The notes under the pieces: generated by a model
What the model was told of the DNA's origin: nothing
The model's input: the letters and a program-made list of their open reading frames with translations, nothing else
Databases searched by the model: none
Program-made: the position numbers and the translations under genes
Source of the DNA: a virus
Lineage: Duplodnaviria > Heunggongvirae > Uroviricota > Caudoviricetes
IMG/VR virus record: IMGVR_UViG_3300031143_000003
Coordinates: 19,287 to 83,286 of that record
DNA length: 64,000 nucleotides
Direction: 5' to 3' (one strand)
Shown here: positions 1 to 64,000 of the stretch, piece by piece
How the letters are laid out: the number at the start of each line of letters is the position of its first letter
How positions within the stretch are numbered: the first letter of the stretch is position 1

Positions 1-1488
1 TGGTATACCAATGTACTTGTCCCATAATGGTGCCTGAAATGATTGGAGTGCGCCTAGGCCATTGTTTGCAAACGGATTAGTACCTCCACTTATCAACGTG
101 CCATCATCACTAAATATGGTAAATGAATTATGCATCGTTTGGAATTCAACTTCAGCAATAGGTTGTTGTTCGCCTTTTACTTCAAAGTAATAGACATATA
201 TTGGTTTTCCAGCGTCTAGCTCGAGTTGATATGATTGAGTTGATATGCCTGGACCCAATGTATATATTTCAGATAGGTTGCCTTGTGATATGGCTAGATA
301 TGATTCACCCCAACCATCTGATGCATCATCTTCTATCGTAAGAGTATACTCACATATAGAAACGATTTCGTTTGTATTAGCTGTTTCATCATAATTGAAC
401 GCAGATATATCAGTACAGCCATATTGTTTTAACGTTTGACATGAGCCATACAACATAATATCTACAAGTGGATCATACTCAACATATTCAGAATCAGTGC
501 AACCTTCTAGCAACGGAATTGCACATGATGGTAGATATATGATACCGGTTTGTGCATCAAGGCCAAAATTAGCTGAGTCCAGTGTCCATATTAGATCCAT
601 TCCACCACCACATGGGTCTGTGTCTCCCAATATTTCAAAATTACCATCTGCTCCATTATTATATAATGATCCAGCTAATCCATCGCCGTATGAGTCACTA
701 AGAACAAGCTCAACGCCTGTAACTGGGACACATATATCATATGATATTGTTGTATTGGATTGATTGAATGTATACGACTGGGCTGATACTGCGTAGATTA
801 CTTCGCTATTTGAAATGTCTGTTAAGATCCAGCTAGTTTCACTAGGATATTGGTCTAGTGTAACTAACAATATCATTTTTGATGTACCATCTGTGCAACC
901 TATGCCGACACATGAATTGTCTTCTAATGTAGCCCAAGGATTGAAGTTTGGTGCATCTGGATTGGTACATCCAAGTATGATCAAGTTACCACATAACGTA
1001 TCGTCATTTATTGTTGCATCTGGATTGAAGTTGTCATAATTATTATCCATGCAACCTATGATAATGACATTTTCAATTGGTGGAGCACAAGGTGCTATAT
1101 CAAGAGTGTCGATTAATGAGAATCCGAAATCTGCAGATACATACATAATAGTGTCTTGGCAATCATTTTGTATCAATAGCCATCCGTCTGTTCCACCCCA
1201 TTGTGAAGCACCTAATCCATCGCCATATGAATCAAATATTGATAAAACACTATTACCGTGTAATAACAATGTGTCACTGTACAATGTGTTTGGTTGCAGG
1301 TTGGGATCATTTTGGAATATGACCGACGAGTCACTTTGTTGCACAATTTGCAATGATGTTTCTACTGGATAGTCGTCTGTTAATAGTTGAATATTGATCC
1401 AACTATCTTGTGCATTAGATGCCGTTGCAAACAGAAATAGTATTCCAATTAGGAATACTCTTCTGAACTGTTTTATTTTTTGAACCAT
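1..1488 (-). CDS. Secreted Cys-repeat protein with signal peptide (partial, runs off left edge; not in ORF track)
   Basis: Manual translation from ATG at 1488 shows no stop in the stretches checked, including the last 20 codons at the left edge. It begins MVQKIKQFRRVFLIGILFLFATASNA-QD (signal peptide-like) and carries four GC(T/M)D/N-x-x-x-x-(N/E)(F/Y)(N/D) repeats, e.g. GCTNPDAPNFNPWATLEDNSC. Confidence 0.75.
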   Translation of the reverse strand, partial: MVQKIKQFRRVFLIGILFLFATASNAQDSWINIQLLTDDYPVETSLQIVQQSDSSVIFQNDPNLQPNTLYSDTLLLHGNSVLSIFDSYGDGLGASQWGGTDGWLLIQNDCQDTIMYVSADFGFSLIDTLDIAPCAPPIENVIIIGCMDNNYDNFNPDATINDDTLCGNLIILGCTNPDAPNFNPWATLEDNSCVGIGCTDGTSKMILLVTLDQYPSETSWILTDISNSEVIYAVSAQSYTFNQSNTTISYDICVPVTGVELVLSDSYGDGLAGSLYNNGADGNFEILGDTDPCGGGMDLIWTLDSANFGLDAQTGIIYLPSCAIPLLEGCTDSEYVEYDPLVDIMLYGSCQTLKQYGCTDISAFNYDETANTNEIVSICEYTLTIEDDASDGWGESYLAISQGNLSEIYTLGPGISTQSYQLELDAGKPIYVYYFEVKGEQQPIAEVEFQTMHNSFTIFSDDGTLISGGTNPFANNGLGALQSFQAPLWDKYIGIP

Positions 1489-1497
1489 AATAGTTTC

Positions 1498-1806
1498 CTA
1501 TTTTATATTTTTCTTAATCCAACCATTAACATATTTCACTAATTCAGATTGAGCTGGTGAGATGTCTTCTTTCTCGGTCATAGGACCAGTCTTCCATGCT
1601 AACCATGCTTTCTTTATTAACGCTAGACCATCGTCTATGTCGTGCATACCTTCAACATACTCTTCAGTTATTGGAGCTGATTCTTCTTGTACTGATTGTT
1701 TAGCTTTGAATGCTTTTTGTACACTGTCTAGTGTAGGTAGAGGTGATCCAAATTGTCTGTTTGCATATCCTGGTGCATGTTCTGATAGTATTTTCTTTAA
1801 TTTCAT
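1498..1806 (-). CDS. Hypothetical protein, candidate internal head protein
   Basis: ORF track, 102 aa. N-terminus MKLKKILSE resembles a T4-type capsid-targeting/protease-cleaved leader. Confidence 0.5.
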   Translation of the reverse strand: MKLKKILSEHAPGYANRQFGSPLPTLDSVQKAFKAKQSVQEESAPITEEYVEGMHDIDDGLALIKKAWLAWKTGPMTEKEDISPAQSELVKYVNGWIKKNIK

Positions 1807-1826
1807 CTTGTTTTTCCTATATTCTG

Positions 1827-3440
1827 TTAGTTTGTCTGCTTAGCAGCTAAAGTGTGAAGTTTTCTGATTGCTTTAACATTGTCTCTATAATCATAATGAT
1901 CACCATTTGTGCCCATTGAAGTAAGGGTATGTGTTAAGAAAGATCTAAAGTTCTTTTTACCTAACTTCTTCTCCAATTTTACCATGTGTTTAGCAAATCC
2001 AGCTAAATCACCATTTGCATCATTATGCATTTGAATTATGACGTCTGAGCGTTTTGCTTCTTGTATAGATTCCGCTTTAATACTATATTTTTTTAATAGT
2101 TTCTGATAAACCTTTTGTGTCGAATGAGATAGTTTATATATACTTTTTGCGTTTTTTATCTGCGTCAAAGCTTGGGCTGGAAAGTCTTTAGCTAATAGCT
2201 CTTTTTCTATGGCTGAGTCTAAATCAAATGATTCGATCACTGTTTCGATTAGAGTAACATCGCTTTCGTGATGTGAACTACCATTAACAATGACAAATGA
2301 ACCAACTTTGTCTGTTACTTCACCTTTACCACCACCATACGCTTTGTCAATCTTAACCATGTCACCAACGTTTATTTCTGAAATCTGCATCTCATCAACT
2401 GATTCTGTCTTACTAATTATATATAGGTCTTGTTCATTATCCCATGTATAATTGGTAGAATCGAATCCCTTTAGCTTCTTAGCTTTTTGGTATTCGCCTG
2501 GAGATAATGCGTTTTGTTTAAGTAGATTGCCTGCTTCATTGACTGATTCATACACTGTACCTTTTACATCATCTGGCCCATTGAATGCTTTGGCTGATTT
2601 CTTTATTTTTTTAATGAATTCCTCAATTGTTTTCATTTCAGCTGGGTCATAGTCATCACCATTATCATGCTTATCAACCATATGGTTAATTGAGTTTTTT
2701 AAGTCCCACATTACATTTAACTTACTTGGTAATCTATGGAATTTAGCTTCGTCAAGTGAATTAGTTTTATCAACAGTCTCATTTAATGATACCAATTCCA
2801 TCAATGTATATACGTCCCTTGCAATCTTTTTTGCCAATGGTTTGTATTTTCCATCATTCTGCATATATCCCATATATAGTATGATCTCTTTTAGTTTTTT
2901 TATGGCCTCTTTATCAACTGAACCTTCACTGATGGTTGATTCTTTCAATTTATTTGGAAATTGCTTCTTAAATCCATCATAATCTGCTTTATCAATATTT
3001 CCAAATTTGCCATCTTTCTGTAATTTTGATACCATTGCATCTGCCTCAGATTTACTATCAACAACTGCATGTACTGTTGGATTAGTTTTTGTGCCAACAT
3101 ATACTACAAACTTACTTGATGCCACTCTTTCGGTAACGGGTACTGTATTGGTCAGACTAATTTCCTTAAATAGAATCTTACCAGTTCGGTCTTCAACGTT
3201 AACCTGTGCATTTGGAAATTCCCTTTGCATATCGTTGAATGCAGCTGGTACTATTGCTGGAGTTCCTACTAATTTTTGATCTACAACTTTGCCGTCTTCA
3301 ATTGCAACTAATGTTATAGGATAACTTCCCTTTTTAGCTGCATTGTGTACCTTTGATAACGATGCTTCACTTATCGATTCATTTGCCTGAACCTTCTTTA
3401 GTGCTGCTAGAATTGCATTTTTTGATTGTTTGATGTCCAT
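1827..3440 (-). CDS. Modular 537-aa protein with repeated ES(I/V)xE linkers, candidate protease-processed head protein
   Basis: ORF track. Linkers NESISE, KESTISE, SLNE, SLDE, YESVNE, TESVDE and AESIQE separate short modules. Two late-type motifs lie upstream (3517, 3563). Confidence 0.55.
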   Translation of the reverse strand: MDIKQSKNAILAALKKVQANESISEASLSKVHNAAKKGSYPITLVAIEDGKVVDQKLVGTPAIVPAAFNDMQREFPNAQVNVEDRTGKILFKEISLTNTVPVTERVASSKFVVYVGTKTNPTVHAVVDSKSEADAMVSKLQKDGKFGNIDKADYDGFKKQFPNKLKESTISEGSVDKEAIKKLKEIILYMGYMQNDGKYKPLAKKIARDVYTLMELVSLNETVDKTNSLDEAKFHRLPSKLNVMWDLKNSINHMVDKHDNGDDYDPAEMKTIEEFIKKIKKSAKAFNGPDDVKGTVYESVNEAGNLLKQNALSPGEYQKAKKLKGFDSTNYTWDNEQDLYIISKTESVDEMQISEINVGDMVKIDKAYGGGKGEVTDKVGSFVIVNGSSHHESDVTLIETVIESFDLDSAIEKELLAKDFPAQALTQIKNAKSIYKLSHSTQKVYQKLLKKYSIKAESIQEAKRSDVIIQMHNDANGDLAGFAKHMVKLEKKLGKKNFRSFLTHTLTSMGTNGDHYDYRDNVKAIRKLHTLAAKQTN

Positions 3441-3582
3441 AATATCCTTTAATTTTGTTGCGATTTTATAACGCGGTCTAATTATGTTATATGTATTGTT
3501 AGCTTACCTGTATGATTATAAATATCAATCCAGATTGCGAGTATACACTATTTGCAATTATCTATAAATATACATCAATATA

Positions 3583-3828
3583 TTAATTTATCCTAACCTT
3601 CAACTTATCTATTGCCATAAGGAATTCAGACACGTTCATTGTCTTACCGGATGCTGATTTTATTGTGATTGTTGGTAGTAATTCAGGTTGCTTTTCAACG
3701 ATACCCATCAGCACCTTTAAGCCATATGCGCCCCAAAAGACACCAAACCCATTGTCTTCTCCTAATTCATTTGACTCAAAATATGTGTCTTTCTCACTAT
3801 CACTTGGCAATAATATGTAATATTTCAT
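3583..3828 (-). CDS. Hypothetical protein (81 aa)
   Basis: ORF track; tightly packed at the end of the sugar operon. Confidence 0.6.
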   Translation of the reverse strand: MKYYILLPSDSEKDTYFESNELGEDNGFGVFWGAYGLKVLMGIVEKQPELLPTITIKSASGKTMNVSEFLMAIDKLKVRIN

Positions 3829-3831
3829 AAT

Positions 3832-4464
3832 TTAGTCGAATTTATCTACACATATTGGAGGAGTATGTCTAACAATATATGTTGGCTCATTTTCAGTATA
3901 CAGCCTAATGTTTTTAGTTGTATGCAATACGTTGTTAATAAATCGCCAATCATGTGAGTATTCTGGGGTTGTTGTTATTGTTTTGGCTATGGATGATTTT
4001 ACAATTATTTCCTGATGGCCTACCTTGTCTTTTGCCCAGATGGGAGTTCTATAGCAATTATGTGGAGATACCCATGTCCTATATGCTGCCATGTCTAGAT
4101 CTGAATCCTCTACGCCACCTAGATATGTTTCAACATGATTGGGTAGCACAATATCGTCATTACCAATAAAGATTAGGTATTTACCAGTAGATTTAGCAAT
4201 ATACTCATTATAAATCGCATAACCATATCCACCAGTGTTTGTTGGTTTATTGTGTATTGTTAGATTCATGCCAAATGATTTCGCTACCCTTTCGTACAGT
4301 TTGGTTTCGCCAGTATCTACCATATGCTGGAATTCCGGACATCCATCGCCGATAACAAATACTTCAATATTGTTGGTTACGTTTTGATTTAGTATGCAAT
4401 TTATGGCTCGTCGGGTTCTACCTGGACGACCAAAACATGGCATTATGATAGTTAATCTATTCAT
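3832..4464 (-). CDS. Glycosyltransferase family 2 (GT-A)
   Basis: IIMPCFGR N-terminal strand, VIGDG and FIGNDD (DxD-like) motifs. Confidence 0.8.
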   Translation of the reverse strand: MNRLTIIMPCFGRPGRTRRAINCILNQNVTNNIEVFVIGDGCPEFQHMVDTGETKLYERVAKSFGMNLTIHNKPTNTGGYGYAIYNEYIAKSTGKYLIFIGNDDIVLPNHVETYLGGVEDSDLDMAAYRTWVSPHNCYRTPIWAKDKVGHQEIIVKSSIAKTITTTPEYSHDWRFINNVLHTTKNIRLYTENEPTYIVRHTPPICVDKFD

Positions 4465-5489
4465 TGTGATTCCTTATTATGTAGCAGTCCATATAGCATA
4501 TGATCAGAAAGTATCTGTTGACCAGACTTATTGTTATGTTTACTGAATGATGGTGATTCATCATGGTAGAATGCAATGTCCTTACCAAAATAATGCACGT
4601 TACCCAATATTAGACATAAATCAACGTCTTGGAAATTCTTTTCCAGTGATGGATTATATCCACCAATTGATACAAATTGTTCCAGTTGTATCATGTGCAT
4701 AGCTCCAGTTACAAATGCTGCGGTTGAATCAACTGATGCTGCTGGATCATTCGTGAACCGATACATGTGTATTGGCGAATATTGTAATGGACTCTCCGGT
4801 GTTTTAACAAACCCACCGCCACCGAATTGTATTGTGCCTCTCCACTTCCCCACCATACTTGGAAAGTTGTCTAGTATGTTCTGTGTATCACCATGTCCCA
4901 TTGAGTATTCATCTGGTGGATATAGCAACTTAGCACCTGATATTGTTGATCCAAGCTTATTGTGTTTTTCAATGAACCTATGTAGATTTGATATGTCTGA
5001 TATGAATAGGTCAGCATTCCACATTATTACCTGTGTATTTCCTAGATCATGGCATACCTTTGCAGCAAGATTACATAGCATCGAAAAATTGAATGTTGAG
5101 TCATAGTCGACTCTCAGGTACGATACGCAATATTTCGATGCAATACTACCAATATCTTCAGTTGACCTGTCGTCGACAATAATAACATTCATTAGATCAA
5201 ATGCACCCGTTTCCTTCATGCAATCCATACACATTGTAACTATGTCACTGCAATCACGAATTGGTATTATCGCAGTCGGCTTTGATGCATCATAATTCAA
5301 TTGTTTAGTAAATGAGCATTTGTAATCTACAAACCTATTTGCCAAAACAGCATTGTTAAAATTATTTACTGATATTGACGTCTGATTTTGTTTGTGTTCA
5401 AATGTGTTTCCAATATTACCTTTACCGAATATTGTGCATGTCATTGAATCTGACATGTCTTGTCTGAGATAGTTGGATATATTTTTCAT
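4461..5489 (-). CDS. Glycosyltransferase family 2 (GT-A)
   Basis: IIPIRD, VDDRS, NFSMLCN, WNAD, VTGA, GGY and QDVDLC motifs. ATG at 5489 overlaps the upstream TAA (TAATG coupling). Confidence 0.85.
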   Translation of the reverse strand: MKNISNYLRQDMSDSMTCTIFGKGNIGNTFEHKQNQTSISVNNFNNAVLANRFVDYKCSFTKQLNYDASKPTAIIPIRDCSDIVTMCMDCMKETGAFDLMNVIIVDDRSTEDIGSIASKYCVSYLRVDYDSTFNFSMLCNLAAKVCHDLGNTQVIMWNADLFISDISNLHRFIEKHNKLGSTISGAKLLYPPDEYSMGHGDTQNILDNFPSMVGKWRGTIQFGGGGFVKTPESPLQYSPIHMYRFTNDPAASVDSTAAFVTGAMHMIQLEQFVSIGGYNPSLEKNFQDVDLCLILGNVHYFGKDIAFYHDESPSFSKHNNKSGQQILSDHMLYGLLHNKESQ

Positions 5490-6622
5490 TATTTCCAATT
5501 GTTTATTAATGATACAATGGTTTCACAATCGTCGGCTGTCATAAATGGATGTATTGGTAGACTAACCAGTCGCTTTGCATTATCCCTAGTACGGACATTT
5601 ACATTCTCAGAATACAATTGATCGGCATATGCAACTGTTTCTTCTATGCAAATTGGATAATGTATTCCAACTTGAACACCATTTGATTCCATATACTCCA
5701 TAAATTCAGATCGCCTATTTTGATTAATCAATATTGGGTACACATGGTAAACTTGACTATTGCACCAGTCTGCTGATGTTGCCAACGGGTTTTCAACGTT
5801 GATATTATCTATCTTAGAATAATACTTAGCCCATTTGCGTCTTGCCGAATTCCAGTCTGATAGGTGAACTAGTTTTTCGTCCAATATTGCAGCCTGTATG
5901 GTATCTAATCTATAATTTGCACCCTTTACAATGTGCTCATATTTTACAATCGATCCCATGTTCCGTATCAACCGGCACTGGCTGTCTAAATGTGTGTTAT
6001 TTGTTGTAATCAAACCAGCATCTCCAGCAGCTCCCAGATTCTTTCCTGGATAACATGAGAATGCTGATATATCTCCAAATGTTCCAACGTTCTGTCCATC
6101 ACAAACAGCGCCATGTGCTTGAGAGCAATCTTCCAATACTCGTGCATTTGTTGACTTAGCTATTTTCATTATGCTGGTCATATCACATGGATGGCCATAC
6201 AGGTGGACTGGAATTATCAGGTGTTCTGATTTGGAGTCGACACTTATTGTTTTAAGTAGTTCATCTTCCAATAATCCTACGTCCATTTGAAAATGATCAT
6301 CATGGTCAATTAGATGAATCGTACAATCGCCGTTTAATGCTTGTTCTGGGCCAAATACAGTTGCAATGAATGTATTTGCTTGAGTATATATGTGAACATG
6401 CCTATCAAATCCCAATGCTAGAGTTGCGACACGTAATGCATCTGTTCCGTTTGATACCCCAATACAATGTGTATTATTATTCCATTTTGCAAAATTGCGT
6501 TCGAATGTTGCAACATCGGGTCCAAGTATAAACGGACAGTTTTCCAATATTGATGTTATTCTTGGGTAGGCTGAATCCTTGATGATTTCCCACTGTTTTC
6601 CTAAATCGTTGAATTTGATCAT
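5489..6622 (-). CDS. DegT/DnrJ/EryC1/StrS PLP-dependent sugar aminotransferase
   Basis: VSNGTDAL, PVHLYG, EDCSQAHGA, SCYPGKNLGAAGDAG (PLP Lys) and LSLP(I)HP-type motifs. Confidence 0.92.
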   Translation of the reverse strand: MIKFNDLGKQWEIIKDSAYPRITSILENCPFILGPDVATFERNFAKWNNNTHCIGVSNGTDALRVATLALGFDRHVHIYTQANTFIATVFGPEQALNGDCTIHLIDHDDHFQMDVGLLEDELLKTISVDSKSEHLIIPVHLYGHPCDMTSIMKIAKSTNARVLEDCSQAHGAVCDGQNVGTFGDISAFSCYPGKNLGAAGDAGLITTNNTHLDSQCRLIRNMGSIVKYEHIVKGANYRLDTIQAAILDEKLVHLSDWNSARRKWAKYYSKIDNINVENPLATSADWCNSQVYHVYPILINQNRRSEFMEYMESNGVQVGIHYPICIEETVAYADQLYSENVNVRTRDNAKRLVSLPIHPFMTADDCETIVSLINNWK

Positions 6623-6623
6623 A

Positions 6624-7511
6624 TTATTTCTCTATATTTTTATTTGAAATTACTGCTCGTCCTTCTTGTCCTTCCCAATCACGATTAACTCTAACGTCGT
6701 TGTTTTTGTCTGCAACGGCCTGTAGTAATATTGGGTTGATTCCAAGCTCAGTTGCTTGATGTATTAACGATGATAGATCTTTTGGAAAACAATGTCCACC
6801 GTAACCAAAATCTCCGTCTGGACCTGGTACATTCCAGTGCGAGTAACCTAACCTATCGTCATTGGTTGCATACTCTATTAATTTGTCGTAATCTAAGTCG
6901 AGTTTTTCACATATCTGATACATTTCATTTGCAAACGATACCTTTGTTGCCAAGAAACAGTTTGTTGTATACTTAACCATTTCAGCCATAGATGAACTTG
7001 TCTTTATAACTGGTACATTTGGAAATGCACGTTTAAATACCTGTTTAACAATGGTCGTTGCATCGCGAGGACCGCCAATAACGATTCTATTTTGATTTTT
7101 ATAATCATCAACTGCGTTAGCCTCTGTTAGGAATTCTGGATTGAATACAATGTCGATATGTGAAAGGGTATTGTTCCAATTTTGAGTTGTTCCTGGTGGG
7201 ATAGTTGATTTCACGACAAACGTTGAGCAGTATTGTACGTGCTTATCTGATAATGATGCGATATCATTAAGTTCAATCAATACGTCGTTTAGTATTCCCA
7301 AATGGCATGACCCATCCTCGCACATTGGTGTTGGTAAACAAACAAATATTACATCAGATACCTGAGATAAATGTTCGAATCCGCTCACACTCGAGCACTC
7401 ATCCTTGTATTTGTCATATGTTTCAACGTTAAAGTATTTTGACATACCTGCATTTACGGCTGATCCAACGAATCCTTGACCGACTATTCCTATTGTTCTA
7501 TTTCTTTCCAT
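6624..7511 (-). CDS. UDP-glucose/GDP-mannose 6-dehydrogenase family, lacking the C-terminal domain
   Basis: GIVGQGFVG, KSTIPPG, FNPEFL, K(Y)TTNCFLATKVSFANE and GYGGHCFPKD (catalytic Cys) motifs; only 295 aa. Confidence 0.85.
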   Translation of the reverse strand: MERNRTIGIVGQGFVGSAVNAGMSKYFNVETYDKYKDECSSVSGFEHLSQVSDVIFVCLPTPMCEDGSCHLGILNDVLIELNDIASLSDKHVQYCSTFVVKSTIPPGTTQNWNNTLSHIDIVFNPEFLTEANAVDDYKNQNRIVIGGPRDATTIVKQVFKRAFPNVPVIKTSSSMAEMVKYTTNCFLATKVSFANEMYQICEKLDLDYDKLIEYATNDDRLGYSHWNVPGPDGDFGYGGHCFPKDLSSLIHQATELGINPILLQAVADKNNDVRVNRDWEGQEGRAVISNKNIEK

Positions 7512-8365
7512 TACAGTTCCTTTATATAATCCATTAACCTGTCAACAGGCTTCCAATTCAAATTGTCTAGTGCGAAGTCATTCTCGCGTTTGGTTGCTCT
7601 GTAGTTACCAGGCTGATCACTTATGTATATACATTTAGTATTAAACCGACGGTTGAAGGCTCGGTAAACGTCATTCAGTGCATGGTTTGATCCAGTTCCA
7701 AGTTCCCAAGCATCATCTGGCGATACATCCGATTCGCTTATTTTTACTAGTCCATCAACAATATCGTCAATATGCGTAAAATCACGTTTCTGTTCACCAT
7801 CTCCAACAATTGTTATATCCTCTCCGTCTCTAGCTAAACGTCTCCATTTGCCAATTACCGCAGCCCAGTCGCCGTCTACAATTTCACCAGGTCCATATAC
7901 GTTATAGAACCTAACAATTTCTACGTCTAAGCCATACACTGACTTATACATTTTGCATAATTCTTCGCCTAAATGCTTCGCACTGGCATATGGCGATATA
8001 TGTGGATTATGCCATTTCGAAGATGATCCAGCATAAATAACCGATGCATTAATTTTTCTTGCATATCGCAATACTGCTTCTGTTCCGATTGTATTTACGC
8101 GGAATGTTTCAGATGGATTTTCAAATGATGGCTGTATTCTAGATAATGCGGCTAGATGGTATATTACATCAAAGTCGCTATCCATAAATGAAACGTTTTC
8201 AATGTCTCCAATGTGGTAGTTGCACCCATCCAATTCATTTGATACTAATCCACTATCATAATTGTCGATTGAATGTACATCATGGCCATTCAATATCAAC
8301 TGAGCTATCAGATTTGATCCAACAAACCCAGCTCCACCGGTAACCAATATTTTCTGTTTAGTCAT
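7511..8365 (-). CDS. NAD-dependent nucleotide-sugar epimerase/dehydratase (extended SDR)
   Basis: LVTGGAGFVG, HLAA, YASAK (YxxxK), RFYNVYGP and RDFTHIDD motifs. Confidence 0.9.
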   Translation of the reverse strand: MTKQKILVTGGAGFVGSNLIAQLILNGHDVHSIDNYDSGLVSNELDGCNYHIGDIENVSFMDSDFDVIYHLAALSRIQPSFENPSETFRVNTIGTEAVLRYARKINASVIYAGSSSKWHNPHISPYASAKHLGEELCKMYKSVYGLDVEIVRFYNVYGPGEIVDGDWAAVIGKWRRLARDGEDITIVGDGEQKRDFTHIDDIVDGLVKISESDVSPDDAWELGTGSNHALNDVYRAFNRRFNTKCIYISDQPGNYRATKRENDFALDNLNWKPVDRLMDYIKEL

Positions 8366-9236
8366 TTTCTAATATCTTCGTTATACTACGCGTTAATTGT
8401 TCTTGTTCAATATAAGAAAAATCCCTTACACCTAAAAATGATTCTATAGATATTTTCAGTGGGGATTCAGCATCAATTTCGATGTCAGCTGTCGAAGTGT
8501 TATTTGTATATGTTATTTTGCCAGTCATATCATCCCAATTCAAGTATGAATCATCTGCAAACGTTACAATTACTTCTCTATTCTTTTTAGCGTGTTCCCA
8601 ACTTGCATTGATAAATACACTAACCTTGCCGTATGTTAAACTACCAACACATGAATCGTCTTGTTCTGCCTGAACTGTGTCTCGACGATAATTAATCCAT
8701 GTTGACGATGATGGATCTACTCCAAACATTTTCTGGACAATTGATACATAGTGAGAGGCTAGATCATATTTTGCATTGCAGTCATATCGTACCGGTCCCT
8801 TATTTAGGAAATTCATAGATATCGATTTAACCTGTCCATATTTTTCTGAATTTACCATATCAATTATTGCATTTGCATGCATATTGAATGTAAATAGCCA
8901 ATCGACAAATAAGCCACAATTATTGTTTTTTGCTATAGTATACATTTCATCGACTTCAGCTGTTGTCATACCTAATGGTTTCTCACAAAATACGTCTACA
9001 CCATTCGATAAAAAATGCTTAACTACTTCATGATGGAATGTTGCAGGTACTGCGACGAATACCTTGTCTACATTTAGGGTAGTGTAATCTGACTCTAATT
9101 TGGTATAGTCACGTAATACGCCAGTATCTACATAGTTTGGTTCACATACAGTGACGTCCACTCCCAATCCAATTAGATTTTTGTATAGTATTTTACCCCA
9201 ATATCCAAATCCAACTAATCCTATTTTATTTTCCAT
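8358..9236 (-). CDS. Gfo/Idh/MocA oxidoreductase (WbpB/WlbA-like sugar 3-dehydrogenase candidate)
   Basis: GLVGFGYWG, VFCEKP and DLASH motifs; lies next to the DegT and acetyltransferase genes. Confidence 0.85.
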   Translation of the reverse strand: MENKIGLVGFGYWGKILYKNLIGLGVDVTVCEPNYVDTGVLRDYTKLESDYTTLNVDKVFVAVPATFHHEVVKHFLSNGVDVFCEKPLGMTTAEVDEMYTIAKNNNCGLFVDWLFTFNMHANAIIDMVNSEKYGQVKSISMNFLNKGPVRYDCNAKYDLASHYVSIVQKMFGVDPSSSTWINYRRDTVQAEQDDSCVGSLTYGKVSVFINASWEHAKKNREVIVTFADDSYLNWDDMTGKITYTNNTSTADIEIDAESPLKISIESFLGVRDFSYIEQEQLTRSITKILEND

Positions 9237-9684
9237 TATTCATTCCCTTTATTTCGGCTGCTTTGCCATATACTATTGAGTGTGCTGGAACGTCTTTTGT
9301 TACGACAGCGCCTGCTCCAATAATTGCTCCGTATCCAATTGATACTGGCAAAATTGTTGCATTTGATCCAATCCTAACATTGTTACCAATGATTGTCCTA
9401 CGCTGGATCCAGTTTTCAAGTGGAGCATCGAATTTATCATTAATAAACATTACGCCATGTGCAATAAAACAATCGTCTCCGATTATCGTATCTGAACATA
9501 CAAATGTATGGCTGCTTATCCTGGTTCGTTTTCCAATTGATGCGCCTGATTGTATTTCTACAAATGGTCCAACAAATGATCCCTCTCCAATATTGCAGCC
9601 ATATATGTTAACTGGTTCAATTATTTCAACATCATCATGTATGTTGGAAGTACTATCGTTAATGTTCGCTTGTTTTGTTTTCAT
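9226..9684 (-). CDS. Left-handed beta-helix sugar N-acetyltransferase (WbpD/QdtC-like)
   Basis: Hexapeptide repeats, VMFIND and IGSNATIL...IGAGAVVTKDVP motifs. Confidence 0.88.
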   Translation of the reverse strand: MKTKQANINDSTSNIHDDVEIIEPVNIYGCNIGEGSFVGPFVEIQSGASIGKRTRISSHTFVCSDTIIGDDCFIAHGVMFINDKFDAPLENWIQRRTIIGNNVRIGSNATILPVSIGYGAIIGAGAVVTKDVPAHSIVYGKAAEIKGMNNGK

Positions 9685-9687
9685 ACT

Positions 9688-9713
9688 GTAAATATAAGCA
9701 AAATAGCTTACAC
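9688..9713 (-). promoter_or_regulatory. Bipartite early/middle-type promoter motif (GTGTAA-N10-TTATATTTAC) heading the sugar operon
   Basis: Same spacing as seven other copies; ends 3 nt before the ATG at 9684. Confidence 0.6.
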
Positions 9714-9857
9714 CGGAAAGTTTTTAACTAGTTTTTTTAGTTTAATTTCCAATCTAGCTAATTCTTTTGTCATTCCTTGCATTACCCATCCATCGTAATG
9801 TCCTCTTGCCGCTAGTTCCCCACGCAAGTAGTTTATTCTTTCTTGTAGTTTTTCCAT
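9708..9857 (-). CDS. Small hypothetical protein (49 aa, not in track)
   Basis: Manual translation MEKLQERINYLRGELAARGHYDGWVMQGMTKELARLEIKLKKLVKNFPV; preceded by AGGA and fills the gap exactly. Confidence 0.6.
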   Translation of the reverse strand: MEKLQERINYLRGELAARGHYDGWVMQGMTKELARLEIKLKKLVKNFPV

Positions 9858-9864
9858 TGTTTTC

Positions 9865-10302
9865 CTATTGTATTGTTCTGATGTCTAGATCAAATCTGTA
9901 GTCTATTAGTTGGACTAGTCCCATTTTATTTGGGAAGATTGTCCTATAACTATTTGAATACATTGAATCCATGTTACTAGACAATTTACTGTGATAGAAC
10001 CGCTGTGATGATTCATTCATGATCAATTTTGGTATTTCTAGTGCACGTTTTCTGTATTTCGGTATTATCCTAACACCAGTTCTCCTAGCCATTGCATTGA
10101 ACTGAATACTTGACATTAAATTTAAGTTTAGCACATGTACCTTGTTTTCCCAAATTGGATTTAGTACCAGCCACATGTAATTATCAGATTTATTGTCTAG
10201 GTTAGTATACCTATTTTGTATTACCATACCCTTCTGCAAAGCAGACTTTGGTATAATAACCGAAGATTGCTTTGCAGTTAAGTGTTGGTTATGATAATTC
10301 AT
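9865..10302 (-). CDS. Hypothetical protein (145 aa)
   Basis: ORF track; contiguous with its neighbours. Confidence 0.6.
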   Translation of the reverse strand: MNYHNQHLTAKQSSVIIPKSALQKGMVIQNRYTNLDNKSDNYMWLVLNPIWENKVHVLNLNLMSSIQFNAMARRTGVRIIPKYRKRALEIPKLIMNESSQRFYHSKLSSNMDSMYSNSYRTIFPNKMGLVQLIDYRFDLDIRTIQ

Positions 10303-10779
10303 TTAGATGTCGCCTAAACTGTACCCATTAACGTTTTTTGCAGCTTCTATGAATGTAGCATAGTATTCTGCACCATCCATATCTATTTTCTGCGTATAAT
10401 CAACGTCCTTTGAATACTGTGCTTTTTCTGATATAGTCAGTGTTTTTATTTTGGCATAACACCACCTAATACTTTCAATTTGTTCTCCAACTGGAAATAT
10501 CATTGCCTCACCAGTATTCATTGTCGTTGGATACCAGTATTTTTCACCATCATCAAATCGAAGGGCCTTTATTGCTGCCGGCATCTTCTGCTCATATGTT
10601 GATATGTCAAAATCTGGGTTATCCTTGTGGTTTAATGGATAGTTTTGAGTATAATATCCAGAACTAAGGTCCATCTCAGATTGACCGTTTTTATCGTCGT
10701 ATTCAAGTAACACTTGTTGTTTTCCGGTTATTGGTGATTTTGCCCAATATTCTTCACCGATTTTTTCAATATCATTCAT
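10303..10779 (-). CDS. Hypothetical protein coupled to GT4 gene
   Basis: ORF track; TAATG overlap with the GT4 stop at 10779. Confidence 0.65.
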   Translation of the reverse strand: MNDIEKIGEEYWAKSPITGKQQVLLEYDDKNGQSEMDLSSGYYTQNYPLNHKDNPDFDISTYEQKMPAAIKALRFDDGEKYWYPTTMNTGEAMIFPVGEQIESIRWCYAKIKTLTISEKAQYSKDVDYTQKIDMDGAEYYATFIEAAKNVNGYSLGDI

Positions 10780-12020
10780 TAGTTGCTCCCTATTTGTGGT
10801 ACATATTGTCCAATTATCTTATTAAAATCAGAATTCATTTTTTTGATTGAAAAATTATCCTTAATATACTGTGTCTGTTTTCTAGATCGTTGCATATGTT
10901 TCTTGTATTGCTTATGTACATCTCTGATTATTCCAGATGCATGATTATAGTCAACATAAAACCATTTTGATTCTGGCAATATTACATCCTTCCATACAGC
11001 TGACTTGTGCACGTTTCGTAATGTGCCTGTTAACGGTATACAGTGTTCAGATAAAAAGTCAACGTGTCCAGACCAGTTAGGGTACATTATTGGTTTACCG
11101 GTTATTCCGAATTCCAATAGTGGACGTCCAAATCCTTCGCCGTGCGTGAAGCTGATCATTGCCTTAACTTTATTGTGATTATATAAGCCATTTAATTCCT
11201 GTTGTGTCATGTCGCCATGTATCAGGTATATCTTTGGCAATATTGCACCATCTACCGATTTGTAAATTTTAGATATCTTTTCAAGTATAGATTCCCTATC
11301 GGTTAATGAGAATGTTGCAGATGACGTCTTAAGTATTAGCGCTGGCTGATTTCGCTGTGCAATGCCCTTAAATGTTTCTAAGAATGTACGAATCATGCCT
11401 CCAACATCTTTCCTATCATGTGAGAAATCACCAGCTAGCCAATGTCCAACAAATAGATAGCAGAATTCTTCTGGTATAGTTGATATGTCGGTTGATACTA
11501 TTTCAGGAATATCATCAGTCTTTATGAACGTAGACAAGTCAAGTCCCTCAAACAATACAACAATTTCGGGGTTAACTGATAACGATCTAACTGTCTCATT
11601 TGTCTTTGAATCTCGTATGTCAAACGTACTATTTTTCAAGGATGTTTTTGCATGCTCAGATGGCACAATTATTAAATCCATGTTATTGCATCCTTCAACC
11701 CATTGACTAGATGCAGAAGTTGTTTCAATACCCGCTGTTATTCCAATGTTATATTTTCCAACCTTTTGAAATTCATTTGGTACAGTTATTTGTACCCAAA
11801 TATCTGGTTGTTCATCAAAGTTTTTGCGCATGATACGACTAGTTATTTCAATATCGTCATCCGTTAGTGCGTTTCTACTACATGATCCCCAACGCTGATC
11901 CATTATTTTTACGTCGAATCTGTTCATTGCAATTAGACTTCTAATTATGTCTCGACTGTGATCACCATACCCGCTTCTACTCGATGCTGGGCAACTTATA
12001 ATTAATGTCTGTTTATTCAT
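10779..12020 (-). CDS. Glycosyltransferase family 4-like (GT-B)
   Basis: SRSGYG N-terminal motif, LFVGHWL and HGEGFGRPLLE (E-x7-E). Confidence 0.85.
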   Translation of the reverse strand: MNKQTLIISCPASSRSGYGDHSRDIIRSLIAMNRFDVKIMDQRWGSCSRNALTDDDIEITSRIMRKNFDEQPDIWVQITVPNEFQKVGKYNIGITAGIETTSASSQWVEGCNNMDLIIVPSEHAKTSLKNSTFDIRDSKTNETVRSLSVNPEIVVLFEGLDLSTFIKTDDIPEIVSTDISTIPEEFCYLFVGHWLAGDFSHDRKDVGGMIRTFLETFKGIAQRNQPALILKTSSATFSLTDRESILEKISKIYKSVDGAILPKIYLIHGDMTQQELNGLYNHNKVKAMISFTHGEGFGRPLLEFGITGKPIMYPNWSGHVDFLSEHCIPLTGTLRNVHKSAVWKDVILPESKWFYVDYNHASGIIRDVHKQYKKHMQRSRKQTQYIKDNFSIKKMNSDFNKIIGQYVPQIGSN

Positions 12021-13423
12021 TATACTAGGGCTCCTGATGGGTATTGTTGTTTTTTGATTGATGCATCTATTAACGTGTATCGTTGTCTAGGCTTAAACGT
12101 TGATATGCATGTGTCAATTGACTTCGACATTGTATCTGTCATACCTTTGGCATTAAATCCATTTTCAATTGCCCAATCTCTTCCAATTGCGCCATGATCT
12201 GATCTATTTGATTTTGGCATATTGTGCCAATACATTAACCCAGATGTTATCTGGTCAATACTAACCCTAGAATCATATATGTATGGTGTTGGTGGAGAGC
12301 CTTGTAAATTTATTTGGGGCCATAATGGATACGTCCATGATCCGTGATCCTCACTTATTTTTCCAGTGCTATTGCTTGGTGTATCTACAGTAAAATCATC
12401 TATTGTAATATACTCTCCTCGATTGTTTCTGAATCCCATTTGATCTTGTAGTCCACCTAGTACTGATGCTATTGTTGGTGTTCCTGACATAATTGCCTCC
12501 ATGTGGGATAATCCAAATCCTTCAGCTGAGCTTGGATTACATACGACATCTGCCATATTGTACAAATAGTTCATGGCTATATTTGGTAGCTTTTCTGCAC
12601 TGAATATAACGTCATATTCCGGACATAGTGCTGCGACTACTGCTGGTAAGTCGGTACCATTCTCATCAACTGGATCAGTATGCAATAACAATGCGCATTT
12701 TGACGATTCTTCAGGCGTCAATTTGTCACACATAGCTTTAAATCCAACTATTAAATCGGATATTGATTTTCGTCTAATGTTTCTGCTGTTTAGTAATGCA
12801 ATGAAGTCGTAATCTTTTCCAGATGTAGCAGTTTTTTTGAATGCTTCATATTTTGCATCATTTACTATTGGAAAAAATACATTTTCATCTATACCATGTG
12901 GAACGTATGTTAGGTCTACACCATCTAGTCTTGGTTTACGTTGACATACATGTTTGTTTATATTGTATGTCTGTTTTGATATTGCCATAAGCAAATCGCA
13001 TGATTCATATGCATTTTCATTCCAATGTGGGTATGGTAAATCGTCCCAAATATTGTAATACATAATTGGAATGTGCTGGCGGATCTCATGCTCCATCTGA
13101 TATAGCCAACCCCAAAATCTAGGATCAGTAAAATGCAATATAGCATCAATTTCTTCAGTTGCCAATATATGTCGTATTAAATCGGGAGTACCATATCCAG
13201 AAACGGGATATATCTTAACACTTGCATCCAATACACCGGTATCATCTGCTACAGCTTGTGATAAATCCAATTGCTTTCCAGCCTCAGGATGATTCATAGC
13301 TCCACCGATCTGTACCCAGTCGTACCTATCTACTGTTCCAGTGATTATTGATTTTGACATTGTACCAATGCCAGAATTCAATCTAAAGTCATCACCAAGG
13401 AATAGTATTTTCTTCTTCTTCAT
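12020..13423 (-). CDS. Glycosyltransferase family 4-like (GT-B)
   Basis: DD.R..SGIG, VPHGI, RNIRRK and SAEGFGLSHME (E-x7-E) motifs. Confidence 0.87.
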   Translation of the reverse strand: MKKKKILFLGDDFRLNSGIGTMSKSIITGTVDRYDWVQIGGAMNHPEAGKQLDLSQAVADDTGVLDASVKIYPVSGYGTPDLIRHILATEEIDAILHFTDPRFWGWLYQMEHEIRQHIPIMYYNIWDDLPYPHWNENAYESCDLLMAISKQTYNINKHVCQRKPRLDGVDLTYVPHGIDENVFFPIVNDAKYEAFKKTATSGKDYDFIALLNSRNIRRKSISDLIVGFKAMCDKLTPEESSKCALLLHTDPVDENGTDLPAVVAALCPEYDVIFSAEKLPNIAMNYLYNMADVVCNPSSAEGFGLSHMEAIMSGTPTIASVLGGLQDQMGFRNNRGEYITIDDFTVDTPSNSTGKISEDHGSWTYPLWPQINLQGSPPTPYIYDSRVSIDQITSGLMYWHNMPKSNRSDHGAIGRDWAIENGFNAKGMTDTMSKSIDTCISTFKPRQRYTLIDASIKKQQYPSGALV

Positions 13424-13467
13424 AATATAACCTACTTTTTTGTTGTGTTCATATAACGTTTATTTAG

Positions 13468-13476
13468 TATAAGTAT
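13468..13476 (-). promoter_or_regulatory. Late-type promoter motif ATACTTATA upstream of the GT4 pair
   Basis: Matches the ATA(T/C)TTATA motif found upstream of many structural genes. Confidence 0.5.
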
Positions 13477-13480
13477 CATT

Positions 13481-13882
13481 TTAATTTATGATAACGACCG
13501 ATTTTCCCAACTTTTTTGTATGTTTTATCGTGTCCATTGGACCATTTGCTTTCACGTTTGATGGTATAAACGCAATTAGACAATTAATATCCTTTGCTAA
13601 CATTTTATTTCGATGAAAAAAGTTTTTTGGCGCGTAATCTTTGTTGTAAAAATGCTCATTCATGGCTGAATAAAGGTTCTTTTGTGTATGTGATGGATTA
13701 TGTTCTATATATTTGCAGCCTAACACTAGTGCATATTTTCTAATGAATTTGTCTGCTCCAGCTCCACTTCCACTCGATATTATTACCAATTCTTCACCAA
13801 ATCGCTGTTTTAGCTGATATATTACATCTTTTATTTTGCGGCCATTGTTGTAATAATTACTACCTATTAATCCTATCCGCAT
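13481..13882 (-). CDS. SLOG/DUF2493-like (YspA-related) protein
   Basis: MRIGLIGS, IISSGSGAGAD, FHRN..LA and G(P)MDTI..TKKLGK motifs. Start moved to the second Met. Confidence 0.65.
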   Translation of the reverse strand: MRIGLIGSNYYNNGRKIKDVIYQLKQRFGEELVIISSGSGAGADKFIRKYALVLGCKYIEHNPSHTQKNLYSAMNEHFYNKDYAPKNFFHRNKMLAKDINCLIAFIPSNVKANGPMDTIKHTKKLGKSVVIIN

Positions 13883-14799
13883 CGTAGTTGTCTTTGTTTT
13901 GGTGGACATAGGTCGTGCTCTTTCTTAAACGGACAGTATGTACAATCAGTTTTATATGCAGGATATTCTGAATCTTTGTTGTATGATCCATCTGCGTTAA
14001 ATGCAGTTTCAACAAACTCCTTCATAATATCATCAGTCTTTTTTATGGATGGTTTACCAGATGCCGGCTTATAAACTTGTACTCTAGGTATCTCAAAATC
14101 TGCGCCTTCCCATATCTTACGTTTTACAATAAAATATTCTATTTCAATATTTTTTATATCAACGTCATATTGTCTAGCAAAAAAGTGCTTGTATAGCCTA
14201 AGTTGGTTTCCCTCTTTCTTGCGCTTCTTATCTTTCCATCCCATATATGAAGTTTTAATGTCGATGATTTTAATTGTATCACCATCTTTAATAACCAAAT
14301 CCATGAATCCCATGAACATTATATTTGAGTTGTATTCTACTTCATGAAATATTGGCATTTCAATACCAACTAATTCCATTTTTGTTTTTGAAAAATATCT
14401 ACTTCTAGTTTTTTTGAAATATTCAATAATAGCGACACCGTCTAAATAAAAATCTCCCATTTCAGTTGGATTACTGAAGTGGTCACCACCTTGCTCCTCT
14501 ACTCGAGTTGCATAGTCAGTGGACATTTTTGTCTTTAACATTTCTATCAGGTCAAGTTGTTCAGCCGCTACGATAGATGTATTGTACATTATATCTAAAT
14601 ATTCCTGTAGAACCTCATGCATCGCTGTTCCAAACACTAAGAACATATTTGGTTCAAAGCGTTTGTGTCCATCAATTCTCTGTAGTTTCCAAGATAGTGG
14701 GCAATTTGCATATGTTCCGAGTTGAGAATACGATATCGTTTTCTTTCCCATCTTTTTTGCAGCTATTGCGTAATCCAGTGGTGTCTTAAGTTGTGCCAT
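13873..14799 (-). CDS. PD-(D/E)XK nuclease (RecB/Cas4-like exonuclease)
   Basis: ISYSQL..Y..CP, FGTAMHE, GFMDLV...IIDIKTS, QL..Y and C-terminal CxxC-x8-C motifs. Confidence 0.82.
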   Translation of the reverse strand: MAQLKTPLDYAIAAKKMGKKTISYSQLGTYANCPLSWKLQRIDGHKRFEPNMFLVFGTAMHEVLQEYLDIMYNTSIVAAEQLDLIEMLKTKMSTDYATRVEEQGGDHFSNPTEMGDFYLDGVAIIEYFKKTRSRYFSKTKMELVGIEMPIFHEVEYNSNIMFMGFMDLVIKDGDTIKIIDIKTSYMGWKDKKRKKEGNQLRLYKHFFARQYDVDIKNIEIEYFIVKRKIWEGADFEIPRVQVYKPASGKPSIKKTDDIMKEFVETAFNADGSYNKDSEYPAYKTDCTYCPFKKEHDLCPPKQRQLRCG

Positions 14800-15008
14800 T
14801 ATTGTCTTTTTTGTATTTCTCTATTAATATACCATGCAGCTTTTTGTAAATCTTCAATTGTATTTGCTTTTTTACCAGCTCTCAATGTGTATTTTATAAC
14901 ATTACCCAAACAAAAGTTCAAGTCATATTCTTCAATTATCTTTATAACCTCAAACGGGTTGGACTCACCCCCATAATGTTGGGGATGGTCTACCTGTTCT
15001 CTAATCAT
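14799..15008 (-). CDS. DUF3310-like protein
   Basis: VDHPQHY, IE.I, FCLGNVIKY..RAGKK and EDL.KA.WY signature. Confidence 0.8.
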   Translation of the reverse strand: MIREQVDHPQHYGGESNPFEVIKIIEEYDLNFCLGNVIKYTLRAGKKANTIEDLQKAAWYINREIQKRQ

Positions 15009-15249
15009 CGTTATTTGGCTTTGGTAAAAAACCATCGTTGATATTTCCACATGACGTACATGTGTATACCTGTAACGGTATCAATGAATCCTTTCCGTTT
15101 GGAGATAGGATCGCTGATAATTTCTTGAACATAAACGCCATACTAAATGTTTGACATTCACACGATTCGCATGTAACATCTGTTAAATCGCTTGGATTAA
15201 CACTGATTTGCTGTTCTTGGTCTTGGTTCATATTGATCTCTTTTCCCAT
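15001..15249 (-). CDS. Small zinc-ribbon protein
   Basis: CESC...CTSC pairs. Start is either 15249 or 15231. Confidence 0.6.
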   Translation of the reverse strand: MGKEINMNQDQEQQISVNPSDLTDVTCESCECQTFSMAFMFKKLSAILSPNGKDSLIPLQVYTCTSCGNINDGFLPKPNNDD

Positions 15250-15251
15250 TA

Positions 15252-16880
<1,629 letters not shown>

Positions 16881-17174
16881 TTATGCCTCTAATATGGTTA
16901 GTACATCTACTTCACGGAGAATCAAAAAATCCTCTCCATTTAATTCCAATTCTTTTGCGCCATACTTTGGATATACAACCGTATCTCCGACTTTACATTG
17001 CATTTTACTTCTATTTCCATTCTCAAGAACTCGTCCTGGACCAACTGATACGATTTCACCAATTAGTGTTCCTTCTTGGGTTGTATCTGGTATAATAACT
17101 CCACCTGACGTTTGTCCGGTTTGTGTTGATTGCTTCAATATGACTTTATCGCCTACTGGTATAAACATGCTCAT
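16881..17174 (-). CDS. groES: Co-chaperonin GroES
   Basis: PVGDKV, TSGGVIIPD, GEIVSVGPG and KVGDTVVYPKY motifs. True start is probably 17168, based on SD spacing. Confidence 0.95.
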   Translation of the reverse strand: MSMFIPVGDKVILKQSTQTGQTSGGVIIPDTTQEGTLIGEIVSVGPGRVLENGNRSKMQCKVGDTVVYPKYGAKELELNGEDFLILREVDVLTILEA

Positions 17175-17198
17175 TCTCCTGTTGTTTAGATTTATACT

Positions 17199-17224
17199 GT
17201 AAATATAAGAAAAAAATATGACTT
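17199..17224 (-). promoter_or_regulatory. Bipartite early/middle-type promoter (AAGTCA-N10-TTATATTTAC)
   Basis: Repeated motif upstream of groES. Confidence 0.6.
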
Positions 17225-19661
17225 ACGACACTTTTTCTTTATATTTTTTTAATATTTCTGATACTTGTGGTATTATGCTGAATTCATCGAGTTGATCTAA
17301 TACTTGCTTCTTAAAAAATGTGTCATAATCTATGTCAAATTTATCAGTTGCGTCTATTAGGTGCAAATCATCTTCATTTAGGCATATTGCTCTGTGTCTT
17401 TCACGAGGCTTAAGCTCTTCTTCGCATTTAGATATAACATAATACAATAGCGGATTGTCAACGTTGGTTATATTTGTACCAAGTATATCATTCGTCCATT
17501 TTGCTGCCTTTACGTGCTGTGGCATTGTTTTCTTATATTCATCAAATCTTCTCGAGAATGATTTTGCCAATCCTAAATCAGCATAATCAACTGATTCAAC
17601 CTCTTCACGTAATCGGACTAGATGGCCAAGTGTTAATTGTTTTTTAACAGATAATTCGGCCAATTCATCTAACTTCACCTTCATGAATTTAGGTGCATCC
17701 TTTCTAATAATGTTTAGACCCCTAATGTATCGTTTATTTGACCCCTTCTGTATTGAGTAATATCGTTTCTTAGATGTACCAAAGTAGATGTGATCTAGAT
17801 CCTTTTCAAACTTTAAGTTCATAAAGAAATAGTCTTCATCAATTGCAGTTGCAAACTCTGGCGCAAACTCTGTTTTGAGCTGTTCATCAAATACCAATAG
17901 ATTCTTCTTCAGTTCAGGTATAGGTTTTCCGTTTAATTCAATGAAGATTGAATCGGTATCTCCATATAAAATATGATGTCCCAAATCTCGTTGCATTTTT
18001 ACTGATGCGAATTTCAATGCATTTCTAGCAAAGTAGGTGGTTGCATCTGCGCATTCTGGTTTATATAGTCTAAAGAAATTGAATCCCATTGCACCATACG
18101 TTGAGTTTAGAATAAGCTTAATCGCACCCTGTTTCTTTTCTGCTGAATACGCTTCATCTTCTGTCTCATATTCATTTGCGTCTAGTTTGCGGTTTATTTC
18201 AACACGCATTAGGAATAGATCCTTTAATAGATACGGTATAATTCCCAGTTTGTGTTTATGTCCATAGAATATGTACCTTCCACCATATATACTTTCATCT
18301 ACGCCAGTATCTATATAATCGATTTTCTGCGATTTGAGTTGGTCAACTATTTCGTCAATATCCATTCCAGCAATTTCACATTGTTGCTTCGACGCTATGA
18401 ATGTTTCAGGACTAATATTGAACGCCATAATTGTTGTTGGATATAACGAAGTATAATCCAATACTGCGACATCCCTATGTGCACCAGGCTTAGTTGGATC
18501 CAATACCATTGCACCAGCAAATGGTTGCCGTGGACTGGTTACCCTAGTTGGGAACACCATTTTTCCGTGGAATTCCTTTAGAATATAATTATCGACAATC
18601 ATTGATTTGAATAATACCAATCCAACGGATGGTAAGTTTGCAATCTGCTGCAGTGTATAATACAGTTCAAATATATCTAGCTTTTCGGCTATTTCAACTA
18701 ATATTTCAACATCCCTTATTCCATATTTTAGGAATCCAGAATAGTCGTCCATCCAATTTTTCCAAGTTGATTGTGTCAATTTTTCTATACTTGGATCATT
18801 TAGTATTTCTTTTGCAGCCGTTGCAAGTTTCCAGTTTGGTAAATTATAACCAAGATCCTGTAATGCATCCATCATATCGATGTGATCACGCCCAGTCATA
18901 AATATTTTCCAATATTCCCTACTCTTATATATTTTAATATAGTTTGTTGGGGATAGTTTCTTGTAGTCTATACCAATGTTCTTTGACCTGTTTATGATGT
19001 ATGGTAAATCATACTGACTAGAATACCATCCTGTCAATATGTCTACGTTGTACATATCTATCATATTATAGAATGTTAGTAGCATTTCATGTTCAGTCTT
19101 CGTGAAAATGAATACTTTGTTACCTTCAACAACTGATTTTGGCTCATCGTATGTTTTTGTGTGTTCAGGATGCCAAGACAATACATAGTATTTCTTATGC
19201 ATATTTGAGTACATCTGAATCGATGTAATTGGCATTCGAGCTACTTCCGGACTGTTTGCTGAATTGTCATTTGGATCATACCATGTTTCAATATCAAAGT
19301 ACATTAGGTGACGTTTGTCTGACCACTCTAATTTCTTATCTAATACATACTTGAATTCAGGTTGAACATCAGCCTCAAACGTTCGAGTTGGATGCAACTT
19401 AGATATTGCACGTACATTCTTTACGGATGTATAGAATATCTTTCTAGCTGGTTCATCGTATATACTTTTTACATGTTCATCGCTAATCTCGAATCCAGTA
19501 TAATCAATCAAGTCATCCAAATGTTCTTCCGCGTAGTAAAAATAATCCTTAAAGTTATTCACCTTAGTTACATTTTTACCTTCAGCATCGTAGCCAAATT
19601 GATGTATTTTCCAGAGTCCCCTATTGAACTCTGAACATACTCTTGCTAATTTAAAACTCAT
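17223..19661 (-). CDS. Family B DNA polymerase (gp43-like)
   Basis: Exonuclease motifs FDIET and FDLPY-like YDLPY; polymerase motifs DYTSLYPT, KLILNSTYG and YGDTDS. Confidence 0.95.
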   Translation of the reverse strand: MSFKLARVCSEFNRGLWKIHQFGYDAEGKNVTKVNNFKDYFYYAEEHLDDLIDYTGFEISDEHVKSIYDEPARKIFYTSVKNVRAISKLHPTRTFEADVQPEFKYVLDKKLEWSDKRHLMYFDIETWYDPNDNSANSPEVARMPITSIQMYSNMHKKYYVLSWHPEHTKTYDEPKSVVEGNKVFIFTKTEHEMLLTFYNMIDMYNVDILTGWYSSQYDLPYIINRSKNIGIDYKKLSPTNYIKIYKSREYWKIFMTGRDHIDMMDALQDLGYNLPNWKLATAAKEILNDPSIEKLTQSTWKNWMDDYSGFLKYGIRDVEILVEIAEKLDIFELYYTLQQIANLPSVGLVLFKSMIVDNYILKEFHGKMVFPTRVTSPRQPFAGAMVLDPTKPGAHRDVAVLDYTSLYPTTIMAFNISPETFIASKQQCEIAGMDIDEIVDQLKSQKIDYIDTGVDESIYGGRYIFYGHKHKLGIIPYLLKDLFLMRVEINRKLDANEYETEDEAYSAEKKQGAIKLILNSTYGAMGFNFFRLYKPECADATTYFARNALKFASVKMQRDLGHHILYGDTDSIFIELNGKPIPELKKNLLVFDEQLKTEFAPEFATAIDEDYFFMNLKFEKDLDHIYFGTSKKRYYSIQKGSNKRYIRGLNIIRKDAPKFMKVKLDELAELSVKKQLTLGHLVRLREEVESVDYADLGLAKSFSRRFDEYKKTMPQHVKAAKWTNDILGTNITNVDNPLLYYVISKCEEELKPRERHRAICLNEDDLHLIDATDKFDIDYDTFFKKQVLDQLDEFSIIPQVSEILKKYKEKVS

Positions 19662-19668
19662 ATTTTTA

Positions 19669-20106
19669 TTATTTTACACCAGTTGATCCAAACCCACCAG
19701 TACCACGTGTAGATGACTCGGAATATAATATATTTTCTTTGACTATTTCAACAGTTGGATCACCTAATGGCAATAAAACAAATTGTACTATCTTATCACC
19801 TGCCTCAATATGTTGAACTTGTTGACCAACATTGGTTAAGTGAATATGTATTTCACCTTGATAACCACTATCTACAACACATGCACCAACTTGTAAGTTT
19901 TTTCTAGTTGCTACTCCAGATTTATTGAATGCTATTAGTGCGAATCCAGCCGGCACATTAACCATTATTCCTGATGGTATCATTACTGCATCACCAGCGA
20001 GTAATGTTGCAGTATGGAAATCCGTTGGGACGAAGAAATCAATTCCAGCGTCTGTTGAGTTTGCCCTAGTTGGGGATTTAACGTCTCTAACTTTTGATAT
20101 TTTCAT
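19669..20106 (-). CDS. dut: Trimeric dUTPase
   Basis: AGIDF, NKSG, VVDSGYQGEI, IVQFV and RGTGGFGSTG (motifs 1-5). Confidence 0.95.
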   Translation of the reverse strand: MKISKVRDVKSPTRANSTDAGIDFFVPTDFHTATLLAGDAVMIPSGIMVNVPAGFALIAFNKSGVATRKNLQVGACVVDSGYQGEIHIHLTNVGQQVQHIEAGDKIVQFVLLPLGDPTVEIVKENILYSESSTRGTGGFGSTGVK

Positions 20107-21236
20107 TATAACCTTTCCTTTATTATTGCTGCAAATGTCTCTGCAAATTCAGTTTTATCTAATCCGCGTTTTACGTCTGCATATTGTTCGCGAATTAATT
20201 TGTCAAATGCAGACGGATTATTTTTTAAGAATACTAATCTTGATTCAACGTCTTCTCTACTGTCAACGTAGCAAAAGTTGCGAGTCAATTCATTCCTAAA
20301 TATTTTCATTTGGGGATCATATTCCCTATCAATAAAGCATACAACGTTTCCTAATATCGCCTCATTTGTCCGATTCGATATTGCAGCGTTCTCATATTTT
20401 TTGTCACTAATTGTTACCGTAGCTATAGACTTCTGATATGCACTAAAGAAATCTCTATGTGCAACCTTCTTTCCAAATGATGGATAACGCATGTCACCTA
20501 CTCGTTTTGGATTAAAATGTTTATGTTTAATATTACCAAACATAAGTACAGCCGATGTTTCAGCATATCCGAAATAGTATTTTAGCATTTTATCCTGTCT
20601 ATGTCCACCTCTAAATGTTCCACCATATACTAAATCAAGCATTCTATCCTCAATTGGTATAATCGGTATTGGCTCATATTCGTGAACAAGATATTCATGG
20701 AATGGGAAATACACAATATCTGCGTATTCTATTTCACGTTTTTCAAGTATAACCTTTAATCCATCGATGTCGTATATCTGCGATATCATGACAATGTCGG
20801 TTCTAGTTATCTCGATTTGATCTTGAGTATATTTGTTTTTCCATTCGTATTTGACTTGCTTGTCTTCTACACCTTTCCACATTTGAGCTAGAGGCAGTAA
20901 CCAGTCAGTCAACACGTAGTATACGGGACAACTTGATTTGTTTATAAATGAATATGTCATTAGGTCGCCACGGGTTTCACAACCTCCGTAGAAATTAACG
21001 TTACCATTTAATACAACCAATGCGTCATATTCATTGTATGCTGATTCATCAAAATCGTTTATATCGTGAAACGTAGCTTCAGGCAATTCAACCCAATTCC
21101 TAGTTTTGATTGTATAGTAATGTACATCATGACCACATCTATGTAGCATCTTTATAACTGCATGTACTTCGTCTGTCAATAGACTACCATTCGCAGCAGT
21201 TATGTTTGCTCCAATCTTTAATACATTTATTTTCAT
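20106..21236 (-). CDS. DNA beta-glucosyltransferase-like (T4 BGT homolog)
   Basis: Segments LNGNVNFYGG, YYVLTDWLLPLAQMW and LDLVYGGTFRGGHRQDKM parallel the recalled T4 BGT segments VNSSINFFGG, YYLFTDIRLPFSQSW and LDVIYGGSFRSGQRESKM. Similar length. Confidence 0.8.
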   Translation of the reverse strand: MKINVLKIGANITAANGSLLTDEVHAVIKMLHRCGHDVHYYTIKTRNWVELPEATFHDINDFDESAYNEYDALVVLNGNVNFYGGCETRGDLMTYSFINKSSCPVYYVLTDWLLPLAQMWKGVEDKQVKYEWKNKYTQDQIEITRTDIVMISQIYDIDGLKVILEKREIEYADIVYFPFHEYLVHEYEPIPIIPIEDRMLDLVYGGTFRGGHRQDKMLKYYFGYAETSAVLMFGNIKHKHFNPKRVGDMRYPSFGKKVAHRDFFSAYQKSIATVTISDKKYENAAISNRTNEAILGNVVCFIDREYDPQMKIFRNELTRNFCYVDSREDVESRLVFLKNNPSAFDKLIREQYADVKRGLDKTEFAETFAAIIKERL

Positions 21237-21508
21237 TGTTGTTCCTTTATATAGTTATCTAATCCACCGATATATGCTACAGCGTCGAGTAGATTATCTT
21301 CCCTGTAATTATATGAGTGTCTTGACATTTTCAATGCAACAAGTACAATAAACATATCCTCTCCAGAAAATGATTTACCAGACATTCCGCTTGCAATCAT
21401 TGCTGCTCTGTCCATACCTTCACTAAATGGTCCATATTGGCGCTCTTTTTCGTCTGATCGATTATTCACGATCGCATCAGCTTGTGCTAAGATTGATTTT
21501 GTTTTCAT
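21233..21508 (-). CDS. DUF6378-like all-alpha protein (putative nucleotide pyrophosphohydrolase)
   Basis: A..IV..R..QYG...and LK.SR......DN..D...Y pattern; sits inside the modification operon. Confidence 0.65.
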   Translation of the reverse strand: MKTKSILAQADAIVNNRSDEKERQYGPFSEGMDRAAMIASGMSGKSFSGEDMFIVLVALKMSRHSYNYREDNLLDAVAYIGGLDNYIKEQQ

Positions 21509-22332
21509 ATAAATAGTTTTTTTGCTGTTTCTTTGGTGAATGTTAAGATCTCATCCTTTGTCATATCATCTACTGGCATATACAATTTATTATCAATAAT
21601 ATAATCAGTTGTAATATGTCTATGCAATATACTTGATTTGGTTGATGCGTCTACATTGTCATGGTAGATCTTGTCTCGCATGTCGTAGTGCGCTTCATAC
21701 AAATGTAGACTTCCTGCATAATGGTAATATGACCCAAGCTCTAAATCAGGATATATTTCACGAAGATCATTTAACATCAGTTGTTGAAACAGCGCAAATG
21801 TGTATACATCATTGCATAATCCAAATATAACATCGTTTGATCGCATATTTACACCCAAATGCAATTCATTATTTCGAATAAAGAATTGCAAATATTGTGT
21901 GCATGGAAGATCCTGTTTGTTTTTTGTCTTATGATGCGGCTGATGTATTACAATAGTGCATCGTCTGGAATCAATGTCTCGATTGAATTCTGATTTTATC
22001 CAGTCCCATTGTTCGCCCAATATATACGTGCCATAGTTTGATTCAACTTCATCTTGATTATCCTTGATCTTCAGCCAAATTCCAGCATGCTTACCAATAT
22101 TATTAGTACGCTTATTCTGCGACAAATACCACAAGAACTCCATAACTGAATAGTTTTCGTTGAATTTTCTAGATGGAAAATCAATTGATAATCGAGTTGG
22201 ATCATTTAACACAAAAGACTGAAACAAAAGTTCAGTCTGTGTGCTACCATTACTATGTATCTCTGATCCGTATTCAGAGATTTCGTACAATTTGTCAAAA
22301 AACAAATCATGTAGACTATTGAATCTATTCAT
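21505..22332 (-). CDS. dCMP hydroxymethylase-like (thymidylate synthase fold, gp42-like)
   Basis: Catalytic Cys in LPCTQ. MRSNDVIFGLCND has Asp at the specificity position (T4 gp42 FRND; TS uses PFN). GSLHLY motif. Upstream of the BGT-like gene. Confidence 0.8.
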   Translation of the reverse strand: MNRFNSLHDLFFDKLYEISEYGSEIHSNGSTQTELLFQSFVLNDPTRLSIDFPSRKFNENYSVMEFLWYLSQNKRTNNIGKHAGIWLKIKDNQDEVESNYGTYILGEQWDWIKSEFNRDIDSRRCTIVIHQPHHKTKNKQDLPCTQYLQFFIRNNELHLGVNMRSNDVIFGLCNDVYTFALFQQLMLNDLREIYPDLELGSYYHYAGSLHLYEAHYDMRDKIYHDNVDASTKSSILHRHITTDYIIDNKLYMPVDDMTKDEILTFTKETAKKLFI

Positions 22333-22355
22333 ATGTGTATAACCTTTTATTTAAA

Positions 22356-22381
22356 GTAAATATAATAAAAAAAATTGACAT
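22356..22381 (-). promoter_or_regulatory. Bipartite early/middle-type promoter (ATGTCA-N10-TTATATTTAC)
   Basis: Repeated motif heading the modification/PolB operon. Confidence 0.65.
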
Positions 22382-22388
22382 GGGAAAA

Positions 22389-22778
22389 TTATTCTTTACT
22401 AAATTTCTGTCGTACCCTATCTGATATTGGTACCGCATTTCCTTGATCGTCTATTCTTACAAATTTTATATTTGTTGCCAATATTGTATGCTGCTGACCA
22501 GTATATACATTGTGTGCTCTTGCTTCCAATGTTAGTGTTACTGATGAATTGCCTATTTTGTTTACACAAGCATATATTTTCAGTAACTGTCCCTGTCTAG
22601 CAGGCCGTACAAATTCACATTTGTCTATTAACACTGTTACAACTCGAGGAGTGTCGCAAACTTGCGCTGCGAACCCTGCTCCTGCTGCATCGATCCATGC
22701 TAATAGTTTTCCTCCGAAGAGGTTACCGTGAAAACCTAAATCAGATGTTTTTACAATGTGTGTTGATATTAAATCCAT
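22389..22778 (-). CDS. HotDog-fold acyl-CoA thioesterase
   Basis: DL.FHGNLFGG.LL.WID.A, VT...D...F and K.GNSSV motifs. Confidence 0.85.
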   Translation of the reverse strand: MDLISTHIVKTSDLGFHGNLFGGKLLAWIDAAGAGFAAQVCDTPRVVTVLIDKCEFVRPARQGQLLKIYACVNKIGNSSVTLTLEARAHNVYTGQQHTILATNIKFVRIDDQGNAVPISDRVRQKFSKE

Positions 22779-22811
22779 AATATAGTCTCGTTATCCAGTC
22801 GTCTAGTCTCA

Positions 22812-22934
22812 TTAACTTCCACATGCTTCACAATCATCATTGTCAATTGAACATGCCTCAGGTTGTTTTTTATCTGATAAATCGGTTAACCATGAATCAA
22901 AATTGTCTTGTTCTTCCGTCTCATTTGGTCCCAT
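22812..22934 (-). CDS. 40-aa acidic peptide ending ACSIDNDDCEACGS (RNR redox-tail-like; not in track)
   Basis: Manual translation. Its ATG overlaps the nrdJ stop (TAATG). Confidence 0.65.
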   Translation of the reverse strand: MGPNETEEQDNFDSWLTDLSDKKQPEACSIDNDDCEACGS

Positions 22935-24811
22935 TATAATGCTCCTATTTCACATGCACCACCGGCACAAGCTAATTCTCCACCTAAGTCAGTTTCATCA
23001 GATAATTCAACAACCTTTGTTAGGTCAATTGTATGCAATGATGCAACTAGTTCATGATATTTTTCTTTTGTTATGTCTTCAAACGGAGCCTGTACGTACG
23101 TTCCTCCATTATATGGTAAAACAGATAGTCCATTGTATGAATGTCTATTTTTCCACATCCATTTTCCTGCTTCATCCCATTCGTCATCTTTCAATGATAT
23201 TGTTGCTGAAACATTGTGCGAATTGGATCCGTTTCTATGTCCAGGTGCAACCCATTCTGATGCGACCTTTTTTACACGTTCAAGTAAATCGAATGCAGAT
23301 TCTGTTCTAAGTATCGATCCGTCTGGTGCTTTTTGTGGAATAGATATAACAGCTGTATCATGTGGTCTAAAGAAATCATCTTCAATTAGTTCAGGATGAT
23401 ATATTTGTAAGTATGAATATATTGATTCGTTTTTTCCAACTCTTAATCTTCTAACATAATAATCATTATGCCATGCATGTATACCTGAACTTGTTCCCAG
23501 TACTAGACTGGTTGTTCCAGCTGGTTTCACTGTTGTTGTTCTGGCTGCTGGATTGATTCCAATTACCTTAGCTATTCGACTGTTTTCAGACTTAACCAAT
23601 TTTGCAGCTGATGTCATGTCATAATTTAATACTTTTCCAGAACCTATTCCAGTCATAGAAATTCCAACTAGTGCGTCACGTTCAGTTGTTTCCTTCCAAA
23701 TTTCACGAAGATAATGGAAGTCAGTATATCCAGCTTGCAATGTTCCAATGAATGTTGCAGCCTTTACCCTAGCATCGAAATCATCCTGGGATTCAATGTT
23801 ACTAACGTTAACTTCACATAAATTGCAGAATTGATATGGACGTAATGCTATTTCACAGCATGGGTTGGTACCCCAATCTTTGTCATTATTTAGATATATT
23901 CCAGGTTCACCAGCACCAGATAATTCAACACGTTTCCATATGTCCATGAAAAACTTTTCTGTTATCTTATGTCGCATTAGTACAGCTGAGTTATTTGCTC
24001 TACCACGTTGTGGATTCATTTCCCACCAATCACCAGCTTTACACGAAATCATATCTTCATCATGTGCACTAAATAGACTGATTAGTGCTGCTCTTCTAAT
24101 TCCACCAGCCAATACTGCATCTGCAATGTGACATACAATGTCATGTACTTCAATTGGAGATAATCCGTCGCCATCGGCTTTTGTGTCCAATATTCCAGTT
24201 ATCTTTAATACACATTCCTTTAATGGTTGTGGGCCTGGGGCTTTACCACCAGATGTAACCAACATTGCACCCTTTGGACGAATATCAGAGAAATCGAAGT
24301 CTATTCTAGAACTTCGTCTATTTCCCATGTAAGATTTCATTAACAATTTGATTGCATCAGACCAACCTTCGATTGAATCACCAATTAGGAATCGTCTAAC
24401 ACGTTTGTTATATGGTTTGTTTATTTTTGGTAAGTTTGATACGTGGTGATTTTGTACACTATATCCTACACCACATCCAGATAACAATAAAAACATTGTC
24501 TCACTGAATGAATCAATATGATCAATTGGTAAATACGAGCAATTGTATAATCTATTTGGTGAGATTTCAATTGGTTTACCACCAAACTGTAGACTTCTCA
24601 TTGAAGGCAACACTTTTTTATCAAATACGAATTTATAATTCTCATCGATTTGATCAGTTAGTTTTGGGTAACGTTTCTTGTGCATATTCATATTTCGCGT
24701 AACCAGTTCACTCCAGGTTTCTCTACGACTTAATTCCGGCAAGTACTTTGCATATTTCATGTGTACTGTTAGATCTGACAGAATTTTATTGGAAATTTCC
24801 ATAAACTTCAT
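22934..24811 (-). CDS. nrdJ: Class II (B12-dependent) monomeric ribonucleotide reductase
   Basis: RRETW, LPSMR, NCS, GCGVG, SGGKAPGP, TNPCCEI, FCNL, TTVKPAGT and C-terminal CAGGAC motifs. Confidence 0.92.
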   Translation of the reverse strand: MKFMEISNKILSDLTVHMKYAKYLPELSRRETWSELVTRNMNMHKKRYPKLTDQIDENYKFVFDKKVLPSMRSLQFGGKPIEISPNRLYNCSYLPIDHIDSFSETMFLLLSGCGVGYSVQNHHVSNLPKINKPYNKRVRRFLIGDSIEGWSDAIKLLMKSYMGNRRSSRIDFDFSDIRPKGAMLVTSGGKAPGPQPLKECVLKITGILDTKADGDGLSPIEVHDIVCHIADAVLAGGIRRAALISLFSAHDEDMISCKAGDWWEMNPQRGRANNSAVLMRHKITEKFFMDIWKRVELSGAGEPGIYLNNDKDWGTNPCCEIALRPYQFCNLCEVNVSNIESQDDFDARVKAATFIGTLQAGYTDFHYLREIWKETTERDALVGISMTGIGSGKVLNYDMTSAAKLVKSENSRIAKVIGINPAARTTTVKPAGTTSLVLGTSSGIHAWHNDYYVRRLRVGKNESIYSYLQIYHPELIEDDFFRPHDTAVISIPQKAPDGSILRTESAFDLLERVKKVASEWVAPGHRNGSNSHNVSATISLKDDEWDEAGKWMWKNRHSYNGLSVLPYNGGTYVQAPFEDITKEKYHELVASLHTIDLTKVVELSDETDLGGELACAGGACEIGAL

Positions 24812-24855
24812 TCCTTATATATTATTAACATTTTGTTTTTGGTAACTATAAATAT

Positions 24856-26220
24856 CTAGCTAGGTGGATTGGCATTCAACTCGGTCATCTTTTGTTTCAA
24901 CATTTTTCGAATTGTATTCTCACTGTCATCCATACCCTGCTGCAATCCCTTACCCTGAATGGAATGCTGATCATATATGTCAAAATTACCATTGTTTGTA
25001 TTGATTTTTGCTGGGAAAGTTATACCATCTGGTCCAAATCTGTTCTTTATGATATGTATACGACCAGTTCCATTTGACTTGTCTTCAATTTTTCGACTTA
25101 ATGACATAACAAAGTCAGATGTCATTATCTTAGAGTACGATTCTGCAATCTTATCTGCCTGAATAACATCTTCATTTAAGGCGGATCTATTTGCCTGTGA
25201 CGCTGTCCATACTGGTAGCTCTAATTCTCCAGCCATACCGCGCATTTCTTCATATATGTTACCTAGTTCATGGCGCAATTCCTTGCCTTTTCCACCAGTT
25301 CCACGCAATAAATCAGCGTAATCAATTATAACTAAATCAGGTTTTTTACCTAACATTTTATATTTTTCTATGTGTGATGCTATAGTATTTATAGTCGCAC
25401 CCTTTGTCGGATAGTACTTTATTACAAGATTACCAGGTATCTTCTCAACGGTTTCCTTTACTTCAGCTATATTATACTTTAGCTCTTGATTCGCTATGCC
25501 GGTTAATACTGAATCATATCGTAGTCCAACGTACGCTTCGTTTAATTCTAGTGTGTAATGCAATACGTTGTAACCCGCCTTTATGGCTGCTGCGCCAATG
25601 TTAACGAGTAGGAATGATTTACCAATACCAGCTGGTGCAACAACTACGCCTAATTCGCCATGGCCTAAACCACCATCCATTAGATTATCAATCTCGTCCC
25701 AGCCTGTTTTGAATACATGCCTTACTGCCATATTATATCTATTGTCAACCTCTTCAACGTATTCATGTCCAAGGTTCCTATCACCACCGGCAGTCATTGC
25801 TTGATCTATTCTAACCTTTATTGCATCAAATTGTCCCAGTTTCAATAATTCAACTGAATTTAGGATGGCCTTCTTTAGCTCTTGATTCTTACAAAAGTCA
25901 ATTGTTTTTTCCTTTATGAATGTCAAATCCTGTGAATCAGTGTATTTGAACGACTCCTTCAGATTCGATATCACGTTTGTGCGTAATAAATCATCTGTTA
26001 TAGTAGATAACTCAACCTTCATGACTTCCGCCGTAGGTTGAGTTTTATATTTCATAAAGTATTTTCTAACTGTATCGACTATGAATTGATTTGCGTCATT
26101 TTCAAAGTAGTCATCTTCAAGAATATCGATGATTTGACGCAAAAAATTCTTGTCCGTAAACAAGCATGTGATGATCTTTATTTGGAACATATATCCAAAG
26201 TCACTTAGTTTATCGCTCAT
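24856..26220 (-). CDS. DnaB-like replicative helicase (gp41-like)
   Basis: Walker A APAGIGKS, YTLEL, IIDYADL, TASQ.NR, I.ESY.K and KNRFG motifs. Start reassigned to MSDKL. Confidence 0.93.
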   Translation of the reverse strand: MSDKLSDFGYMFQIKIITCLFTDKNFLRQIIDILEDDYFENDANQFIVDTVRKYFMKYKTQPTAEVMKVELSTITDDLLRTNVISNLKESFKYTDSQDLTFIKEKTIDFCKNQELKKAILNSVELLKLGQFDAIKVRIDQAMTAGGDRNLGHEYVEEVDNRYNMAVRHVFKTGWDEIDNLMDGGLGHGELGVVVAPAGIGKSFLLVNIGAAAIKAGYNVLHYTLELNEAYVGLRYDSVLTGIANQELKYNIAEVKETVEKIPGNLVIKYYPTKGATINTIASHIEKYKMLGKKPDLVIIDYADLLRGTGGKGKELRHELGNIYEEMRGMAGELELPVWTASQANRSALNEDVIQADKIAESYSKIMTSDFVMSLSRKIEDKSNGTGRIHIIKNRFGPDGITFPAKINTNNGNFDIYDQHSIQGKGLQQGMDDSENTIRKMLKQKMTELNANPPS

Positions 26221-27265
26221 CTTCGCTTCCTTTTTCTGCCATATTATCCAAATATCCAAATACCGTTTTAATCCATAAATCAGGATTGCGAATAGACACA
26301 TTCAATTTATCACTCATCATCATAGACAAAAACGTTGGTTTATCTAATCTGCTGATTTGATCCTTTACAGTGTTTATTATTATTGACTTTGATTGTCCGT
26401 CAATATCAACGTCAGCTAGTTGCATGAGCTTAAAGTTCATTTCCAATAATTCTCTACTTTCAGCCAAAGCCTGTGATAGTTTAGTATTGTCATTTGAATT
26501 TTCAGCATAATCAACTATTGCATCAACATCAACAACCTTGTCACTAAACAATATTGGTAATCGTTTCTGTAAGGTCTTTACGCCAGTACCCCGAACTCCT
26601 GGGATATTGTCTGAACTATCACCTTTCATAACCCTAAACATTAGGAAGTTGTGGAAGGGTACAGAATATTCTTCAGTTACGGTTTCCTTGAAATAGAATT
26701 TCTTTTTTGTTGGAGACCAAACTTGTACCCTATCATCTACCAATTGAAGGAAATCCTTGTCCGTAGACATTATGACACATTGGCTTTTTGGATAAACCTG
26801 TTGCGATATATATGCCATTGCATCATCTGCTTCAATGTTTTCAGGTGACATTACCGTTACAGGTAACATATCTAAGTATTCAACCAATCTATGTAATTGC
26901 TGTGTCATTGCTACACGTTCGTCGTCTACAGTTAATAATGATGTAGAACGGGTTAACTTCTGTCTGACTCGTCTGTTAGCCTTGTAATCTGGGTAGAGCT
27001 TACGCCTTCTAACTGATCCGCCTTTTCCGTCGAAACAGATTATAACCCTTGTTGGTTTGATGTTTTTAATTGCAAACCCAATTGACAGTAGAAAACCCGT
27101 TATTCCACCAATATGCACTCCATCCTCATTTTGCGAGGGATTAACTGCAAATGCTCGTATAAATGTATTCAGACCATCTATCAATAATATCCTATCATTT
27201 TGATGGCTATTATCGCGATTGTCTGCACTTAGATTGTCAAATATTTTTAAATAGTCTTTATTCAT
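26210..27265 (-). CDS. 5'-3' exonuclease / flap endonuclease (T4 RNase H-like)
   Basis: LLIDGLN, FDG, YPDYKANR, EADD, STDKDFLQL and GDSSDNIPGV motifs. Confidence 0.93.
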   Translation of the reverse strand: MNKDYLKIFDNLSADNRDNSHQNDRILLIDGLNTFIRAFAVNPSQNEDGVHIGGITGFLLSIGFAIKNIKPTRVIICFDGKGGSVRRRKLYPDYKANRRVRQKLTRSTSLLTVDDERVAMTQQLHRLVEYLDMLPVTVMSPENIEADDAMAYISQQVYPKSQCVIMSTDKDFLQLVDDRVQVWSPTKKKFYFKETVTEEYSVPFHNFLMFRVMKGDSSDNIPGVRGTGVKTLQKRLPILFSDKVVDVDAIVDYAENSNDNTKLSQALAESRELLEMNFKLMQLADVDIDGQSKSIIINTVKDQISRLDKPTFLSMMMSDKLNVSIRNPDLWIKTVFGYLDNMAEKGSEDER

Positions 27266-27284
27266 ATGATTGATAATCTATACG

Positions 27285-27557
27285 TTAGTTTATATTCGAT
27301 ATATAATACATTTCCTCACCAATTCTCCAATTCGATCTTGAATCGTCCTTGGCTACAGCGATCTTATATGTTTTTCTAATCTCAGATAATGCAGCGTTTA
27401 CTTCAACTGTTGTGCGTAATCCATTTACTGATATAGTATTGAATAGCTTTCGCTTAGTCACATTAGACCATTTTTTCGTTTGGTCGTCCTGTACCTTTTT
27501 TCCAGTGTCAATATCTGTTTTTTTGACTTCTGCCAAATGTACTGTTAATCGTTTCAT
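27285..27557 (-). CDS. Hypothetical protein (90 aa)
   Basis: ORF track; AGGAG SD upstream. Confidence 0.65.
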   Translation of the reverse strand: MKRLTVHLAEVKKTDIDTGKKVQDDQTKKWSNVTKRKLFNTISVNGLRTTVEVNAALSEIRKTYKIAVAKDDSRSNWRIGEEMYYISNIN

Positions 27558-27585
27558 ATGTATCTCCTATTTATTTGTTTATATA

Positions 27586-27658
27586 ACATGGAACAATTGC
27601 TTGAAATTGTAATTCCAACGTATTAATTCGTCGGTAGCACAGTTCAATTGTTCCATGT
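27586..27658 (-). repeat. 14-bp perfect inverted repeat forming a long leader hairpin
   Basis: ACATGGAACAATTG (27586-27599) pairs with CAATTGTTCCATGT (27645-27658). Confidence 0.8.
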
Positions 27659-27691
27659 GTATATTTGCTATTGCTTAATTGTTTTATGTAT

Positions 27692-27717
27692 GTAAATATA
27701 AGAAATATATTTGACAT
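27692..27717 (-). promoter_or_regulatory. Bipartite early/middle-type promoter
   Basis: ATGTCA-N10-TTATATTTAC. Confidence 0.6.
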
Positions 27718-27730
27718 AAAAAAATAAATG

Positions 27731-27922
27731 TTACAATACTTTCACAACTGGCGATTTGACAATTGCTTCAACTTCGAATTCAATACCTGAGTCGGCAAAG
27801 TCTTCATGTGTTTTTACTTCTGCATCTGTTACAGATACTGCTTCGATTAAATATGTTTCACGCTTATATCGTACACCCTTACCTGTGTCGATTGCGAATT
27901 TTACTTTTGAAAAATAATACAT
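27731..27922 (-). CDS. DUF4494-like protein
   Basis: Y..KVK......G..K...E.YL.EA.S.T.AE pattern, a Bacteroidota-type family. Confidence 0.7.
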   Translation of the reverse strand: MYYFSKVKFAIDTGKGVRYKRETYLIEAVSVTDAEVKTHEDFADSGIEFEVEAIVKSPVVKVL

Positions 27923-27932
27923 ATGCTTTTCC

Positions 27933-29063
27933 TTATCCTATTGGTACGTCATCGTTTCCAATTGTAATATCATCTATTCCGATATCGTCAATCTTGTATG
28001 ACATGATTAATGTTTCACAAATTTTATCGTATATTCTAGCTTTTCTAGCCGGGTCACCAAGTATCTTTGTTTCAAAATCCTTTGATAGGAATTTAATTGT
28101 CTCATCAGTGTGTGTGTCGATATATGTATACCAAGCTCCACCAATTGAAACTAACTCGTAGTCCTTCATGACCTGTAGCCAACTGCCTGTATCATCGATG
28201 CCTGATTCAAAGTATATATTGAATTCAGCTTCTCGTAATGGTGGTCCCATTCTATTCTTAACCACTTTACATTTGGTCTTTATTCCAATAACCTGTTCTT
28301 TGCCCATTATCTTAGCCTTAATTTGGCCTGCAGCCTTAAGACGTAATCTACATGATGCATGGAACTGTATTGCTTTACCACCTGAGGTTGTATATTTGTC
28401 ACCAAACATTACCCCTAGTTTTTCACGTAATTGATTCGTGAATATCAAACAAACTCGTTCTCTACCAATCATCTGTGTGATTTTCCGCATTGCCTTTGAC
28501 AGTACAATAGCTTTACTGGTAGCCCATCCGTCTTTGCTATAATCTGCAGCTTGTTCAACCTTAGTTGTTGCTGCAGCAATAGAGTCGACTACTATGGTAA
28601 CTAGTTTATTGTTACTAGATTCCTTTACCTTTGTTATAATACTCTCAATTACGTCAAATATATCCTCAACCGCTTCCAACTGTACATATAGCATCTTGGC
28701 TACATCTATACCGATGGCACGTAGAAATACCTCATCCATAGCATTTTCAGTATCAATGTATACTGCTAATCCGTCTTTTTTCTGAGTATTTGCTAAAGCA
28801 TGGGCGGCCAATAGTGATTTACCACTGGCCTCCATACCTGTAATTTCGGTTATCCTTCCAACTGGCAATCCACCATTTGGACGATTTGCGATAGTTAAGT
28901 CTAACAAAGATGAGCCAGTCGATATCCATTCAGTCAAATCAGTTGGAGTATCTTCAGATCCATCTAAAAAATAGGCAACCTTCATTCCCTTGAATTTTTT
29001 GTTTAGTGAGTCTGCCAATACATCAGCTAATTCATCGTGATTTGCGTTAATATCCTTTGCCAT
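27933..29063 (-). CDS. RecA/UvsX recombinase
   Basis: ISTGS..LD, GRITEI.G.EASGKS, YIDTE, VVDSIAA, NQLR and GGKA..F motifs. Confidence 0.95.
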   Translation of the reverse strand: MAKDINANHDELADVLADSLNKKFKGMKVAYFLDGSEDTPTDLTEWISTGSSLLDLTIANRPNGGLPVGRITEITGMEASGKSLLAAHALANTQKKDGLAVYIDTENAMDEVFLRAIGIDVAKMLYVQLEAVEDIFDVIESIITKVKESSNNKLVTIVVDSIAAATTKVEQAADYSKDGWATSKAIVLSKAMRKITQMIGRERVCLIFTNQLREKLGVMFGDKYTTSGGKAIQFHASCRLRLKAAGQIKAKIMGKEQVIGIKTKCKVVKNRMGPPLREAEFNIYFESGIDDTGSWLQVMKDYELVSIGGAWYTYIDTHTDETIKFLSKDFETKILGDPARKARIYDKICETLIMSYKIDDIGIDDITIGNDDVPIG

Positions 29064-29074
29064 AGTCTATTGTC

Positions 29075-29836
29075 CTACTTAGATGCAAATAAGTCATCAA
29101 ATGCTGCGCCAATATTATCGGTTTGCGTTGTGTCTGTTACTGCTGCCACAGTCTTTGATTCAGTTACTGTCTCAGGTGAACCTTCTTCACCGCCATTTAA
29201 CCAAGTAGCTAATGCTGCTTTTAGGTCATCATATGATTGCTTCTTAAAGATATCATATACGTCTTTTTGACCAGTGATGATCTTGTCTGCGATGTTTTTG
29301 TCAGACGTTGCAGGCGTTTGATTAGGCTTAACTCTAATTCCTGTTTTTGGGAAATTCCCATTTTCAGCTGGAGTATAATCAACAGAAATATCTCTACCAC
29401 CGGAAAGGTCAGTAATATCTCCGTAATCTGGATCAGCAATGAATCCTAGTAATTCGGTGTAAACTTGTTTTCCGAATCCCCAGAATTTAACACCTTCCGA
29501 TTCTTGGCCGCGTACAATAACTGGAACATATACTCTCATTTTTGGAGTTAGTTTCTTTGATAATTTCCAATCGTCTGATTTTCCTGTTGATCTTAGCTGT
29601 TGTGCAAATTCATCAACTGGATCAGCCTCTCCATATGTTACTGGCGATAGGAAGTTTTTCTTACCTAAATCATAATGGAAGTACATTTCCAAAAATGGAT
29701 TTTCTTTATTGAATTGATATGGGACGATACGTACCACGTTGTTACCTGGTTCCGGCTTCCATAAGTTGTTTTGTTTTCCTGTTTGTGATTGTAAGTTATT
29801 TAGCTTACGTCTTATTGCATCTAGATCTAGTGCCAT
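29075..29836 (-). CDS. Single-stranded DNA-binding protein (gp32-like)
   Basis: WKP..G...VRI.P, W.FGK..Y, I.D...GRD and an acidic C-terminal FDDLF. Start set by SD spacing. Confidence 0.88.
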   Translation of the reverse strand: MALDLDAIRRKLNNLQSQTGKQNNLWKPEPGNNVVRIVPYQFNKENPFLEMYFHYDLGKKNFLSPVTYGEADPVDEFAQQLRSTGKSDDWKLSKKLTPKMRVYVPVIVRGQESEGVKFWGFGKQVYTELLGFIADPDYGDITDLSGGRDISVDYTPAENGNFPKTGIRVKPNQTPATSDKNIADKIITGQKDVYDIFKKQSYDDLKAALATWLNGGEEGSPETVTESKTVAAVTDTTQTDNIGAAFDDLFASK

Positions 29837-29870
29837 AGTCATTTCTCCTTTAGTAATTATTAATTGATAT

Positions 29871-29896
29871 GTAAATATAAGAATTTTTTTTGATAT
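29871..29896 (-). promoter_or_regulatory. Bipartite early/middle-type promoter
   Basis: ATATCA-N10-TTATATTTAC upstream of the ssb gene. Confidence 0.6.
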
Positions 29897-29914
29897 AAAA
29901 AAATCCGTATGCGT

Positions 29915-30256
29915 TTATTTCCAAAATAGTTGTATTGAAATTATTGATAATGATAATAATAGTGAGGTAGCGGTCTTAATGTTAATAGACTCTCCCATAA
30001 ACACGCTTGTTAAAACTGCATATGCTGCTATGCCTATTGCAAAGCATATGAATCTGCCTGGCCAAACTTCGCCAAAATGTTCATATGCAAATTTAGTACC
30101 TAAAATTATGGTGTAGGATATTGTTGTTCCGCCGACGGCAGATAGGATGAGTGGGTTCGAGTCGAACCATTTCCATATGAACTGTCCATTTGTCTGGAAC
30201 CAGATCATTGTTTGTCCAAGCAAAAACAGGCTTGAAGCGATAAGTAAGTTATTCAT
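29915..30256 (-). CDS. Small 4-TM membrane protein (DMT/SMR-like)
   Basis: 113 aa with four hydrophobic segments and a late GE motif before the last helix. Confidence 0.55.
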   Translation of the reverse strand: MNNLLIASSLFLLGQTMIWFQTNGQFIWKWFDSNPLILSAVGGTTISYTIILGTKFAYEHFGEVWPGRFICFAIGIAAYAVLTSVFMGESINIKTATSLLLSLSIISIQLFWK

Positions 30257-30289
30257 GTAGCAATGTTTATTTGTTATTTGTTATTTGAT

Positions 30290-30315
30290 ATAAATATAAG
30301 AAAAAAATATGACAT
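30290..30315 (-). promoter_or_regulatory. Bipartite early/middle-type promoter
   Basis: ATGTCA-N10-TTATATTTAT. Confidence 0.6.
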
Positions 30316-30348
30316 AAAAAAATATTTTACTATCTTTTATGTCATATT
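30306..30348 (-). terminator. 14-bp inverted repeat, likely intrinsic terminator overlapping the promoter
   Basis: AATATGACATAAAA pairs with TTTTATGTCATATT; followed by a T-run on the minus strand. Confidence 0.55.
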
Positions 30349-30353
30349 TAATA

Positions 30354-30758
30354 TTATTTTAGTTTTGTTCGAATGTATATAATCTCTTTTACACCAGTGT
30401 TTACTTGTCGATATCCACCATCGGACGTTAACAATATACTATCAGCATAATTTTGCCAATCCAATATAAATGTCTTATCCAATACTCCATTATTTGCTAA
30501 CATTATTACTGCATTTAATGCGTTTATTGTATACAATGTATTTGTATGCTTCTTTCTATGTAATGATATAGTATTGGGTATAATTGTTATATCAACGTTT
30601 GGTTCAATGTTATATGTACACATCAACTCACGACGATCTTGTGTGTCATGTAACACAAAAATCTTATTATATAATACATCATACGTATTTATTATATTAT
30701 CGACTGTCTTTGTCAGTGTATTTGTCGTTGCAAATGTGCATAATAACTGTGTTCTCAA
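30354..30758 (-). CDS. Hypothetical protein (134 aa)
   Basis: ORF track; normal codon content in the replication block. Confidence 0.7.
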   Translation of the reverse strand: MRTQLLCTFATTNTLTKTVDNIINTYDVLYNKIFVLHDTQDRRELMCTYNIEPNVDITIIPNTISLHRKKHTNTLYTINALNAVIMLANNGVLDKTFILDWQNYADSILLTSDGGYRQVNTGVKEIIYIRTKLK

Positions 30759-30800
30759 TTTATTTCTCCAAGTTATACAATTTATTTCGGTATACTTGTT

Positions 30801-32504
30801 TTATTTTGTTGCGTTTGCAAATACTTTACCTAATTTTGGATCATCTAACACCGATTGGACTATTAATTTTTTGTCTAGTAAATATTGTAGCATACTTGAT
30901 TGACTATTTCCAGCTAATCTATTTTCATCTGAATTACCAACTTTCCTTGCGTTTTCCCATTCGGTTCGATATTCTTCGCGTCTTTCTGGATTTGTTGACA
31001 TAGATATTAGGAATCCACGATAGATATTGTCAGATGATAACTTGTTACTACCTCTTCCACTGCGCTTAAGTAATCCTCGTCCTAATCCTAGACCAATCAA
31101 TATTGTTTTTCCTAGGCCAGACTTAAGTGATGCTATTTTCTTTATGTCAACCTTACTATCGACAGATTGCTTAAACGTGTCTCTAGCGTTTGTGTGGGCT
31201 TTATCATCTAAATCAAACATTTCCGATAATATGTCTGGAGTGGTTCCAGCTGCTAAGCTTTCTCCATCTATTAGTATGGATGCACGTTGTTGTGTATGTG
31301 TTGCTACAACGTTAACGCCTTCATATGCCTTATCACTAGTTTTGTATGTGTCTTCACTATCACCAGATCTAGGTTCAACATGTTGCTTTATGAAGTCAAC
31401 GATATTGCTATTACTTTTCTTCTGATTGATATTGGTTGCACAAATTATAATATTGTCGCCATGTTCCCTATCCATATAATCTGATTTGGATGGGGTGCCA
31501 TTGTCAGTGTTATCAAATGCAACAACGTGTTCTAGGTCAATGTTGTTTAGGTCAAGTGGTAGTCCAGTGTATGGGTCCTTTCCGCCTTGTTCAAGTATCG
31601 ACCGCCAAACAAATCTACCCCTATCACTAGATGGTGGATTACCACGTTTTACAGATAATTTACCATTTTCATCCTTGGCTATGGATTTGTCGTTTTTGTT
31701 GGATGTTATACTACCATCTTCTCTAATGTATCCTAGGAAGTGTAGTCCTCTACCCTTATCGCCTGTTCCACCCTTACCAACCAATGAATTTCTGAATTCT
31801 TCTGGTAACAGTTTGTATGAATCGTTCACGAACTTGTCTGAAACTGTTATTGGCTTTGATGCGTCTACAAATTTCTTAATGTGTTTTGGTGATCCATCGC
31901 CATATGCTTTTATGAGGTAATCGGCATTATCAGTCATTGATTTGACGTCCAAATATCCTAATCTATTCTTTCCAATACCTGCATTTGGACGACCCTCATA
32001 TAACAATCCCTTTGTAAATATACCGTTTGCTGAATTCCTAGTTTCAATTGGTACATTTGACATAAGCGTGTCTATTTCACGTAATCTAGATTGTGTCTCG
32101 TCGCTATCAGCTGTGATTGCAGCTTTTTGCTTATCGGTCAAATTGGCATTGTTGTCGCCAATTAGCTTAGTTTGTATTTTTTTCGTGGTCTTGCTCTTTG
32201 TTGGCTTATCCGGCTTAGCATCATTCGACTTTTCTACTTCTCCAGCTGTTGTGTCTTTGCCGGATATAGTTACCTTTGTACTATCTCGCATTTTACCTTT
32301 CAGTTTCGATTTATATTTTGCAAAATCCGCAGAATTATTGAATCGTAGTTCGAATATGAATATATCGACTATTTCCTTTGGTATGCCCTCGGCCAATAAC
32401 ACTTGCTCGAGCATTAATACGTGTTGTGGATCATTGAAGTTTGGTGTTCCATCAGATAGTTGATGGCTCAGCTCGTTCAGTATTTTGTCTATGTCTAGTT
32501 TCAT
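30801..32504 (-). CDS. HNH endonuclease-domain protein with acidic N-terminal leader
   Basis: QGGKDPYTGLPLDLNNIDLEHVV...NIIICATNINQKKSN (betabetaalpha-Me pattern). N-terminal ILNE/LLAE. Late-type motif at 32529. Confidence 0.65.
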   Translation of the reverse strand: MKLDIDKILNELSHQLSDGTPNFNDPQHVLMLEQVLLAEGIPKEIVDIFIFELRFNNSADFAKYKSKLKGKMRDSTKVTISGKDTTAGEVEKSNDAKPDKPTKSKTTKKIQTKLIGDNNANLTDKQKAAITADSDETQSRLREIDTLMSNVPIETRNSANGIFTKGLLYEGRPNAGIGKNRLGYLDVKSMTDNADYLIKAYGDGSPKHIKKFVDASKPITVSDKFVNDSYKLLPEEFRNSLVGKGGTGDKGRGLHFLGYIREDGSITSNKNDKSIAKDENGKLSVKRGNPPSSDRGRFVWRSILEQGGKDPYTGLPLDLNNIDLEHVVAFDNTDNGTPSKSDYMDREHGDNIIICATNINQKKSNSNIVDFIKQHVEPRSGDSEDTYKTSDKAYEGVNVVATHTQQRASILIDGESLAAGTTPDILSEMFDLDDKAHTNARDTFKQSVDSKVDIKKIASLKSGLGKTILIGLGLGRGLLKRSGRGSNKLSSDNIYRGFLISMSTNPERREEYRTEWENARKVGNSDENRLAGNSQSSMLQYLLDKKLIVQSVLDDPKLGKVFANATK

Positions 32505-32544
32505 GTGTGATTTTCCTATAACTTATATTATAAATATCAAAAAT

Positions 32545-33555
32545 TTACAATTCCATTTTTTTCATAGTATGATAATTTCTGCCGACCTTTAATGAAGTTG
32601 GATATTGCATAACCTTTTGAAGATCATATAATAATTGTTTTCCGTCATCCGGACTAACATCGAATACAAACGCATCGTATACATACAGAATCATTTTACT
32701 AGATTTGCCATCTAATACTGCAAATAAGTCTTTCATTACTATGCAGTTTGATTCAGTTTCATATGCTTGGATTAAATAATTGAATAATTTTTGGGGAGTC
32801 ATCCCTTCAAAATTTGTTTTATAAAACCTACGCTTAAGAATTGGTGTCTCAATATAACCGGTACTATTATAAATATCCCATAGTTTGGAAATGTATTTAT
32901 CAATTTTGCCAAAATACGTAACACTCTTCAATTCATTTGGTACTCCACCGTACAGTATTCTAAATGTAATACGCTTGGCCTCATTATACTCATCCTTTGA
33001 TAATTCGTCCTTATCAAAGTACAATTTACCCAAATATCTGTGGAAGCCACTTGATGGCTGTTCATAATCTATTAAGTTTGCGATCAGTCTGAGATGGTAT
33101 GCGTCGTAATCGAATTCTGCTATAATGCCACAATCAAATCTACTTATGTATTTTTCCCGTGTTCCATCTTCTTTGTTTAGTGCTGCATAATTTATGCCAT
33201 TGATCGCATTAGATGGTCGACCAGTCTTAGTATACACATTGTATTTAGTATACTCCTGACCATTAGCTGTTGTTAATCCGGATGCTTCGAGTTGATTGAA
33301 TGTGTCGACTACTAGATCTTTATATTTAGCCACGCTACCAATATCTACTTTTTCGTATGATATGTTGCCCAATATGTCATTGAATTCCCGATGCTTGGAT
33401 TGAGGTATAATATCATCTAAGTCATCCCTATCCCAATACTTGCGATTAAAAAAAGAATGTGCAGGAGTATATAGTTTCTCAATATCGAGTATCACATTTT
33501 TGTCTAAGTAATGTGATATGGACAATTGTTCAAGTGTGTGGCGTATTTCTGTCAT
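32545..33555 (-). CDS. Minimal family A DNA polymerase domain
   Basis: TGRPS; motif A DYDAYHLRL; motif B AK.ITF.ILYG; NY.IQ; motif C YVYDAF. No exonuclease domain. Confidence 0.8.
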   Translation of the reverse strand: MTEIRHTLEQLSISHYLDKNVILDIEKLYTPAHSFFNRKYWDRDDLDDIIPQSKHREFNDILGNISYEKVDIGSVAKYKDLVVDTFNQLEASGLTTANGQEYTKYNVYTKTGRPSNAINGINYAALNKEDGTREKYISRFDCGIIAEFDYDAYHLRLIANLIDYEQPSSGFHRYLGKLYFDKDELSKDEYNEAKRITFRILYGGVPNELKSVTYFGKIDKYISKLWDIYNSTGYIETPILKRRFYKTNFEGMTPQKLFNYLIQAYETESNCIVMKDLFAVLDGKSSKMILYVYDAFVFDVSPDDGKQLLYDLQKVMQYPTSLKVGRNYHTMKKMEL

Positions 33556-33557
33556 AG

Positions 33558-33583
33558 TTAAATATAATAAAAATATTTGACAT
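33558..33583 (-). promoter_or_regulatory. Bipartite early/middle-type promoter
   Basis: ATGTCA-N10-TTATATTTAA, ending 2 nt before the ATG at 33555. Confidence 0.6.
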
Positions 33584-33590
33584 ATAAAAA

Positions 33591-33989
33591 CTAGGCCTTG
33601 AATTGTTCCAAATCTAGTAAATATAAATTAAGGTATCTGTTGTTTGCAGCCTTAATATAGTGTTCATTTCTATGTTTTGCATCTGTTGATTTCATTCCAC
33701 GTTCTATTGGTAGAATCGATGCGTCTACGACAAACCATTTTAGTGTTTTTGCTTCGAATATTGCAGGCAAACTGTCATTATCGGATAGCCATTTCTGAGA
33801 TACTTCAGTAACAAGTCCATCGTACCGTATAACAAATGATCTACGTATGAATCCACGTTTGTAGTCTGTCAATGTCAATTTTGGGAAATATGTTACTGGC
33901 ACCGGAGTTTCATCTGTGTCATCACGTCCAACTAATGAACTGTATCGCTGTACCATGTCTGATATCATATTGTATTTTGATTGCTTCAT
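33591..33989 (-). CDS. Hypothetical baseplate-region protein
   Basis: ORF track; coupled to the hub gene. Confidence 0.6.
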   Translation of the reverse strand: MKQSKYNMISDMVQRYSSLVGRDDTDETPVPVTYFPKLTLTDYKRGFIRRSFVIRYDGLVTEVSQKWLSDNDSLPAIFEAKTLKWFVVDASILPIERGMKSTDAKHRNEHYIKAANNRYLNLYLLDLEQFKA

Positions 33990-36900
33990 TATATCACATT
34001 GTTCCCATTACGCGTTATGCCTCTACCATAGAAATCTGCGGCTATTTTCATATTCTTTGACATAGATGGTAATTCTCCACCAAACATTTCAATATGTGCA
34101 TGATCCCATCCAATGCCATCTGAGCTACCACGCTCTAGTTTAGTTGGCACTCCAGCTTTATTGTATTGATGCTGTTTATGTGACCAATCTCCACCCCAAT
34201 CGAATCCATGACTTTTAGCAATTCGTCCAAAGTCTCCCCAAAATGCGAATGCTTTGTCTCGAGTTTTTGCTTCGCCAATCTGTGCTATTGATGCTGGACT
34301 ATTACCATATGAGTATCGTAAGTCGACAACGTCTAATGCCTGTGATGCACGTTTACCAGATGCGTCTATAGCACAATGGTTACCAAATGTTATTGTTGAT
34401 GTATTATTTACAAATTTAGAGTATTGATCTTCTAATGATCTAAATGCTGTTATTATTCTAGGTTGCCATCCGGCTGCTTGTAATTCCGACACAACGTTAT
34501 TCCATGCAGCTTGGACTGTTGGATGCAATGCTGTTGGCGATTTAGAGGATGCTGGTCCATTTGCACCCGGGGTAGCATTTGGTGAATTTTGCCTTGTGTT
34601 TGTCGGAGGTGTTGTATATGTTACCTTCGACATTTCAGTTGATCGCATCATACCTGCTATACTAGTTGTCCAGCCACTATTGTTTATATTGTGTGAAACT
34701 GTTGTTACCTGAAATACAACCTTTCCTTTGTATCGATTTGGTAGCATTCCGCCTTCATCAATCGTATCCAGCATTATTGCATTTCCCATGTATATACCAG
34801 CAAGACCTTCTAATTCAAAGTCGCATTGTATTGGTATAGGTGGCATGAAGCCAGGATTATCAACATTATTTTGAAAGATTATTTTGTCAACATATTCAGC
34901 AGCCTTATTTTGTGCAGACTGTTGATCTATTCCATATACTAGACTCTTCCAAGCTGATAGTATTAGATCATTTTTGGGGTTTGCTGCCTCAATTGGTTCA
35001 TCCGTATTCTTTGGCTTAGGAGGCGAGGTCATATTCAATGAATCATAAATCGGTGTTGCTGGGTCATTATATAAACTAAATGCAGACGTACCAACATATT
35101 CTCCGGCATTAGCGGATGATGCGGCTATATATGCTGCAGTTTGAACGCCTTTTGGTAGTTTCGACGATAAGTTGACATTTTTAATTATACCTAGATTGGT
35201 CCTAAATGTGTATACAGATAGTCGCGAATTATCTCTAATTTCAGCTGCATTTGGTGTCATATTTAAGTCAATAACTGATATTTTCCTTGGGTCATTCGCA
35301 TTGTTTTGAATATGAAAATCCCATGGATTACCACAGGCCTTGTTAACATCGTCTAATATACTATGTATATATTTGTTTAGTTCAGACTTGTTTGCATGGT
35401 ATTTCTGCAATAGCATGTCAATATTTAGCCATACACCAGACAATTGACCTCTTCCATTCTCTTTCAAGTATGGTGCAGATTTGGTCGCAACGACATTATA
35501 TCCGTTTAGGAAATTTATATTCTCTATTTTATCAAAGTTTTCTTTATTTGTCCATTCAGGTAAATTGTCACTAAACATTCCTGCTTGAGTTGGGTGGGGC
35601 ATAGCCTTATCTGATACGAGCATGCATACGTCTCTATTTACTGAGAATATATCTGGGTGTCCAAATATCTCATTTGAACTAAATAATCCATCGGCATTCA
35701 TTGTTGTACTCTTTAGCTCAGCTATTTTTGATCCAGATGTTCCCCTTGGGAATGTCATTGATAGCATTGATTCGAAGAATTCCCATGATATGAATGTCTT
35801 TTCATCAACGTCTGTCCAAGCTTTGTCTGGATTAAAGTCTTGATCCTTTGGTACAAATACTCGCGCTCCAACAACTTGACCATTGACATCGGCTATACAT
35901 ATGTTTCTACCTGACGTTGATCTGATGAAACTATATGGTTGAACGTATGATCCACCAAATATCAATTCTGATTTTCTATTTGTTGATGATACTGCGTCTA
36001 CTCCGCTGTCCGATTGTTCACCAGTCTTGTCTGCCTCGTCAATTTCACTTGGTGACATTTGCTCGAGTTTACCACCCTCGTTGAATTTGAACTTTTCATT
36101 GACGGTTTGGTCAGATATATCGGTTGACATTAATGATAGATGCGTTAACATTGCCTCAAAATCGGCAAGAGGTGTCGAAGTTGAAGTTGTTACAGGTTTA
36201 CTAACTTCACTTTTACCAAATACATAGTCTGTGTCTGTTTTTATCGATGTTGTTACGATTTTAGCTGACATTTCATTGCTTGATATATTATGCGAATTCA
36301 TAACTGAGTTTGGACTGATTATATTTAGTGTGAATGTATATCCATTGTCACTATTTGACCAGTTGAATTTTGTTATAACGCCGACCATTGCATCATATTC
36401 ACCAACAGATGATACTGATCCACCATCAATCCCTTCAGATCCATATAGATTATCAAAACCGGTTGATTGCAACGTCTTTTTTAATATGTCTTGTTGCAGC
36501 GATTCCATTGTTGAGTCTGAATTGATTATTATCGTGGATTCATCAACATCGCTCCACCCCCATTCCAATACCAATGTTATTCCTGGCATCATATATAGTT
36601 TTTCAAACCATTCTAAATCCGATTCTGCGTATATTGTGCCCTTTATTTGCGCCGATCTGATTGATCCAAGTGTACCCTTATTTGATATTGTTATTGACTC
36701 TATTGCTGGACGTGGCTTGTTTAATCTTCCGCCGCCATATAATTTTCCGTATCCTGCGCCTTCTCCCCAACTTTCCAATTTTCCGTGTTCTGGTGGATCA
36801 GTTGTATCGATTACAGATGACTGCAATATATATGCACCTGCATTTGGAAAACCTCGTTCTTCACTGGCTGCATTTGACGTCAATTTTATCCATGGCGTAC

Positions 36901-37015
36901 GTTGCATATTTGTTCTATCATACCTATTAACTGACGCTTCGGCCATTTGTAGGTTGTCTAGTTTCTGTCTGACATTTGGGTGAACCTTATCTAGAAATAC
37001 TCCTCTATAACTCAT
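33989..37015 (-). CDS. Baseplate hub-like protein with C-terminal M15 peptidase (peptidoglycan hydrolase)
   Basis: Position after the LysM-like gene. C-terminus has RSLEDQ, GNH...ALD, GFDWGGDW and DHAHIE motifs. Confidence 0.72.
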   Translation of the reverse strand: MSYRGVFLDKVHPNVRQKLDNLQMAEASVNRYDRTNMQRTPWIKLTSNAASEERGFPNAGAYILQSSVIDTTDPPEHGKLESWGEGAGYGKLYGGGRLNKPRPAIESITISNKGTLGSIRSAQIKGTIYAESDLEWFEKLYMMPGITLVLEWGWSDVDESTIIINSDSTMESLQQDILKKTLQSTGFDNLYGSEGIDGGSVSSVGEYDAMVGVITKFNWSNSDNGYTFTLNIISPNSVMNSHNISSNEMSAKIVTTSIKTDTDYVFGKSEVSKPVTTSTSTPLADFEAMLTHLSLMSTDISDQTVNEKFKFNEGGKLEQMSPSEIDEADKTGEQSDSGVDAVSSTNRKSELIFGGSYVQPYSFIRSTSGRNICIADVNGQVVGARVFVPKDQDFNPDKAWTDVDEKTFISWEFFESMLSMTFPRGTSGSKIAELKSTTMNADGLFSSNEIFGHPDIFSVNRDVCMLVSDKAMPHPTQAGMFSDNLPEWTNKENFDKIENINFLNGYNVVATKSAPYLKENGRGQLSGVWLNIDMLLQKYHANKSELNKYIHSILDDVNKACGNPWDFHIQNNANDPRKISVIDLNMTPNAAEIRDNSRLSVYTFRTNLGIIKNVNLSSKLPKGVQTAAYIAASSANAGEYVGTSAFSLYNDPATPIYDSLNMTSPPKPKNTDEPIEAANPKNDLILSAWKSLVYGIDQQSAQNKAAEYVDKIIFQNNVDNPGFMPPIPIQCDFELEGLAGIYMGNAIMLDTIDEGGMLPNRYKGKVVFQVTTVSHNINNSGWTTSIAGMMRSTEMSKVTYTTPPTNTRQNSPNATPGANGPASSKSPTALHPTVQAAWNNVVSELQAAGWQPRIITAFRSLEDQYSKFVNNTSTITFGNHCAIDASGKRASQALDVVDLRYSYGNSPASIAQIGEAKTRDKAFAFWGDFGRIAKSHGFDWGGDWSHKQHQYNKAGVPTKLERGSSDGIGWDHAHIEMFGGELPSMSKNMKIAADFYGRGITRNGNNVI

Positions 37016-37018
37016 ATA

Positions 37019-37318
37019 CTATCCTTTTTGATTGGCTTCCAATTTTGCAATAAATGCAGATGTGTCCATTGGTATACGTAATCTTATTCCTGATTCGATT
37101 TGCATCGATCCCTTACCAAGGTTATTTGATACGGCTATTATCCACCACTTAGATATATCGTTATAGAATCGATTGGCTAATATATCTAATCTATCGCCTG
37201 CCTTTGAAATGACATATAAATCGTTTGATGATGGAGGGATGACTGGATAAATGGTTGATTTGACAAACTTATTGCCGTCATCATCATTGTTTATGCCACT
37301 ATGCTTATATCTGCTCAT
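37019..37318 (-). CDS. LysM/tail-X-like baseplate protein
   Basis: GDRLDILANRFYND...WWIIA..N.L pattern. Confidence 0.75.
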   Translation of the reverse strand: MSRYKHSGINNDDDGNKFVKSTIYPVIPPSSNDLYVISKAGDRLDILANRFYNDISKWWIIAVSNNLGKGSMQIESGIRLRIPMDTSAFIAKLEANQKG

Positions 37319-37324
37319 ATCAAG

Positions 37325-38755
37325 TTATTCCTTTGGTATATCTGCTAACCATTCATTTGGTCCAAAATATGTTCTTGTTCTATCGTTTAGTCGTTTAGTA
37401 CCAAGTTGTGTCGGTAATTCATTTTCAATGGTTTGATATGATACTTCAACCTTAAATGCGCGGGGCAATGTTACACCGTCCAATATTGGTTCTTCAGCTG
37501 TAGCACCTTTCATCTTCTTGTCCTTTGATTTGAACTTATCTTTGATTTTAGCTATGGCACCGGCTAAACCAGCTTTTTCACGAAGTGTTAGTGATTTACC
37601 ATTTTTATCAGATAATCCCAATTCCCATGGTAGATCTAGATATGGAGTAATTGATACAGACACAATATATCCTTCTTCATCCTGTATATAGTTTCCAACT
37701 GACAATCTTGCCAATGGGGAAATCATTCTATAGTTATTATTGAATATTGGTGCAGTCATTCCTGACAATACATTTAATTTTTGATACATTCCCTTTAGTC
37801 CAAGATAACTGATCGCAAACACATCAAACCCAATTGTTATTGGTGCTCTACTGAACGATTTGTATGTGTGGAATGGATCTGGTCGACCAATATATGTCTT
37901 TGAATCCCATCCAGCATTGAAGCTGTTTGTTAATCCAGATAGGTTTATACCTCTAAATTCTAGTCTATCTGATCCATCTATATTTTCAAATGATATTGGG
38001 ATCATTGCGCGTTTAGCTTGTGGCGTGAATAGTTTATCGTCTGCTGAATTGTATTTGTCATAGTTTCCAGCTGAATATGTTCCTAATCCAAACGTATTTA
38101 CCAAGTCAAGTTTGCCTGCATAGTTACCATCCTCTCTAGTTTTGGATAGTATCGCAGCGATATTTTTGACGTTTGGCTTACCACTAAATGCCTTAATTAG
38201 ACGTGCCATTACAGGTATTTTTGTCGATATGAACGAGTATTCAGAGCTAGTATATAGTTTAAATAACAGTTGAGCTCCAACGAATGCTATTCCACGTGGA
38301 GACACAATTGACTTTGCTAACCTTGCAATATCAAATATTGTTCTATCAACTCGTTCAGCTAATCCACCTAATATTGGATTATCGCCTAATTCTTCAGTAC
38401 CCCATTTTTGAACCTTTGTCTTATGTTTCTTAGCTGGTCGTTGTATACCTCTAAGTATATACGGCTCACGAACGGTATATAACATACTGGTTTGCGATGA
38501 GTCCGTTTGCAAATTAAACTTTGAATATATGCCAGTAAGTCGAGATGATTGTAGATCATATATGAAGCTGTTTGGCTTTTCACTTAGCATATTTACGGTA
38601 TCACCATATCTATTTGCAGTGTTCCATTCACTTGTGTAGTTTCGTATATGTGATCCATCTTCAGCGTAGTGGACTTCATTTGCAATTATCTTAGTTATAC
38701 TACCCTTGTTTGCATTGTAGTATGATAATAAATCTGATTGTATATTTATTGGCAT
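37325..38755 (-). CDS. Baseplate/tube-initiator-like protein
   Basis: Follows the tape measure; W....YIGRPDPF.TY....R tube-fold pattern. Confidence 0.6.
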   Translation of the reverse strand: MPINIQSDLLSYYNANKGSITKIIANEVHYAEDGSHIRNYTSEWNTANRYGDTVNMLSEKPNSFIYDLQSSRLTGIYSKFNLQTDSSQTSMLYTVREPYILRGIQRPAKKHKTKVQKWGTEELGDNPILGGLAERVDRTIFDIARLAKSIVSPRGIAFVGAQLLFKLYTSSEYSFISTKIPVMARLIKAFSGKPNVKNIAAILSKTREDGNYAGKLDLVNTFGLGTYSAGNYDKYNSADDKLFTPQAKRAMIPISFENIDGSDRLEFRGINLSGLTNSFNAGWDSKTYIGRPDPFHTYKSFSRAPITIGFDVFAISYLGLKGMYQKLNVLSGMTAPIFNNNYRMISPLARLSVGNYIQDEEGYIVSVSITPYLDLPWELGLSDKNGKSLTLREKAGLAGAIAKIKDKFKSKDKKMKGATAEEPILDGVTLPRAFKVEVSYQTIENELPTQLGTKRLNDRTRTYFGPNEWLADIPKE

Positions 38756-40617
38756 TATCCTACCCCAATGTCTAACTTATTTAACGCCAATGTTTCAGCT
38801 ATTTTTGTTCCATCTAATTCGATTGTTTTTCCTTCCATTACCAATCCAATTAATCTGTCCAATCTTGCAACAATTGCCGATGATGCATCTCCACCAGATC
38901 CAGATGGGCCATCAAATAGTTTTGTTCCACCAAGTAGAATATCATCCTTTCTGAATTTTATTGGCTGTTTGCCAGGACGCATTATAAAGTCATCAACCAT
39001 TCCTGCCTCAGATCTAGCTTGTTTTTCTGACGCGTTATCGGAAATGTCCATTCCTGCTAATGCAATTTGCGCTGACATGGCCATTCCACCTGGCGCTGTG
39101 TATTTCATAATGGTTGCAAGTGTTCGTTGCACAAATCCTGTCTTATCGTATTCTGCAGTAACATTTTCGCCGGCTTCATTTTTGCCAGTTGTTGACCCAA
39201 GACCAGTCCAGCTAGTAAACGTCCGTGCTAATGCCTCAACTCCTGGTGCAACTCGCTGCGATATTGCCTGCCCTATTCCTGCCAATTGTGAGGCTATAGC
39301 TTCTTTTGCGTTATCCATGCCTGTTGCAACTGATTCTAGTCCTGCTGCAACTGCTGCTTGTCCACTAGCTTCACTTTTCAATTGTGATCCAGCTAATTCA
39401 GCTATACTCATGCCAGTTGCTGCAGCTATTGCGTCCTGCTGTATTAGATCCATCTTCGATATGTCACCAACTTGGTTCCGAATCAATTCGGCTGCATCTC
39501 CAAATTTACCAGCGAGTTGTAATCTTCTAGCTTCGTCGAAGTTTAACTGTTTACCAGTTAATACTTGTGCTTCAAATTGTGCCTCTATCGATGATTCAAT
39601 ATCCAGCATTCCTTTTGCAATATCTCTGGCCTTTGACATAGATATACCTAGTCTAGTTGTAGCAGCAACTTGTTTAACTAGTTCATCCGTCTGACCCTTA
39701 TACATTATTCTAATATCTGTACCAATATTAGCAATTTTTGATGTTATTTCGCGACCAGATACTTGTAATTTATTGTGCTTGTTTTGATCTGATATAACGT
39801 CTTCTAATGTTGATCTGTATTTTGATAGGGACATGCCATTTTGTGTAGTGAACGCTAGTAATTTACCAGCAGCTTCAGTTGACAGTCCCAATAGTTTTAC
39901 AGATGTTTTTATTTGTTTTTGGAAGTCTAGCGTGATATTTGGTAAATATCCTAGTTCAGATCGTAATGTAGATACCGACTCCTTGATTTTCTCATATAGG
40001 CCATCGCTTACACCCTTATGCAATACCTTATTCATCTCAGCTGCATTGTCTGCAGATAGTCCGAATTCCTTACGCAATCCCTTGACTTCTTGATTGAACT
40101 TCTCACCCATAGCAATGAGTTTAACAAGTAGTACAATTATACCAATGATAATTGCTGCAATTGCAAAAATTGGATTAGCCATCATTGTTGCAGTAAGTGC
40201 TCTGAATCCAGACATACCCGATTTGGTGAATGATGCGAATGATTTCTTTGCCGCCTTAGCCCCTTCAGTAACATACTTTGACATAGACTTTCCGACCAAT
40301 GGAATTCTATCCGTGAAGCCAGTCATGCTCGCCGCCATGTCATCAATGTTTTCATTGAATTTTTCTTGTGTCTTTTGTAGTTTCTTAAGTAGATCTGCGT
40401 TTGATTTGGTGAGCTTGTTTACAGCTTCGCCCAACTCAACTTCTCGCATAGATAGATCGACCATTTCCTGCTTAAGATCTCTAGCCTTAAGTGTTCGCTT
40501 ATCCATGTCAGCATATGCAATTCGCTGCTTTTCAAGATTTGCTGAAATATCGGTCTGGAGGCTTGCAAGTTCGCGTGCAATTTCAACGGACGAGTTATAT
40601 GAACTTTCTTTGCCCAT
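38755..40617 (-). CDS. Tape measure protein
   Basis: 620 aa, Ala/Gly-rich and helical, with a hydrophobic segment; located downstream of tube and chaperone. Confidence 0.8.
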   Translation of the reverse strand: MGKESSYNSSVEIARELASLQTDISANLEKQRIAYADMDKRTLKARDLKQEMVDLSMREVELGEAVNKLTKSNADLLKKLQKTQEKFNENIDDMAASMTGFTDRIPLVGKSMSKYVTEGAKAAKKSFASFTKSGMSGFRALTATMMANPIFAIAAIIIGIIVLLVKLIAMGEKFNQEVKGLRKEFGLSADNAAEMNKVLHKGVSDGLYEKIKESVSTLRSELGYLPNITLDFQKQIKTSVKLLGLSTEAAGKLLAFTTQNGMSLSKYRSTLEDVISDQNKHNKLQVSGREITSKIANIGTDIRIMYKGQTDELVKQVAATTRLGISMSKARDIAKGMLDIESSIEAQFEAQVLTGKQLNFDEARRLQLAGKFGDAAELIRNQVGDISKMDLIQQDAIAAATGMSIAELAGSQLKSEASGQAAVAAGLESVATGMDNAKEAIASQLAGIGQAISQRVAPGVEALARTFTSWTGLGSTTGKNEAGENVTAEYDKTGFVQRTLATIMKYTAPGGMAMSAQIALAGMDISDNASEKQARSEAGMVDDFIMRPGKQPIKFRKDDILLGGTKLFDGPSGSGGDASSAIVARLDRLIGLVMEGKTIELDGTKIAETLALNKLDIGVG

Positions 40618-40618
40618 G

Positions 40619-40798
40619 CTAATTTATCCCGTATTTTTTATTGACCTTCTCGATGTTTGATTGCAATGCCTTGGCATCTTTTACGAGCTTATTGTACTCA
40701 ATAAAAAATGCAGGATTTTCTTTTCGTAGACGCGCAACCTCTTTATATTGTCCGTGTCCAGCAAAAAAGCCAATTATTAGTGATATTATCTTTACCAT
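40619..40798 (-). CDS. Small hypothetical protein (59 aa, not in track)
   Basis: Manual translation MVKIISLIIGFFAGHGQYKEVARLRKENPAFF...; AGGGGA SD and a late-type motif upstream. Confidence 0.6.
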   Translation of the reverse strand: MVKIISLIIGFFAGHGQYKEVARLRKENPAFFIEYNKLVKDAKALQSNIEKVNKKYGIN

Positions 40799-40847
40799 TG
40801 TATTCCCCTATTGTGATCATAGTTTAATATAAATATATGGTTATACA

Positions 40848-41051
40848 CTAATGGCTTGCGCTTTCAGCACTTTTGATTGCATTTTCCTGTTCTGTATTCC
40901 AAGATTGTATTTCTAGTATGTAAAAGCGTCTCATCCAAATTGGCATGTTGTAGACGTCATTCCAAGAAAATCCACCTTGACCATGGAAAGCCAATGTGAA
41001 AATTTCCTTGTGTATTTTGGGCCTTTGGTTAAGACCCTGGCCAAAAAAAGT
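40848..41051 (-). CDS. Frameshift extension of tail assembly chaperone (GT-like)
   Basis: The +1 frame is open from the T7 run: TFFGQGLNQRPKIHKEIFTLAFHGQGGFSWNDVYNMPIWMRRFY... There is no ATG before the HKEIF/YNMP segment, and a TAG lies immediately before the T-run. Confidence 0.65.
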   Translation of the reverse strand, partial: TFFGQGLNQRPKIHKEIFTLAFHGQGGFSWNDVYNMPIWMRRFYILEIQSWNTEQENAIKSAESASH

Positions 41052-41877
41052 CTAGACCGATTGGCAACGGTATTTCACTGTAATAGTCAAACTCTGGTAG
41101 GTCTATTGCAATGGTTAGATCTACATCTGGCTGAACCTTTGCCATATATTTCCTAAGGGCAAGTGAGTCTTGGGAAAGCATAGTTGTATCAACAAAGTCT
41201 CGTATTGCCTTATTTGAATCATCACCATCTATTGATGTTATTATATATTTTAATCTAGTTGATAGTTCACGACTGACCAATAGTCCACCCTTTGTGTTTT
41301 TCTTTTGTCGTAATACTTCAGCTTGTATTGATCGTTCATCGCGACTTGTCATAATCTTAAATGTTATATCTAATCCAGACGTTGGTAGCTTAAAATCTAT
41401 ACAATTGCCATTAGCAAACACTGTTTCGTCAAACTCTACGTCCTTTAGTTGAGTTAAGTCAACTACCATACTATGTGGTTCGTCTAAATCTAAATCAGGT
41501 ATTTCAACAGATATTGGATAATCTTTACCATAACCAAGAACTCTTGCTGCAACCATTACTGCGTTTTTATCGCCGACAATTAGATCATCATATTCAAATG
41601 GTTCACCTTCTCCACTTCCAACGATCAATGCCTTGAATAGTTTGTCTAATGCTAATCCACGCTTAACCAATGATTGCGACGCTAAAATGTCTTCCTCTTT
41701 GGCTGTCATGTATTTCATTTCGATTGTACCACATCTGAGTGGGTGTCCTTCGACATATAATAATCCCTTCGATGGTAGATCTATGATTTCAGTTGGGAAT
41801 CCTGCAGCTTTTGTTGCTTTTGCAGATGATTGACTAATAAGTCTATCTTTTAGTTGGCTGTCTGTTAAATTTGACAT
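41029..41877 (-). CDS. Tail assembly chaperone / baseplate hub assembly protein (gp26/gp51-like)
   Basis: LPSKG..Y, MTAKEEDIL, L..GD..A..VAAR..GYG..Y and C-terminal FFWP. Between tube and tape measure. Confidence 0.75.
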   Translation of the reverse strand: MSNLTDSQLKDRLISQSSAKATKAAGFPTEIIDLPSKGLLYVEGHPLRCGTIEMKYMTAKEEDILASQSLVKRGLALDKLFKALIVGSGEGEPFEYDDLIVGDKNAVMVAARVLGYGKDYPISVEIPDLDLDEPHSMVVDLTQLKDVEFDETVFANGNCIDFKLPTSGLDITFKIMTSRDERSIQAEVLRQKKNTKGGLLVSRELSTRLKYIITSIDGDDSNKAIRDFVDTTMLSQDSLALRKYMAKVQPDVDLTIAIDLPEFDYYSEIPLPIGLDFFWPGS

Positions 41878-41939
41878 GTTGTAACTCTCCATTAATGTGT
41901 AACTAATTATTTTGTTTCTTTATATAAATATCATGACAT

Positions 41940-41975
41940 AAAAAAATCTCCCCAACATAAATGTCAGAGAGATCC
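41940..41975 (-). terminator. Intrinsic terminator after tail tube gene
   Basis: ATCTCTCTGACA-loop-TGTTGGGGAGAT hairpin (with G-U pairs) followed by a T-run. Confidence 0.65.
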
Positions 41976-41998
41976 TTTGCCCTACTAAGTAGCGATTA

Positions 41999-42490
41999 TT
42001 AGTAGTGTAATATAGCGAAATCATAGGCTAAACTAATGGATAATTCCATTACGCTGTCACCATTTGCCCAGTCTAGATCTCCGCCAGTAACTGCGGTTAT
42101 CATTGCGCCTTTGATTTCCCATTCTTCAACTTTATCACCAATTGGTCCAAGTATCTGAATTGTTAAATCCTTCTTATATAGATCTGCATATCCAGCTCTA
42201 CCGGTTACAGATTCATATCCTAGTCTAACCCATTCCATTGCAGCTTGAGCTGCTGATGGTACAATTGGGTCATATAGAACTATGTCCATATCTTCCCAAG
42301 TTGCAGCGCCTTGAATCTTACGCTTTGTGTTAATGTGATCAAGTGTAATTGTTCCAAATTTTACACTTGGACGAGCCGCCTTCTTAATCATAAAAGAAGG
42401 AATACCGTCAACCAATAGAATAAATCTATTTTGTGTTTTAGGTTGAAACTTCTTAAACATTAATTCATTTGGGTCTATTAAATTAGCCAT
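41999..42490 (-). CDS. Tail tube protein (gp19-like)
   Basis: F.PK..NRF, YDPI.PS.AQA.MEW.R, Y..D....LGP.GD.VE.W...GA pattern; follows the sheath gene. Confidence 0.88.
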   Translation of the reverse strand: MANLIDPNELMFKKFQPKTQNRFILLVDGIPSFMIKKAARPSVKFGTITLDHINTKRKIQGAATWEDMDIVLYDPIVPSAAQAAMEWVRLGYESVTGRAGYADLYKKDLTIQILGPIGDKVEEWEIKGAMITAVTGGDLDWANGDSVMELSISLAYDFAILHY

Positions 42491-42519
42491 TTGCTTATCT
42501 CCTCTTTATTATAAATATC

Positions 42520-44226
42520 TTATTCGCCAAAAGTAGCACCAGTTGGCATAATATTAAAGTCAACTACTATAAATTCTGCAGCTTTAGCTGGTTGAATGTA
42601 TATGTCTCCTTTCATGATATTTCTATCTATTACATCTGCTGTATTATTAGTACTATCCATTATTACCTTAAATGCGTATAGTCCATTGTTCTGTTGAACT
42701 GATTCCATGTACGGATTAACCGCCGATAAGAATCTTTGACGTGTTGCATCGGTATTATTTTCAAATACTAAATATTTAGATGTACTAGCTATGAACTTCT
42801 TGAGGTTTATTAATAATCTACGTACGTTAACTCTGTCTAATGCAGTAGAGCGTTTTTGTAATGTCTTTTGTCCCCATACAACTACACCTTCACCAGGGAA
42901 AGTAGCTAATGGATTGACTCTAGATTCATACAATGTGTCTCTATTTGCATGTGATAATTTTCGTTCTGCTCTAATTGCTGAAGCTATACCACCTCTGTTT
43001 AATCCAGCTGGTGCATACCATTCTGCAGCTACTGCATCATTGAACGATAATACGCCTGGCATAACAACTGATGCTGGTACCCATACATTCTTACCGACTC
43101 TACTTGCAGGTATTTGAACCCATGGCCAATACATTGCTGCATAAGAATTATTTTCTGCTTCTGCCTCTGCTGTTACGTCTGTTATAGCTGCTCCAAATGG
43201 TGCTGGATCTACTATTGCAAAACAATCTCCACGTTCTTCACATACTTGCATTAATTTTGTTACCGATGTGCCGTGATCCTTTGCATTTATACCTGGACAA
43301 GCTATCATATTGATATCGTATTCATCTGCATTTGATAGTAACTCTATTCCAGTTACATATGCAGCCGGCGCTATACCCTGTATGTTTGTCGATGTTATGT
43401 CACCATACATTTTCTTTTTTCCAGTAGCTTCAGTACCATTTGTACCACCACTAAATGAACCACTACTTGGTTTTGGCAAACTTCCAGTTGCAGTTGATAC
43501 TCTAACTCCACCATCTGCGTCATACCAGTCTATTGTATCAGCAATCGTTGATTCTTCTACATATACAAATTTTGATTTATTTGGATAAGATCCTAGATAT
43601 TTTACATATTTCTCTGTAGAATCATATGTAGCATATTGTGTACCGATTGTTTTACCGATGTAATTTTGGGAATTTGGATCCAATGATATATTGTTCCATG
43701 TTTCCAAAACATTTCGTTTTGCAGCACTATCATCACCACGTCTAATTAGTAATGTAAATGTTCCTTTTGCCTCGTTCACAGTAGTTACTTGGAATCTAAC
43801 GTCGTTAGCCGATCCGCTAACCAATATTCCATCGGTTTCTGAACCACTGTTATTCATTACTGTTCCATCGCCGATCGTTTTCAAAACAAACGATTTTAAA
43901 GTTGTTGACCCAGATTTGAATGCATCTGCTGAAGCTCCAGTAAATGATCCTGCCATGGCTCTAACAACTGTTAATGTTCCAGAATGCTTCAAATACTGTT
44001 CAGCTGCCAGTGATGTTAAGTACTCATATGATTGGCTACCACTTGCAAATGATGTACCAAATAATAATTCATATTCTGAAAATGAATTTACTTCAATTGG
44101 CACATTACCTGGTCCCTTCACTGTCGGTCCAACTATAGCTGCTCCGATATCTGCAATGCCTTGTGGTACAAAAGAGAAGTCTTGTTCTCTAGTGAATACA
44201 CCTGGACTTACTATTTTTTCAGCCAT
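42520..44226 (-). CDS. Tail sheath protein (gp18-like)
   Basis: SPGVFTRE, GPT.KGP, W.APAG.NRG, NP.ATFPG.G.VVWGQKTL and LDRVNVRRL motifs. Confidence 0.95.
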   Translation of the reverse strand: MAEKIVSPGVFTREQDFSFVPQGIADIGAAIVGPTVKGPGNVPIEVNSFSEYELLFGTSFASGSQSYEYLTSLAAEQYLKHSGTLTVVRAMAGSFTGASADAFKSGSTTLKSFVLKTIGDGTVMNNSGSETDGILVSGSANDVRFQVTTVNEAKGTFTLLIRRGDDSAAKRNVLETWNNISLDPNSQNYIGKTIGTQYATYDSTEKYVKYLGSYPNKSKFVYVEESTIADTIDWYDADGGVRVSTATGSLPKPSSGSFSGGTNGTEATGKKKMYGDITSTNIQGIAPAAYVTGIELLSNADEYDINMIACPGINAKDHGTSVTKLMQVCEERGDCFAIVDPAPFGAAITDVTAEAEAENNSYAAMYWPWVQIPASRVGKNVWVPASVVMPGVLSFNDAVAAEWYAPAGLNRGGIASAIRAERKLSHANRDTLYESRVNPLATFPGEGVVVWGQKTLQKRSTALDRVNVRRLLINLKKFIASTSKYLVFENNTDATRQRFLSAVNPYMESVQQNNGLYAFKVIMDSTNNTADVIDRNIMKGDIYIQPAKAAEFIVVDFNIMPTGATFGE

Positions 44227-44300
44227 TTATTTATCTCCTAATTCGTTGATTTATTCGTTTAATCTTATATAAATATACAATCTGTTTTTCAAAATACAGA

Positions 44301-44552
44301 CTAATTTGACGGTAAGAATTCACCTGTATCTATGTCTATACTACCCTGTCCATACTTATTTTTCAATAGTTCTGCCAATTTACGTTCTTTCGATTGTATA
44401 TCGTCTACTGATACAAATAGTGATGCTTCGGTTTTGTCTAGTGAATGCCTGTTCAATTGAACTTGTCCTAGTTCATGTGATATTTCTGAATATTTTGTGC
44501 GTAGATCTTTTAGTTGTGTTAATTCTTCTGGTGTAAACTTGATTTTTTCCAA
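44301..44552 (-). CDS. Small coiled-coil protein
   Basis: ORF track (TTG start); KFTPEEL...KYG.G.ID..TGEF pattern. Confidence 0.6.
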   Translation of the reverse strand: MEKIKFTPEELTQLKDLRTKYSEISHELGQVQLNRHSLDKTEASLFVSVDDIQSKERKLAELLKNKYGQGSIDIDTGEFLPSN

Positions 44553-44565
44553 ATTTTGGTTTCCC

Positions 44566-45336
44566 TTATAACTTTGATTTTAATTGATTAATATCGACCA
44601 CTGTTTCGTGACCAATGCTTATTTTGGCAGGTCCATATGCTATGTCGCCTCCGGTTGCCATACGTTTTTGTACGTTATCTGATATTATGAATCCATCTAA
44701 CTCTATTGTGAAACTAGATCTAATCAATCTATCGTTTCCAATTTCTACGTCGGTGGTTTGTGCGAATGAATCTATACGTGACATGAAGCTAAACTTGTCT
44801 GGATCTCCCCAGTACGTTCCTTCTGCATAGCTTATCGCTTCTATTATATTGTTCATTTCTTTAAGGTAGTCAGTCCATATAATACATTCATAAGTTAATT
44901 TGACGTAATCCGGGATGACGACCTTATGATACTGTTTAACTGGCTTAAGACCTACCTGCTTTGAAAATAAATCATATTTATTTGTTTGAGAATATTTACT
45001 CTCAGCATATGCTACTTGTGGATAATTTGAATCGATCTTCGAACTCATATCATTCCGCTTAGTTATACCAGTTCGCTTATACATTATTAATGGTACTTGT
45101 ATCTTACCATTTGCATCTCGATAGAAGCTAGATTTCTGCATAGATTTCCATTTCTCAGGAGATCCATATACAACTGGTACCTGCATTTGTGCGCCATTCT
45201 TATCTAGTATCGTTGGAATTATTGTGTTGTCGAAATAATACTTTATAGACGAATCAATGTCATATAGTCCAACGTCTAAGCTGGATGGTTTATTATCTAC
45301 TTGTACCTGCTTCGCACGATTAGTCTTTTTTGCCAT
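44566..45336 (-). CDS. Tail completion/sheath stabiliser (gp15-like)
   Basis: VPV.YGSPEKW, P....L.Y...IWT pattern; follows the neck genes. Confidence 0.78.
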   Translation of the reverse strand: MAKKTNRAKQVQVDNKPSSLDVGLYDIDSSIKYYFDNTIIPTILDKNGAQMQVPVVYGSPEKWKSMQKSSFYRDANGKIQVPLIMYKRTGITKRNDMSSKIDSNYPQVAYAESKYSQTNKYDLFSKQVGLKPVKQYHKVVIPDYVKLTYECIIWTDYLKEMNNIIEAISYAEGTYWGDPDKFSFMSRIDSFAQTTDVEIGNDRLIRSSFTIELDGFIISDNVQKRMATGGDIAYGPAKISIGHETVVDINQLKSKL

Positions 45337-45845
45337 TAGTATATGTCCTTATTATATCCAAAATCAGATTTATTTGATTCTATTTTTCTACGTCTTGTCA
45401 TATGTGTTTCACATATTATACCAATATTCCAACCAAACTTGTCTCCAGCGTTTGATGTTTCTGGGTTTTGGCCAGCAAAATAATCATCGTCGTTTACTGT
45501 ATCAATTTCCCAATACACATCGTTCCAATGTATTATATCGCCAGATTCAACTACTAAATTTGGTATATCAACTAGATCATCTCGTAATAATGAGAATGTA
45601 GCTTTTGCTGTAACATCTAGTCCAAATTCTGTACTTTCGAATTCTTTCTTGTCAAATGATATTAGTGCACCAACTCGAACAGCTTGAAAATATGATTTAC
45701 CCGATGATTCCCCATACAGATTTTCATCGATGTCTAATACTGATGATTTCATTATGTCGACCGTTGTGTCTATAATGTCATGTATCAATTCTCTATTTAG
45801 ATGCCTAAACAATGCTATGTCGCTATTTTTTCCGAATAATGGCAT
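45336..45845 (-). CDS. Head closure protein (gp14-like)
   Basis: N.YGE, GD.I.W...YWEI pattern; lies between the gp13-like and gp15-like genes. Confidence 0.75.
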   Translation of the reverse strand: MPLFGKNSDIALFRHLNRELIHDIIDTTVDIMKSSVLDIDENLYGESSGKSYFQAVRVGALISFDKKEFESTEFGLDVTAKATFSLLRDDLVDIPNLVVESGDIIHWNDVYWEIDTVNDDDYFAGQNPETSNAGDKFGWNIGIICETHMTRRRKIESNKSDFGYNKDIY

Positions 45846-45849
45846 ATTG

Positions 45850-46983
45850 TTATCCTATGTATATATTCAATGGATTCTTATTTAGCATATTCTGCTGAAA
45901 GTCTGTTACTTCATTCTCACGTTCCATCATGTTTCGTCTTGAAACAGCGTCTAGATCTTCTCGCAATTGTGAAATTAATATTTCCTGTTCAGCTGCTCCT
46001 TCGTTTCGTAATGCATCTCCATCAACTGATACGTCTCCTCCTGGAATAGGAATTGATGTAAATTTACCACGTATTTGACCTAATAATGTCTTAGACAGTG
46101 CTAGTGCATATTTGCGTATCCATTGTTTTCCTGGATCGTTGATGTGACCGTACGTCATGTTGTCATATTTCATGTTTGAAAAATCTGATACGCCGTTATC
46201 GGTTATTAATGTACTTCTGTCGGAAGTTACAATATATTGGAAATGGTACTTGAATGATGTTCTTGGAACTGGATGTATTTTTAGCTTATTGTTTATTAGC
46301 TCAAACGAATACATTGATCGACGAACAGTGTCTGAGAATTCAACCTGCTGTATTCTTAACATATCATCGTATATAGGCATGGATAGGAAAGATACGCCAG
46401 CCATTGTTCCACCCCATCCAAACGAATTCAATGATCGATGTGATCCGAATTGTGGTGATGAAGATCTTTTGCTTGCTGGAGTTGATTGATGGAATACACG
46501 CTTTATTTCAATGTCTTTTCCACTTTCAGAAACTTCTGCCCATAATGCAGATAGATCGTATTCTTGTTGATTTGCTGTGGTTTCTATGAATCCAGATTTC
46601 CATTCAACATTTCCACCTGATCCAGCTTCTGCGCCATATTGTTTTGATAATGCTATTAATCTGCCTTGATTTGGTAGAATATTCTTATGTGTAAAATTAG
46701 ATGCAGTTGAATTACCCTTTGCAGCTAATAGATTCTCTCGCATATTAAATCGATTAACTTGTGCACCATACTCAGTCACAGCTTCTTCATAGCATGTGAA
46801 AAGTGAATTGTTAGATAACTCAACTTCAACAGTTGGGTAACCTAATCGTCTTGCGCACCATATTGCAGTTGATTCAATATCTCTATTATATGTGCCTTGG
46901 TTATCATATGTACCAAATGGTGTTTGTCCAAAACCTGGACTAAATACCGATGTTCCATTAAATAAATCTGGTTTAATTGCCAT
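45850..46983 (-). CDS. Neck protein (gp13-like)
   Basis: RRLGYP.V.VEL, W.RKY.LAL.K..LG..RGK and IPG..V..DG..L motifs. Confidence 0.85.
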   Translation of the reverse strand: MAIKPDLFNGTSVFSPGFGQTPFGTYDNQGTYNRDIESTAIWCARRLGYPTVEVELSNNSLFTCYEEAVTEYGAQVNRFNMRENLLAAKGNSTASNFTHKNILPNQGRLIALSKQYGAEAGSGGNVEWKSGFIETTANQQEYDLSALWAEVSESGKDIEIKRVFHQSTPASKRSSSPQFGSHRSLNSFGWGGTMAGVSFLSMPIYDDMLRIQQVEFSDTVRRSMYSFELINNKLKIHPVPRTSFKYHFQYIVTSDRSTLITDNGVSDFSNMKYDNMTYGHINDPGKQWIRKYALALSKTLLGQIRGKFTSIPIPGGDVSVDGDALRNEGAAEQEILISQLREDLDAVSRRNMMERENEVTDFQQNMLNKNPLNIYIG

Positions 46984-47063
46984 TCTAATCTCCTATTATC
47001 ATTACAATTATAAATATCAAATACTTGACTGAATAGTTGGTTATTTCTAGCTGTGGATTGAAA

Positions 47064-49022
47064 CTATCCGCAGTGATATGTGCAGCCTACGAATGCCTTT
47101 CTATACGTTGAACCAGATAGTTCGAATTCTACACAATCATATTTAGTTGAATTGATTCTGAAGCTGCAGTCTTGTGTTATCTTAGCTACAGTATAATTGT
47201 GCAGTAGATCATCGGATTGCCTCATTCCTAGTCCAGTTAATGGAGATGACGTTATGTAATCGCCGTTTTCTAAGCTACCTGAGTAGTTTGATACCCAGAT
47301 AGCACCTTCACCTAGTGAGTTTATTATTAATCGAGTATCTGATTCGTGCTTTTCAATTGATGTGACGAATGCGCCTTGTCCATATGTTCGAGTGTTACCA
47401 TGATCCTCAAAATTAGATATGACTCCAAATACGCGCTTATCATTTTGTGCAGTAGATAGAGATACATTTGGCAAAGATTCGTTTATGTTTGGTTTAAGTG
47501 TATTGCTGCCACTAAAATTTGTGTACGTGCCATCCGATATGACAATATATCCAACCGATGATGTATAATCATTGATTGTCCCAGATGATGGTATGCTCCT
47601 ATGTTGACCGGTAAAATCTATGGCCGCTACGTCCGCTGCCCAGGATATATATCCGCCAAGGGAAGTTGATCCTCCAAATGTAAATCGCAAGTTCAAGTCT
47701 GGATCAGCATACATTCGCCAGCTAAGGGTATTGTTTAGACCAGTGATCTGTAGTCCACCACCAGAACCAGAATTAGATGACTGATATATATGCAGGTCAG
47801 AATCAGGAGTAGTCGTTCCGATACCAACGTTTCCCTGGTAATCTATACGCATTCTTTCGCTTAGCGCTTGGCTAGCCCACTGATTTGCGGTGTAGAATGC
47901 CAAAAATCCTCTGGCATCATTCTCAGTTGTAAACTTACCACCCTTTATTCCTGCACTTAGAGCCTTGTTTGTGCTTCCACCATTGAAATTATTGGAGAAT
48001 GTGAGTATTGCTCCCTGATCAATTATGTCAGTTGTAGCTGAATTATATAGATCTAGTGATGAATTTCCAGTGATTATCTTACCTGTTGTGTGTCTAGTAT
48101 TCTTTGTTATTTGTGCGAAGCCATCAATATTAATATTGTTTGGCAACAAATTGATAGTGACACTGTTACTGGTGTCTGGGTCAGCTGACACTATGATGAG
48201 GTTATCTATTGCAAAATCTCCCCTATGTGAGTTGGATGAAACAACGGCCGGTATATATTCAAAATATAAATATTTACTGGATGATTTGATTGATTCCAAA
48301 TCAACAGATACCCTGTACCATGCCATATTGCTAGCTGATTGCAGTTGTCCAGTTATTGGTCCGGACACGGTTGATGTGCCATTATAGTATACATAATCTA
48401 ATTCAATGGCAGAGGCAATATCGGTATGATCATCACTAGAGTATATGCGGAATGTCCCGGTTGCAGATCCGTATGCATACACATAGAATATTAGCGTTTC
48501 AGACTCAAAATCATCAATTGTCAACAATTTGGTTCTAAATGTACTATGCGTAGACGAGCCAATATTTGCACTTGTTGTATCTGATGTTTCTGCATAAATA
48601 TATCCAGCTGTAGAACTCTGATTGGCCGTGTCTAATGTGCCATTGTTTGACGCTATGCCATAGTTTGGACCAGTCCATGATGATGGCGAAGCTCCGGATG
48701 ACATCCAGTTCCAATTTCGATGTAGTACATCGGGTGATGCTGAAGTCGATATTAGTCCGTTTATGTATGATACACTATTATTGGCTGATGGTTTTGTTAC
48801 TATGCCCCGATATCCCGATGGCACATTATCTAGGGTCGTAAGCGTTTTTGTTGAGTCATATAGGCCGATCGGTCCAATTGAGTCTACTTCTATGTCTGTA
48901 CCAATTGATGCGTTACCATTCGGATTAGTAAATGATCCACCATCTTCTATTATTAGACTATTTACAGTTAGGCTGTTTAGCTCTGCATCACTTCCGCTTG
49001 TAACTAGTTGTTGCCACGCCAT
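47064..49022 (-). CDS. Tail fibre/receptor-binding protein with MAM-like domain and C-terminal chaperone domain
   Basis: PSSWTGP...GYIYAETS...GDFAIDN (MAM-like), GNVGIGTTTP fibre repeat, and FTGQH...NSLGEGAIWV...GCTYHCG C-terminus. Confidence 0.7.
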   Translation of the reverse strand: MAWQQLVTSGSDAELNSLTVNSLIIEDGGSFTNPNGNASIGTDIEVDSIGPIGLYDSTKTLTTLDNVPSGYRGIVTKPSANNSVSYINGLISTSASPDVLHRNWNWMSSGASPSSWTGPNYGIASNNGTLDTANQSSTAGYIYAETSDTTSANIGSSTHSTFRTKLLTIDDFESETLIFYVYAYGSATGTFRIYSSDDHTDIASAIELDYVYYNGTSTVSGPITGQLQSASNMAWYRVSVDLESIKSSSKYLYFEYIPAVVSSNSHRGDFAIDNLIIVSADPDTSNSVTINLLPNNINIDGFAQITKNTRHTTGKIITGNSSLDLYNSATTDIIDQGAILTFSNNFNGGSTNKALSAGIKGGKFTTENDARGFLAFYTANQWASQALSERMRIDYQGNVGIGTTTPDSDLHIYQSSNSGSGGGLQITGLNNTLSWRMYADPDLNLRFTFGGSTSLGGYISWAADVAAIDFTGQHRSIPSSGTINDYTSSVGYIVISDGTYTNFSGSNTLKPNINESLPNVSLSTAQNDKRVFGVISNFEDHGNTRTYGQGAFVTSIEKHESDTRLIINSLGEGAIWVSNYSGSLENGDYITSSPLTGLGMRQSDDLLHNYTVAKITQDCSFRINSTKYDCVEFELSGSTYRKAFVGCTYHCG

Positions 49023-49025
49023 GTT

Positions 49026-49187
49026 TTACTTTTTATCCATCTTAACTGGTTTAGCTGGAGCAGGTTGTGCATTGTATTGGTCTGCTACCTTGTTTAATAG
49101 TAATGATATTTGGGCTGATTCCGAACCCTTGATATTTAGTTCAGCGATTGCTTTATGTATAAGCACTAATTCTTCTTTTGTAAACAT
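49026..49187 (-). CDS. Small helical protein (53 aa, not in track), possible fibre chaperone
   Basis: Manual translation MFTKEELVLIHKAIAELNIKGSES... Confidence 0.6.
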   Translation of the reverse strand: MFTKEELVLIHKAIAELNIKGSESAQISLLLNKVADQYNAQPAPAKPVKMDKK

Positions 49188-49226
49188 AACCGTTCCTTGT
49201 TTTATTATTTATTGTACTAATATAAT

Positions 49227-49265
49227 AAAAACATGTCACATAAAAAAATTATATGACATGTTTTT
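49227..49265 (-). terminator. 12-bp inverted repeat / terminator overlapping a degenerate promoter motif
   Basis: AAAAACATGTCA pairs with TGACATGTTTTT. Confidence 0.5.
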
Positions 49266-49279
49266 TCAATATATTATCA

Positions 49280-49444
49280 TTATTCAGATAGTTCAGTTTG
49301 TAATTTTACTGCTGTAGAATATACTACTTGAACGTCTTTGCCTTCGAACGTTGAATCAGCTATCAATTTCAATAGAAATTCTAATTCATCTTTATTAAAT
49401 TTCGTATTCTGTTTGGCCGATTTGACCTTTTCTAGTATTCCCAT
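49280..49444 (-). CDS. Small helical protein (54 aa, not in track), possible fibre chaperone
   Basis: Manual translation MGILEKVKSAKQNTKFNKDELEFLLKLIADSTFEGKDV...; GGAG SD. Confidence 0.62.
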   Translation of the reverse strand: MGILEKVKSAKQNTKFNKDELEFLLKLIADSTFEGKDVQVVYSTAVKLQTELSE

Positions 49445-49454
49445 TATTGCTCCA

Positions 49455-51167
49455 TTATGCCCACATGAATATTTTACTTGTGCTTGTATCTATGTATGTT
49501 CGACCCGGTTGGTTAAACGTAGTTGGTTTTGTTCCAGTTGCATTGTTTGATGTTCGAGCAAATAGCTTGTTTCCAGCAGGCGATTGCATTGATATACCAG
49601 ATGATTGATTTGTATTGTACAGCTGTACTTGTGTAGGACCTTGGACTATTCCAGACGCTATATCGGAGCCGTTTCCTTGACCAATACTTATGAATCTATC
49701 GGTTGTATGCAATGATCCTAGATCTGTTGTAGTTGTTCCTCCATTTGTCTGCAATGTAGTAACGTTCATTGATATTAATTCTATGTCGTCGACTATGCCA
49801 ATTGTTGCATCGACTAGCGTTAGACCAAATCCGGCGCTAACCTGCACTGTATCTACATCGAAAGTTGTAAGCTCTTGTGCGCCTATTGACAATATGTTTA
49901 GTGCGGTACTTTGGTAAAAATTGTATGTCGTATTAGTTGTGTTAACAGGTGGAATGGTCAATAATGTTGCACCAACGTTTGCTGGATCATACATAGTTAA
50001 CGCTAAGTCAGACATTTTGATTTTTGCATTACGAGAGCCTACTGCTGCGGAAACGTCCTCTACCCATATTACGTCCGTTGCGCCTATATTTGCTTGGTTT
50101 TGTCGTAACGATATTAATTGTGGATTAACCTTTGCTGCATTGACACTGCCATCGAGTAGTTCGGATGTATCTACTGCATTGTCCGATAATCTATCTTCCG
50201 TTATTGCAAGTGGACTCATAGCTAGTCCATTGCCATTGGAGTATAATCCACCTGATGATGAAAGATTCACTTCGATATTTACTATAGCTGATCCGTCGTA
50301 TGAAAAATCAACTATACTGTTGTCAGATGGAGTTGGAGTTAATGTATTTAATGTTACGTCTATATTTGATAAATTAGTTCCATCACCGTTAATTGTTGCA
50401 GCTGTTATTGTGCCTGGCGATTCAACTGATATTGATCCAGTAAATTCATGTAAATTAGCTGTTGCTGTTCCCCATTGATGGCTACCAAGATGTGTAGTTA
50501 TATTTCCATCAGTTAACGATGTGCCGTTTATCGAAAACGATCCAGTAAAACTAACTGGATTGGCTAACGTGTTGTTTACACTCATACTATCAAACGTTGC
50601 AGATGTAGCAGCTATATTAACAGATGTTGATATATCATCTAGTGTTGATATTGTGCCAAATGTGCTACCAGTTATTGTACCACCGGATAGTGCACCAAGT
50701 TGGTTTATATCAAGTTGTGAATTTGACATTGACATAACTGGTATTGTTGCAGATGACATGCCTAATCCAGTATCTGCAGCGTATGTTTGGTTGCTATTTC
50801 CAAACGAAGAAGATATTACTATGTTATTTGATGCGTCTGATACTATTGATATGTCGCTTTCGCCAGACGTGTTTGTACCCTCTACAAACAGTGTATCTGG
50901 ATTGAAGCTGATTTTTGCACCTACGTGGCTTGAGTCAACATCATGGTTAGATGCAGTGAACGTATATAGCGTGTCATTTGATATTATAGATGATTGTAAT
51001 TTGTGCTGTATGTCACCTGCGTCAGTAACATATAGTACATTGCTACCTGTTGCAGATCCTGTCGCAACAGGAGCCGTTAGCTGTATACCGTTATAAACGG
51101 TTAGTGTTTTTAGATCCGCGTTTGAGTCTTCGACGATTATTTCGCGCCATTCTGGAGTTTGTGCCAT
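49455..51167 (-). CDS. Tail fibre-like structural protein
   Basis: Ser/Thr/Gly-rich beta sequence. Shares N- and C-terminal motifs and internal segments with 51196..52884. Confidence 0.65.
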   Translation of the reverse strand: MAQTPEWREIIVEDSNADLKTLTVYNGIQLTAPVATGSATGSNVLYVTDAGDIQHKLQSSIISNDTLYTFTASNHDVDSSHVGAKISFNPDTLFVEGTNTSGESDISIVSDASNNIVISSSFGNSNQTYAADTGLGMSSATIPVMSMSNSQLDINQLGALSGGTITGSTFGTISTLDDISTSVNIAATSATFDSMSVNNTLANPVSFTGSFSINGTSLTDGNITTHLGSHQWGTATANLHEFTGSISVESPGTITAATINGDGTNLSNIDVTLNTLTPTPSDNSIVDFSYDGSAIVNIEVNLSSSGGLYSNGNGLAMSPLAITEDRLSDNAVDTSELLDGSVNAAKVNPQLISLRQNQANIGATDVIWVEDVSAAVGSRNAKIKMSDLALTMYDPANVGATLLTIPPVNTTNTTYNFYQSTALNILSIGAQELTTFDVDTVQVSAGFGLTLVDATIGIVDDIELISMNVTTLQTNGGTTTTDLGSLHTTDRFISIGQGNGSDIASGIVQGPTQVQLYNTNQSSGISMQSPAGNKLFARTSNNATGTKPTTFNQPGRTYIDTSTSKIFMWA

Positions 51168-51195
51168 ATGTTTCCTAGTCTACTATTATATATTA

Positions 51196-52884
51196 TTATA
51201 CAAATATGAAAATATCGTTCGATGCATCTATTCGAATATTGCCAACGTGATTTCCTTTTGCTATACCAGCTGCAGTAGACGTTCCTTCTAATATTGATAC
51301 TAACGCATAATCAATAGCTGCTGGCTGCGATGTTCCAGACATATTATGCGCTACACCAAACCTTCCATCGTCTTGTCCATCTGTGTTCCAAACTAACGCA
51401 ACACCATCGGTTCCGGAACCATTTGCATTTGCTCCAAATATTATTCCGGTATTTTCTCCATCAGCAGCGTTTTCACCAATATTGATGAATTGGTCGTCAA
51501 CAGTTAATTCAGTTGAATTGATTGTAACAATTGTGTCAGCTGTTAGTGTGCCGGTTACAGTTAAATCTTGCAATGTAACTGCAGTTGGCATACTTACTGT
51601 TATTAAATTTGAGTTAGCAACCGATGCTACGTTAATTTGATTGGATGCACCCTGCAGTGTTACAATTGTTTCTACTGCTGTTCCGTTTTCTGATAAAACT
51701 ATTCCACCACCATTATTCACGTCCAAGGTGTATGTTGTATCTGTTCCAGTGTCTAATGTTATTGCTGTGTCCAAATATGTTGCCATAGATTGCATTGATA
51801 CACGGTTAAGCGCGTCACCAGCTGCATTTGAGATTAACATAACGTCAGAATTGTCTGCCGTCGATAGCAATACACCTGAATCAGATATTAATTGATCATC
51901 TAGCTTAGCATGTGTTACTGCGTCGGTAGCAATCTTTGCTGTTGTAACAGCGCCTGGAGAAATGTGCGATGCATATATACCATCAGTTGGAATTGCTAAA
52001 CCAGCAGATGTTTTTGATAATGAACCACCATTTAGCTTAACAGAAATTGTTCTTGCTGCGGATCCATCATATGTTCCACCGTCCGAGATAAGTATTCCAT
52101 CTCCATCCGTTAGATCTGATAAGTTTATATTGCTAGGATTTAGGTTTGTTATTCCTGCACCGTTACCATATAAATATGATGCAGATATGTCGTTAGTAAC
52201 AGATATACTTCCAGTAAATCCATGTATGTCTCCAGCATCTGTACCCCAATCTTGTGAGCCTGCTGATGTCATAACTGAGTTTTCAGTGAATGTTAGTGCA
52301 TTGAAGTTGAAATTACCAGATAGTATTGTGTCCGATGTTACGGTTAAGTTAGAAAACGTTGCGTCAGATGCGGAAACGGTTCCAGCTGTTGTTATGTTAC
52401 TATCAATATCTATTATACCGAATCCAGGTACAAGCGATCCAACTTCAAGATCACCAACTGCGTTTATGCCAGTCTGAGATGTGTCAACACTGAATGTCGC
52501 ATTTGAAAGTGTTAGTCCAGTACCAGCATCGTATGTTGTATCTACGTTATTCTCATCCGATGTTATTGTTATTGTATTTCCAGCACCATTAACGGTTATA
52601 CCAGTTCCACCTTCAAACGTAACGGTCTCTGTTCCTCCACTACCATCGTTTGTTAATACCATAGACGGATCAGGACCAGTGGCTATTGACATTGTATACG
52701 TTGTATCGGTTCCACCTAGCGTTGACTGGTCAATTGCTTGGATATTACCATCCATGTCAATAACCAATACACTAGCTTCACTGTCAACTGCTTGTGACGT
52801 TTGTCCTATATTTATTCCTGCGGAGGCTGTTACAGTATTTAATACTGCATCACTGCCACTGACTATTACTTTTTTCCACGCCAT
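51196..52884 (-). CDS. Tail fibre-like structural protein
   Basis: MAWKKVIVSGSDA N-terminus; DTTY/AGTGL repeats. Confidence 0.68.
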   Translation of the reverse strand: MAWKKVIVSGSDAVLNTVTASAGINIGQTSQAVDSEASVLVIDMDGNIQAIDQSTLGGTDTTYTMSIATGPDPSMVLTNDGSGGTETVTFEGGTGITVNGAGNTITITSDENNVDTTYDAGTGLTLSNATFSVDTSQTGINAVGDLEVGSLVPGFGIIDIDSNITTAGTVSASDATFSNLTVTSDTILSGNFNFNALTFTENSVMTSAGSQDWGTDAGDIHGFTGSISVTNDISASYLYGNGAGITNLNPSNINLSDLTDGDGILISDGGTYDGSAARTISVKLNGGSLSKTSAGLAIPTDGIYASHISPGAVTTAKIATDAVTHAKLDDQLISDSGVLLSTADNSDVMLISNAAGDALNRVSMQSMATYLDTAITLDTGTDTTYTLDVNNGGGIVLSENGTAVETIVTLQGASNQINVASVANSNLITVSMPTAVTLQDLTVTGTLTADTIVTINSTELTVDDQFINIGENAADGENTGIIFGANANGSGTDGVALVWNTDGQDDGRFGVAHNMSGTSQPAAIDYALVSILEGTSTAAGIAKGNHVGNIRIDASNDIFIFV

Positions 52885-52911
52885 TTTGTTGTTTCCTTTA
52901 TATTATGTTAT

Positions 52912-54063
52912 TTAATATGTTTTTCCATTGAATTGACTTACCTGTTCTGGTAATATCGGTGTTGGCAAATAATATCCGGCTGTTCCAGATACTGGTTGAT
53001 ATATGCCGGGTGGTGCTGGATATATTAATCCAGCGTCAGTGAATACATGTGATCCAGATGATACTGTGTGTGTTCCATATTGTGGCGCAGCGTTTGTGCC
53101 ACTTGGCATATATATTGTAACAGCGTCGGTTGGGCCAGTTAGTAATATGTCACCACTAGCATATCTATTACAGCTTACCGATAAACTGGTCATTGATGAG
53201 CTAAATTGCATAATTCTGTGTGTTGGGAAAAAGTCATATATTGCATCCGGACCATCTCCAAATGCCTTCATCTTAATATGATGTGCAACGTAGCTATAAT
53301 CTACGCCAGTTAGTAATGATCCAGATCCAATAGGCACATTTAATAGTGATGCGGACGTTGGTGATCCACCGGATACAGTGTATATTTGATTAGCATCATA
53401 TTGTGCTGGTGAATATTCTGATCCAGTATAATAGTTCAAGTGAATTGATTTGCTTTCATAGTTAGCTGTGAATGCGATGGTTTCCATTGGCAATGTATGC
53501 TCAACTAATCCAGCGTATCCAGTTCGTGGACTACCATCAACTGAATATACCATGCTTGTGCAATTTGTGGAAGAGTTGACAACAAATATAGATTGTAAAT
53601 CCCCTATTATAGATGGGGATATTGTAAAGCTTGCTGTTGCAGCCACGGTTTCATCTTCATCTATTTGCATAATGACATCAGGCCAAGTAGTATTATCAAA
53701 GAATGATGTACTTATTTGCAAATATCCTGCTGCTGATATTGATGATGATCCAGTTGCCAACGATGCAGATACTAGATATTCATCCATACTGGATAAGAAG
53801 TCTGCATTTGGTATACCAGTATATGACAGACCACTGCCAGAATCATATATATAGAATCCTGCATCAAATGTGCCGTCTGTTGTCTTGGTTATAGTATCGC
53901 GATTGAACCACCCATTTGCATTTTTAGATGCTTTTGCACCATGTTGCAGTTTGCGTGGGAGTCTATGCTTAGGTCTAAACATTAGGTCATTGGATGAATC
54001 GGCAACAGAAGCTACCAACTCAGTCCATGATTTTATTTCCCATTTGTTTTTGTATTTTGCCAT
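52912..54063 (-). CDS. Putative structural protein
   Basis: ORF track; late-type motif upstream; SGS-rich. Confidence 0.55.
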   Translation of the reverse strand: MAKYKNKWEIKSWTELVASVADSSNDLMFRPKHRLPRKLQHGAKASKNANGWFNRDTITKTTDGTFDAGFYIYDSGSGLSYTGIPNADFLSSMDEYLVSASLATGSSSISAAGYLQISTSFFDNTTWPDVIMQIDEDETVAATASFTISPSIIGDLQSIFVVNSSTNCTSMVYSVDGSPRTGYAGLVEHTLPMETIAFTANYESKSIHLNYYTGSEYSPAQYDANQIYTVSGGSPTSASLLNVPIGSGSLLTGVDYSYVAHHIKMKAFGDGPDAIYDFFPTHRIMQFSSSMTSLSVSCNRYASGDILLTGPTDAVTIYMPSGTNAAPQYGTHTVSSGSHVFTDAGLIYPAPPGIYQPVSGTAGYYLPTPILPEQVSQFNGKTY

Positions 54064-54089
54064 TTGTTTTCCTTATTTGATTATAAATA

Positions 54090-54707
54090 TCAATATCCTA
54101 GGTAAAAATCACCAGATGCACTATAGAACATTCCACCTGCAACTACATCTGGTGTTTCAAAGAATTGCCCTAACATTGTTACACCTTGTAGATTTATCAC
54201 AAATCGTGCTTCTTCGTCGTCATTTAGTTTTACGGCGAATAGTGGAGATGTTCCGTCTCCGTTTATTTGCATTGTTGATGTTGACATTATTGGGGCGAAT
54301 AATGAACCTGATATTTGTAAATTAAATTGTGGGTCAACTATGTTGAGTCCAACATTTCCATTTTCAGCTGTGCCAAAGGGTGAGGATATTATTGTTCTTG
54401 GCGCTGATGATCCAATTGGAAATGAAATATTGTCAGTTATATCAACTACATTTGAATTGATAATATCTATGTTGACAGTGTTTACCTTCTCCGGCGATAT
54501 ATCAACGGACACATTAACATCAGTTGGCGCCAATATATTGTCAAACACCTGATCGACTACGATAGTTGATCCGTCTAGCACATTGCTATCCGATACGACT
54601 ATTACATTAGTTCCAAGCGTAATATCACTTATATCGAGGCTGTTTGCCGCAACATCTGATACTTCGATTGAATCATTGTTTTTCAGTATGTCTATAGAGT
54701 GCGCCAA
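54090..54707 (-). CDS. Putative structural protein
   Basis: ORF track (TTG start); contains a GNVGL....P...L.ISGS fibre-type repeat. Confidence 0.55.
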   Translation of the reverse strand: MAHSIDILKNNDSIEVSDVAANSLDISDITLGTNVIVVSDSNVLDGSTIVVDQVFDNILAPTDVNVSVDISPEKVNTVNIDIINSNVVDITDNISFPIGSSAPRTIISSPFGTAENGNVGLNIVDPQFNLQISGSLFAPIMSTSTMQINGDGTSPLFAVKLNDDEEARFVINLQGVTMLGQFFETPDVVAGGMFYSASGDFYLGY

Positions 54708-54710
54708 GAG

Positions 54711-55079
54711 CTACCTCGTTACCTGCTTTGAAAGTCTAATAGATCCTTGTAGCAACCGCGTTACCGTTCCTTCATCATCTTCTAATTCGATGTCATATAC
54801 CGCAGTATCGAATATATAGTTTGTTGTTGCTGCAGCCTCAATTCGGAGTCCTATTGTTCCGCTTGCTGTAGTCTCTGGTGTTGCTAATATTGTTAGTCCA
54901 CCATCCGATGCTGTTGAAAATGTATCAATGGTTGATCCATCAGATATAGATTCACGTATATGCATTCGCACGTCGTATCCAGTTAGAGGAATAACGGTGT
55001 TCAGCTTATCCTTATATGTGAATTGCTTAACAACGGTTGTTCCCTGTTCTATTGTAAAATTATATATTCCAGCTGACAT
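54711..55079 (-). CDS. Virion structural/adaptor protein (BppU-like Ig fold)
   Basis: YN..IEQG.T, L.GY...M.IR, VYD.EL......V.RLL.G pattern. Confidence 0.65.
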   Translation of the reverse strand: MSAGIYNFTIEQGTTVVKQFTYKDKLNTVIPLTGYDVRMHIRESISDGSTIDTFSTASDGGLTILATPETTASGTIGLRIEAAATTNYIFDTAVYDIELEDDEGTVTRLLQGSIRLSKQVTR

Positions 55080-55128
55080 TAGTTCTCCTGATGTTGTTTA
55101 TTATAAGTATCAACAGCCACGACCATAT

Positions 55129-55803
55129 TTATTTTTTATGGTTCTTGTCATAGTGTGGCAAGATTTCGTCTAATATTGGGTGACGGTGGTTTTCTAATAA
55201 CTGAATTAGATTTAGACGTTCAATTGTTGAAATTGATGATAGGAAATTTAAGCCGGTATCACTACGATGCTTCAAGTCAGTTTGATCTGTATCTCCACAG
55301 AATAGCATCTTTGATCCTATACCTATTCTTTGTAATATCATCAATGTTTGATCATGTTCCAAATTCTGACATTCATCAATTATTACAACTGAATTTGTGA
55401 ATGTTCTACCACGCATATATGATACTGGAACTATCTCAATTTGATCATTACTTATCAATTGGTCAATTCGTTCTCTACGTAGTAATTGATACATGTTACT
55501 ATATATAGGCGCAACCCAAGGACCCATTTTTTCTTCTAATTTTCCAGGTAGATAACCTAGATCCTCTTTTGAAATTGTTGGTCGAGTAATAACGATCCTA
55601 TTGACCTGTCGGTCTAATACCATTTGCAGTGCTATTTGGCATGCTAATAATGTTTTACCACTACCTGCTTTTCCCAATATTACGGCTATGTCCGATTCAA
55701 GAATCGTCGCCTTAGCTTTTTTCTGCTCTTCATTTAACGATAATAAAAATCTATAACCTTTTTTGTTATTCTTTTTACCAGTCTTTGTAAAATCACATGT
55801 CAT
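55129..55803 (-). CDS. phoH: PhoH-like ATPase
   Basis: GKAGSGKT, ITRP, LGYLPG, YMRGRTF, DECQN, GD..Q.D and HRH motifs. Confidence 0.93.
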   Translation of the reverse strand: MTCDFTKTGKKNNKKGYRFLLSLNEEQKKAKATILESDIAVILGKAGSGKTLLACQIALQMVLDRQVNRIVITRPTISKEDLGYLPGKLEEKMGPWVAPIYSNMYQLLRRERIDQLISNDQIEIVPVSYMRGRTFTNSVVIIDECQNLEHDQTLMILQRIGIGSKMLFCGDTDQTDLKHRSDTGLNFLSSISTIERLNLIQLLENHRHPILDEILPHYDKNHKK

Positions 55804-55841
55804 ATATTATCTCCTTTATTACCTATAAATATACACTAGAC

Positions 55842-55869
55842 AAAAAAAGAGACCTATTCCTAGGTCTCT
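55842..55869 (-). terminator. Intrinsic terminator after major capsid gene
   Basis: AGAGACCTA-GGAA-TAGGTCTCT followed by a T-run. Confidence 0.85.
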
Positions 55870-55901
55870 CTTAATAAATATATAGTATTAGTATACTACA
55901 A

Positions 55902-57392
55902 TTACGCTGTTGTTACTGCGCCAATCGAACTTACGTTCGTAGCTGGAACAGTTACTACACCATAGTAATCCTTACGAACTACTTTCTTAGCGTAACGTGT
56001 CATTACACCTTTTCTTGGCGTAAAGTTGGTTGGATCATAAACCAGTGGAGTCATAATTAATGGAATATATGGCGCAAATACTGCTCCAGTTTCCAAGAAT
56101 TGATTACCTCTGAATCCAACTAAGATATCATCACCAGTCCAATACGGGTTTTTGTAAACCGTCCATCTGTTTCTAAGTGCACCAACTGCGGTTACACCCA
56201 TTGCAAATTTCTCTGATGTACCATCTGTATCAACTGAGTATCCTGGGATAGCTTCTAAATATGTTGCAACTTTCGGAGAACATACCATGAAGTTAGCACC
56301 ACCACGCATAGTTGATTGATGTATAACATTAGACATATTTTGTAGCGTTCCACCTAACGTAGCTAGTTGGTCAGATTGAACCATACCACCTGAGATAGTT
56401 GGGAATGTGTGTGTTGCCGAAAATGCAGCAGCACCTTTTAACATTGCTAATATTTCCATATCAATTTCCATTGAGATGTATTCAGAAAGCATTGATGTTA
56501 ATTCAGCTTCTGCATCAATTGAATGATACGCATTCAAATCTTGTGCAAATTCTGGAGACCATTTAACCTTTAGTTTACGTGTTTTCGCAACCAAAGCCTC
56601 TTGTTCTAGTTTAACTTCAATTTCTGGAATTTCAAGATCTACACCTTTACCATCCGCAGTTCCACCCATTTCAATTCCGACTTTGTCTTCAAAATCACCA
56701 CGTAAATGTGCTGTTGCAGTATTTGCGTAATAATGAATATTACCTATAGCTCCAGCTATCATACCATCAAACGTAGCAACGTTTCCTGTTGTAATTGATT
56801 TTACCGGATAATGTACAGAATTAGATACAAAATAGAATGATTTTGCTAAATCTAAATCTGCGTCAGCTAATGCGATAGTCGATGCAGATGATACTAATGT
56901 TACTTCAGCAGATACCTTTTTACCTAACGAGTAACCAGCAGATTCACCACGTACTTCACCATATAATGCAGAAGCAGTATTTGCAGCACCTTTTTTGTCA
57001 GAATTACCAAACAAAGAATCGTCTTTAGTATTCTTACCTTTAGTTGTTCCGTATTTGAAATCCATCCAGAAAACTAAACCAGAAGGCAAGTTCATTGGTT
57101 GTACAGATACAAATTCTTTTGCAGAAATTTCACCGAAAATTCTACGAACTAATGGTAATGCAACACCGTTCCAGTCTTCAGCTTGTCCACCAGCATTGAT
57201 ACTATTTGATTCTGAAATTAATTGTTTTGCTTGGTTTTCTAAAAGGATAGCAGTATTATGTTTGTTATAATCTGTATCGATTCCTTCTAGTAATCCAGTT
57301 GCTTCCCACTTTGTAACAAGACTCTTAGTCTCGTTTCTTTGTGCTCTAAATTGAGCTTGTGAGTCATTTAATAAGTCATTAATTTGTGACAT
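55902..57392 (-). CDS. Major capsid protein (gp23-like)
   Basis: KW..TGLLEG, LLENQ, LPLVRR, VQPMNLPSGLVF, KTRKLK..W..E.AQDL.A.H, YAPY-type FAPYIPL and F.P.KG.MTRY motifs. Confidence 0.96.
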   Translation of the reverse strand: MSQINDLLNDSQAQFRAQRNETKSLVTKWEATGLLEGIDTDYNKHNTAILLENQAKQLISESNSINAGGQAEDWNGVALPLVRRIFGEISAKEFVSVQPMNLPSGLVFWMDFKYGTTKGKNTKDDSLFGNSDKKGAANTASALYGEVRGESAGYSLGKKVSAEVTLVSSASTIALADADLDLAKSFYFVSNSVHYPVKSITTGNVATFDGMIAGAIGNIHYYANTATAHLRGDFEDKVGIEMGGTADGKGVDLEIPEIEVKLEQEALVAKTRKLKVKWSPEFAQDLNAYHSIDAEAELTSMLSEYISMEIDMEILAMLKGAAAFSATHTFPTISGGMVQSDQLATLGGTLQNMSNVIHQSTMRGGANFMVCSPKVATYLEAIPGYSVDTDGTSEKFAMGVTAVGALRNRWTVYKNPYWTGDDILVGFRGNQFLETGAVFAPYIPLIMTPLVYDPTNFTPRKGVMTRYAKKVVRKDYYGVVTVPATNVSSIGAVTTA

Positions 57393-57419
57393 TATTTTCT
57401 CCTAATCTTCTAATTGTTT

Positions 57420-58235
57420 TTATTTTAAACCAGCCAGTCTTTGCATTCTAGATGAAAAGTGATTGGCTTCAACGATTACGTCCTTAGACGGTTTAGTTGA
57501 CTTTGTTGCTTTAGATGCGAATCCTTCAGCTACACGTTGTTTTTTTGGAGAATATCCAGTTAATGATTCAGCTAATGTTGAATACACTAATTTTACTTCG
57601 CGTACTGAGTTTGCTCTGTCGAACGTTTCAATTACATTCATCTTTTGAGATTCAGATAAATTGAACGATCTAAACAATTTGTTTGAGAACAACAGTTTTG
57701 AATTCAATAAATTAACTTCGTTGATTGTATCTTTCAAGGTTTGGATTGTCTTGTAAGCTTCCTCTAAGTCATTATTTTCTTCTACTGCTTCTTCTTCGTC
57801 TGCATCTTCTTGTAACGATTTGATGATTTCGTCTAAATCAATTTCTTCTTCTTCTTCAGCTTCAGGTTCTGCTGCTTCGTTTGTTTGACTTTCGTCTAAC
57901 TCTTCTTCAGCTTCTTCTTCGTCTTCCAATTCTTTGATGATTGATTCTAACTCTAATGCTTCTTCATCCTCATCTTCAACAGCCTCTACTACCTCATCTT
58001 CTGCAGATTCTTCGTCTTCATTATCTTCTTCAGCTTCTGCGTCTTCAACTATGTTGATTTCGTCAAGCTCTGAATCGTCTAAATCGTCTTCCATATCTTC
58101 AGCTATTTTTTGTGATAGCATAGATTGAAGTTTCGGTGTGAAAGCTTCCTCTAATGCAATTTTAGCGTTAGCTATCGCGGTTTCACGCACAGCTTTAGCG
58201 TCAGCAATTGCTTCTTTTAACAAGTCTTTTGACAT
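57420..58235 (-). CDS. Prohead scaffold/core protein (gp22-like)
   Basis: LLKEAIADAKAVRETAIANAK, an acidic middle region and RMQRLAGL C-terminus; immediately upstream of MCP. Start set by the AAGGAG SD. Confidence 0.85.
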   Translation of the reverse strand: MSKDLLKEAIADAKAVRETAIANAKIALEEAFTPKLQSMLSQKIAEDMEDDLDDSELDEINIVEDAEAEEDNEDEESAEDEVVEAVEDEDEEALELESIIKELEDEEEAEEELDESQTNEAAEPEAEEEEEIDLDEIIKSLQEDADEEEAVEENNDLEEAYKTIQTLKDTINEVNLLNSKLLFSNKLFRSFNLSESQKMNVIETFDRANSVREVKLVYSTLAESLTGYSPKKQRVAEGFASKATKSTKPSKDVIVEANHFSSRMQRLAGLK

Positions 58236-58384
58236 TGTTTTCTCCTTAAATATTTTGTTTGGAAATAGGGTTATTATGAACCCCAATAGAAATTATAATG
58301 TAGCAGGTGTATTATATATAAGATGATACATTTTTGTGCTATTCATTTTATAAGTATCATTGCCTTTCGCCAAAAACAACAATA

Positions 58385-58403
58385 GGGGGATGATTAGTCC
58401 CCC
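58385..58403 (-). terminator. Intrinsic terminator after bS21 gene
   Basis: GGGGGA-N7-TCCCCC hairpin followed by a T-rich tract. Confidence 0.6.
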
Positions 58404-58429
58404 ATGTTAAATATAGTATGTATATATTA

Positions 58430-58765
58430 TTACATTGCCTGGCCGTCAACAATTGTTGTCCAGCATTCAGTGTCATTCTCAGTTTCTCTAAACTTTTTCA
58501 GCCTCATAAACTCAGCACGAACTGCGTCTTTTTTCTTTTTTCGTCTTGCAACAGCTGGTTTTGTATATTCCATTCTGTCCTTGAATTCAGTTAAGATTTC
58601 TGATTCTTTAACCTGTCTCTTGAATATTTTAAGAGCTTTTTCCAAATCTCCAGTAGTTGGTCCTGGTACATTTACTCCATTTGGAATTCCTGGAATAATG
58701 AAGTCAGTTTTTTTTCTACTTGTCTTGTTTGAATTTTCACGATAATTACTTTGGTACTTTGGCAT
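58430..58765 (-). CDS. rpsU: Phage-encoded ribosomal protein bS21 homolog
   Basis: V.V......LEKALKIFKRQVKESEILTEFKDRMEYTKPAVARRKKKKDAVR matches the bS21 pattern (AL+.FK+.....G.L.E.+.R..Y.KP...R+). Confidence 0.82.
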   Translation of the reverse strand: MPKYQSNYRENSNKTSRKKTDFIIPGIPNGVNVPGPTTGDLEKALKIFKRQVKESEILTEFKDRMEYTKPAVARRKKKKDAVRAEFMRLKKFRETENDTECWTTIVDGQAM

Positions 58766-58801
58766 GCTTGTCCTAGTTTAGGTGGTTATTATTTTATATT
58801 G

Positions 58802-58827
58802 TTAAATATAACAAAAAAAGATGACAT
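58802..58827 (-). promoter_or_regulatory. Bipartite early/middle-type promoter upstream of bS21, overlapping a terminator-like hairpin
   Basis: ATGTCA-N10-TTATATTTAA; the flanking AAAAGATG/CATCTTTT forms a stem. Confidence 0.55.
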
Positions 58828-58886
58828 AGAAAAATCTGTGCCATCTTTTATTATATAAATGTTGTTAATTATTTCAAGTAGACTGG

Positions 58887-59336
58887 TTAGTCTCCTATGT
58901 AGTTATCCAATACATCTTCAACAGCTTGCCAAGCTTTAGCAAATTTACGTGTTAATCCCTTGTCCTGCTTAGATATAATCTTATACATGTTACCCATTGC
59001 TGTGTGGTATTTGTTGTAGTTGGAATCAAATTCTGACGATTCATTTAACGTTGGTTCGGAGCTTTCCTTTAATTTTTTGCCCCAACCTTTGCCATATGTC
59101 TTAATCATTTCAGCATCGCTGTTCAGCTTAACCTTGCCATTCGATTCAACCTTATGCTTACCATTACCATCTAATCCTAAATGAACATCGCCATTTGGTA
59201 GTTTAGCCGGTCCCTTTTGTTTCCAATTGAACCCAGTTGATTTTATGGTGGATCCACTCTTTGGATCGCTTCCAGCAAAGTTGTCAGCTTCAGCTATTGT
59301 AGTCTTGATCAATTGTATTAATTCAGTTTTTTTCAT
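58887..59336 (-). CDS. Hypothetical protein, candidate internal head protein
   Basis: MKKTELIQLIKTTIAE leader plus LKE/LNE sites; downstream of the protease gene. Confidence 0.55.
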   Translation of the reverse strand: MKKTELIQLIKTTIAEADNFAGSDPKSGSTIKSTGFNWKQKGPAKLPNGDVHLGLDGNGKHKVESNGKVKLNSDAEMIKTYGKGWGKKLKESSEPTLNESSEFDSNYNKYHTAMGNMYKIISKQDKGLTRKFAKAWQAVEDVLDNYIGD

Positions 59337-59351
59337 AGCTAATTCCGTATA

Positions 59352-59993
59352 TTACTTTTTTCGATTTGGTAATGCGCATTTACATGTTAAATCGCATAGC
59401 ATATCGTTTATTATATTGTGAATGTTTACATATTTACTGGCTGGCATACTATTTGATACTGATTCATTTACACCAGCTGGATGCATAAATGCTCCATGTG
59501 TTGATGGATTGGATACGAAATCCCAACAAACTAATTCAAAATCGTCTTGTACTTCAACAGTTCCATTTTCTCTAATTTCTTTAACCGATCCTAACCCACG
59601 TGATGATATACCTAGCTTGATTCCAGCTTTAAGGAGTTCCTTCAATATGTTTCCAGATGGCGTTCCAAGTATTTCTACCTCTCCAACAACATCATCGCCT
59701 TTCCACCATACCTTTCTAATATTGTGCGATACATTAGATAGATTGACAACACTTGATTCTGGATGATCTAATTCACCTAATGCTCTATTTTCAGCGATAA
59801 ATGTATCTGAATACTTTGTCACCTCGCGCATTAATATTTCTCTAGGATAAACTCGACCGTTTTGGTTTTTTGCACCTGAACGTTGTAATACGCCAGTTAC
59901 TATTACTCTACCGTTATTATTTTTTTCTGATTCAGATATTAATTCTGGACTGATTTCGAATAGACTATAGTCTACTAAAAGCTGCTTTGACAT
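59352..59993 (-). CDS. Prohead core protease (gp21-like)
   Basis: N.NGRVYP, RALGELDHP, NVSH, GTPSGNI and LGISSRGLGSV motifs. Confidence 0.95.
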   Translation of the reverse strand: MSKQLLVDYSLFEISPELISESEKNNNGRVIVTGVLQRSGAKNQNGRVYPREILMREVTKYSDTFIAENRALGELDHPESSVVNLSNVSHNIRKVWWKGDDVVGEVEILGTPSGNILKELLKAGIKLGISSRGLGSVKEIRENGTVEVQDDFELVCWDFVSNPSTHGAFMHPAGVNESVSNSMPASKYVNIHNIINDMLCDLTCKCALPNRKK

Positions 59994-60418
59994 TAAAATC
60001 TCCTAAGTTTTTCAGATATTCGTAACATTTTTTCTGATACTTTGCTAAGATTAGCTTTAGTGCTCTTCCAATATGTGTTTGAATCCACTCCAGCTTCTTG
60101 TTTTAGCTTTGAGTTTTGATTAACGATTTGTTCAATATAAAATAGTTTACTGTTGATCTCTTTAATTGATCTATTGACCTTTTGCTGTTGCGATGATGTA
60201 TCGTCACGCTTATAGTCTCTATATGTAGCTTCGCCTAAATGCATTTCCTTAGACAGTGCCATAAATGAAGATTCAGTTTTACGTTTTGTTTTTTTCTTAA
60301 ACGCCTTTGGAGTGTTGAATGCTTCTCCACCACCAGTTGCGTTTTCTTCGTCGATGTCCATGTCTTCGTTGCTCTGTGCATCTTCAAACATTTCGTCTAA
60401 ATCATCAGCTAATGACAT
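59993..60418 (-). CDS. Hypothetical head-region protein
   Basis: ORF track; between the portal-adjacent gene and the protease. Confidence 0.65.
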   Translation of the reverse strand: MSLADDLDEMFEDAQSNEDMDIDEENATGGGEAFNTPKAFKKKTKRKTESSFMALSKEMHLGEATYRDYKRDDTSSQQQKVNRSIKEINSKLFYIEQIVNQNSKLKQEAGVDSNTYWKSTKANLSKVSEKMLRISEKLRRF

Positions 60419-61241
60419 TGTTCAATTCTCCAATTAGATCGTAAGCGCGCATAACTGATATAATATACTTATCTTTTAGCGTCTTTACGTTTTTGATTTC
60501 AGTCAATTGAGCACATACTTCAGAAAGTTTAATCTGAACAATATCATCGTCTATCTTATTAGATAGTTTGCTTATTGTTCGGACTGTCTTATTTATTTCA
60601 ACATGTAAGTATTGCTTTAATGTGTCGGTATTCGATATATTGTTTATATATTCACGAAGTAATGACTTTTGATCGGTTGACAAATTACCGCCCCATTTCT
60701 CATTGAATTTCTCAATAAGTATTCTATATGAAAGCAGACGAATGTCTTTGTCTTGCTCCTGATATAGTGAGTGAGCTTCACTAATTTGTGTCTTGGATCT
60801 ATTTGTGATTGTTTCAACCAAGTTGTATCGATATCGTATCTTCTTAGATGGAGTCGTTCCCTCGAATAGACAGTATATTGATGCATTGTTTGCGTAATTT
60901 GTTATTTTTTGACTGAAGAATGCTTCGATTGAATAATGCTTTCGAATTTCCTTTATTAAATTATATTTCTGCCTGCGTATTGACGACATGTTTAGTCGAG
61001 ATTGTTCCAATATCACTGCGTCTATAAATTTATTTGCCTTTGTGTCGGTATTGAATTTTTCACGTAACAGCGTTTGATATAATCCCAACTCGCGTGTTAA
61101 CGATGTGTTTTTCTTGAAAAATTCCCTAATGACTCCGGTTGCAGGAGAATTATCAATTCCCTGTAAAGTGTCATTGGTCACTTGACGAACAAGCAATTCG
61201 AATATTATTCCGGTATTTTTGTATTTTGAATGTTTAGCCAT
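60405..61241 (-). CDS. Hypothetical prohead-associated protein
   Basis: KHSKYKNTGIIFELLVRQ start; directly after portal; late-type motif at 61267. Confidence 0.7.
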   Translation of the reverse strand: MAKHSKYKNTGIIFELLVRQVTNDTLQGIDNSPATGVIREFFKKNTSLTRELGLYQTLLREKFNTDTKANKFIDAVILEQSRLNMSSIRRQKYNLIKEIRKHYSIEAFFSQKITNYANNASIYCLFEGTTPSKKIRYRYNLVETITNRSKTQISEAHSLYQEQDKDIRLLSYRILIEKFNEKWGGNLSTDQKSLLREYINNISNTDTLKQYLHVEINKTVRTISKLSNKIDDDIVQIKLSEVCAQLTEIKNVKTLKDKYIISVMRAYDLIGELNNVIS

Positions 61242-61286
61242 TTCTGTGTCCTAACACTTAGTTTAATATAAATATCAATTTATAAA

Positions 61287-63179
61287 CTAAATTCCATCTT
61301 CAATTATGTTATTCTCATTCAATAATGATGATTTGTCAACTTTATGCATTGTTTTAAATAGGTTCTTAACCATTGCCTGCTTATCTTCACTGGTCATTCT
61401 TCTATTGTTTTTGTTATTTTTCAACTTACGGTTTCTACTTCTATCTTCCTTACCAATTGTGTCTCTACCTCTAGCTGCTTTTTGTGAACCATAGTGAACA
61501 GGTTCCTTTGGACGGCCTGCGCCTGGCTTATTTTCAGATACGTCATCTGCATCATCAGATTCTTTGTCATAGAAGTCAACTGGTTGGGCTGGTTCTTCTT
61601 CAGCATTCGAATCCTGATTATATGCCTGACCATCTTGATCAACTTGCTGAGACATTGCACCCTGTTGAAGTGCCCAGTCTGTTGCAACTGCTTCACCAGA
61701 TTCAGCTGGATCATTACCACTTTCCAATTCATTATGTCTAAACAATCGTTTTCTGTCTGATAATACTTTGGCTTGTTCTTTTGCAAGATCAGCGTCATTT
61801 AATCCAAATACATTTTCATATATCCAATCTTCAGATAGCATTTTTAGATCTTTAATGCTTGATGCCAAATTAACCTTGGAATCCCATAGTTCGAGTTTTT
61901 CTTGTTCGTGTATTGTTGATGCACTAGTCAATGATAAACTAAAGTCTACAAGTTCTTGTTCTGTGAATCCCTGTGAGTATAAATGAACCATTGCAATTTT
62001 AGTTAATTCTGATACAAATATGCGTTGTACACGTTCTATTGTTCTAGCAAATCTAACGTCTTGTGCAGCTAGTGTTGCCTTATCACCAACGCCTTCTTCG
62101 TATCCTAAAAATGCCTTAGGTATCTTTAATGCTGCGAACATTCTATGCTTAAGATATTCAATGTCATCTATACCAGTCCAATCCATTCCGCTCATTGTGT
62201 CTATTTCTGTTCCAGATTGACCACCTCTAACCGGTAAATAAACGTCCTCTAACATGTTTTGCATATTAAATTTCAAGTTGTATTGTCCAGTTTGTGGATC
62301 TAGATACGGAGTTTTCTTCATATTTTGCATAACTCTCTGCATATATGTGTCTACTTCAGCTGGTGGAATATTACCAATATCAATTTTATAAATACGTTTT
62401 TCTGGGGCTCTCATGATTCTGTGGATCATCATTGCATCTTCCATTAACGTTAATTGCTTAAATACTTTCCTAGCTGGTTCAACCATTGATTTACCGTATG
62501 GTAGGAAATTCATATCATTCAATAGTCTAAAGTGAGCTATTTCATAATTATTATATTCTTTCTTTGTTGCAGCAATACCACCAGCTAATTGTCCTGCCAT
62601 AGTTGGATCATGGGTGAATTTTACCTCTTCCTCATTATCTGGATTGGTACCTTCTTCTCTGAACATTTCATATGACGACAGTGGTGTAACATTGGTGACA
62701 CCTAATGTTTCAGTTATGTCCATCTTTAAATATAGATCACCATATTTGCACATGTTTCTTATCCATGGCCATATATTAAATTCAATGTTTAGTACATCAT
62801 AAAATAGATTGTTTAATACACGTTCAACCTTTTCATTACTAGATGTTATGGTAAGTACATCACCATATTCATTTTTCAATGTTGATTCGTCTGCGTATAC
62901 ATCCAATGCTGAAGATATAATTGAATCTTCATCCATTATTTCGTAGTCAGTATATAGGTTCAATCTTAGTGTGTGGAAATTGGCTTGTTGATTATATCCA
63001 ACTGCCTTTGATGACTGATATATTCTATTATATCTATCGATCATTCTATTTGTTGATAGCTTCGTGTTTGACTGTGCCTTGTGCACATCAGCAACTTTTA
63101 GTCCATTTTCGGTTTTCCGAATAATGGTACCAGTTGAAAATAATGTTGTTAGACGTCCAAAAAATGTCTTATCTGTCAT
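61287..63179 (-). CDS. Portal protein (gp20-like)
   Basis: SALD.YADE, DGRL-type YGDLY, HFRL, PYGKS..E.ARK, EDAM.I.RI.RAPE.R and LKIP motifs. Confidence 0.95.
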   Translation of the reverse strand: MTDKTFFGRLTTLFSTGTIIRKTENGLKVADVHKAQSNTKLSTNRMIDRYNRIYQSSKAVGYNQQANFHTLRLNLYTDYEIMDEDSIISSALDVYADESTLKNEYGDVLTITSSNEKVERVLNNLFYDVLNIEFNIWPWIRNMCKYGDLYLKMDITETLGVTNVTPLSSYEMFREEGTNPDNEEEVKFTHDPTMAGQLAGGIAATKKEYNNYEIAHFRLLNDMNFLPYGKSMVEPARKVFKQLTLMEDAMMIHRIMRAPEKRIYKIDIGNIPPAEVDTYMQRVMQNMKKTPYLDPQTGQYNLKFNMQNMLEDVYLPVRGGQSGTEIDTMSGMDWTGIDDIEYLKHRMFAALKIPKAFLGYEEGVGDKATLAAQDVRFARTIERVQRIFVSELTKIAMVHLYSQGFTEQELVDFSLSLTSASTIHEQEKLELWDSKVNLASSIKDLKMLSEDWIYENVFGLNDADLAKEQAKVLSDRKRLFRHNELESGNDPAESGEAVATDWALQQGAMSQQVDQDGQAYNQDSNAEEEPAQPVDFYDKESDDADDVSENKPGAGRPKEPVHYGSQKAARGRDTIGKEDRSRNRKLKNNKNNRRMTSEDKQAMVKNLFKTMHKVDKSSLLNENNIIEDGI

Positions 63180-63190
63180 TGTCTATTCCT

Positions 63191-64000
63191 TTATATTAAC
63201 CATGTTAAATCTTCTTCTGTATCGCCAGTCTGCATTTTCCATGGATTATTTGCTAAGGTGTTATTGCTATTATAAGCGCCTTGTGCCGTTCCCATGTTAT
63301 TCAATGCAAGTTTGTTCAATGCTAAACCTTCGCCGTATAACTTTAATGCGTGATCCCTAACATACATTCCAATTGAAAATGCCATTGTTAAATCGTCATT
63401 ATATCCACGTTGCGCTTCAGCTCTATGGCCTAACCATATGAATACAAACAGTTCCTCAATCAATCGCTTTGACCTTACAATACATGTTTTTTCTCTAAAA
63501 TAAATATCAAGTTTCGATATCAAAAGTGGTCGGGTCCTAGAAGATGTAGTAAATCCAGGTGTCATATTTTCCCTATTCTTGAGGTCATATCCTTTACTTA
63601 ACTGTGTTGCTGCATCGTGAACTCCTTCGTGCTTATACGTATAATATAAGTTACGATAATTTCTATCAACGGCTGGTTGAATGGCTGCCCATCCAATGTT
63701 TGCGTTCTCAATCACAAGTAGCGCTTCATTGTATTCAGTTGCAACATTTACAAGCATGTTACCAAACTCTTTTGTGTTGATCTGTCCTCGATATTCTGCA
63801 ACCTGAGTCATTGTAGATGTTTCCAATACATGGAACGTGGAGTAATCTGAGCTATCCCCTCGTGCAACATCGGCTACTACCATATATGTCTTATTGTAAT
63901 CCACATACTCCCAGATCCAATATTCTTGCTCCATCCCACGTTTTTCTATTGGTTCCTGCACCATGTTATCCATGTACCATTGTAATAGATCTCCTGGAAT
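63191..64000 (-). CDS. Terminase large subunit, C-terminal nuclease domain (partial, runs off right edge)
   Basis: ADVARGD..DYS, IENANIG, PGF.T...TRP and GYNDDL.MA motifs. The frame stays open to base 64000. Confidence 0.93.
   Translation of the reverse strand: MPGDLLQWYMDNMVQEPIEKRGMEQEYWIWEYVDYNKTYMVVADVARGDSSDYSTFHVLETSTMTQVAEYRGQINTKEFGNMLVNVATEYNEALLVIENANIGWAAIQPAVDRNYRNLYYTYKHEGVHDAATQLSKGYDLKNRENMTPGFTTSSRTRPLLISKLDIYFREKTCIVRSKRLIEELFVFIWLGHRAEAQRGYNDDLTMAFSIGMYVRDHALKLYGEGLALNKLALNNMGTAQGAYNSNNTLANNPWKMQTGDTEEDLTWLI

Follow-up and report, generated by a model that had tools for sequence, protein, structure and literature searches.

Organization of the cassette

The window, i.e., the whole stretch of 64,000 nucleotides analysed, belongs to the 147-kb record of an uncultured marine phage. 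At positions 3832-9713, a cassette of seven tightly packed genes, all on the minus strand, was confirmed. These encode, in this order, a hexapeptide (LbH) acetyltransferase, a Gfo/Idh/MocA oxidoreductase, an SDR, a short UDP-glucose/GDP-mannose-dehydrogenase homolog (UGDH), a DegT aminotransferase and two glycosyltransferases, GT2a and GT2b. The SDR/UGDH and DegT/GT2a junctions are TAATG overlaps and the GT2a/GT2b junction is an ATGA overlap; LbH and Gfo overlap by 11 bases, Gfo and SDR by 8 bases, and the remaining junctions are gaps of 1-3 bases. Coordinates and junctions thus bear out the original prediction of a gene run with TAATG and other short overlaps, and the predicted enzyme classes hold according to family profiles and solved relatives. 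All enzymes of the set are soluble, and no transmembrane-like segment was found in any protein of the seven-gene run. A larger island (3583-13477) encloses the cassette; coordinates of island genes and motifs given below refer to the minus strand.

Donor-synthesis enzymes

The substrates and products given for the five tailoring enzymes are putative, being assigned by family membership. The LbH sugar N-acetyltransferase (9226-9684, 152 aa; Pfam Hexapep 9.7e-18) has as best solved relatives the N-acetyltransferase 7s3u, FdtD (4mzu), WlbB (3mqg) and QdtC (3fs8). The NAD-dependent Gfo/Idh/MocA oxidoreductase (8358-9236, 292 aa; Pfam GFO_IDH_MocA 1.5e-14) is probably a nucleotide-sugar 3-dehydrogenase; its top NCBIfam match is the archaeal UDP-GlcNAc 3-dehydrogenase (2.4e-19, far below the cut-off of that model). 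The DegT/DnrJ/EryC1 PLP aminotransferase of the C3 class (5489-6622, 377 aa; Pfam 4.9e-79) matches the PDB entries 7b0d, 7n63, WlaRG (5u1z), QdtB (3frk) and DesV (2oga) at E-62 to E-69, and WbpE at ~2e-44. The proposed 3-amino or 3-acetamido sugar is supported on both sides, since the aminotransferase groups with the C3-specific QdtB, WlaRG, DesV and WbpE, and the acetyltransferase with the C3-specific WlbB, QdtC and FdtD.

The extended SDR of the epimerase type (7511-8365, 284 aa; Epimerase family 1.7e-46) has UXS1 as its closest solved chain. The ‘TSE’ motif of UXS reads ‘SSS’ here, without the catalytic Glu, and 17 residues are absent ahead of YxxxK; the protein is predicted to be a UDP-hexuronate or UDP-hexose 4-epimerase. 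The short two-domain UGDH (6624-7511, 295 aa) retains GxGxxG and the catalytic Cys (GGHCFPKD) and lacks the C-terminal UDP-binding domain. It is this truncated form that had been predicted as a ‘6-dehydrogenase’. Matches to AglM and TuaD far above those to WecC and TviB place it with the UDP-glucose type; lacking the domain that normally holds UDP, it may not use any UDP-sugar. Eleven relatives maintain this short form at 272-295 aa, including a conserved R-x-D-x-D-W...G-R-A tail, and in the ESM Atlas it falls into virus-only clusters.

With the known UDP-GlcNAc3NAcA pathways, i.e., WbpA/WbpB/WbpE/WbpD of Pseudomonas, WlbA/WlbC/WlbB of Bordetella and the archaeal set of 3-dehydrogenase, aminotransferase and acetyltransferase, the cassette shares Gfo-family 3-oxidation, C3 transamination by DegT and N-acetylation by LbH (besides the WbpE match, WlbB at 2.2e-13). 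However, all scores are below the equivalog cut-offs, and the aminotransferase and acetyltransferase are nearer to dTDP-3-amino-3,6-dideoxyhexose enzymes. One ‘complete’ Wbp-like pathway, as had been proposed, is not upheld: the dehydrogenase is of the UDP-glucose type and truncated, not WbpA-like, and the dehydrogenase-SDR pair and the LbH-Gfo-DegT triad occur as separate modules in relatives.

Glycosyltransferases of the cassette

For GT2a (4461-5489, 342 aa), the true start is the ATG at 5489. The protein scores below the Pfam cut-off, yet gives a confident GT-A model (pLDDT 90.9). Its family is large and mostly viral (278 homologs with 40-64% identity), with invariant DDRS and W-N-x-D-L and an N-terminal beta-hairpin extension. 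In a fold search with the model, polypeptide GalNAc-transferases were nearest (Z 18.9, compared with 16.9 for K4CP and 15.5 for TarS); polypeptide transferases fill the top 23 rows, about 2 Z units above polysaccharide and teichoic-acid enzymes. This likeness argues for a protein acceptor, although a shared fold alone does not equal function. GT2b (3832-4464, 210 aa; Pfam Glycos_transf_2 3.6e-11) is a short GT-A enzyme that weakly matches WcaA and PglI-type transferases in NCBIfam.

Island frame and modular cargo

The island comprises a PD-(D/E)XK nuclease, a small SLOG protein, two GT-B transferases, small ORFs, variable sugar genes and an 81-aa gene. The transferases GT4a (12020-13423, 467 aa) and GT4b (10779-12020, 413 aa) are conserved and gave matches to phrog_2170, Glycos_transf_1 and GT4-conflict. 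Of 12 related records, 11 carry GT4a, among them all seven that are ≥ 90% complete. Between the GT4 pair and the cassette lie three small genes (10303-10779, 158 aa; 9865-10302, 145 aa, a basic protein; 9708-9857, 49 aa); the 158- and 145-aa proteins have no family match and are present with 28-30% identity in G004, the closest relative carrying hmC genes. The last island gene (3583-3828, 81 aa) has neither a family nor an Atlas match. Its position is conserved: it is found behind the short UGDH in L003 and G002 and behind DegT in G004, and forms the island end in the window, G002 and G004.

The cassette cargo consists of two spliced mobile modules, LbH-Gfo-DegT and SDR plus short UGDH. The short UGDH was found at 18 viral loci, 12 of which have an SDR ≤ 2.2 kb upstream and none of which has Gfo or LbH. 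Gfo-DegT, with or without LbH, is present at more than 30 loci within other T4-like glycan islands, where Gfo invariably adjoins DegT. The same frame of PD-(D/E)XK, GT4a and GT4b with a differing sugar set was found in L030, L032, immuto, Mel-JY01, G001, G002 and G004. The cassette thus fills a variable slot of an island that is fixed in a lineage of large aquatic T4-like phages.

In the Flavobacterium phage immuto, polymerase, GroES and GroEL are followed by DUF3310, PD-(D/E)XK, GT4a (gp181, 46.5% identity to the window protein), GT4b (gp180, 46%), sugar-tailoring genes and further transferases; the island genes all encode soluble enzymes, and the SDR is 41% identical. Unlike the window, immuto has no orthologs of GT2a, GT2b, Gfo or the short UGDH, its cargo being other aminotransferases, methyltransferases and a mannosyltransferase; it also lacks hydroxymethylase and BGT, has fdPreQ1 DNA and carries a polymerase annotated as family A.

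Promoters

The early/middle promoter-like motif of the cassette (9688-9719) consists of TTTCCGGTGT, about 12 bases and then GCTTATATTTAC. The motif TTATATTTAC, with the TTTCCGGTGT element upstream, ends 3 bases from the ATG of LbH, so that the cassette mRNA would be leaderless or nearly so. Six copies were counted in the window against 0.56 expected, every time on the gene strand; others precede GroES (17208), the hydroxymethylase operon (22365), 27701 and 29880. The bipartite motif also fronts early-gene regions of the genome. Hence, cassette and hydroxymethylase operon do share a promoter motif as predicted, but this class, from which a replication-phase role had been concluded, also drives GroES/GroEL and many early genes and is uninformative about DNA specifically.

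A late-promoter-like motif, GATACTTATA (13468-13477, one mismatch to the late consensus of the genome), lies 44 bases before the GT4a start, and the exact late motif precedes the GT4a homologs in G001 and G002. Two late-promoter motifs follow the 81-aa gene (3517-3525 and 3563-3571).

Co-occurrence with DNA modification genes

The phage encodes a gp42/MilA-type enzyme which, with Asp169 kept and Asp at the Asn177 position, is a hydroxymethylase and not a 5hoC synthase according to the rule in PMC13326640. It also encodes a homolog of the T4 beta-glucosyltransferase (BGT; GT63, 1.8e-35). Hydroxymethylase, DUF6378, BGT and dUTPase form a separate, self-contained operon.

Co-occurrence of the cluster with gp42 and BGT was checked across relatives, with G004 as positive control (1.5e-156 and 3.1e-119). 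TS-like or BGT genes were found in none of 32 GT2a-bearing records (five of them ≥ 90% complete), and BGT in none of 23 records bearing the LbH-Gfo-DegT triad, including G037 (96% complete). Neither gp42-like nor BGT genes are present in G001 and G002, which are both 100% complete and carry SDR and UGDH, or in immuto. This phage is a member of a small subclade with hmC and BGT (G000, G004 and L077). The modules therefore occur independently of gp42 and BGT, an outcome that the original prediction itself had listed as speaking against it. Furthermore, virion DNA of immuto, analysed by LC-UV-MS, contains dA, dC, dT and fdPreQ1 replacing dG, and no glycosylated nucleoside (10.1101/2023.04.13.536721). 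At > 40% identity, only GT4a, GT4b and SDR are common to immuto and the window, so that this argument from DNA chemistry reaches the seven genes via island position, not via orthology.

Candidate acceptors of the glycan

We consider it somewhat more probable than the contrary that a protein encoded by the phage, probably of the virion, receives a variable glycan made by the soluble enzymes; the protein acceptor is suggested by exclusion and by the fold resemblance of GT2a. As the island is common to many relatives without modified cytosine, the sugars would most likely be placed on a phage protein and not on DNA. GT4a is 46-47% identical in Flavobacterium and Microcystis phages, whose hosts belong to different phyla, which points to a phage-intrinsic rather than a host acceptor. 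The late-type motif before GT4a, exact in G001 and G002, also supports a protein acceptor, whereas the early/middle class of the cassette promoter and the replication genes bordering the island weaken it, as do the membership of the phage in the hmC and BGT subclade and the precedent for oligosaccharides on phage DNA.

A rather improbable alternative is remodelling of the host envelope. Here, the soluble transferases would act at the cytoplasmic face on undecaprenyl-linked intermediates of O-antigen, capsule or general O-glycosylation, host flippases and ligases would export the product, and the altered cell surface would, e.g., block superinfection or re-adsorption of progeny. Comparable genes for ‘LPS-related’ transferases and UGDH, located in the variable regions of pelagimyophages and cyanomyophages, have been interpreted in this way (PMC7029224; PMC12801897). 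These large aquatic T4-like phages also carry non-syntenic blocks of transferase, epimerase and UGDH genes which vary between close relatives (Zaragoza-Solas et al. 2020, PMC7029224); however, their blocks belong to the tail-fibre ‘host recognition cluster’, whereas the island here is located between the replication and structural modules and anchored by the fixed GT4 pair, and modification of the host O-chain, as published for those phages, is not the interpretation favoured for it. Soluble GT2 and GT4 enzymes are common among O-antigen transferases, 3-acetamido uronates are classic sugars of O-antigens and N-glycans, and the early/middle promoter would fit a function before lysis. On the other hand, Bac_transf, WbaP, WecA-type GT4, Wzx and Wzy were not detected in the 147-kb record, in a search in which the positive controls scored. 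The predicted lack of flippase, polymerase and undecaprenyl transferase thus extends to the entire record, and an initiating phosphoglycosyl transferase and a ligase are likewise missing from it. The conservation of GT4a across host phyla with differing envelope intermediates and the polypeptide-transferase-like fold of GT2a also speak against a host acceptor, and a lytic cycle probably leaves little time for surface turnover.

The original prediction had preferred DNA as the acceptor: GT2a and GT2b, perhaps with the GT4 pair, would extend the glucose of glucosyl-hmC, and the oligosaccharide would block nucleases specific for glucosyl-hmC. The hydroxymethylase and BGT homolog in the same genome, the shared promoter motif and the missing lipid-carrier machinery are in its favour. 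There is also precedent, as phage DNA can bear up to trisaccharides, with both di- and trisaccharides occurring on cytosines, made by generic GT-A/GT-B enzymes with phage-made sugar nucleotides such as UDP-sugars (PMC13326640; 10.1101/2023.12.21.572611). Known systems of this kind, i.e., T4 gp42 with alpha- and beta-GT, arabinosyl-5hoC of RB69 and DLP3 (PMC13326640) and the 5hmC glycan clusters of Pyle et al. (10.1101/2023.12.21.572611), resemble this phage in the gp42-type enzyme, the GT63 homolog and the joining of several GT-A/GT-B enzymes with phage-encoded sugar-nucleotide synthesis. However, in those systems the transferases are grouped with the base-modifying enzyme and vary together with it, whereas the island occurs without that enzyme in most relatives. 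SDR plus UGDH, the GT2a family, LbH-Gfo-DegT, the GT4 pair and the island frame all occur in near-complete genomes without TS homolog, gp42-like gene or BGT; immuto has a syntenic island and no glycosylated base; and in the hmC-bearing G004, the cargo is a different one, with no GT2a, GT2b or short UGDH. Neither GT2a nor GT4a showed a sequence match to known DNA transferases among 50,697 phage records, TarS/TarP-like enzymes rank well below polypeptide transferases in the GT2a fold comparison, and BGT sits within its own operon. We therefore regard a DNA acceptor in this particular phage as very improbable.

Least probable is a non-structural or small-molecule product, i.e., either a glycosylated protein of phage or host that is not part of the virion, or an oligosaccharide or glycoside in free form (decoy, signal or protective solute): BshA/MshA-type GT4 enzymes yield small glycosides, the island is not tied to one identified acceptor and it lies between the replication and structural modules, outside the virion module, but at least four transferases and a serotype-like turnover of cargo suggest an oligosaccharide that is exposed and under selection, not a metabolite, and the GT2a fold suggests a protein.

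Proposed glycosylation of a phage protein

For the preferred phage-protein acceptor, LbH-Gfo-DegT would oxidise a UDP-hexose (UDP-GlcNAc or UDP-Glc) at C3, transaminate and N-acetylate it, and by family logic yield a 3-acetamido-3-deoxy sugar. From the epimerase-type SDR and the virus-specific short UGDH, either UDP-GlcA or UDP-GalA would be available as hexuronate donor. In the cytoplasm, GT2a, GT2b, GT4a and GT4b may then link these sugars, together with others supplied by the host, into a short oligosaccharide. The donor-synthesis genes would be transcribed from the early/middle promoter, and the GT4 pair has its late-type motif. The acceptor would most likely be Ser/Thr of a virion protein, e.g., of Ser/Thr-rich fibres; the most Ser/Thr-rich proteins of the genome are structural fibre proteins.

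Virus-encoded glycosylation clusters are known for the chlorovirus capsid and the mimivirus fibril. Autonomous virion glycosylation is described for the mycobacteriophages Che8, Corndog and Myrna (Freeman et al. 2023, as cited in PMC12619734). In such systems, cytoplasmic soluble transferases encoded by the virus, in giant viruses together with amino-sugar pathways, glycosylate virion proteins and use no lipid carrier; the clusters vary between clades. The mycobacteriophage sets are much smaller. The hydroxymethylase-DUF6378-BGT-dUTPase operon would make glucosyl-hmC DNA independently of the island, whose soluble enzymes would add a variable glycan to a protein of the phage itself.

Gene order and promoters of the cassette

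Seven minus-strand genes occupy positions 3832-9684 of the window, and their products belong to the classes proposed in the original prediction: a hexapeptide N-acetyltransferase (LbH), a Gfo/Idh/MocA oxidoreductase (Gfo), an extended SDR, a UDP-glucose/GDP-mannose-dehydrogenase homolog (UGDH), a DegT aminotransferase (DegT) and two GT2 transferases (GT2a and GT2b). The genes are joined by TAATG, ATGA or 8- or 11-base overlaps and are otherwise separated by 1-3 bases. A bipartite promoter motif, consisting of TTTCCGGTGT, about 12 bases and GCTTATATTTAC, is located at 9682-9719. It ends 3 bases 5' of the LbH ATG, hence the cassette mRNA is expected to be leaderless or nearly so; other copies of this early/middle motif were found 25-45 bases 5' of the start codon. 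The core 10-mer occurs six times in the window (0.56 copies expected), always on the coding strand. The bipartite motif also precedes GroES and the hydroxymethylase operon and is present in early-gene regions. Scans for σ70 promoters and terminators gave no more hits than the chance level. A late motif with one mismatch was found upstream of GT4a, a GT-B transferase gene outside the cassette, and the exact late motif upstream of the GT4a homologs of two related genomes (G001 and G002); two further copies follow an 81-aa gene (3583-3828) at the other end of the island. No RNA run contained the cassette, therefore the timing of expression is predicted from these motifs.

Predicted enzymes of the cassette

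LbH, Gfo and DegT form a triad for which 3-oxidation, 3-amination and N-acetylation are predicted in sequence. The best solved relatives of DegT are the C3 aminotransferases QdtB, WlaRG, DesV, 7n63 and 7b0d (E-62 to E-69), and LbH groups with the sugar 3-N-acetyltransferases 7s3u, FdtD, WlbB and QdtC. Gfo matched its Pfam family at 1.5e-14; its best named relative is an archaeal UDP-GlcNAc 3-dehydrogenase, at 70 bits versus a model cut-off of 450, and its PDB matches at E ≤ 1e-3 include no WlbA or WbpB chain, so that Gfo is assigned at family level only. Since the three members would supply these three steps, the proposed 3-amino or 3-acetamido sugar is well founded as chemistry. The likeness of DegT and LbH to Wbp-type enzymes was confirmed at class level only: WbpE (about 2e-44) scored lower than QdtB, WlaRG and DesV, and WlbB (2.2e-13) lower than 7s3u and FdtD.

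The 6-dehydrogenase (6624-7511) differs from the enzyme expected for a WbpA/WbpB/WbpE/WbpD set. Its best NCBIfam matches are the UDP-glucose 6-dehydrogenases AglM (4.2e-43) and TuaD (6.3e-37), versus 3.5e-13 for the WecC type and 2e-3 for TviB, which places it by homology in the UDP-glucose-dehydrogenase type and neither with WbpA nor in the WecC/TviB/Cap5O group. GxGxxG and the catalytic Cys are retained, and the protein stops after the central domain, without the UDP-binding domain PF03720 of the three-domain WbpA/WecC/TviB form. The short form is no accident but a virus-specific subfamily: 11 relatives of 272-286 aa share a common C-terminal tail in the alignment, and three ESM Atlas clusters composed solely of viral proteins (278-293 aa) show this two-domain build. 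Over a size range of 272-295 aa (the window and the related viral loci L003-L020), the N-terminal and central domains are followed by the conserved tail R-x-D-x-D-W...G-R-A. Viral versions fused to a cytidylyltransferase-like domain were also found in the Atlas. As regards the binding of a UDP-sugar, a virus-specific UGDH that lacks this domain is a minor puzzle of biochemistry. The 81-aa gene was considered as the missing C-terminal domain and rejected: it is too short, has no family match and follows DegT in G004, the closest relative, which lacks UGDH.

The SDR (7511-8365) aligned best with UDP-glucuronate decarboxylase, UXS1 being the best PDB match. In this alignment SSS replaces TSE, which puts Ser in the place of the catalytic Glu, and 17 residues are missing between the catalytic Ser and YxxxK. 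The decarboxylase function, and with it a UDP-xylose route, was rejected due to the Glu replacement, and on both features the SDR is read as a putative epimerase. Phage homologs with 40-63% identity retain this compact form.

Modularity of the cargo and the island frame

A single, co-inherited Wbp-type pathway was not borne out by the distribution of the genes. Short UGDH was detected in 18 viral loci, of which 12 carry an SDR homolog at most 2.2 kb upstream and none carries Gfo or LbH. More than 30 viral loci carry Gfo-DegT, mostly with LbH in front, and those that were examined belong to other T4-like phage glycan islands rich in GT2, GT17, GT25, methyltransferase and heptose genes. About 30 loci, as well as G004, have the triad but no UGDH. 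In the window, the UGDH-SDR pair is placed between Gfo and DegT. Hence the two modules may provide two donors and not one linear product.

Upstream of the cassette are a PD-(D/E)XK nuclease, a small SLOG protein and the GT-B transferases GT4a and GT4b. The order nuclease-GT4a-GT4b was found in the window, in the complete genomes G001 and G002 (169 kb and 182 kb), in G004, in the contigs L030, L032 and L077, in the cultured Flavobacterium phage immuto and in the Microcystis phage Mel-JY01. Immuto resembles the window in GroES, GroEL, DUF3310, the nuclease, GT4a (46.5%), GT4b (46%) and the SDR (41%). The sugar genes within this frame differ between carriers, which include Tara and other marine contigs. 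In the window they comprise the triad, UGDH and SDR; in the marine contig L030, RmlC, NeuB, a CMP-transferase, WbqC and TauD; in the marine contig L032, GT15, TOD1_MUCI70 and methyltransferases; and in G004, epimerases, a split transketolase and a large DegT, placed before its own triad. Judged by gene order, the cassette is cargo in a conserved slot, and the island that bears it is a further example of an already known type of phage glycan island. The G004 cargo (L079 393-2029), with its split transketolase-like pair, several SDRs and a DegT of 471 aa, points to a pathway for a branched-chain deoxysugar at this position of the island.

The SLOG/YspA-like protein (13481-13909, 142 aa) is basic (K+R 23 versus D+E 9) and is encoded between the nuclease and GT4a. 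Its gene has the same position in G001, G002, G004 and L077 and is not conserved there in immuto; in L077, a PLP-dependent enzyme of the PALP family (13746-14639) is inserted between the nuclease and the SLOG gene. In the window, in G002 and in G004 (and in the loci L003, L068 and L069), the 81-aa gene is always last in the island, irrespective of the cargo gene before it. Its product is acidic, and the gene follows UGDH in L003 and G002 and DegT in G004. Neither a family match nor an Atlas match was obtained for this protein, and a 158-aa protein was likewise without an Atlas match. At least 278 proteins with 40-64% identity, mostly from long viral contigs, make up the family of GT2a (342 aa).

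Occurrence of the phage and its probable host

The source record has 147,286 bp, the window being its bases 19287-83286, and an estimated completeness of 86% (CheckV). The cassette was found again, with little change, in 15 contigs from assemblies and in 20 metagenome runs of marine origin. A megablast search of its DNA against 50,697 phage records gave no match, thus no cultured phage is alike at DNA level, and the family-B polymerase has less than 26% identity to that of any cultured phage. By gene order, the nearest cultured relative is immuto. A C-terminal sorting domain of type IX secretion (Por_Secre_tail) is present in a 957-aa protein whose gene runs off the window start (1-1488). A Bacteroidota host is likely, based on this domain and on the Flavobacterium-infecting relative. 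The part of the 957-aa protein within the window is strongly acidic (D+E 66 versus K+R 9). Its gene lies downstream of the late promoters that follow the island, and G004 encodes a counterpart of 1127 aa (L079 15484-18867). Possible roles of the protein are those of a fibre or decoration protein, of a type IX secretion cargo supplied by the phage or of a glycan acceptor.

Virion protein and host envelope as possible acceptors

Cytoplasmic O-glycosylation of a virion protein by the island enzymes is the reading we favour. It draws on the conservation of GT4a across hosts and, as indirect evidence, on the fold of GT2a, the late motif before GT4a and the composition of the fibres. The fold comparison covered GT2a. 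Polypeptide GalNAc-transferases are the nearest folds to the GT2a model (pLDDT 90.9): in the fold search, the first 23 rows reach Z 18.9, with an rmsd of 3.3 over 234 residues, versus 16.9 for chondroitin polymerase and 15.5 for TarS. This modelled fold is only a hint of a polypeptide acceptor. Fibre-like structural proteins have the highest Ser/Thr content in the genome (23-26% versus a median of 13.5%). A DNA acceptor and a protein acceptor could not be told apart by the net charge of the island transferases.

The main rival is remodelling of the host envelope by the island sugars and transferases, which is the published reading for similar genes (PMC7029224). GT4a retains 46-47% identity in phages whose hosts are Bacteroidota or a cyanobacterium, which speaks more for an acceptor encoded by the phage than for intermediates of the host envelope. 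The lack of visible lipid-carrier and export genes, as noted in the original prediction, was upheld: a family search of the whole record for Bac_transf, Glycos_transf_4 (WecA-type), Polysacc_synt (Wzx) and Wzy_C was empty, with control genomes positive. No island protein reaches a hydropathy of 1.8 over any 19 residues, thus none has a membrane-like segment and all the enzymes are classed as soluble.

Hydroxymethylcytosine genes and DNA as a proposed acceptor

The TS-like protein matched CMP/dCMP hydroxymethylases at about 1e-20 and thymidylate synthases at only about 1e-8. Asp stands where ThyA has Asn177, and Asp169 is retained, which marks the protein as a predicted hydroxymethylase under the rule separating this enzyme from 5-hydroxycytosine synthase (Lee et al. 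2026; PMC13326640). A 5hoC synthase was rejected because of the retained Asp169. The adjoining GT-B gene matched T4 beta-glucosyltransferase (BGT) at 1.8e-35. TS-like gene, BGT, DUF6378 and a dUTPase-like gene form an operon of their own, 12 kb from the cassette, and this hydroxymethylcytosine (hmC) module is real but separate from it. Thus, the phage combines a predicted glucosyl-hmC module and a glycan island in one genome. A 4HBT-fold thioesterase gene (22389-22778) is located directly upstream of the promoter of this operon and separates it from the ribonucleotide reductase gene. The BGT of L077 is 78% identical to that of the window. Another BGT homolog (42% identity) is on a 54.6-kb contig which translates only with TGA as Trp; a CofD-like gene and an IspD-like nucleotidyltransferase adjoin it, and a TS homolog and a dCMP deaminase are close by. 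This group (L078 10001-14430) may be a different cytosine hypermodification set.

Occurrence of the cassette parts independently of the hydroxymethylase and BGT, set beforehand as a refutation criterion for a DNA acceptor, is what the relatives show. Locus searches with single proteins found none for GT2a and one 5.9-kb contig for BGT, and alignments were needed to reach relatives. No TS-like gene or BGT was found in the 32 IMG/VR records bearing GT2a, five of which are 92-100% complete, nor in the SDR-UGDH carriers G001 and G002, nor in immuto. Among 23 records with Gfo-DegT (with or without LbH), none had BGT and one fragment had a TS homolog; the triad-bearing G037 (96% complete) has neither. 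GT4a is present in 11 of 12 related records and in all seven near-complete ones. In total, island parts without TS homolog or BGT were found in G001, G002, G016, G021, G023, G026, G029, G037 and immuto. The positive control G004, with 54-62% identity, was matched by the TS-like and BGT searches at 1.5e-156 and 3.1e-119. Both hmC genes and island are found together only in the present phage, G004 and the 22-kb contig L077, and G004 lacks GT2a, GT2b and short UGDH.

The transferases were also compared with the known DNA glycosyltransferases (GT63 BGT, JGT/TarP-like GT-A, RB69/DLP3 GT-B), and no kinship was seen for GT2a and GT4a. A tblastn search with GT2a against the 50,697 phage records gave no match; GT4a matched eight of them, with no known DNA transferase among these. 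TET/JBP families were matched in none of 12 records and likewise in none of the control genomes, hence this search is uninformative. Virion DNA of immuto, analyzed by LC-UV-MS/MS, contains dA, dC, dT and one new nucleoside, fdPreQ1, which replaces dG (10.1101/2023.04.13.536721). Since no glycosylated nucleoside appears, the syntenic island glycosylates no DNA in this one cultured member analyzed. With the modules independent of the hmC genes and the immuto DNA free of glycosylated bases, a DNA target of the cassette sugars is not supported. Phage DNA can bear trisaccharides made by ordinary GT-A/GT-B enzymes with phage-made donors (PMC13326640; 10.1101/2023.12.21.572611), and recruitment of the island in the hmC-bearing subclade (present phage, G004, L077) to extend glucosyl-hmC to a DNA oligosaccharide with a 3-acetamido sugar and/or a hexuronate, and thus to a DNA hypermodification of greater size and new chemistry, is considered very improbable.

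Significance

If the island enzymes O-glycosylate a virion protein as favoured here, large marine and freshwater T4-like phages would routinely coat a protein of their own with a strain-specific glycan. A constant set of transferases, combined with exchangeable sugar cassettes, would assemble this glycan in the manner of a bacterial serotype locus. This would have a bearing on host recognition, particle stability and the way phage particles are recognized in the sea.

Follow-up and report, generated by a model that had tools for sequence, protein, structure and literature searches.

Close described counterparts of the locus treated here include the cytosine-modification systems of the T-even phages and of the Enterococcus phages VPE25 and VFW. 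VPE25 and VFW, which are near relatives of the phage nattely, possess modified, bisulfite-resistant cytosines (PMC4999554). T4 shows the gene order 43-imm.1-imm-42-b-gt and CC31 the order 43-x-42-GT-b-gt, and in RB69 the entire modification cluster adjoins gene 43. Diagnostic positions separating hm-dCMP synthases from 5-hydroxy-dCMP synthases have been defined, with D169N (ThyA numbering) as the proposed mark of the latter group, to which the 5hoC synthase gp48 of RB69 belongs (PMC13326640). The phage-made sugars placed on DNA are arabinose in RB69 and DLP3 and galactofuranose in RL38JI (PMC13326640). Metaviromic contigs combining GT-B and ThyS genes appear in the available text of an IMG/VR survey (bioRxiv 10.1101/2023.12.21.572611).

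A packed five-gene unit in a marine phage

The unit lies in a 64,000-nucleotide stretch of DNA (the window) from an uncultured marine T4-like phage, whose record comprises 147 kb and is 86% complete; the contigs of this lineage come from marine metagenomes. Five minus-strand open reading frames encode a thymidylate synthase (TS)-fold enzyme, a DUF6378 protein, a glycosyltransferase (GT), a dUTPase, and a family B DNA polymerase (PolB) (Table 1), with Pfam matches above the curated cut-offs for all five. In gene order, the first two junctions overlap by 4 nt each and the third by 1 nt, and 7 nt separate the last two genes. The coordinates and Pfam matches bear out the tightly packed order proposed in an earlier note on this DNA. 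The identical order recurs in the independent contigs L004, L012, and L013, where the beta-glucosyltransferase (BGT) is ∼77 to 78% identical, and is therefore not due to chance.

Table 1. Genes of the unit and bracketing motif copies, with positions counted in the window
Feature	Position	Strand	Matches or remarks
Putative T4 gp42-type dCMP hydroxymethylase (TS fold), 275 aa	21505..22332	-	PF00303 8e-17, 61.7 bits vs cut-off 24.3
DUF6378 protein, 91 aa, helical bundle	21233..21508	-	PF19905 1e-8, 35.7 bits vs gathering threshold 27.1
T4 beta-glucosyltransferase homolog (GT-B), 376 aa	20106..21236	-	PF09198 1.2e-19, phrog_7922 6.7e-55, PDB 1bgt 1.8e-35
Trimeric dUTPase-family enzyme, 145 aa	19669..20106	-	PF00692 8.3e-20, 71.3 bits; phrog_135 4.6e-37
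Family B replicative DNA polymerase, 812 aa	17223..19661	-	PF00136 5.7e-45, PF03104 1e-16, phrog_262 2.6e-98
Promoter-like motif TTATTATATTTAC, 23 nt upstream of hydroxymethylase start codon	22356..22368	-	Motif core at 22356-22364
Promoter-like motif TTCTTATATTTAC, next copy, 24 nt before GroES	17199..17211	-	Motif core at 17199-17207

A phage-specific motif, tGCTTATATTTAC with the core TATATTTAC, is present in 14 copies on the coding strand compared to 2 on the other strand. Ten of the 14 copies are intergenic in a genome with only 7.8% noncoding DNA, and the copies are typically located 23 to 29 nt ahead of start codons. By its placement, the motif presumably acts as a promoter. No further copy is found between the one preceding the TS-fold gene and the one preceding GroES, which likely marks the end of the unit. 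The tight packing and the bracketing motif copies support a single transcription unit. The claim of one promoter for all five genes agrees with these positions, but the promoter itself is read from the motif; a scan for the sigma-70 consensus stays at chance level (57 sites found versus 51 expected).

The dUTPase contains all five motifs of its family (AGIDF, NKSG, VVDSGYQGEI, DKIVQF, and the C-terminal motif V, RGTGGFGSTG) and has 66% identity with its counterpart in the relative L020, which lacks a BGT. PolB shows 54% identity with the polymerase of L020 and at most ∼25% with any cultured phage polymerase. From these comparisons, the dUTPase-PolB genes appear as an ancestral pair of a widespread marine phage lineage, ahead of which the hydroxymethylase-DUF6378-BGT core would be a rare accessory insertion. 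The link to the replicative polymerase was initially regarded as special, which it is not: T4, CC31, and RB69 are alike in this respect, and the ancestral pair extends to L020.

Sequence signatures of the TS-fold enzyme and the BGT homolog

A PDB search with the TS-fold enzyme places the CMP hydroxymethylase MilA (3.8e-20) and the T4 dCMP hydroxymethylase gp42 (2.4e-19) ∼12 orders of magnitude ahead of thymidylate synthases (3e-8 or weaker). In the alignment, Cys144 corresponds to the catalytic cysteine (C146 of ThyA and C148 of T4) and Glu65 to E58 of ThyA. Asp175, contained in the sequence GLCND, takes the cytosine-specificity position of ThyA Asn177 (N177D; D179 in T4). The aspartate in place of the asparagine of thymidylate synthase had been pointed out from the motif MRSNDVIFGLCND, which is present in the translation. 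Asp167 is equivalent to D169 of ThyA and to Asp171 of T4 gp42, while RB69 gp48 shows Asn186 in the same alignment, in agreement with the residues published for T4 and RB69. HMMER aligns Asp141 (QDLPCT) with Asp145 of T4 (SDFMCT) and the aspartate of MilA (IDVACT). This is the position of ThyA Leu143, where an acidic residue admits water and leads to a hydroxymethyl instead of a methyl group; the assignment, which HMMER supports, rests on an ungapped count from the cysteine and depends on the placement of a four-residue loop deletion, as MAFFT gaps this column. All four diagnostic positions of PMC13326640 are of the hm-dCMP type, and Asp169 and Asp177 are found in 7 of 7 aligned TS homologs from T4 or linked to a BGT. 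By alignment, the enzyme thus carries the published signature of T4-type dCMP hydroxymethylases. A ThyX gene (G000:6526-7137; 1.2e-51) forms a separate source of dTMP, for which the TS-fold enzyme is consequently not needed, and the 147-kb record, 86% complete, contains no second TS-family gene.

The GT aligns with T4 BGT along its length, as previously proposed: the match to the BGT profile phrog_7922 spans residues 1 to 372 of 376, and tblastn against annotated b-gt genes covers 96 to 100% of the protein. The T4 residues E22, D100, R191, R195, Y261, R269, and E272 correspond to E23, D111, R209, R213, Y281, R289, and E292. All seven are invariant or nearly so across 12 homologs, with Asp111 and Glu23 invariant, and the D100A mutant chain 1nzd pinpoints the column of the catalytic aspartate directly. 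Arg191, Arg195, Tyr261, Arg269, and Glu272 are UDP-binding residues of T4 BGT. Protein identity with T4 amounts to only ∼27%, and that of BGT with its homolog in the Enterococcus cassette to ∼29%. A BGT and a TS homolog occur together in 9 of 9 contexts examined (the window, L004, L012, L013, L005, L006, L014, the P0008 contig, and phage nattely). In the Ralstonia phage RsoM2USA, the TS homolog is located ∼4.6 kb from the BGT gene.

Proposed pathway and alternative readings

The best reading of the locus, and a likely one, is DNA with glycosylated hydroxymethylcytosine (hmC), formed by T4-type replacement of cytosine before replication and glycosylation thereafter. Its core, a dCMP hydroxymethylase acting together with a BGT-type DNA glycosyltransferase, was put forward in the earlier note and passes every sequence test applied, including that of Asp169. 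Judging from its active-site residues, the TS-fold enzyme would convert dCMP, methylene-tetrahydrofolate, and water to 5-hydroxymethyl-dCMP. The phosphorylation to hm-dCTP may be carried out by a host kinase, by the AAA_33-type kinase of the phage, or by an enzyme encoded in the 14% of the genome that the record lacks, and PolB of the unit would then incorporate hm-dCTP. As the catalytic Asp and Glu and the UDP-binding Arg and Glu are conserved, the BGT homolog is predicted to flip hmC from duplex DNA and to attach a beta-linked hexose taken from a UDP-sugar, in the simplest case UDP-glucose of the host. The dUTPase would provide dUMP for the separate ThyX, with the hydrolysis of dCTP as a further candidate activity. 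As in T4, the modified DNA would be expected to protect the phage from restriction enzymes and from some CRISPR nucleases.

DUF6378 is a conserved accessory protein with a probable role in the nucleotide pool. It has 448 relatives at an E value of ≤1e-3, and 51 of 51 aligned relatives match PF19905. The AF2 model (pLDDT of 91.7) gives no informative match in the PDB. In other proteins, the domain forms fusions with TS, dUTPase, and PRA-PH domains; it is kept in the cassettes of L004, L012, and L013 and adjoins both BGT-type and AGT-type DNA glucosyltransferases. A cluster of charged residues is conserved (Arg17, Glu19/20, Arg23, Lys60, Arg63, Asp71, and Asp75). Together with the fusions and the glucosyltransferase neighbors, this cluster would fit the tentative and rather doubtful idea of a previously unrecognized working part of pyrimidine hypermodification, in which a small helical protein that binds nucleotides, either an enzyme or a subunit, clears dCTP/dCDP or channels hm-dCMP, a step for which the phage lacks a recognizable gene.

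Two alternatives concern the chemistry of the TS-fold enzyme. A flavin-dependent 5-hydroxy-dCMP synthase as in RB69 and DLP3, whose product carries the sugar ether-linked directly to the C5 hydroxyl, would likewise combine N177D with an acidic side chain at position 143, two features common to the 5hoC synthases (PMC13326640), and MilA is also their best structural hit. However, the substitution D169N that distinguishes gp48 is absent, and in the 5hoC systems known so far the sugar is added by GT4-like arabinosyl or hexosyl transferases rather than by members of the BGT family, which makes this alternative very improbable; the retained Asp169 leads to the exclusion of this newly described synthase class for the TS-fold enzyme. 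That the enzyme uses dUMP and acts as either a thymidylate synthase or a dUMP hydroxymethylase, with the GT modifying hmU or a non-DNA acceptor, is suggested by the Pfam and PHROG label of thymidylate synthase and by a few phage relatives annotated as deoxyuridylate hydroxymethyltransferase. This has hardly any probability either, given Asp instead of Asn at the specificity position, the supply of dTMP by ThyX, and a GT that keeps the residue set of DNA glucosyltransferases in T4-like synteny with the hydroxymethylase.

Within the hmC pathway, the sugar and the extent of replacement can be read differently. A nucleotide-sugar operon (window 3832-9684) encodes an acetyltransferase, a Gfo/Idh/MocA protein, an SDR epimerase, a UDP-sugar dehydrogenase, a DegT aminotransferase, and two GT2s. 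It shows the same class of promoter-like motif (9688-9696) as the hmC unit and is therefore probably expressed at the same time. BGT could use the product of this operon, or GT2/GT4 enzymes could build an oligosaccharide on a first glucose; published phage systems do combine phage-made nucleotide sugars with several GTs, including GT-A enzymes, and heptose and Kdo are among the published DNA sugars. Nevertheless, a sugar other than glucose is improbable. The relatives L019 and L020 possess an island of the same layout (GT4, a ∼420-aa protein, and GT2) with a sugar pathway of different chemistry and without a BGT, and close homologs number more than 7,400 for GT4 compared to 22 for BGT, which indicates that the island belongs to the lineage as such and does not depend on the hmC cassette. 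Moreover, the operon lies 10 kb away, past GroES/GroEL and a nuclease; BGT matches T4 in its UDP-binding and catalytic residues; and the second DNA glucosyltransferase of CC31 is unrelated to the two GT2s. The earlier suggestion of a donor from the phage's own unusual nucleotide-sugar pathway, an acetamido-uronate pathway, is accordingly weakened. That a working module replaces cytosine only in part or under certain conditions is unlikely, although less so. In the 147-kb record, phmmer finds no homolog of the T4 dCTPase gp56 and no dNMP kinase (queries T4 gp1, the P-loop proteins of nattely and L020, and the Tmk-like protein of L014); thymidylate kinase PF02223 and a dCMP deaminase homolog are absent, as are the all-alpha NTP pyrophosphatase families dUTPase_2 (PF08761) and MazG (PF03819) at an E value of ≤1. 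The sole kinase candidate is an AAA_33/Zeta-type kinase, and small P-loop proteins flank the TS homologs in nattely and L020. Full replacement is not assured because homologs of the dCTPase, the kinase, and the deaminase are not found. The palindrome statistics point neither way: most C-containing 4-mers are not avoided, but CATG has an observed/expected ratio of 0.72. Against partial replacement stand the 86% completeness of the record, the presence of trimeric dUTPase-family genes within or next to the BGT/hydroxymethylase cassettes of two unrelated lineages (those of this phage and of nattely), and the recurrence of DUF6378 in such modules; the dUTPase or DUF6378 could supply the missing activity.

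Comparison with known modification systems

The hydroxymethylase and BGT genes are homologous to those of T4, the catalytic residues being conserved, and in T4 and CC31 the hydroxymethylase gene is situated upstream of the BGT gene and near a family B polymerase gene, as in the unit described here. In contrast to T4, the DUF6378 gene separates the two enzyme genes, the polymerase gene lies downstream instead of upstream, and trimeric dUTPase and ThyX replace gp56 and td. The gp56-type dCTPase, gp1-type kinase, alpha-glucosyltransferase, and dCMP deaminase of T4 have no counterparts in the 147-kb record.

The systems of RB69, DLP3, and RL38JI likewise combine a TS homolog bearing N177D with neighboring GT genes, a polymerase gene, and a phage nucleotide-sugar pathway (PMC13326640). 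Their TS homologs carry D169N and form 5-hydroxy-dCMP, whereas Asp169 is kept here; their transferases are GT4-like instead of BGT family members, and their sugar genes are part of the cluster, not of a separate island that also occurs in relatives without a BGT. The contigs of the IMG/VR survey belong to the same class, with a T4-BGT-like GT-B gene by a thymidylate synthase homolog and a DNA polymerase gene. That survey is statistical, and its available text does not describe this lineage, the DUF6378 component, or the absent dCTPase and kinase.

The Enterococcus siphophages VPE25, VFW, and nattely also feature a compact cassette of a TS-like hydroxymethylase, a trimeric dUTPase-family enzyme, and a BGT homolog outside the enterobacterial phages, with a small upstream P-loop gene (a probable kinase) and without DUF6378; the phage type and the polymerase differ from those described here. 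The non-enterobacterial setting emphasized in the earlier note agrees with the marine metagenomic origin but is not new, as cytosine modification in VPE25 and VFW was demonstrated in 2016 (PMC4999554). The locus adds a further case of a familiar anti-restriction strategy, of a kind already known from the T-even phages and the Enterococcus phages VPE25 and VFW.

The five-gene block and its TS-fold enzyme

The source IMG/VR virus record comprises 147,286 bp with a completeness of 86% (CheckV); the window spans its positions 19287-83286, and nearly all genes of the window are carried on the minus strand. The earlier note had placed a TS-fold enzyme, a DUF6378 protein, a glycosyltransferase (GT), a dUTPase and a DNA polymerase (PolB) in one tightly packed block, and the open reading frames, Pfam and the consistent PHROGs assignments bear out both positions and order. 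The junctions are, in this order, two 4-nt overlaps, a 1-nt overlap and a 7-nt gap. Upstream of the block lie a class II ribonucleotide reductase and a 4HBT thioesterase; downstream, GroES is followed by GroEL.

Features of the window, its genome and related loci (window positions unless another sequence is named)
Feature	Position	Strand	Remarks
TS-fold enzyme (Thymidylat_synt)	21505-22332	minus	275 aa; Pfam above curated cut-off
DUF6378	21233-21508	minus	91 aa; Pfam above curated cut-off
GT (T4-Gluco-transf)	20106-21236	minus	376 aa; Pfam above curated cut-off
dUTPase	19669-20106	minus	145 aa; Pfam above curated cut-off
PolB (DNA_pol_B + exonuclease domain)	17223-19661	minus	812 aa; Pfam above curated cut-off
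Motif copy	22356-22364		before TS-fold gene
Motif copy	17199-17207		before GroES
Motif copy	9688-9696		before first gene of sugar operon
Further motif copies	27692-27700; 29871-29879
Motif copies	114041-125569 (window-relative, of genome)		small-ORF early region
Glyco-island	3832-13423		GT4, three unassigned proteins, then sugar operon
GT4	12020-13423
PD-(D/E)XK nuclease and SLOG/DprA-like (YAcAr) protein	13481-14799		immediately before GT4 gene
UDP-glucose/GDP-mannose dehydrogenase-family protein	6624-7511		295 aa
ThyX and ATP-dependent DNA ligase	G000:C1:6493-8494		whole-record genome, upstream of window
Slot of relative L020	L020 925-2192
Slot of relative L019	L019 1-946		upstream end cut off
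CofD-associated BGT locus	L002 7992-10983		Ralstonia phage RsoM2USA
CofD-associated BGT locus	L005 8001-12430
CofD-associated BGT locus	L006 1035-9118
CofD-associated BGT locus	L014 5822-13720

Compared with all PDB sequences, the TS-fold enzyme shows its best match to the CMP hydroxymethylase MilA (3.8e-20); T4 dCMP hydroxymethylase (gp42) matches at 2.4e-19 and true thymidylate synthases only from 3e-8. A 2026 paper describes TS homologs of RB69, DLP3, RL38JI and others that yield 5-hydroxy-dCMP and not 5-hydroxymethyl-dCMP. N177D and an acidic residue 143 are common to 5-hydroxy-dCMP synthases and hydroxymethylases, and an Asn at ThyA position 169 distinguishes the former from the latter (PMC13326640). 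In an alignment of the window protein with E. coli ThyA, T4 gp42, RB69 gp48 and five homologs linked to beta-glucosyltransferase (BGT) genes, the catalytic Cys is present (Cys144, corresponding to ThyA C146) and ThyA E58 is conserved as Glu65. ThyA N177 is replaced by Asp175, the cytosine-specific type, as the earlier note had read at this Asn position of thymidylate synthases. ThyA D169 corresponds to Asp167 in the window and Asp171 in T4, with Asn186 in RB69 agreeing with the publication. At the Leu143 position, HMMER pairs Asp141 of the window (QDLPCT) with Asp145 of T4 and the Asp of MilA; MAFFT, faced with a 4-residue loop deletion, gaps this column instead. All published sequence criteria classify the enzyme as an hm-dCMP synthase, and they exclude a thymidylate synthase, a dUMP hydroxymethylase and a 5hoC synthase. 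The genome encodes ThyX (1.2e-51) and no second TS-family gene; therefore, the TS-fold enzyme is not needed for dTMP synthesis. The ThyX gene adjoins that of an ATP-dependent DNA ligase.

The glycosyltransferase and its donor sugar

The likeness of the GT to T4 BGT along its whole length, which the earlier note had seen by eye, is confirmed by the PHROG beta-glucosyltransferase profile covering the protein end to end (6.7e-55) and by tblastn against annotated b-gt genes of T4-like and Enterococcus phages (96-100% of the length, 28-35% identity). T4 BGT in the PDB matches at 1.8e-35. In a 12-sequence alignment, T4 Glu22, Asp100, Arg191, Arg195, Tyr261, Arg269 and Glu272 correspond to Glu23, Asp111, Arg209, Arg213, Tyr281, Arg289 and Glu292 of the window, all seven being invariant or nearly so, and the D100A mutant chain 1nzd directly pinpoints the catalytic column. 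Every sequence criterion places the GT in the BGT family.

A TS homolog accompanies the BGT homolog in nine of nine contexts examined: the window, its relatives L004, L012 and L013, the distant contexts L005, L006, L014 and the P0008 contig, and the Enterococcus phage nattely. In RsoM2USA, about 4.6 kb lie between the TS homolog and the BGT gene. Asp169 and Asp177 are found in all aligned BGT-linked TS homologs. Bisulfite-resistant cytosines are described for VPE25 and VFW, near relatives of nattely (PMC4999554). Among the 4-bp palindromes of the whole-record genome, only CATG is clearly depleted (O/E 0.72, z about -9), with GATC, GGCC, CCGG and AGCT not avoided, a pattern that speaks neither for nor against modification.

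The distant BGT homologs nearly always adjoin a large CofD-like protein of the 2-phospho-L-lactate transferase family. An NTP_transf_3/IspD-like nucleotidyltransferase also adjoins them, with a TS homolog near and sometimes a SIS domain protein. These CofD-type modules suggest a hitherto undescribed way of elaborating glycosyl-hmC with a phospho group; the genome of the window lacks CofD. The module of L005, a Logan contig of 54.6 kb, has the order BGT-CofD-IspD-TS-dCMP deaminase, and its BGT and TS homologs translate only with TGA as Trp (code 4), which marks L005 as a recoded phage.

The unusual sugar pathway that the earlier note had ascribed to the phage is present, with a sugar operon containing a hexapeptide acetyltransferase, Gfo/Idh/MocA, an SDR epimerase, a UDP-sugar dehydrogenase, DegT and two GT2s. 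The proposed tie of this pathway to the hmC donor is weakened, as the same island is found in the relatives L019 and L020, which lack BGT. Their backbone equals that of the window (PolB-GroES-GroEL...PD-(D/E)XK-SLOG-GT4 - about 420 aa - ...GT2-sugar genes) with a different sugar chemistry (formyltransferase, FdtA, methyltransferases). At about 60% identity or better, GT4 has >7,400 homologs, compared to 22 for BGT. The far commoner GT4 and the BGT-less islands argue that the sugar island belongs to the lineage as such and acts on a different target, which may be the virion, the host envelope or DNA. GT4 is rejected as specific evidence for a second, hmC-tied DNA glycosyltransferase because it is near-universal in the lineage, including BGT-less relatives, and the CC31 beta-glucosyl-HMC-alpha-glucosyltransferase shows no similarity to the two window GT2s. 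Host UDP-glucose is the default donor of the BGT homolog. Glycans in published phage systems are highly diverse; by analogy, the donor may be a sugar other than glucose.

The trio of PD-(D/E)XK nuclease, SLOG/DprA-like protein and GT4 is kept in L012, L019 and L020. The dehydrogenase-family protein of the island aligns with the N-terminal domain profile from position 70 onward and with the central domain, and it is too short to accommodate the C-terminal UDP-binding domain that is usual in such proteins; judged from this domain content, it is truncated or atypical.

Transcription, accessory functions and the variable slot

A generic scan for sigma-70 promoters and terminators yields counts at chance level. 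Both intergenic gaps bracketing the five-gene block contain a common motif with the core TATATTTAC and the fuller consensus tGCTTATATTTAC. Across the genome, the core occurs in 14 copies on the coding strand and 2 on the opposite strand, with 10 of the 14 located in non-coding DNA (7.8% of the genome); copies usually lie 23-29 nt ahead of a start codon. As the motif brackets the block and the genome-wide search gives zero copies inside, the five genes can reasonably be read as a single transcription unit. The motif tGCTTATATTTAC precedes replication, nucleotide and early genes, is intergenic with a strong strand bias, and is similar to, yet distinct from, the late motif ATATTTAT(A/T) of this genome. 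It probably represents an early or middle promoter class.

The DUF6378 protein has 448 relatives at E<=1e-3 and no tblastn match in cultured phages. A domain scan of ten longer relatives shows one DUF6378-TS, two DUF6378-dUTPase and two PRA-PH-DUF6378 fusions (PRA-PH being MazG-like) and one protein with an HTH domain (metagenomic proteins P0052, P0039, P0045, P0048, P0059 and P0047). On the P0027 contig, DUF6378 has a T4 alpha-glucosyltransferase (PF11440) homolog, dUTPase_2 and PolB in its vicinity. The invariant or nearly invariant charged residues Arg17, Glu20, Arg23, Lys60, Arg63, Asp71 and Asp75 suggest a ligand site, and DUF6378 is read as a putative nucleotide-pool accessory. AF2 confidently predicts a helical bundle (pLDDT 91.7), for which Foldseek and VIA-align against the PDB give generic helical bundles only and no informative neighbor; an AFDB search yields other DUF6378 entries and, apart from these, nothing but weak rows labelled "nucleotide modification associated domain". 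A MazG/gp56-like dCTPase is not supported, with hhalign probabilities of <1% against T4 gp56 and two PRA-PH domains and a best MazG match in the PDB at E=6 and TM 0.3. The Walker-A-like loop ASGMSGKS is likewise rejected as a P-loop: it lies between helices, and its Gly and Lys occur in 37/51 and 32/51 relatives, respectively.

Within the 147 kb, no homologs of gp56, MazG or dUTPase_2, of gp1 or thymidylate kinase, no dCMP deaminase and no relatives of the small P-loop proteins preceding the TS homolog in nattely and L020 are found; the sole free-standing kinase is an AAA_33/Zeta-type protein. The trimeric dUTPase contains all five motifs. Its 66% identity with the dUTPase of the BGT-less L020 marks it as part of the lineage core, paired with PolB, and not as cassette-specific.

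In the marine lineage, different genes occupy the slot that separates the ribonucleotide reductase from dUTPase-PolB. The window, L004, L012 and L013 contain hydroxymethylase-DUF6378-BGT. In L020, a 173-aa P-loop protein and a 249-aa, very divergent TS-fold protein occur without a GT; the latter shows PCT, RSCD and Asp at ThyA-177, with a Pfam E value of 7.7e-4, below cut-off. In L019, GTP cyclohydrolase I and a dCTP-deaminase-like gene precede PolB. These variants possibly constitute distinct DNA-modification cassettes that occupy a single locus.

Relation to known modification systems

A nucleotide search of the whole region gives no match to cultured phages. No cultured phage polymerase exceeds about 25% identity with PolB, and the same DNA is present in at least 16 marine metagenome runs (assembled contigs, 2019 marine metagenomes), which makes the window phage a new, uncultured carrier. 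T-even phages are well-known carriers of glycosyl-hmC systems. Cytosine modification in Enterococcus phages has been known since 2016 (PMC4999554), and in environmental phages MetaGPA associated cytosine modification with TS homologs. An IMG/VR survey covers contigs with GT-B and ThyS beside polymerases (bioRxiv 10.1101/2023.12.21.572611). The module is a new uncultured carrier and not a new kind of system.

If the reading is true, an abundant lineage of uncultured marine myoviruses carries glycosyl-hmC DNA. This would bear on phage recovery by sequencing, cloning and restriction-based methods as well as on which host defenses shape marine phage-host dynamics. The T4 pathway rebuilt with other accessory parts would offer a compact system to ask which activities cytosine replacement requires and what role DUF6378 has in such a module.

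The polymerase lies beside the hmC genes, as the earlier note had emphasized, but this is no special feature, since it is the norm in T4-like phages: T4 shows the order 43-imm.1-imm-42-b-gt and CC31 the order 43-x-42-GT-b-gt, and in RB69 the entire modification cluster sits between 43 and uvsX. Compared to T4, the window phage has ThyX and a trimeric dUTPase in place of td and gp56, lacks gp1 and adds DUF6378.
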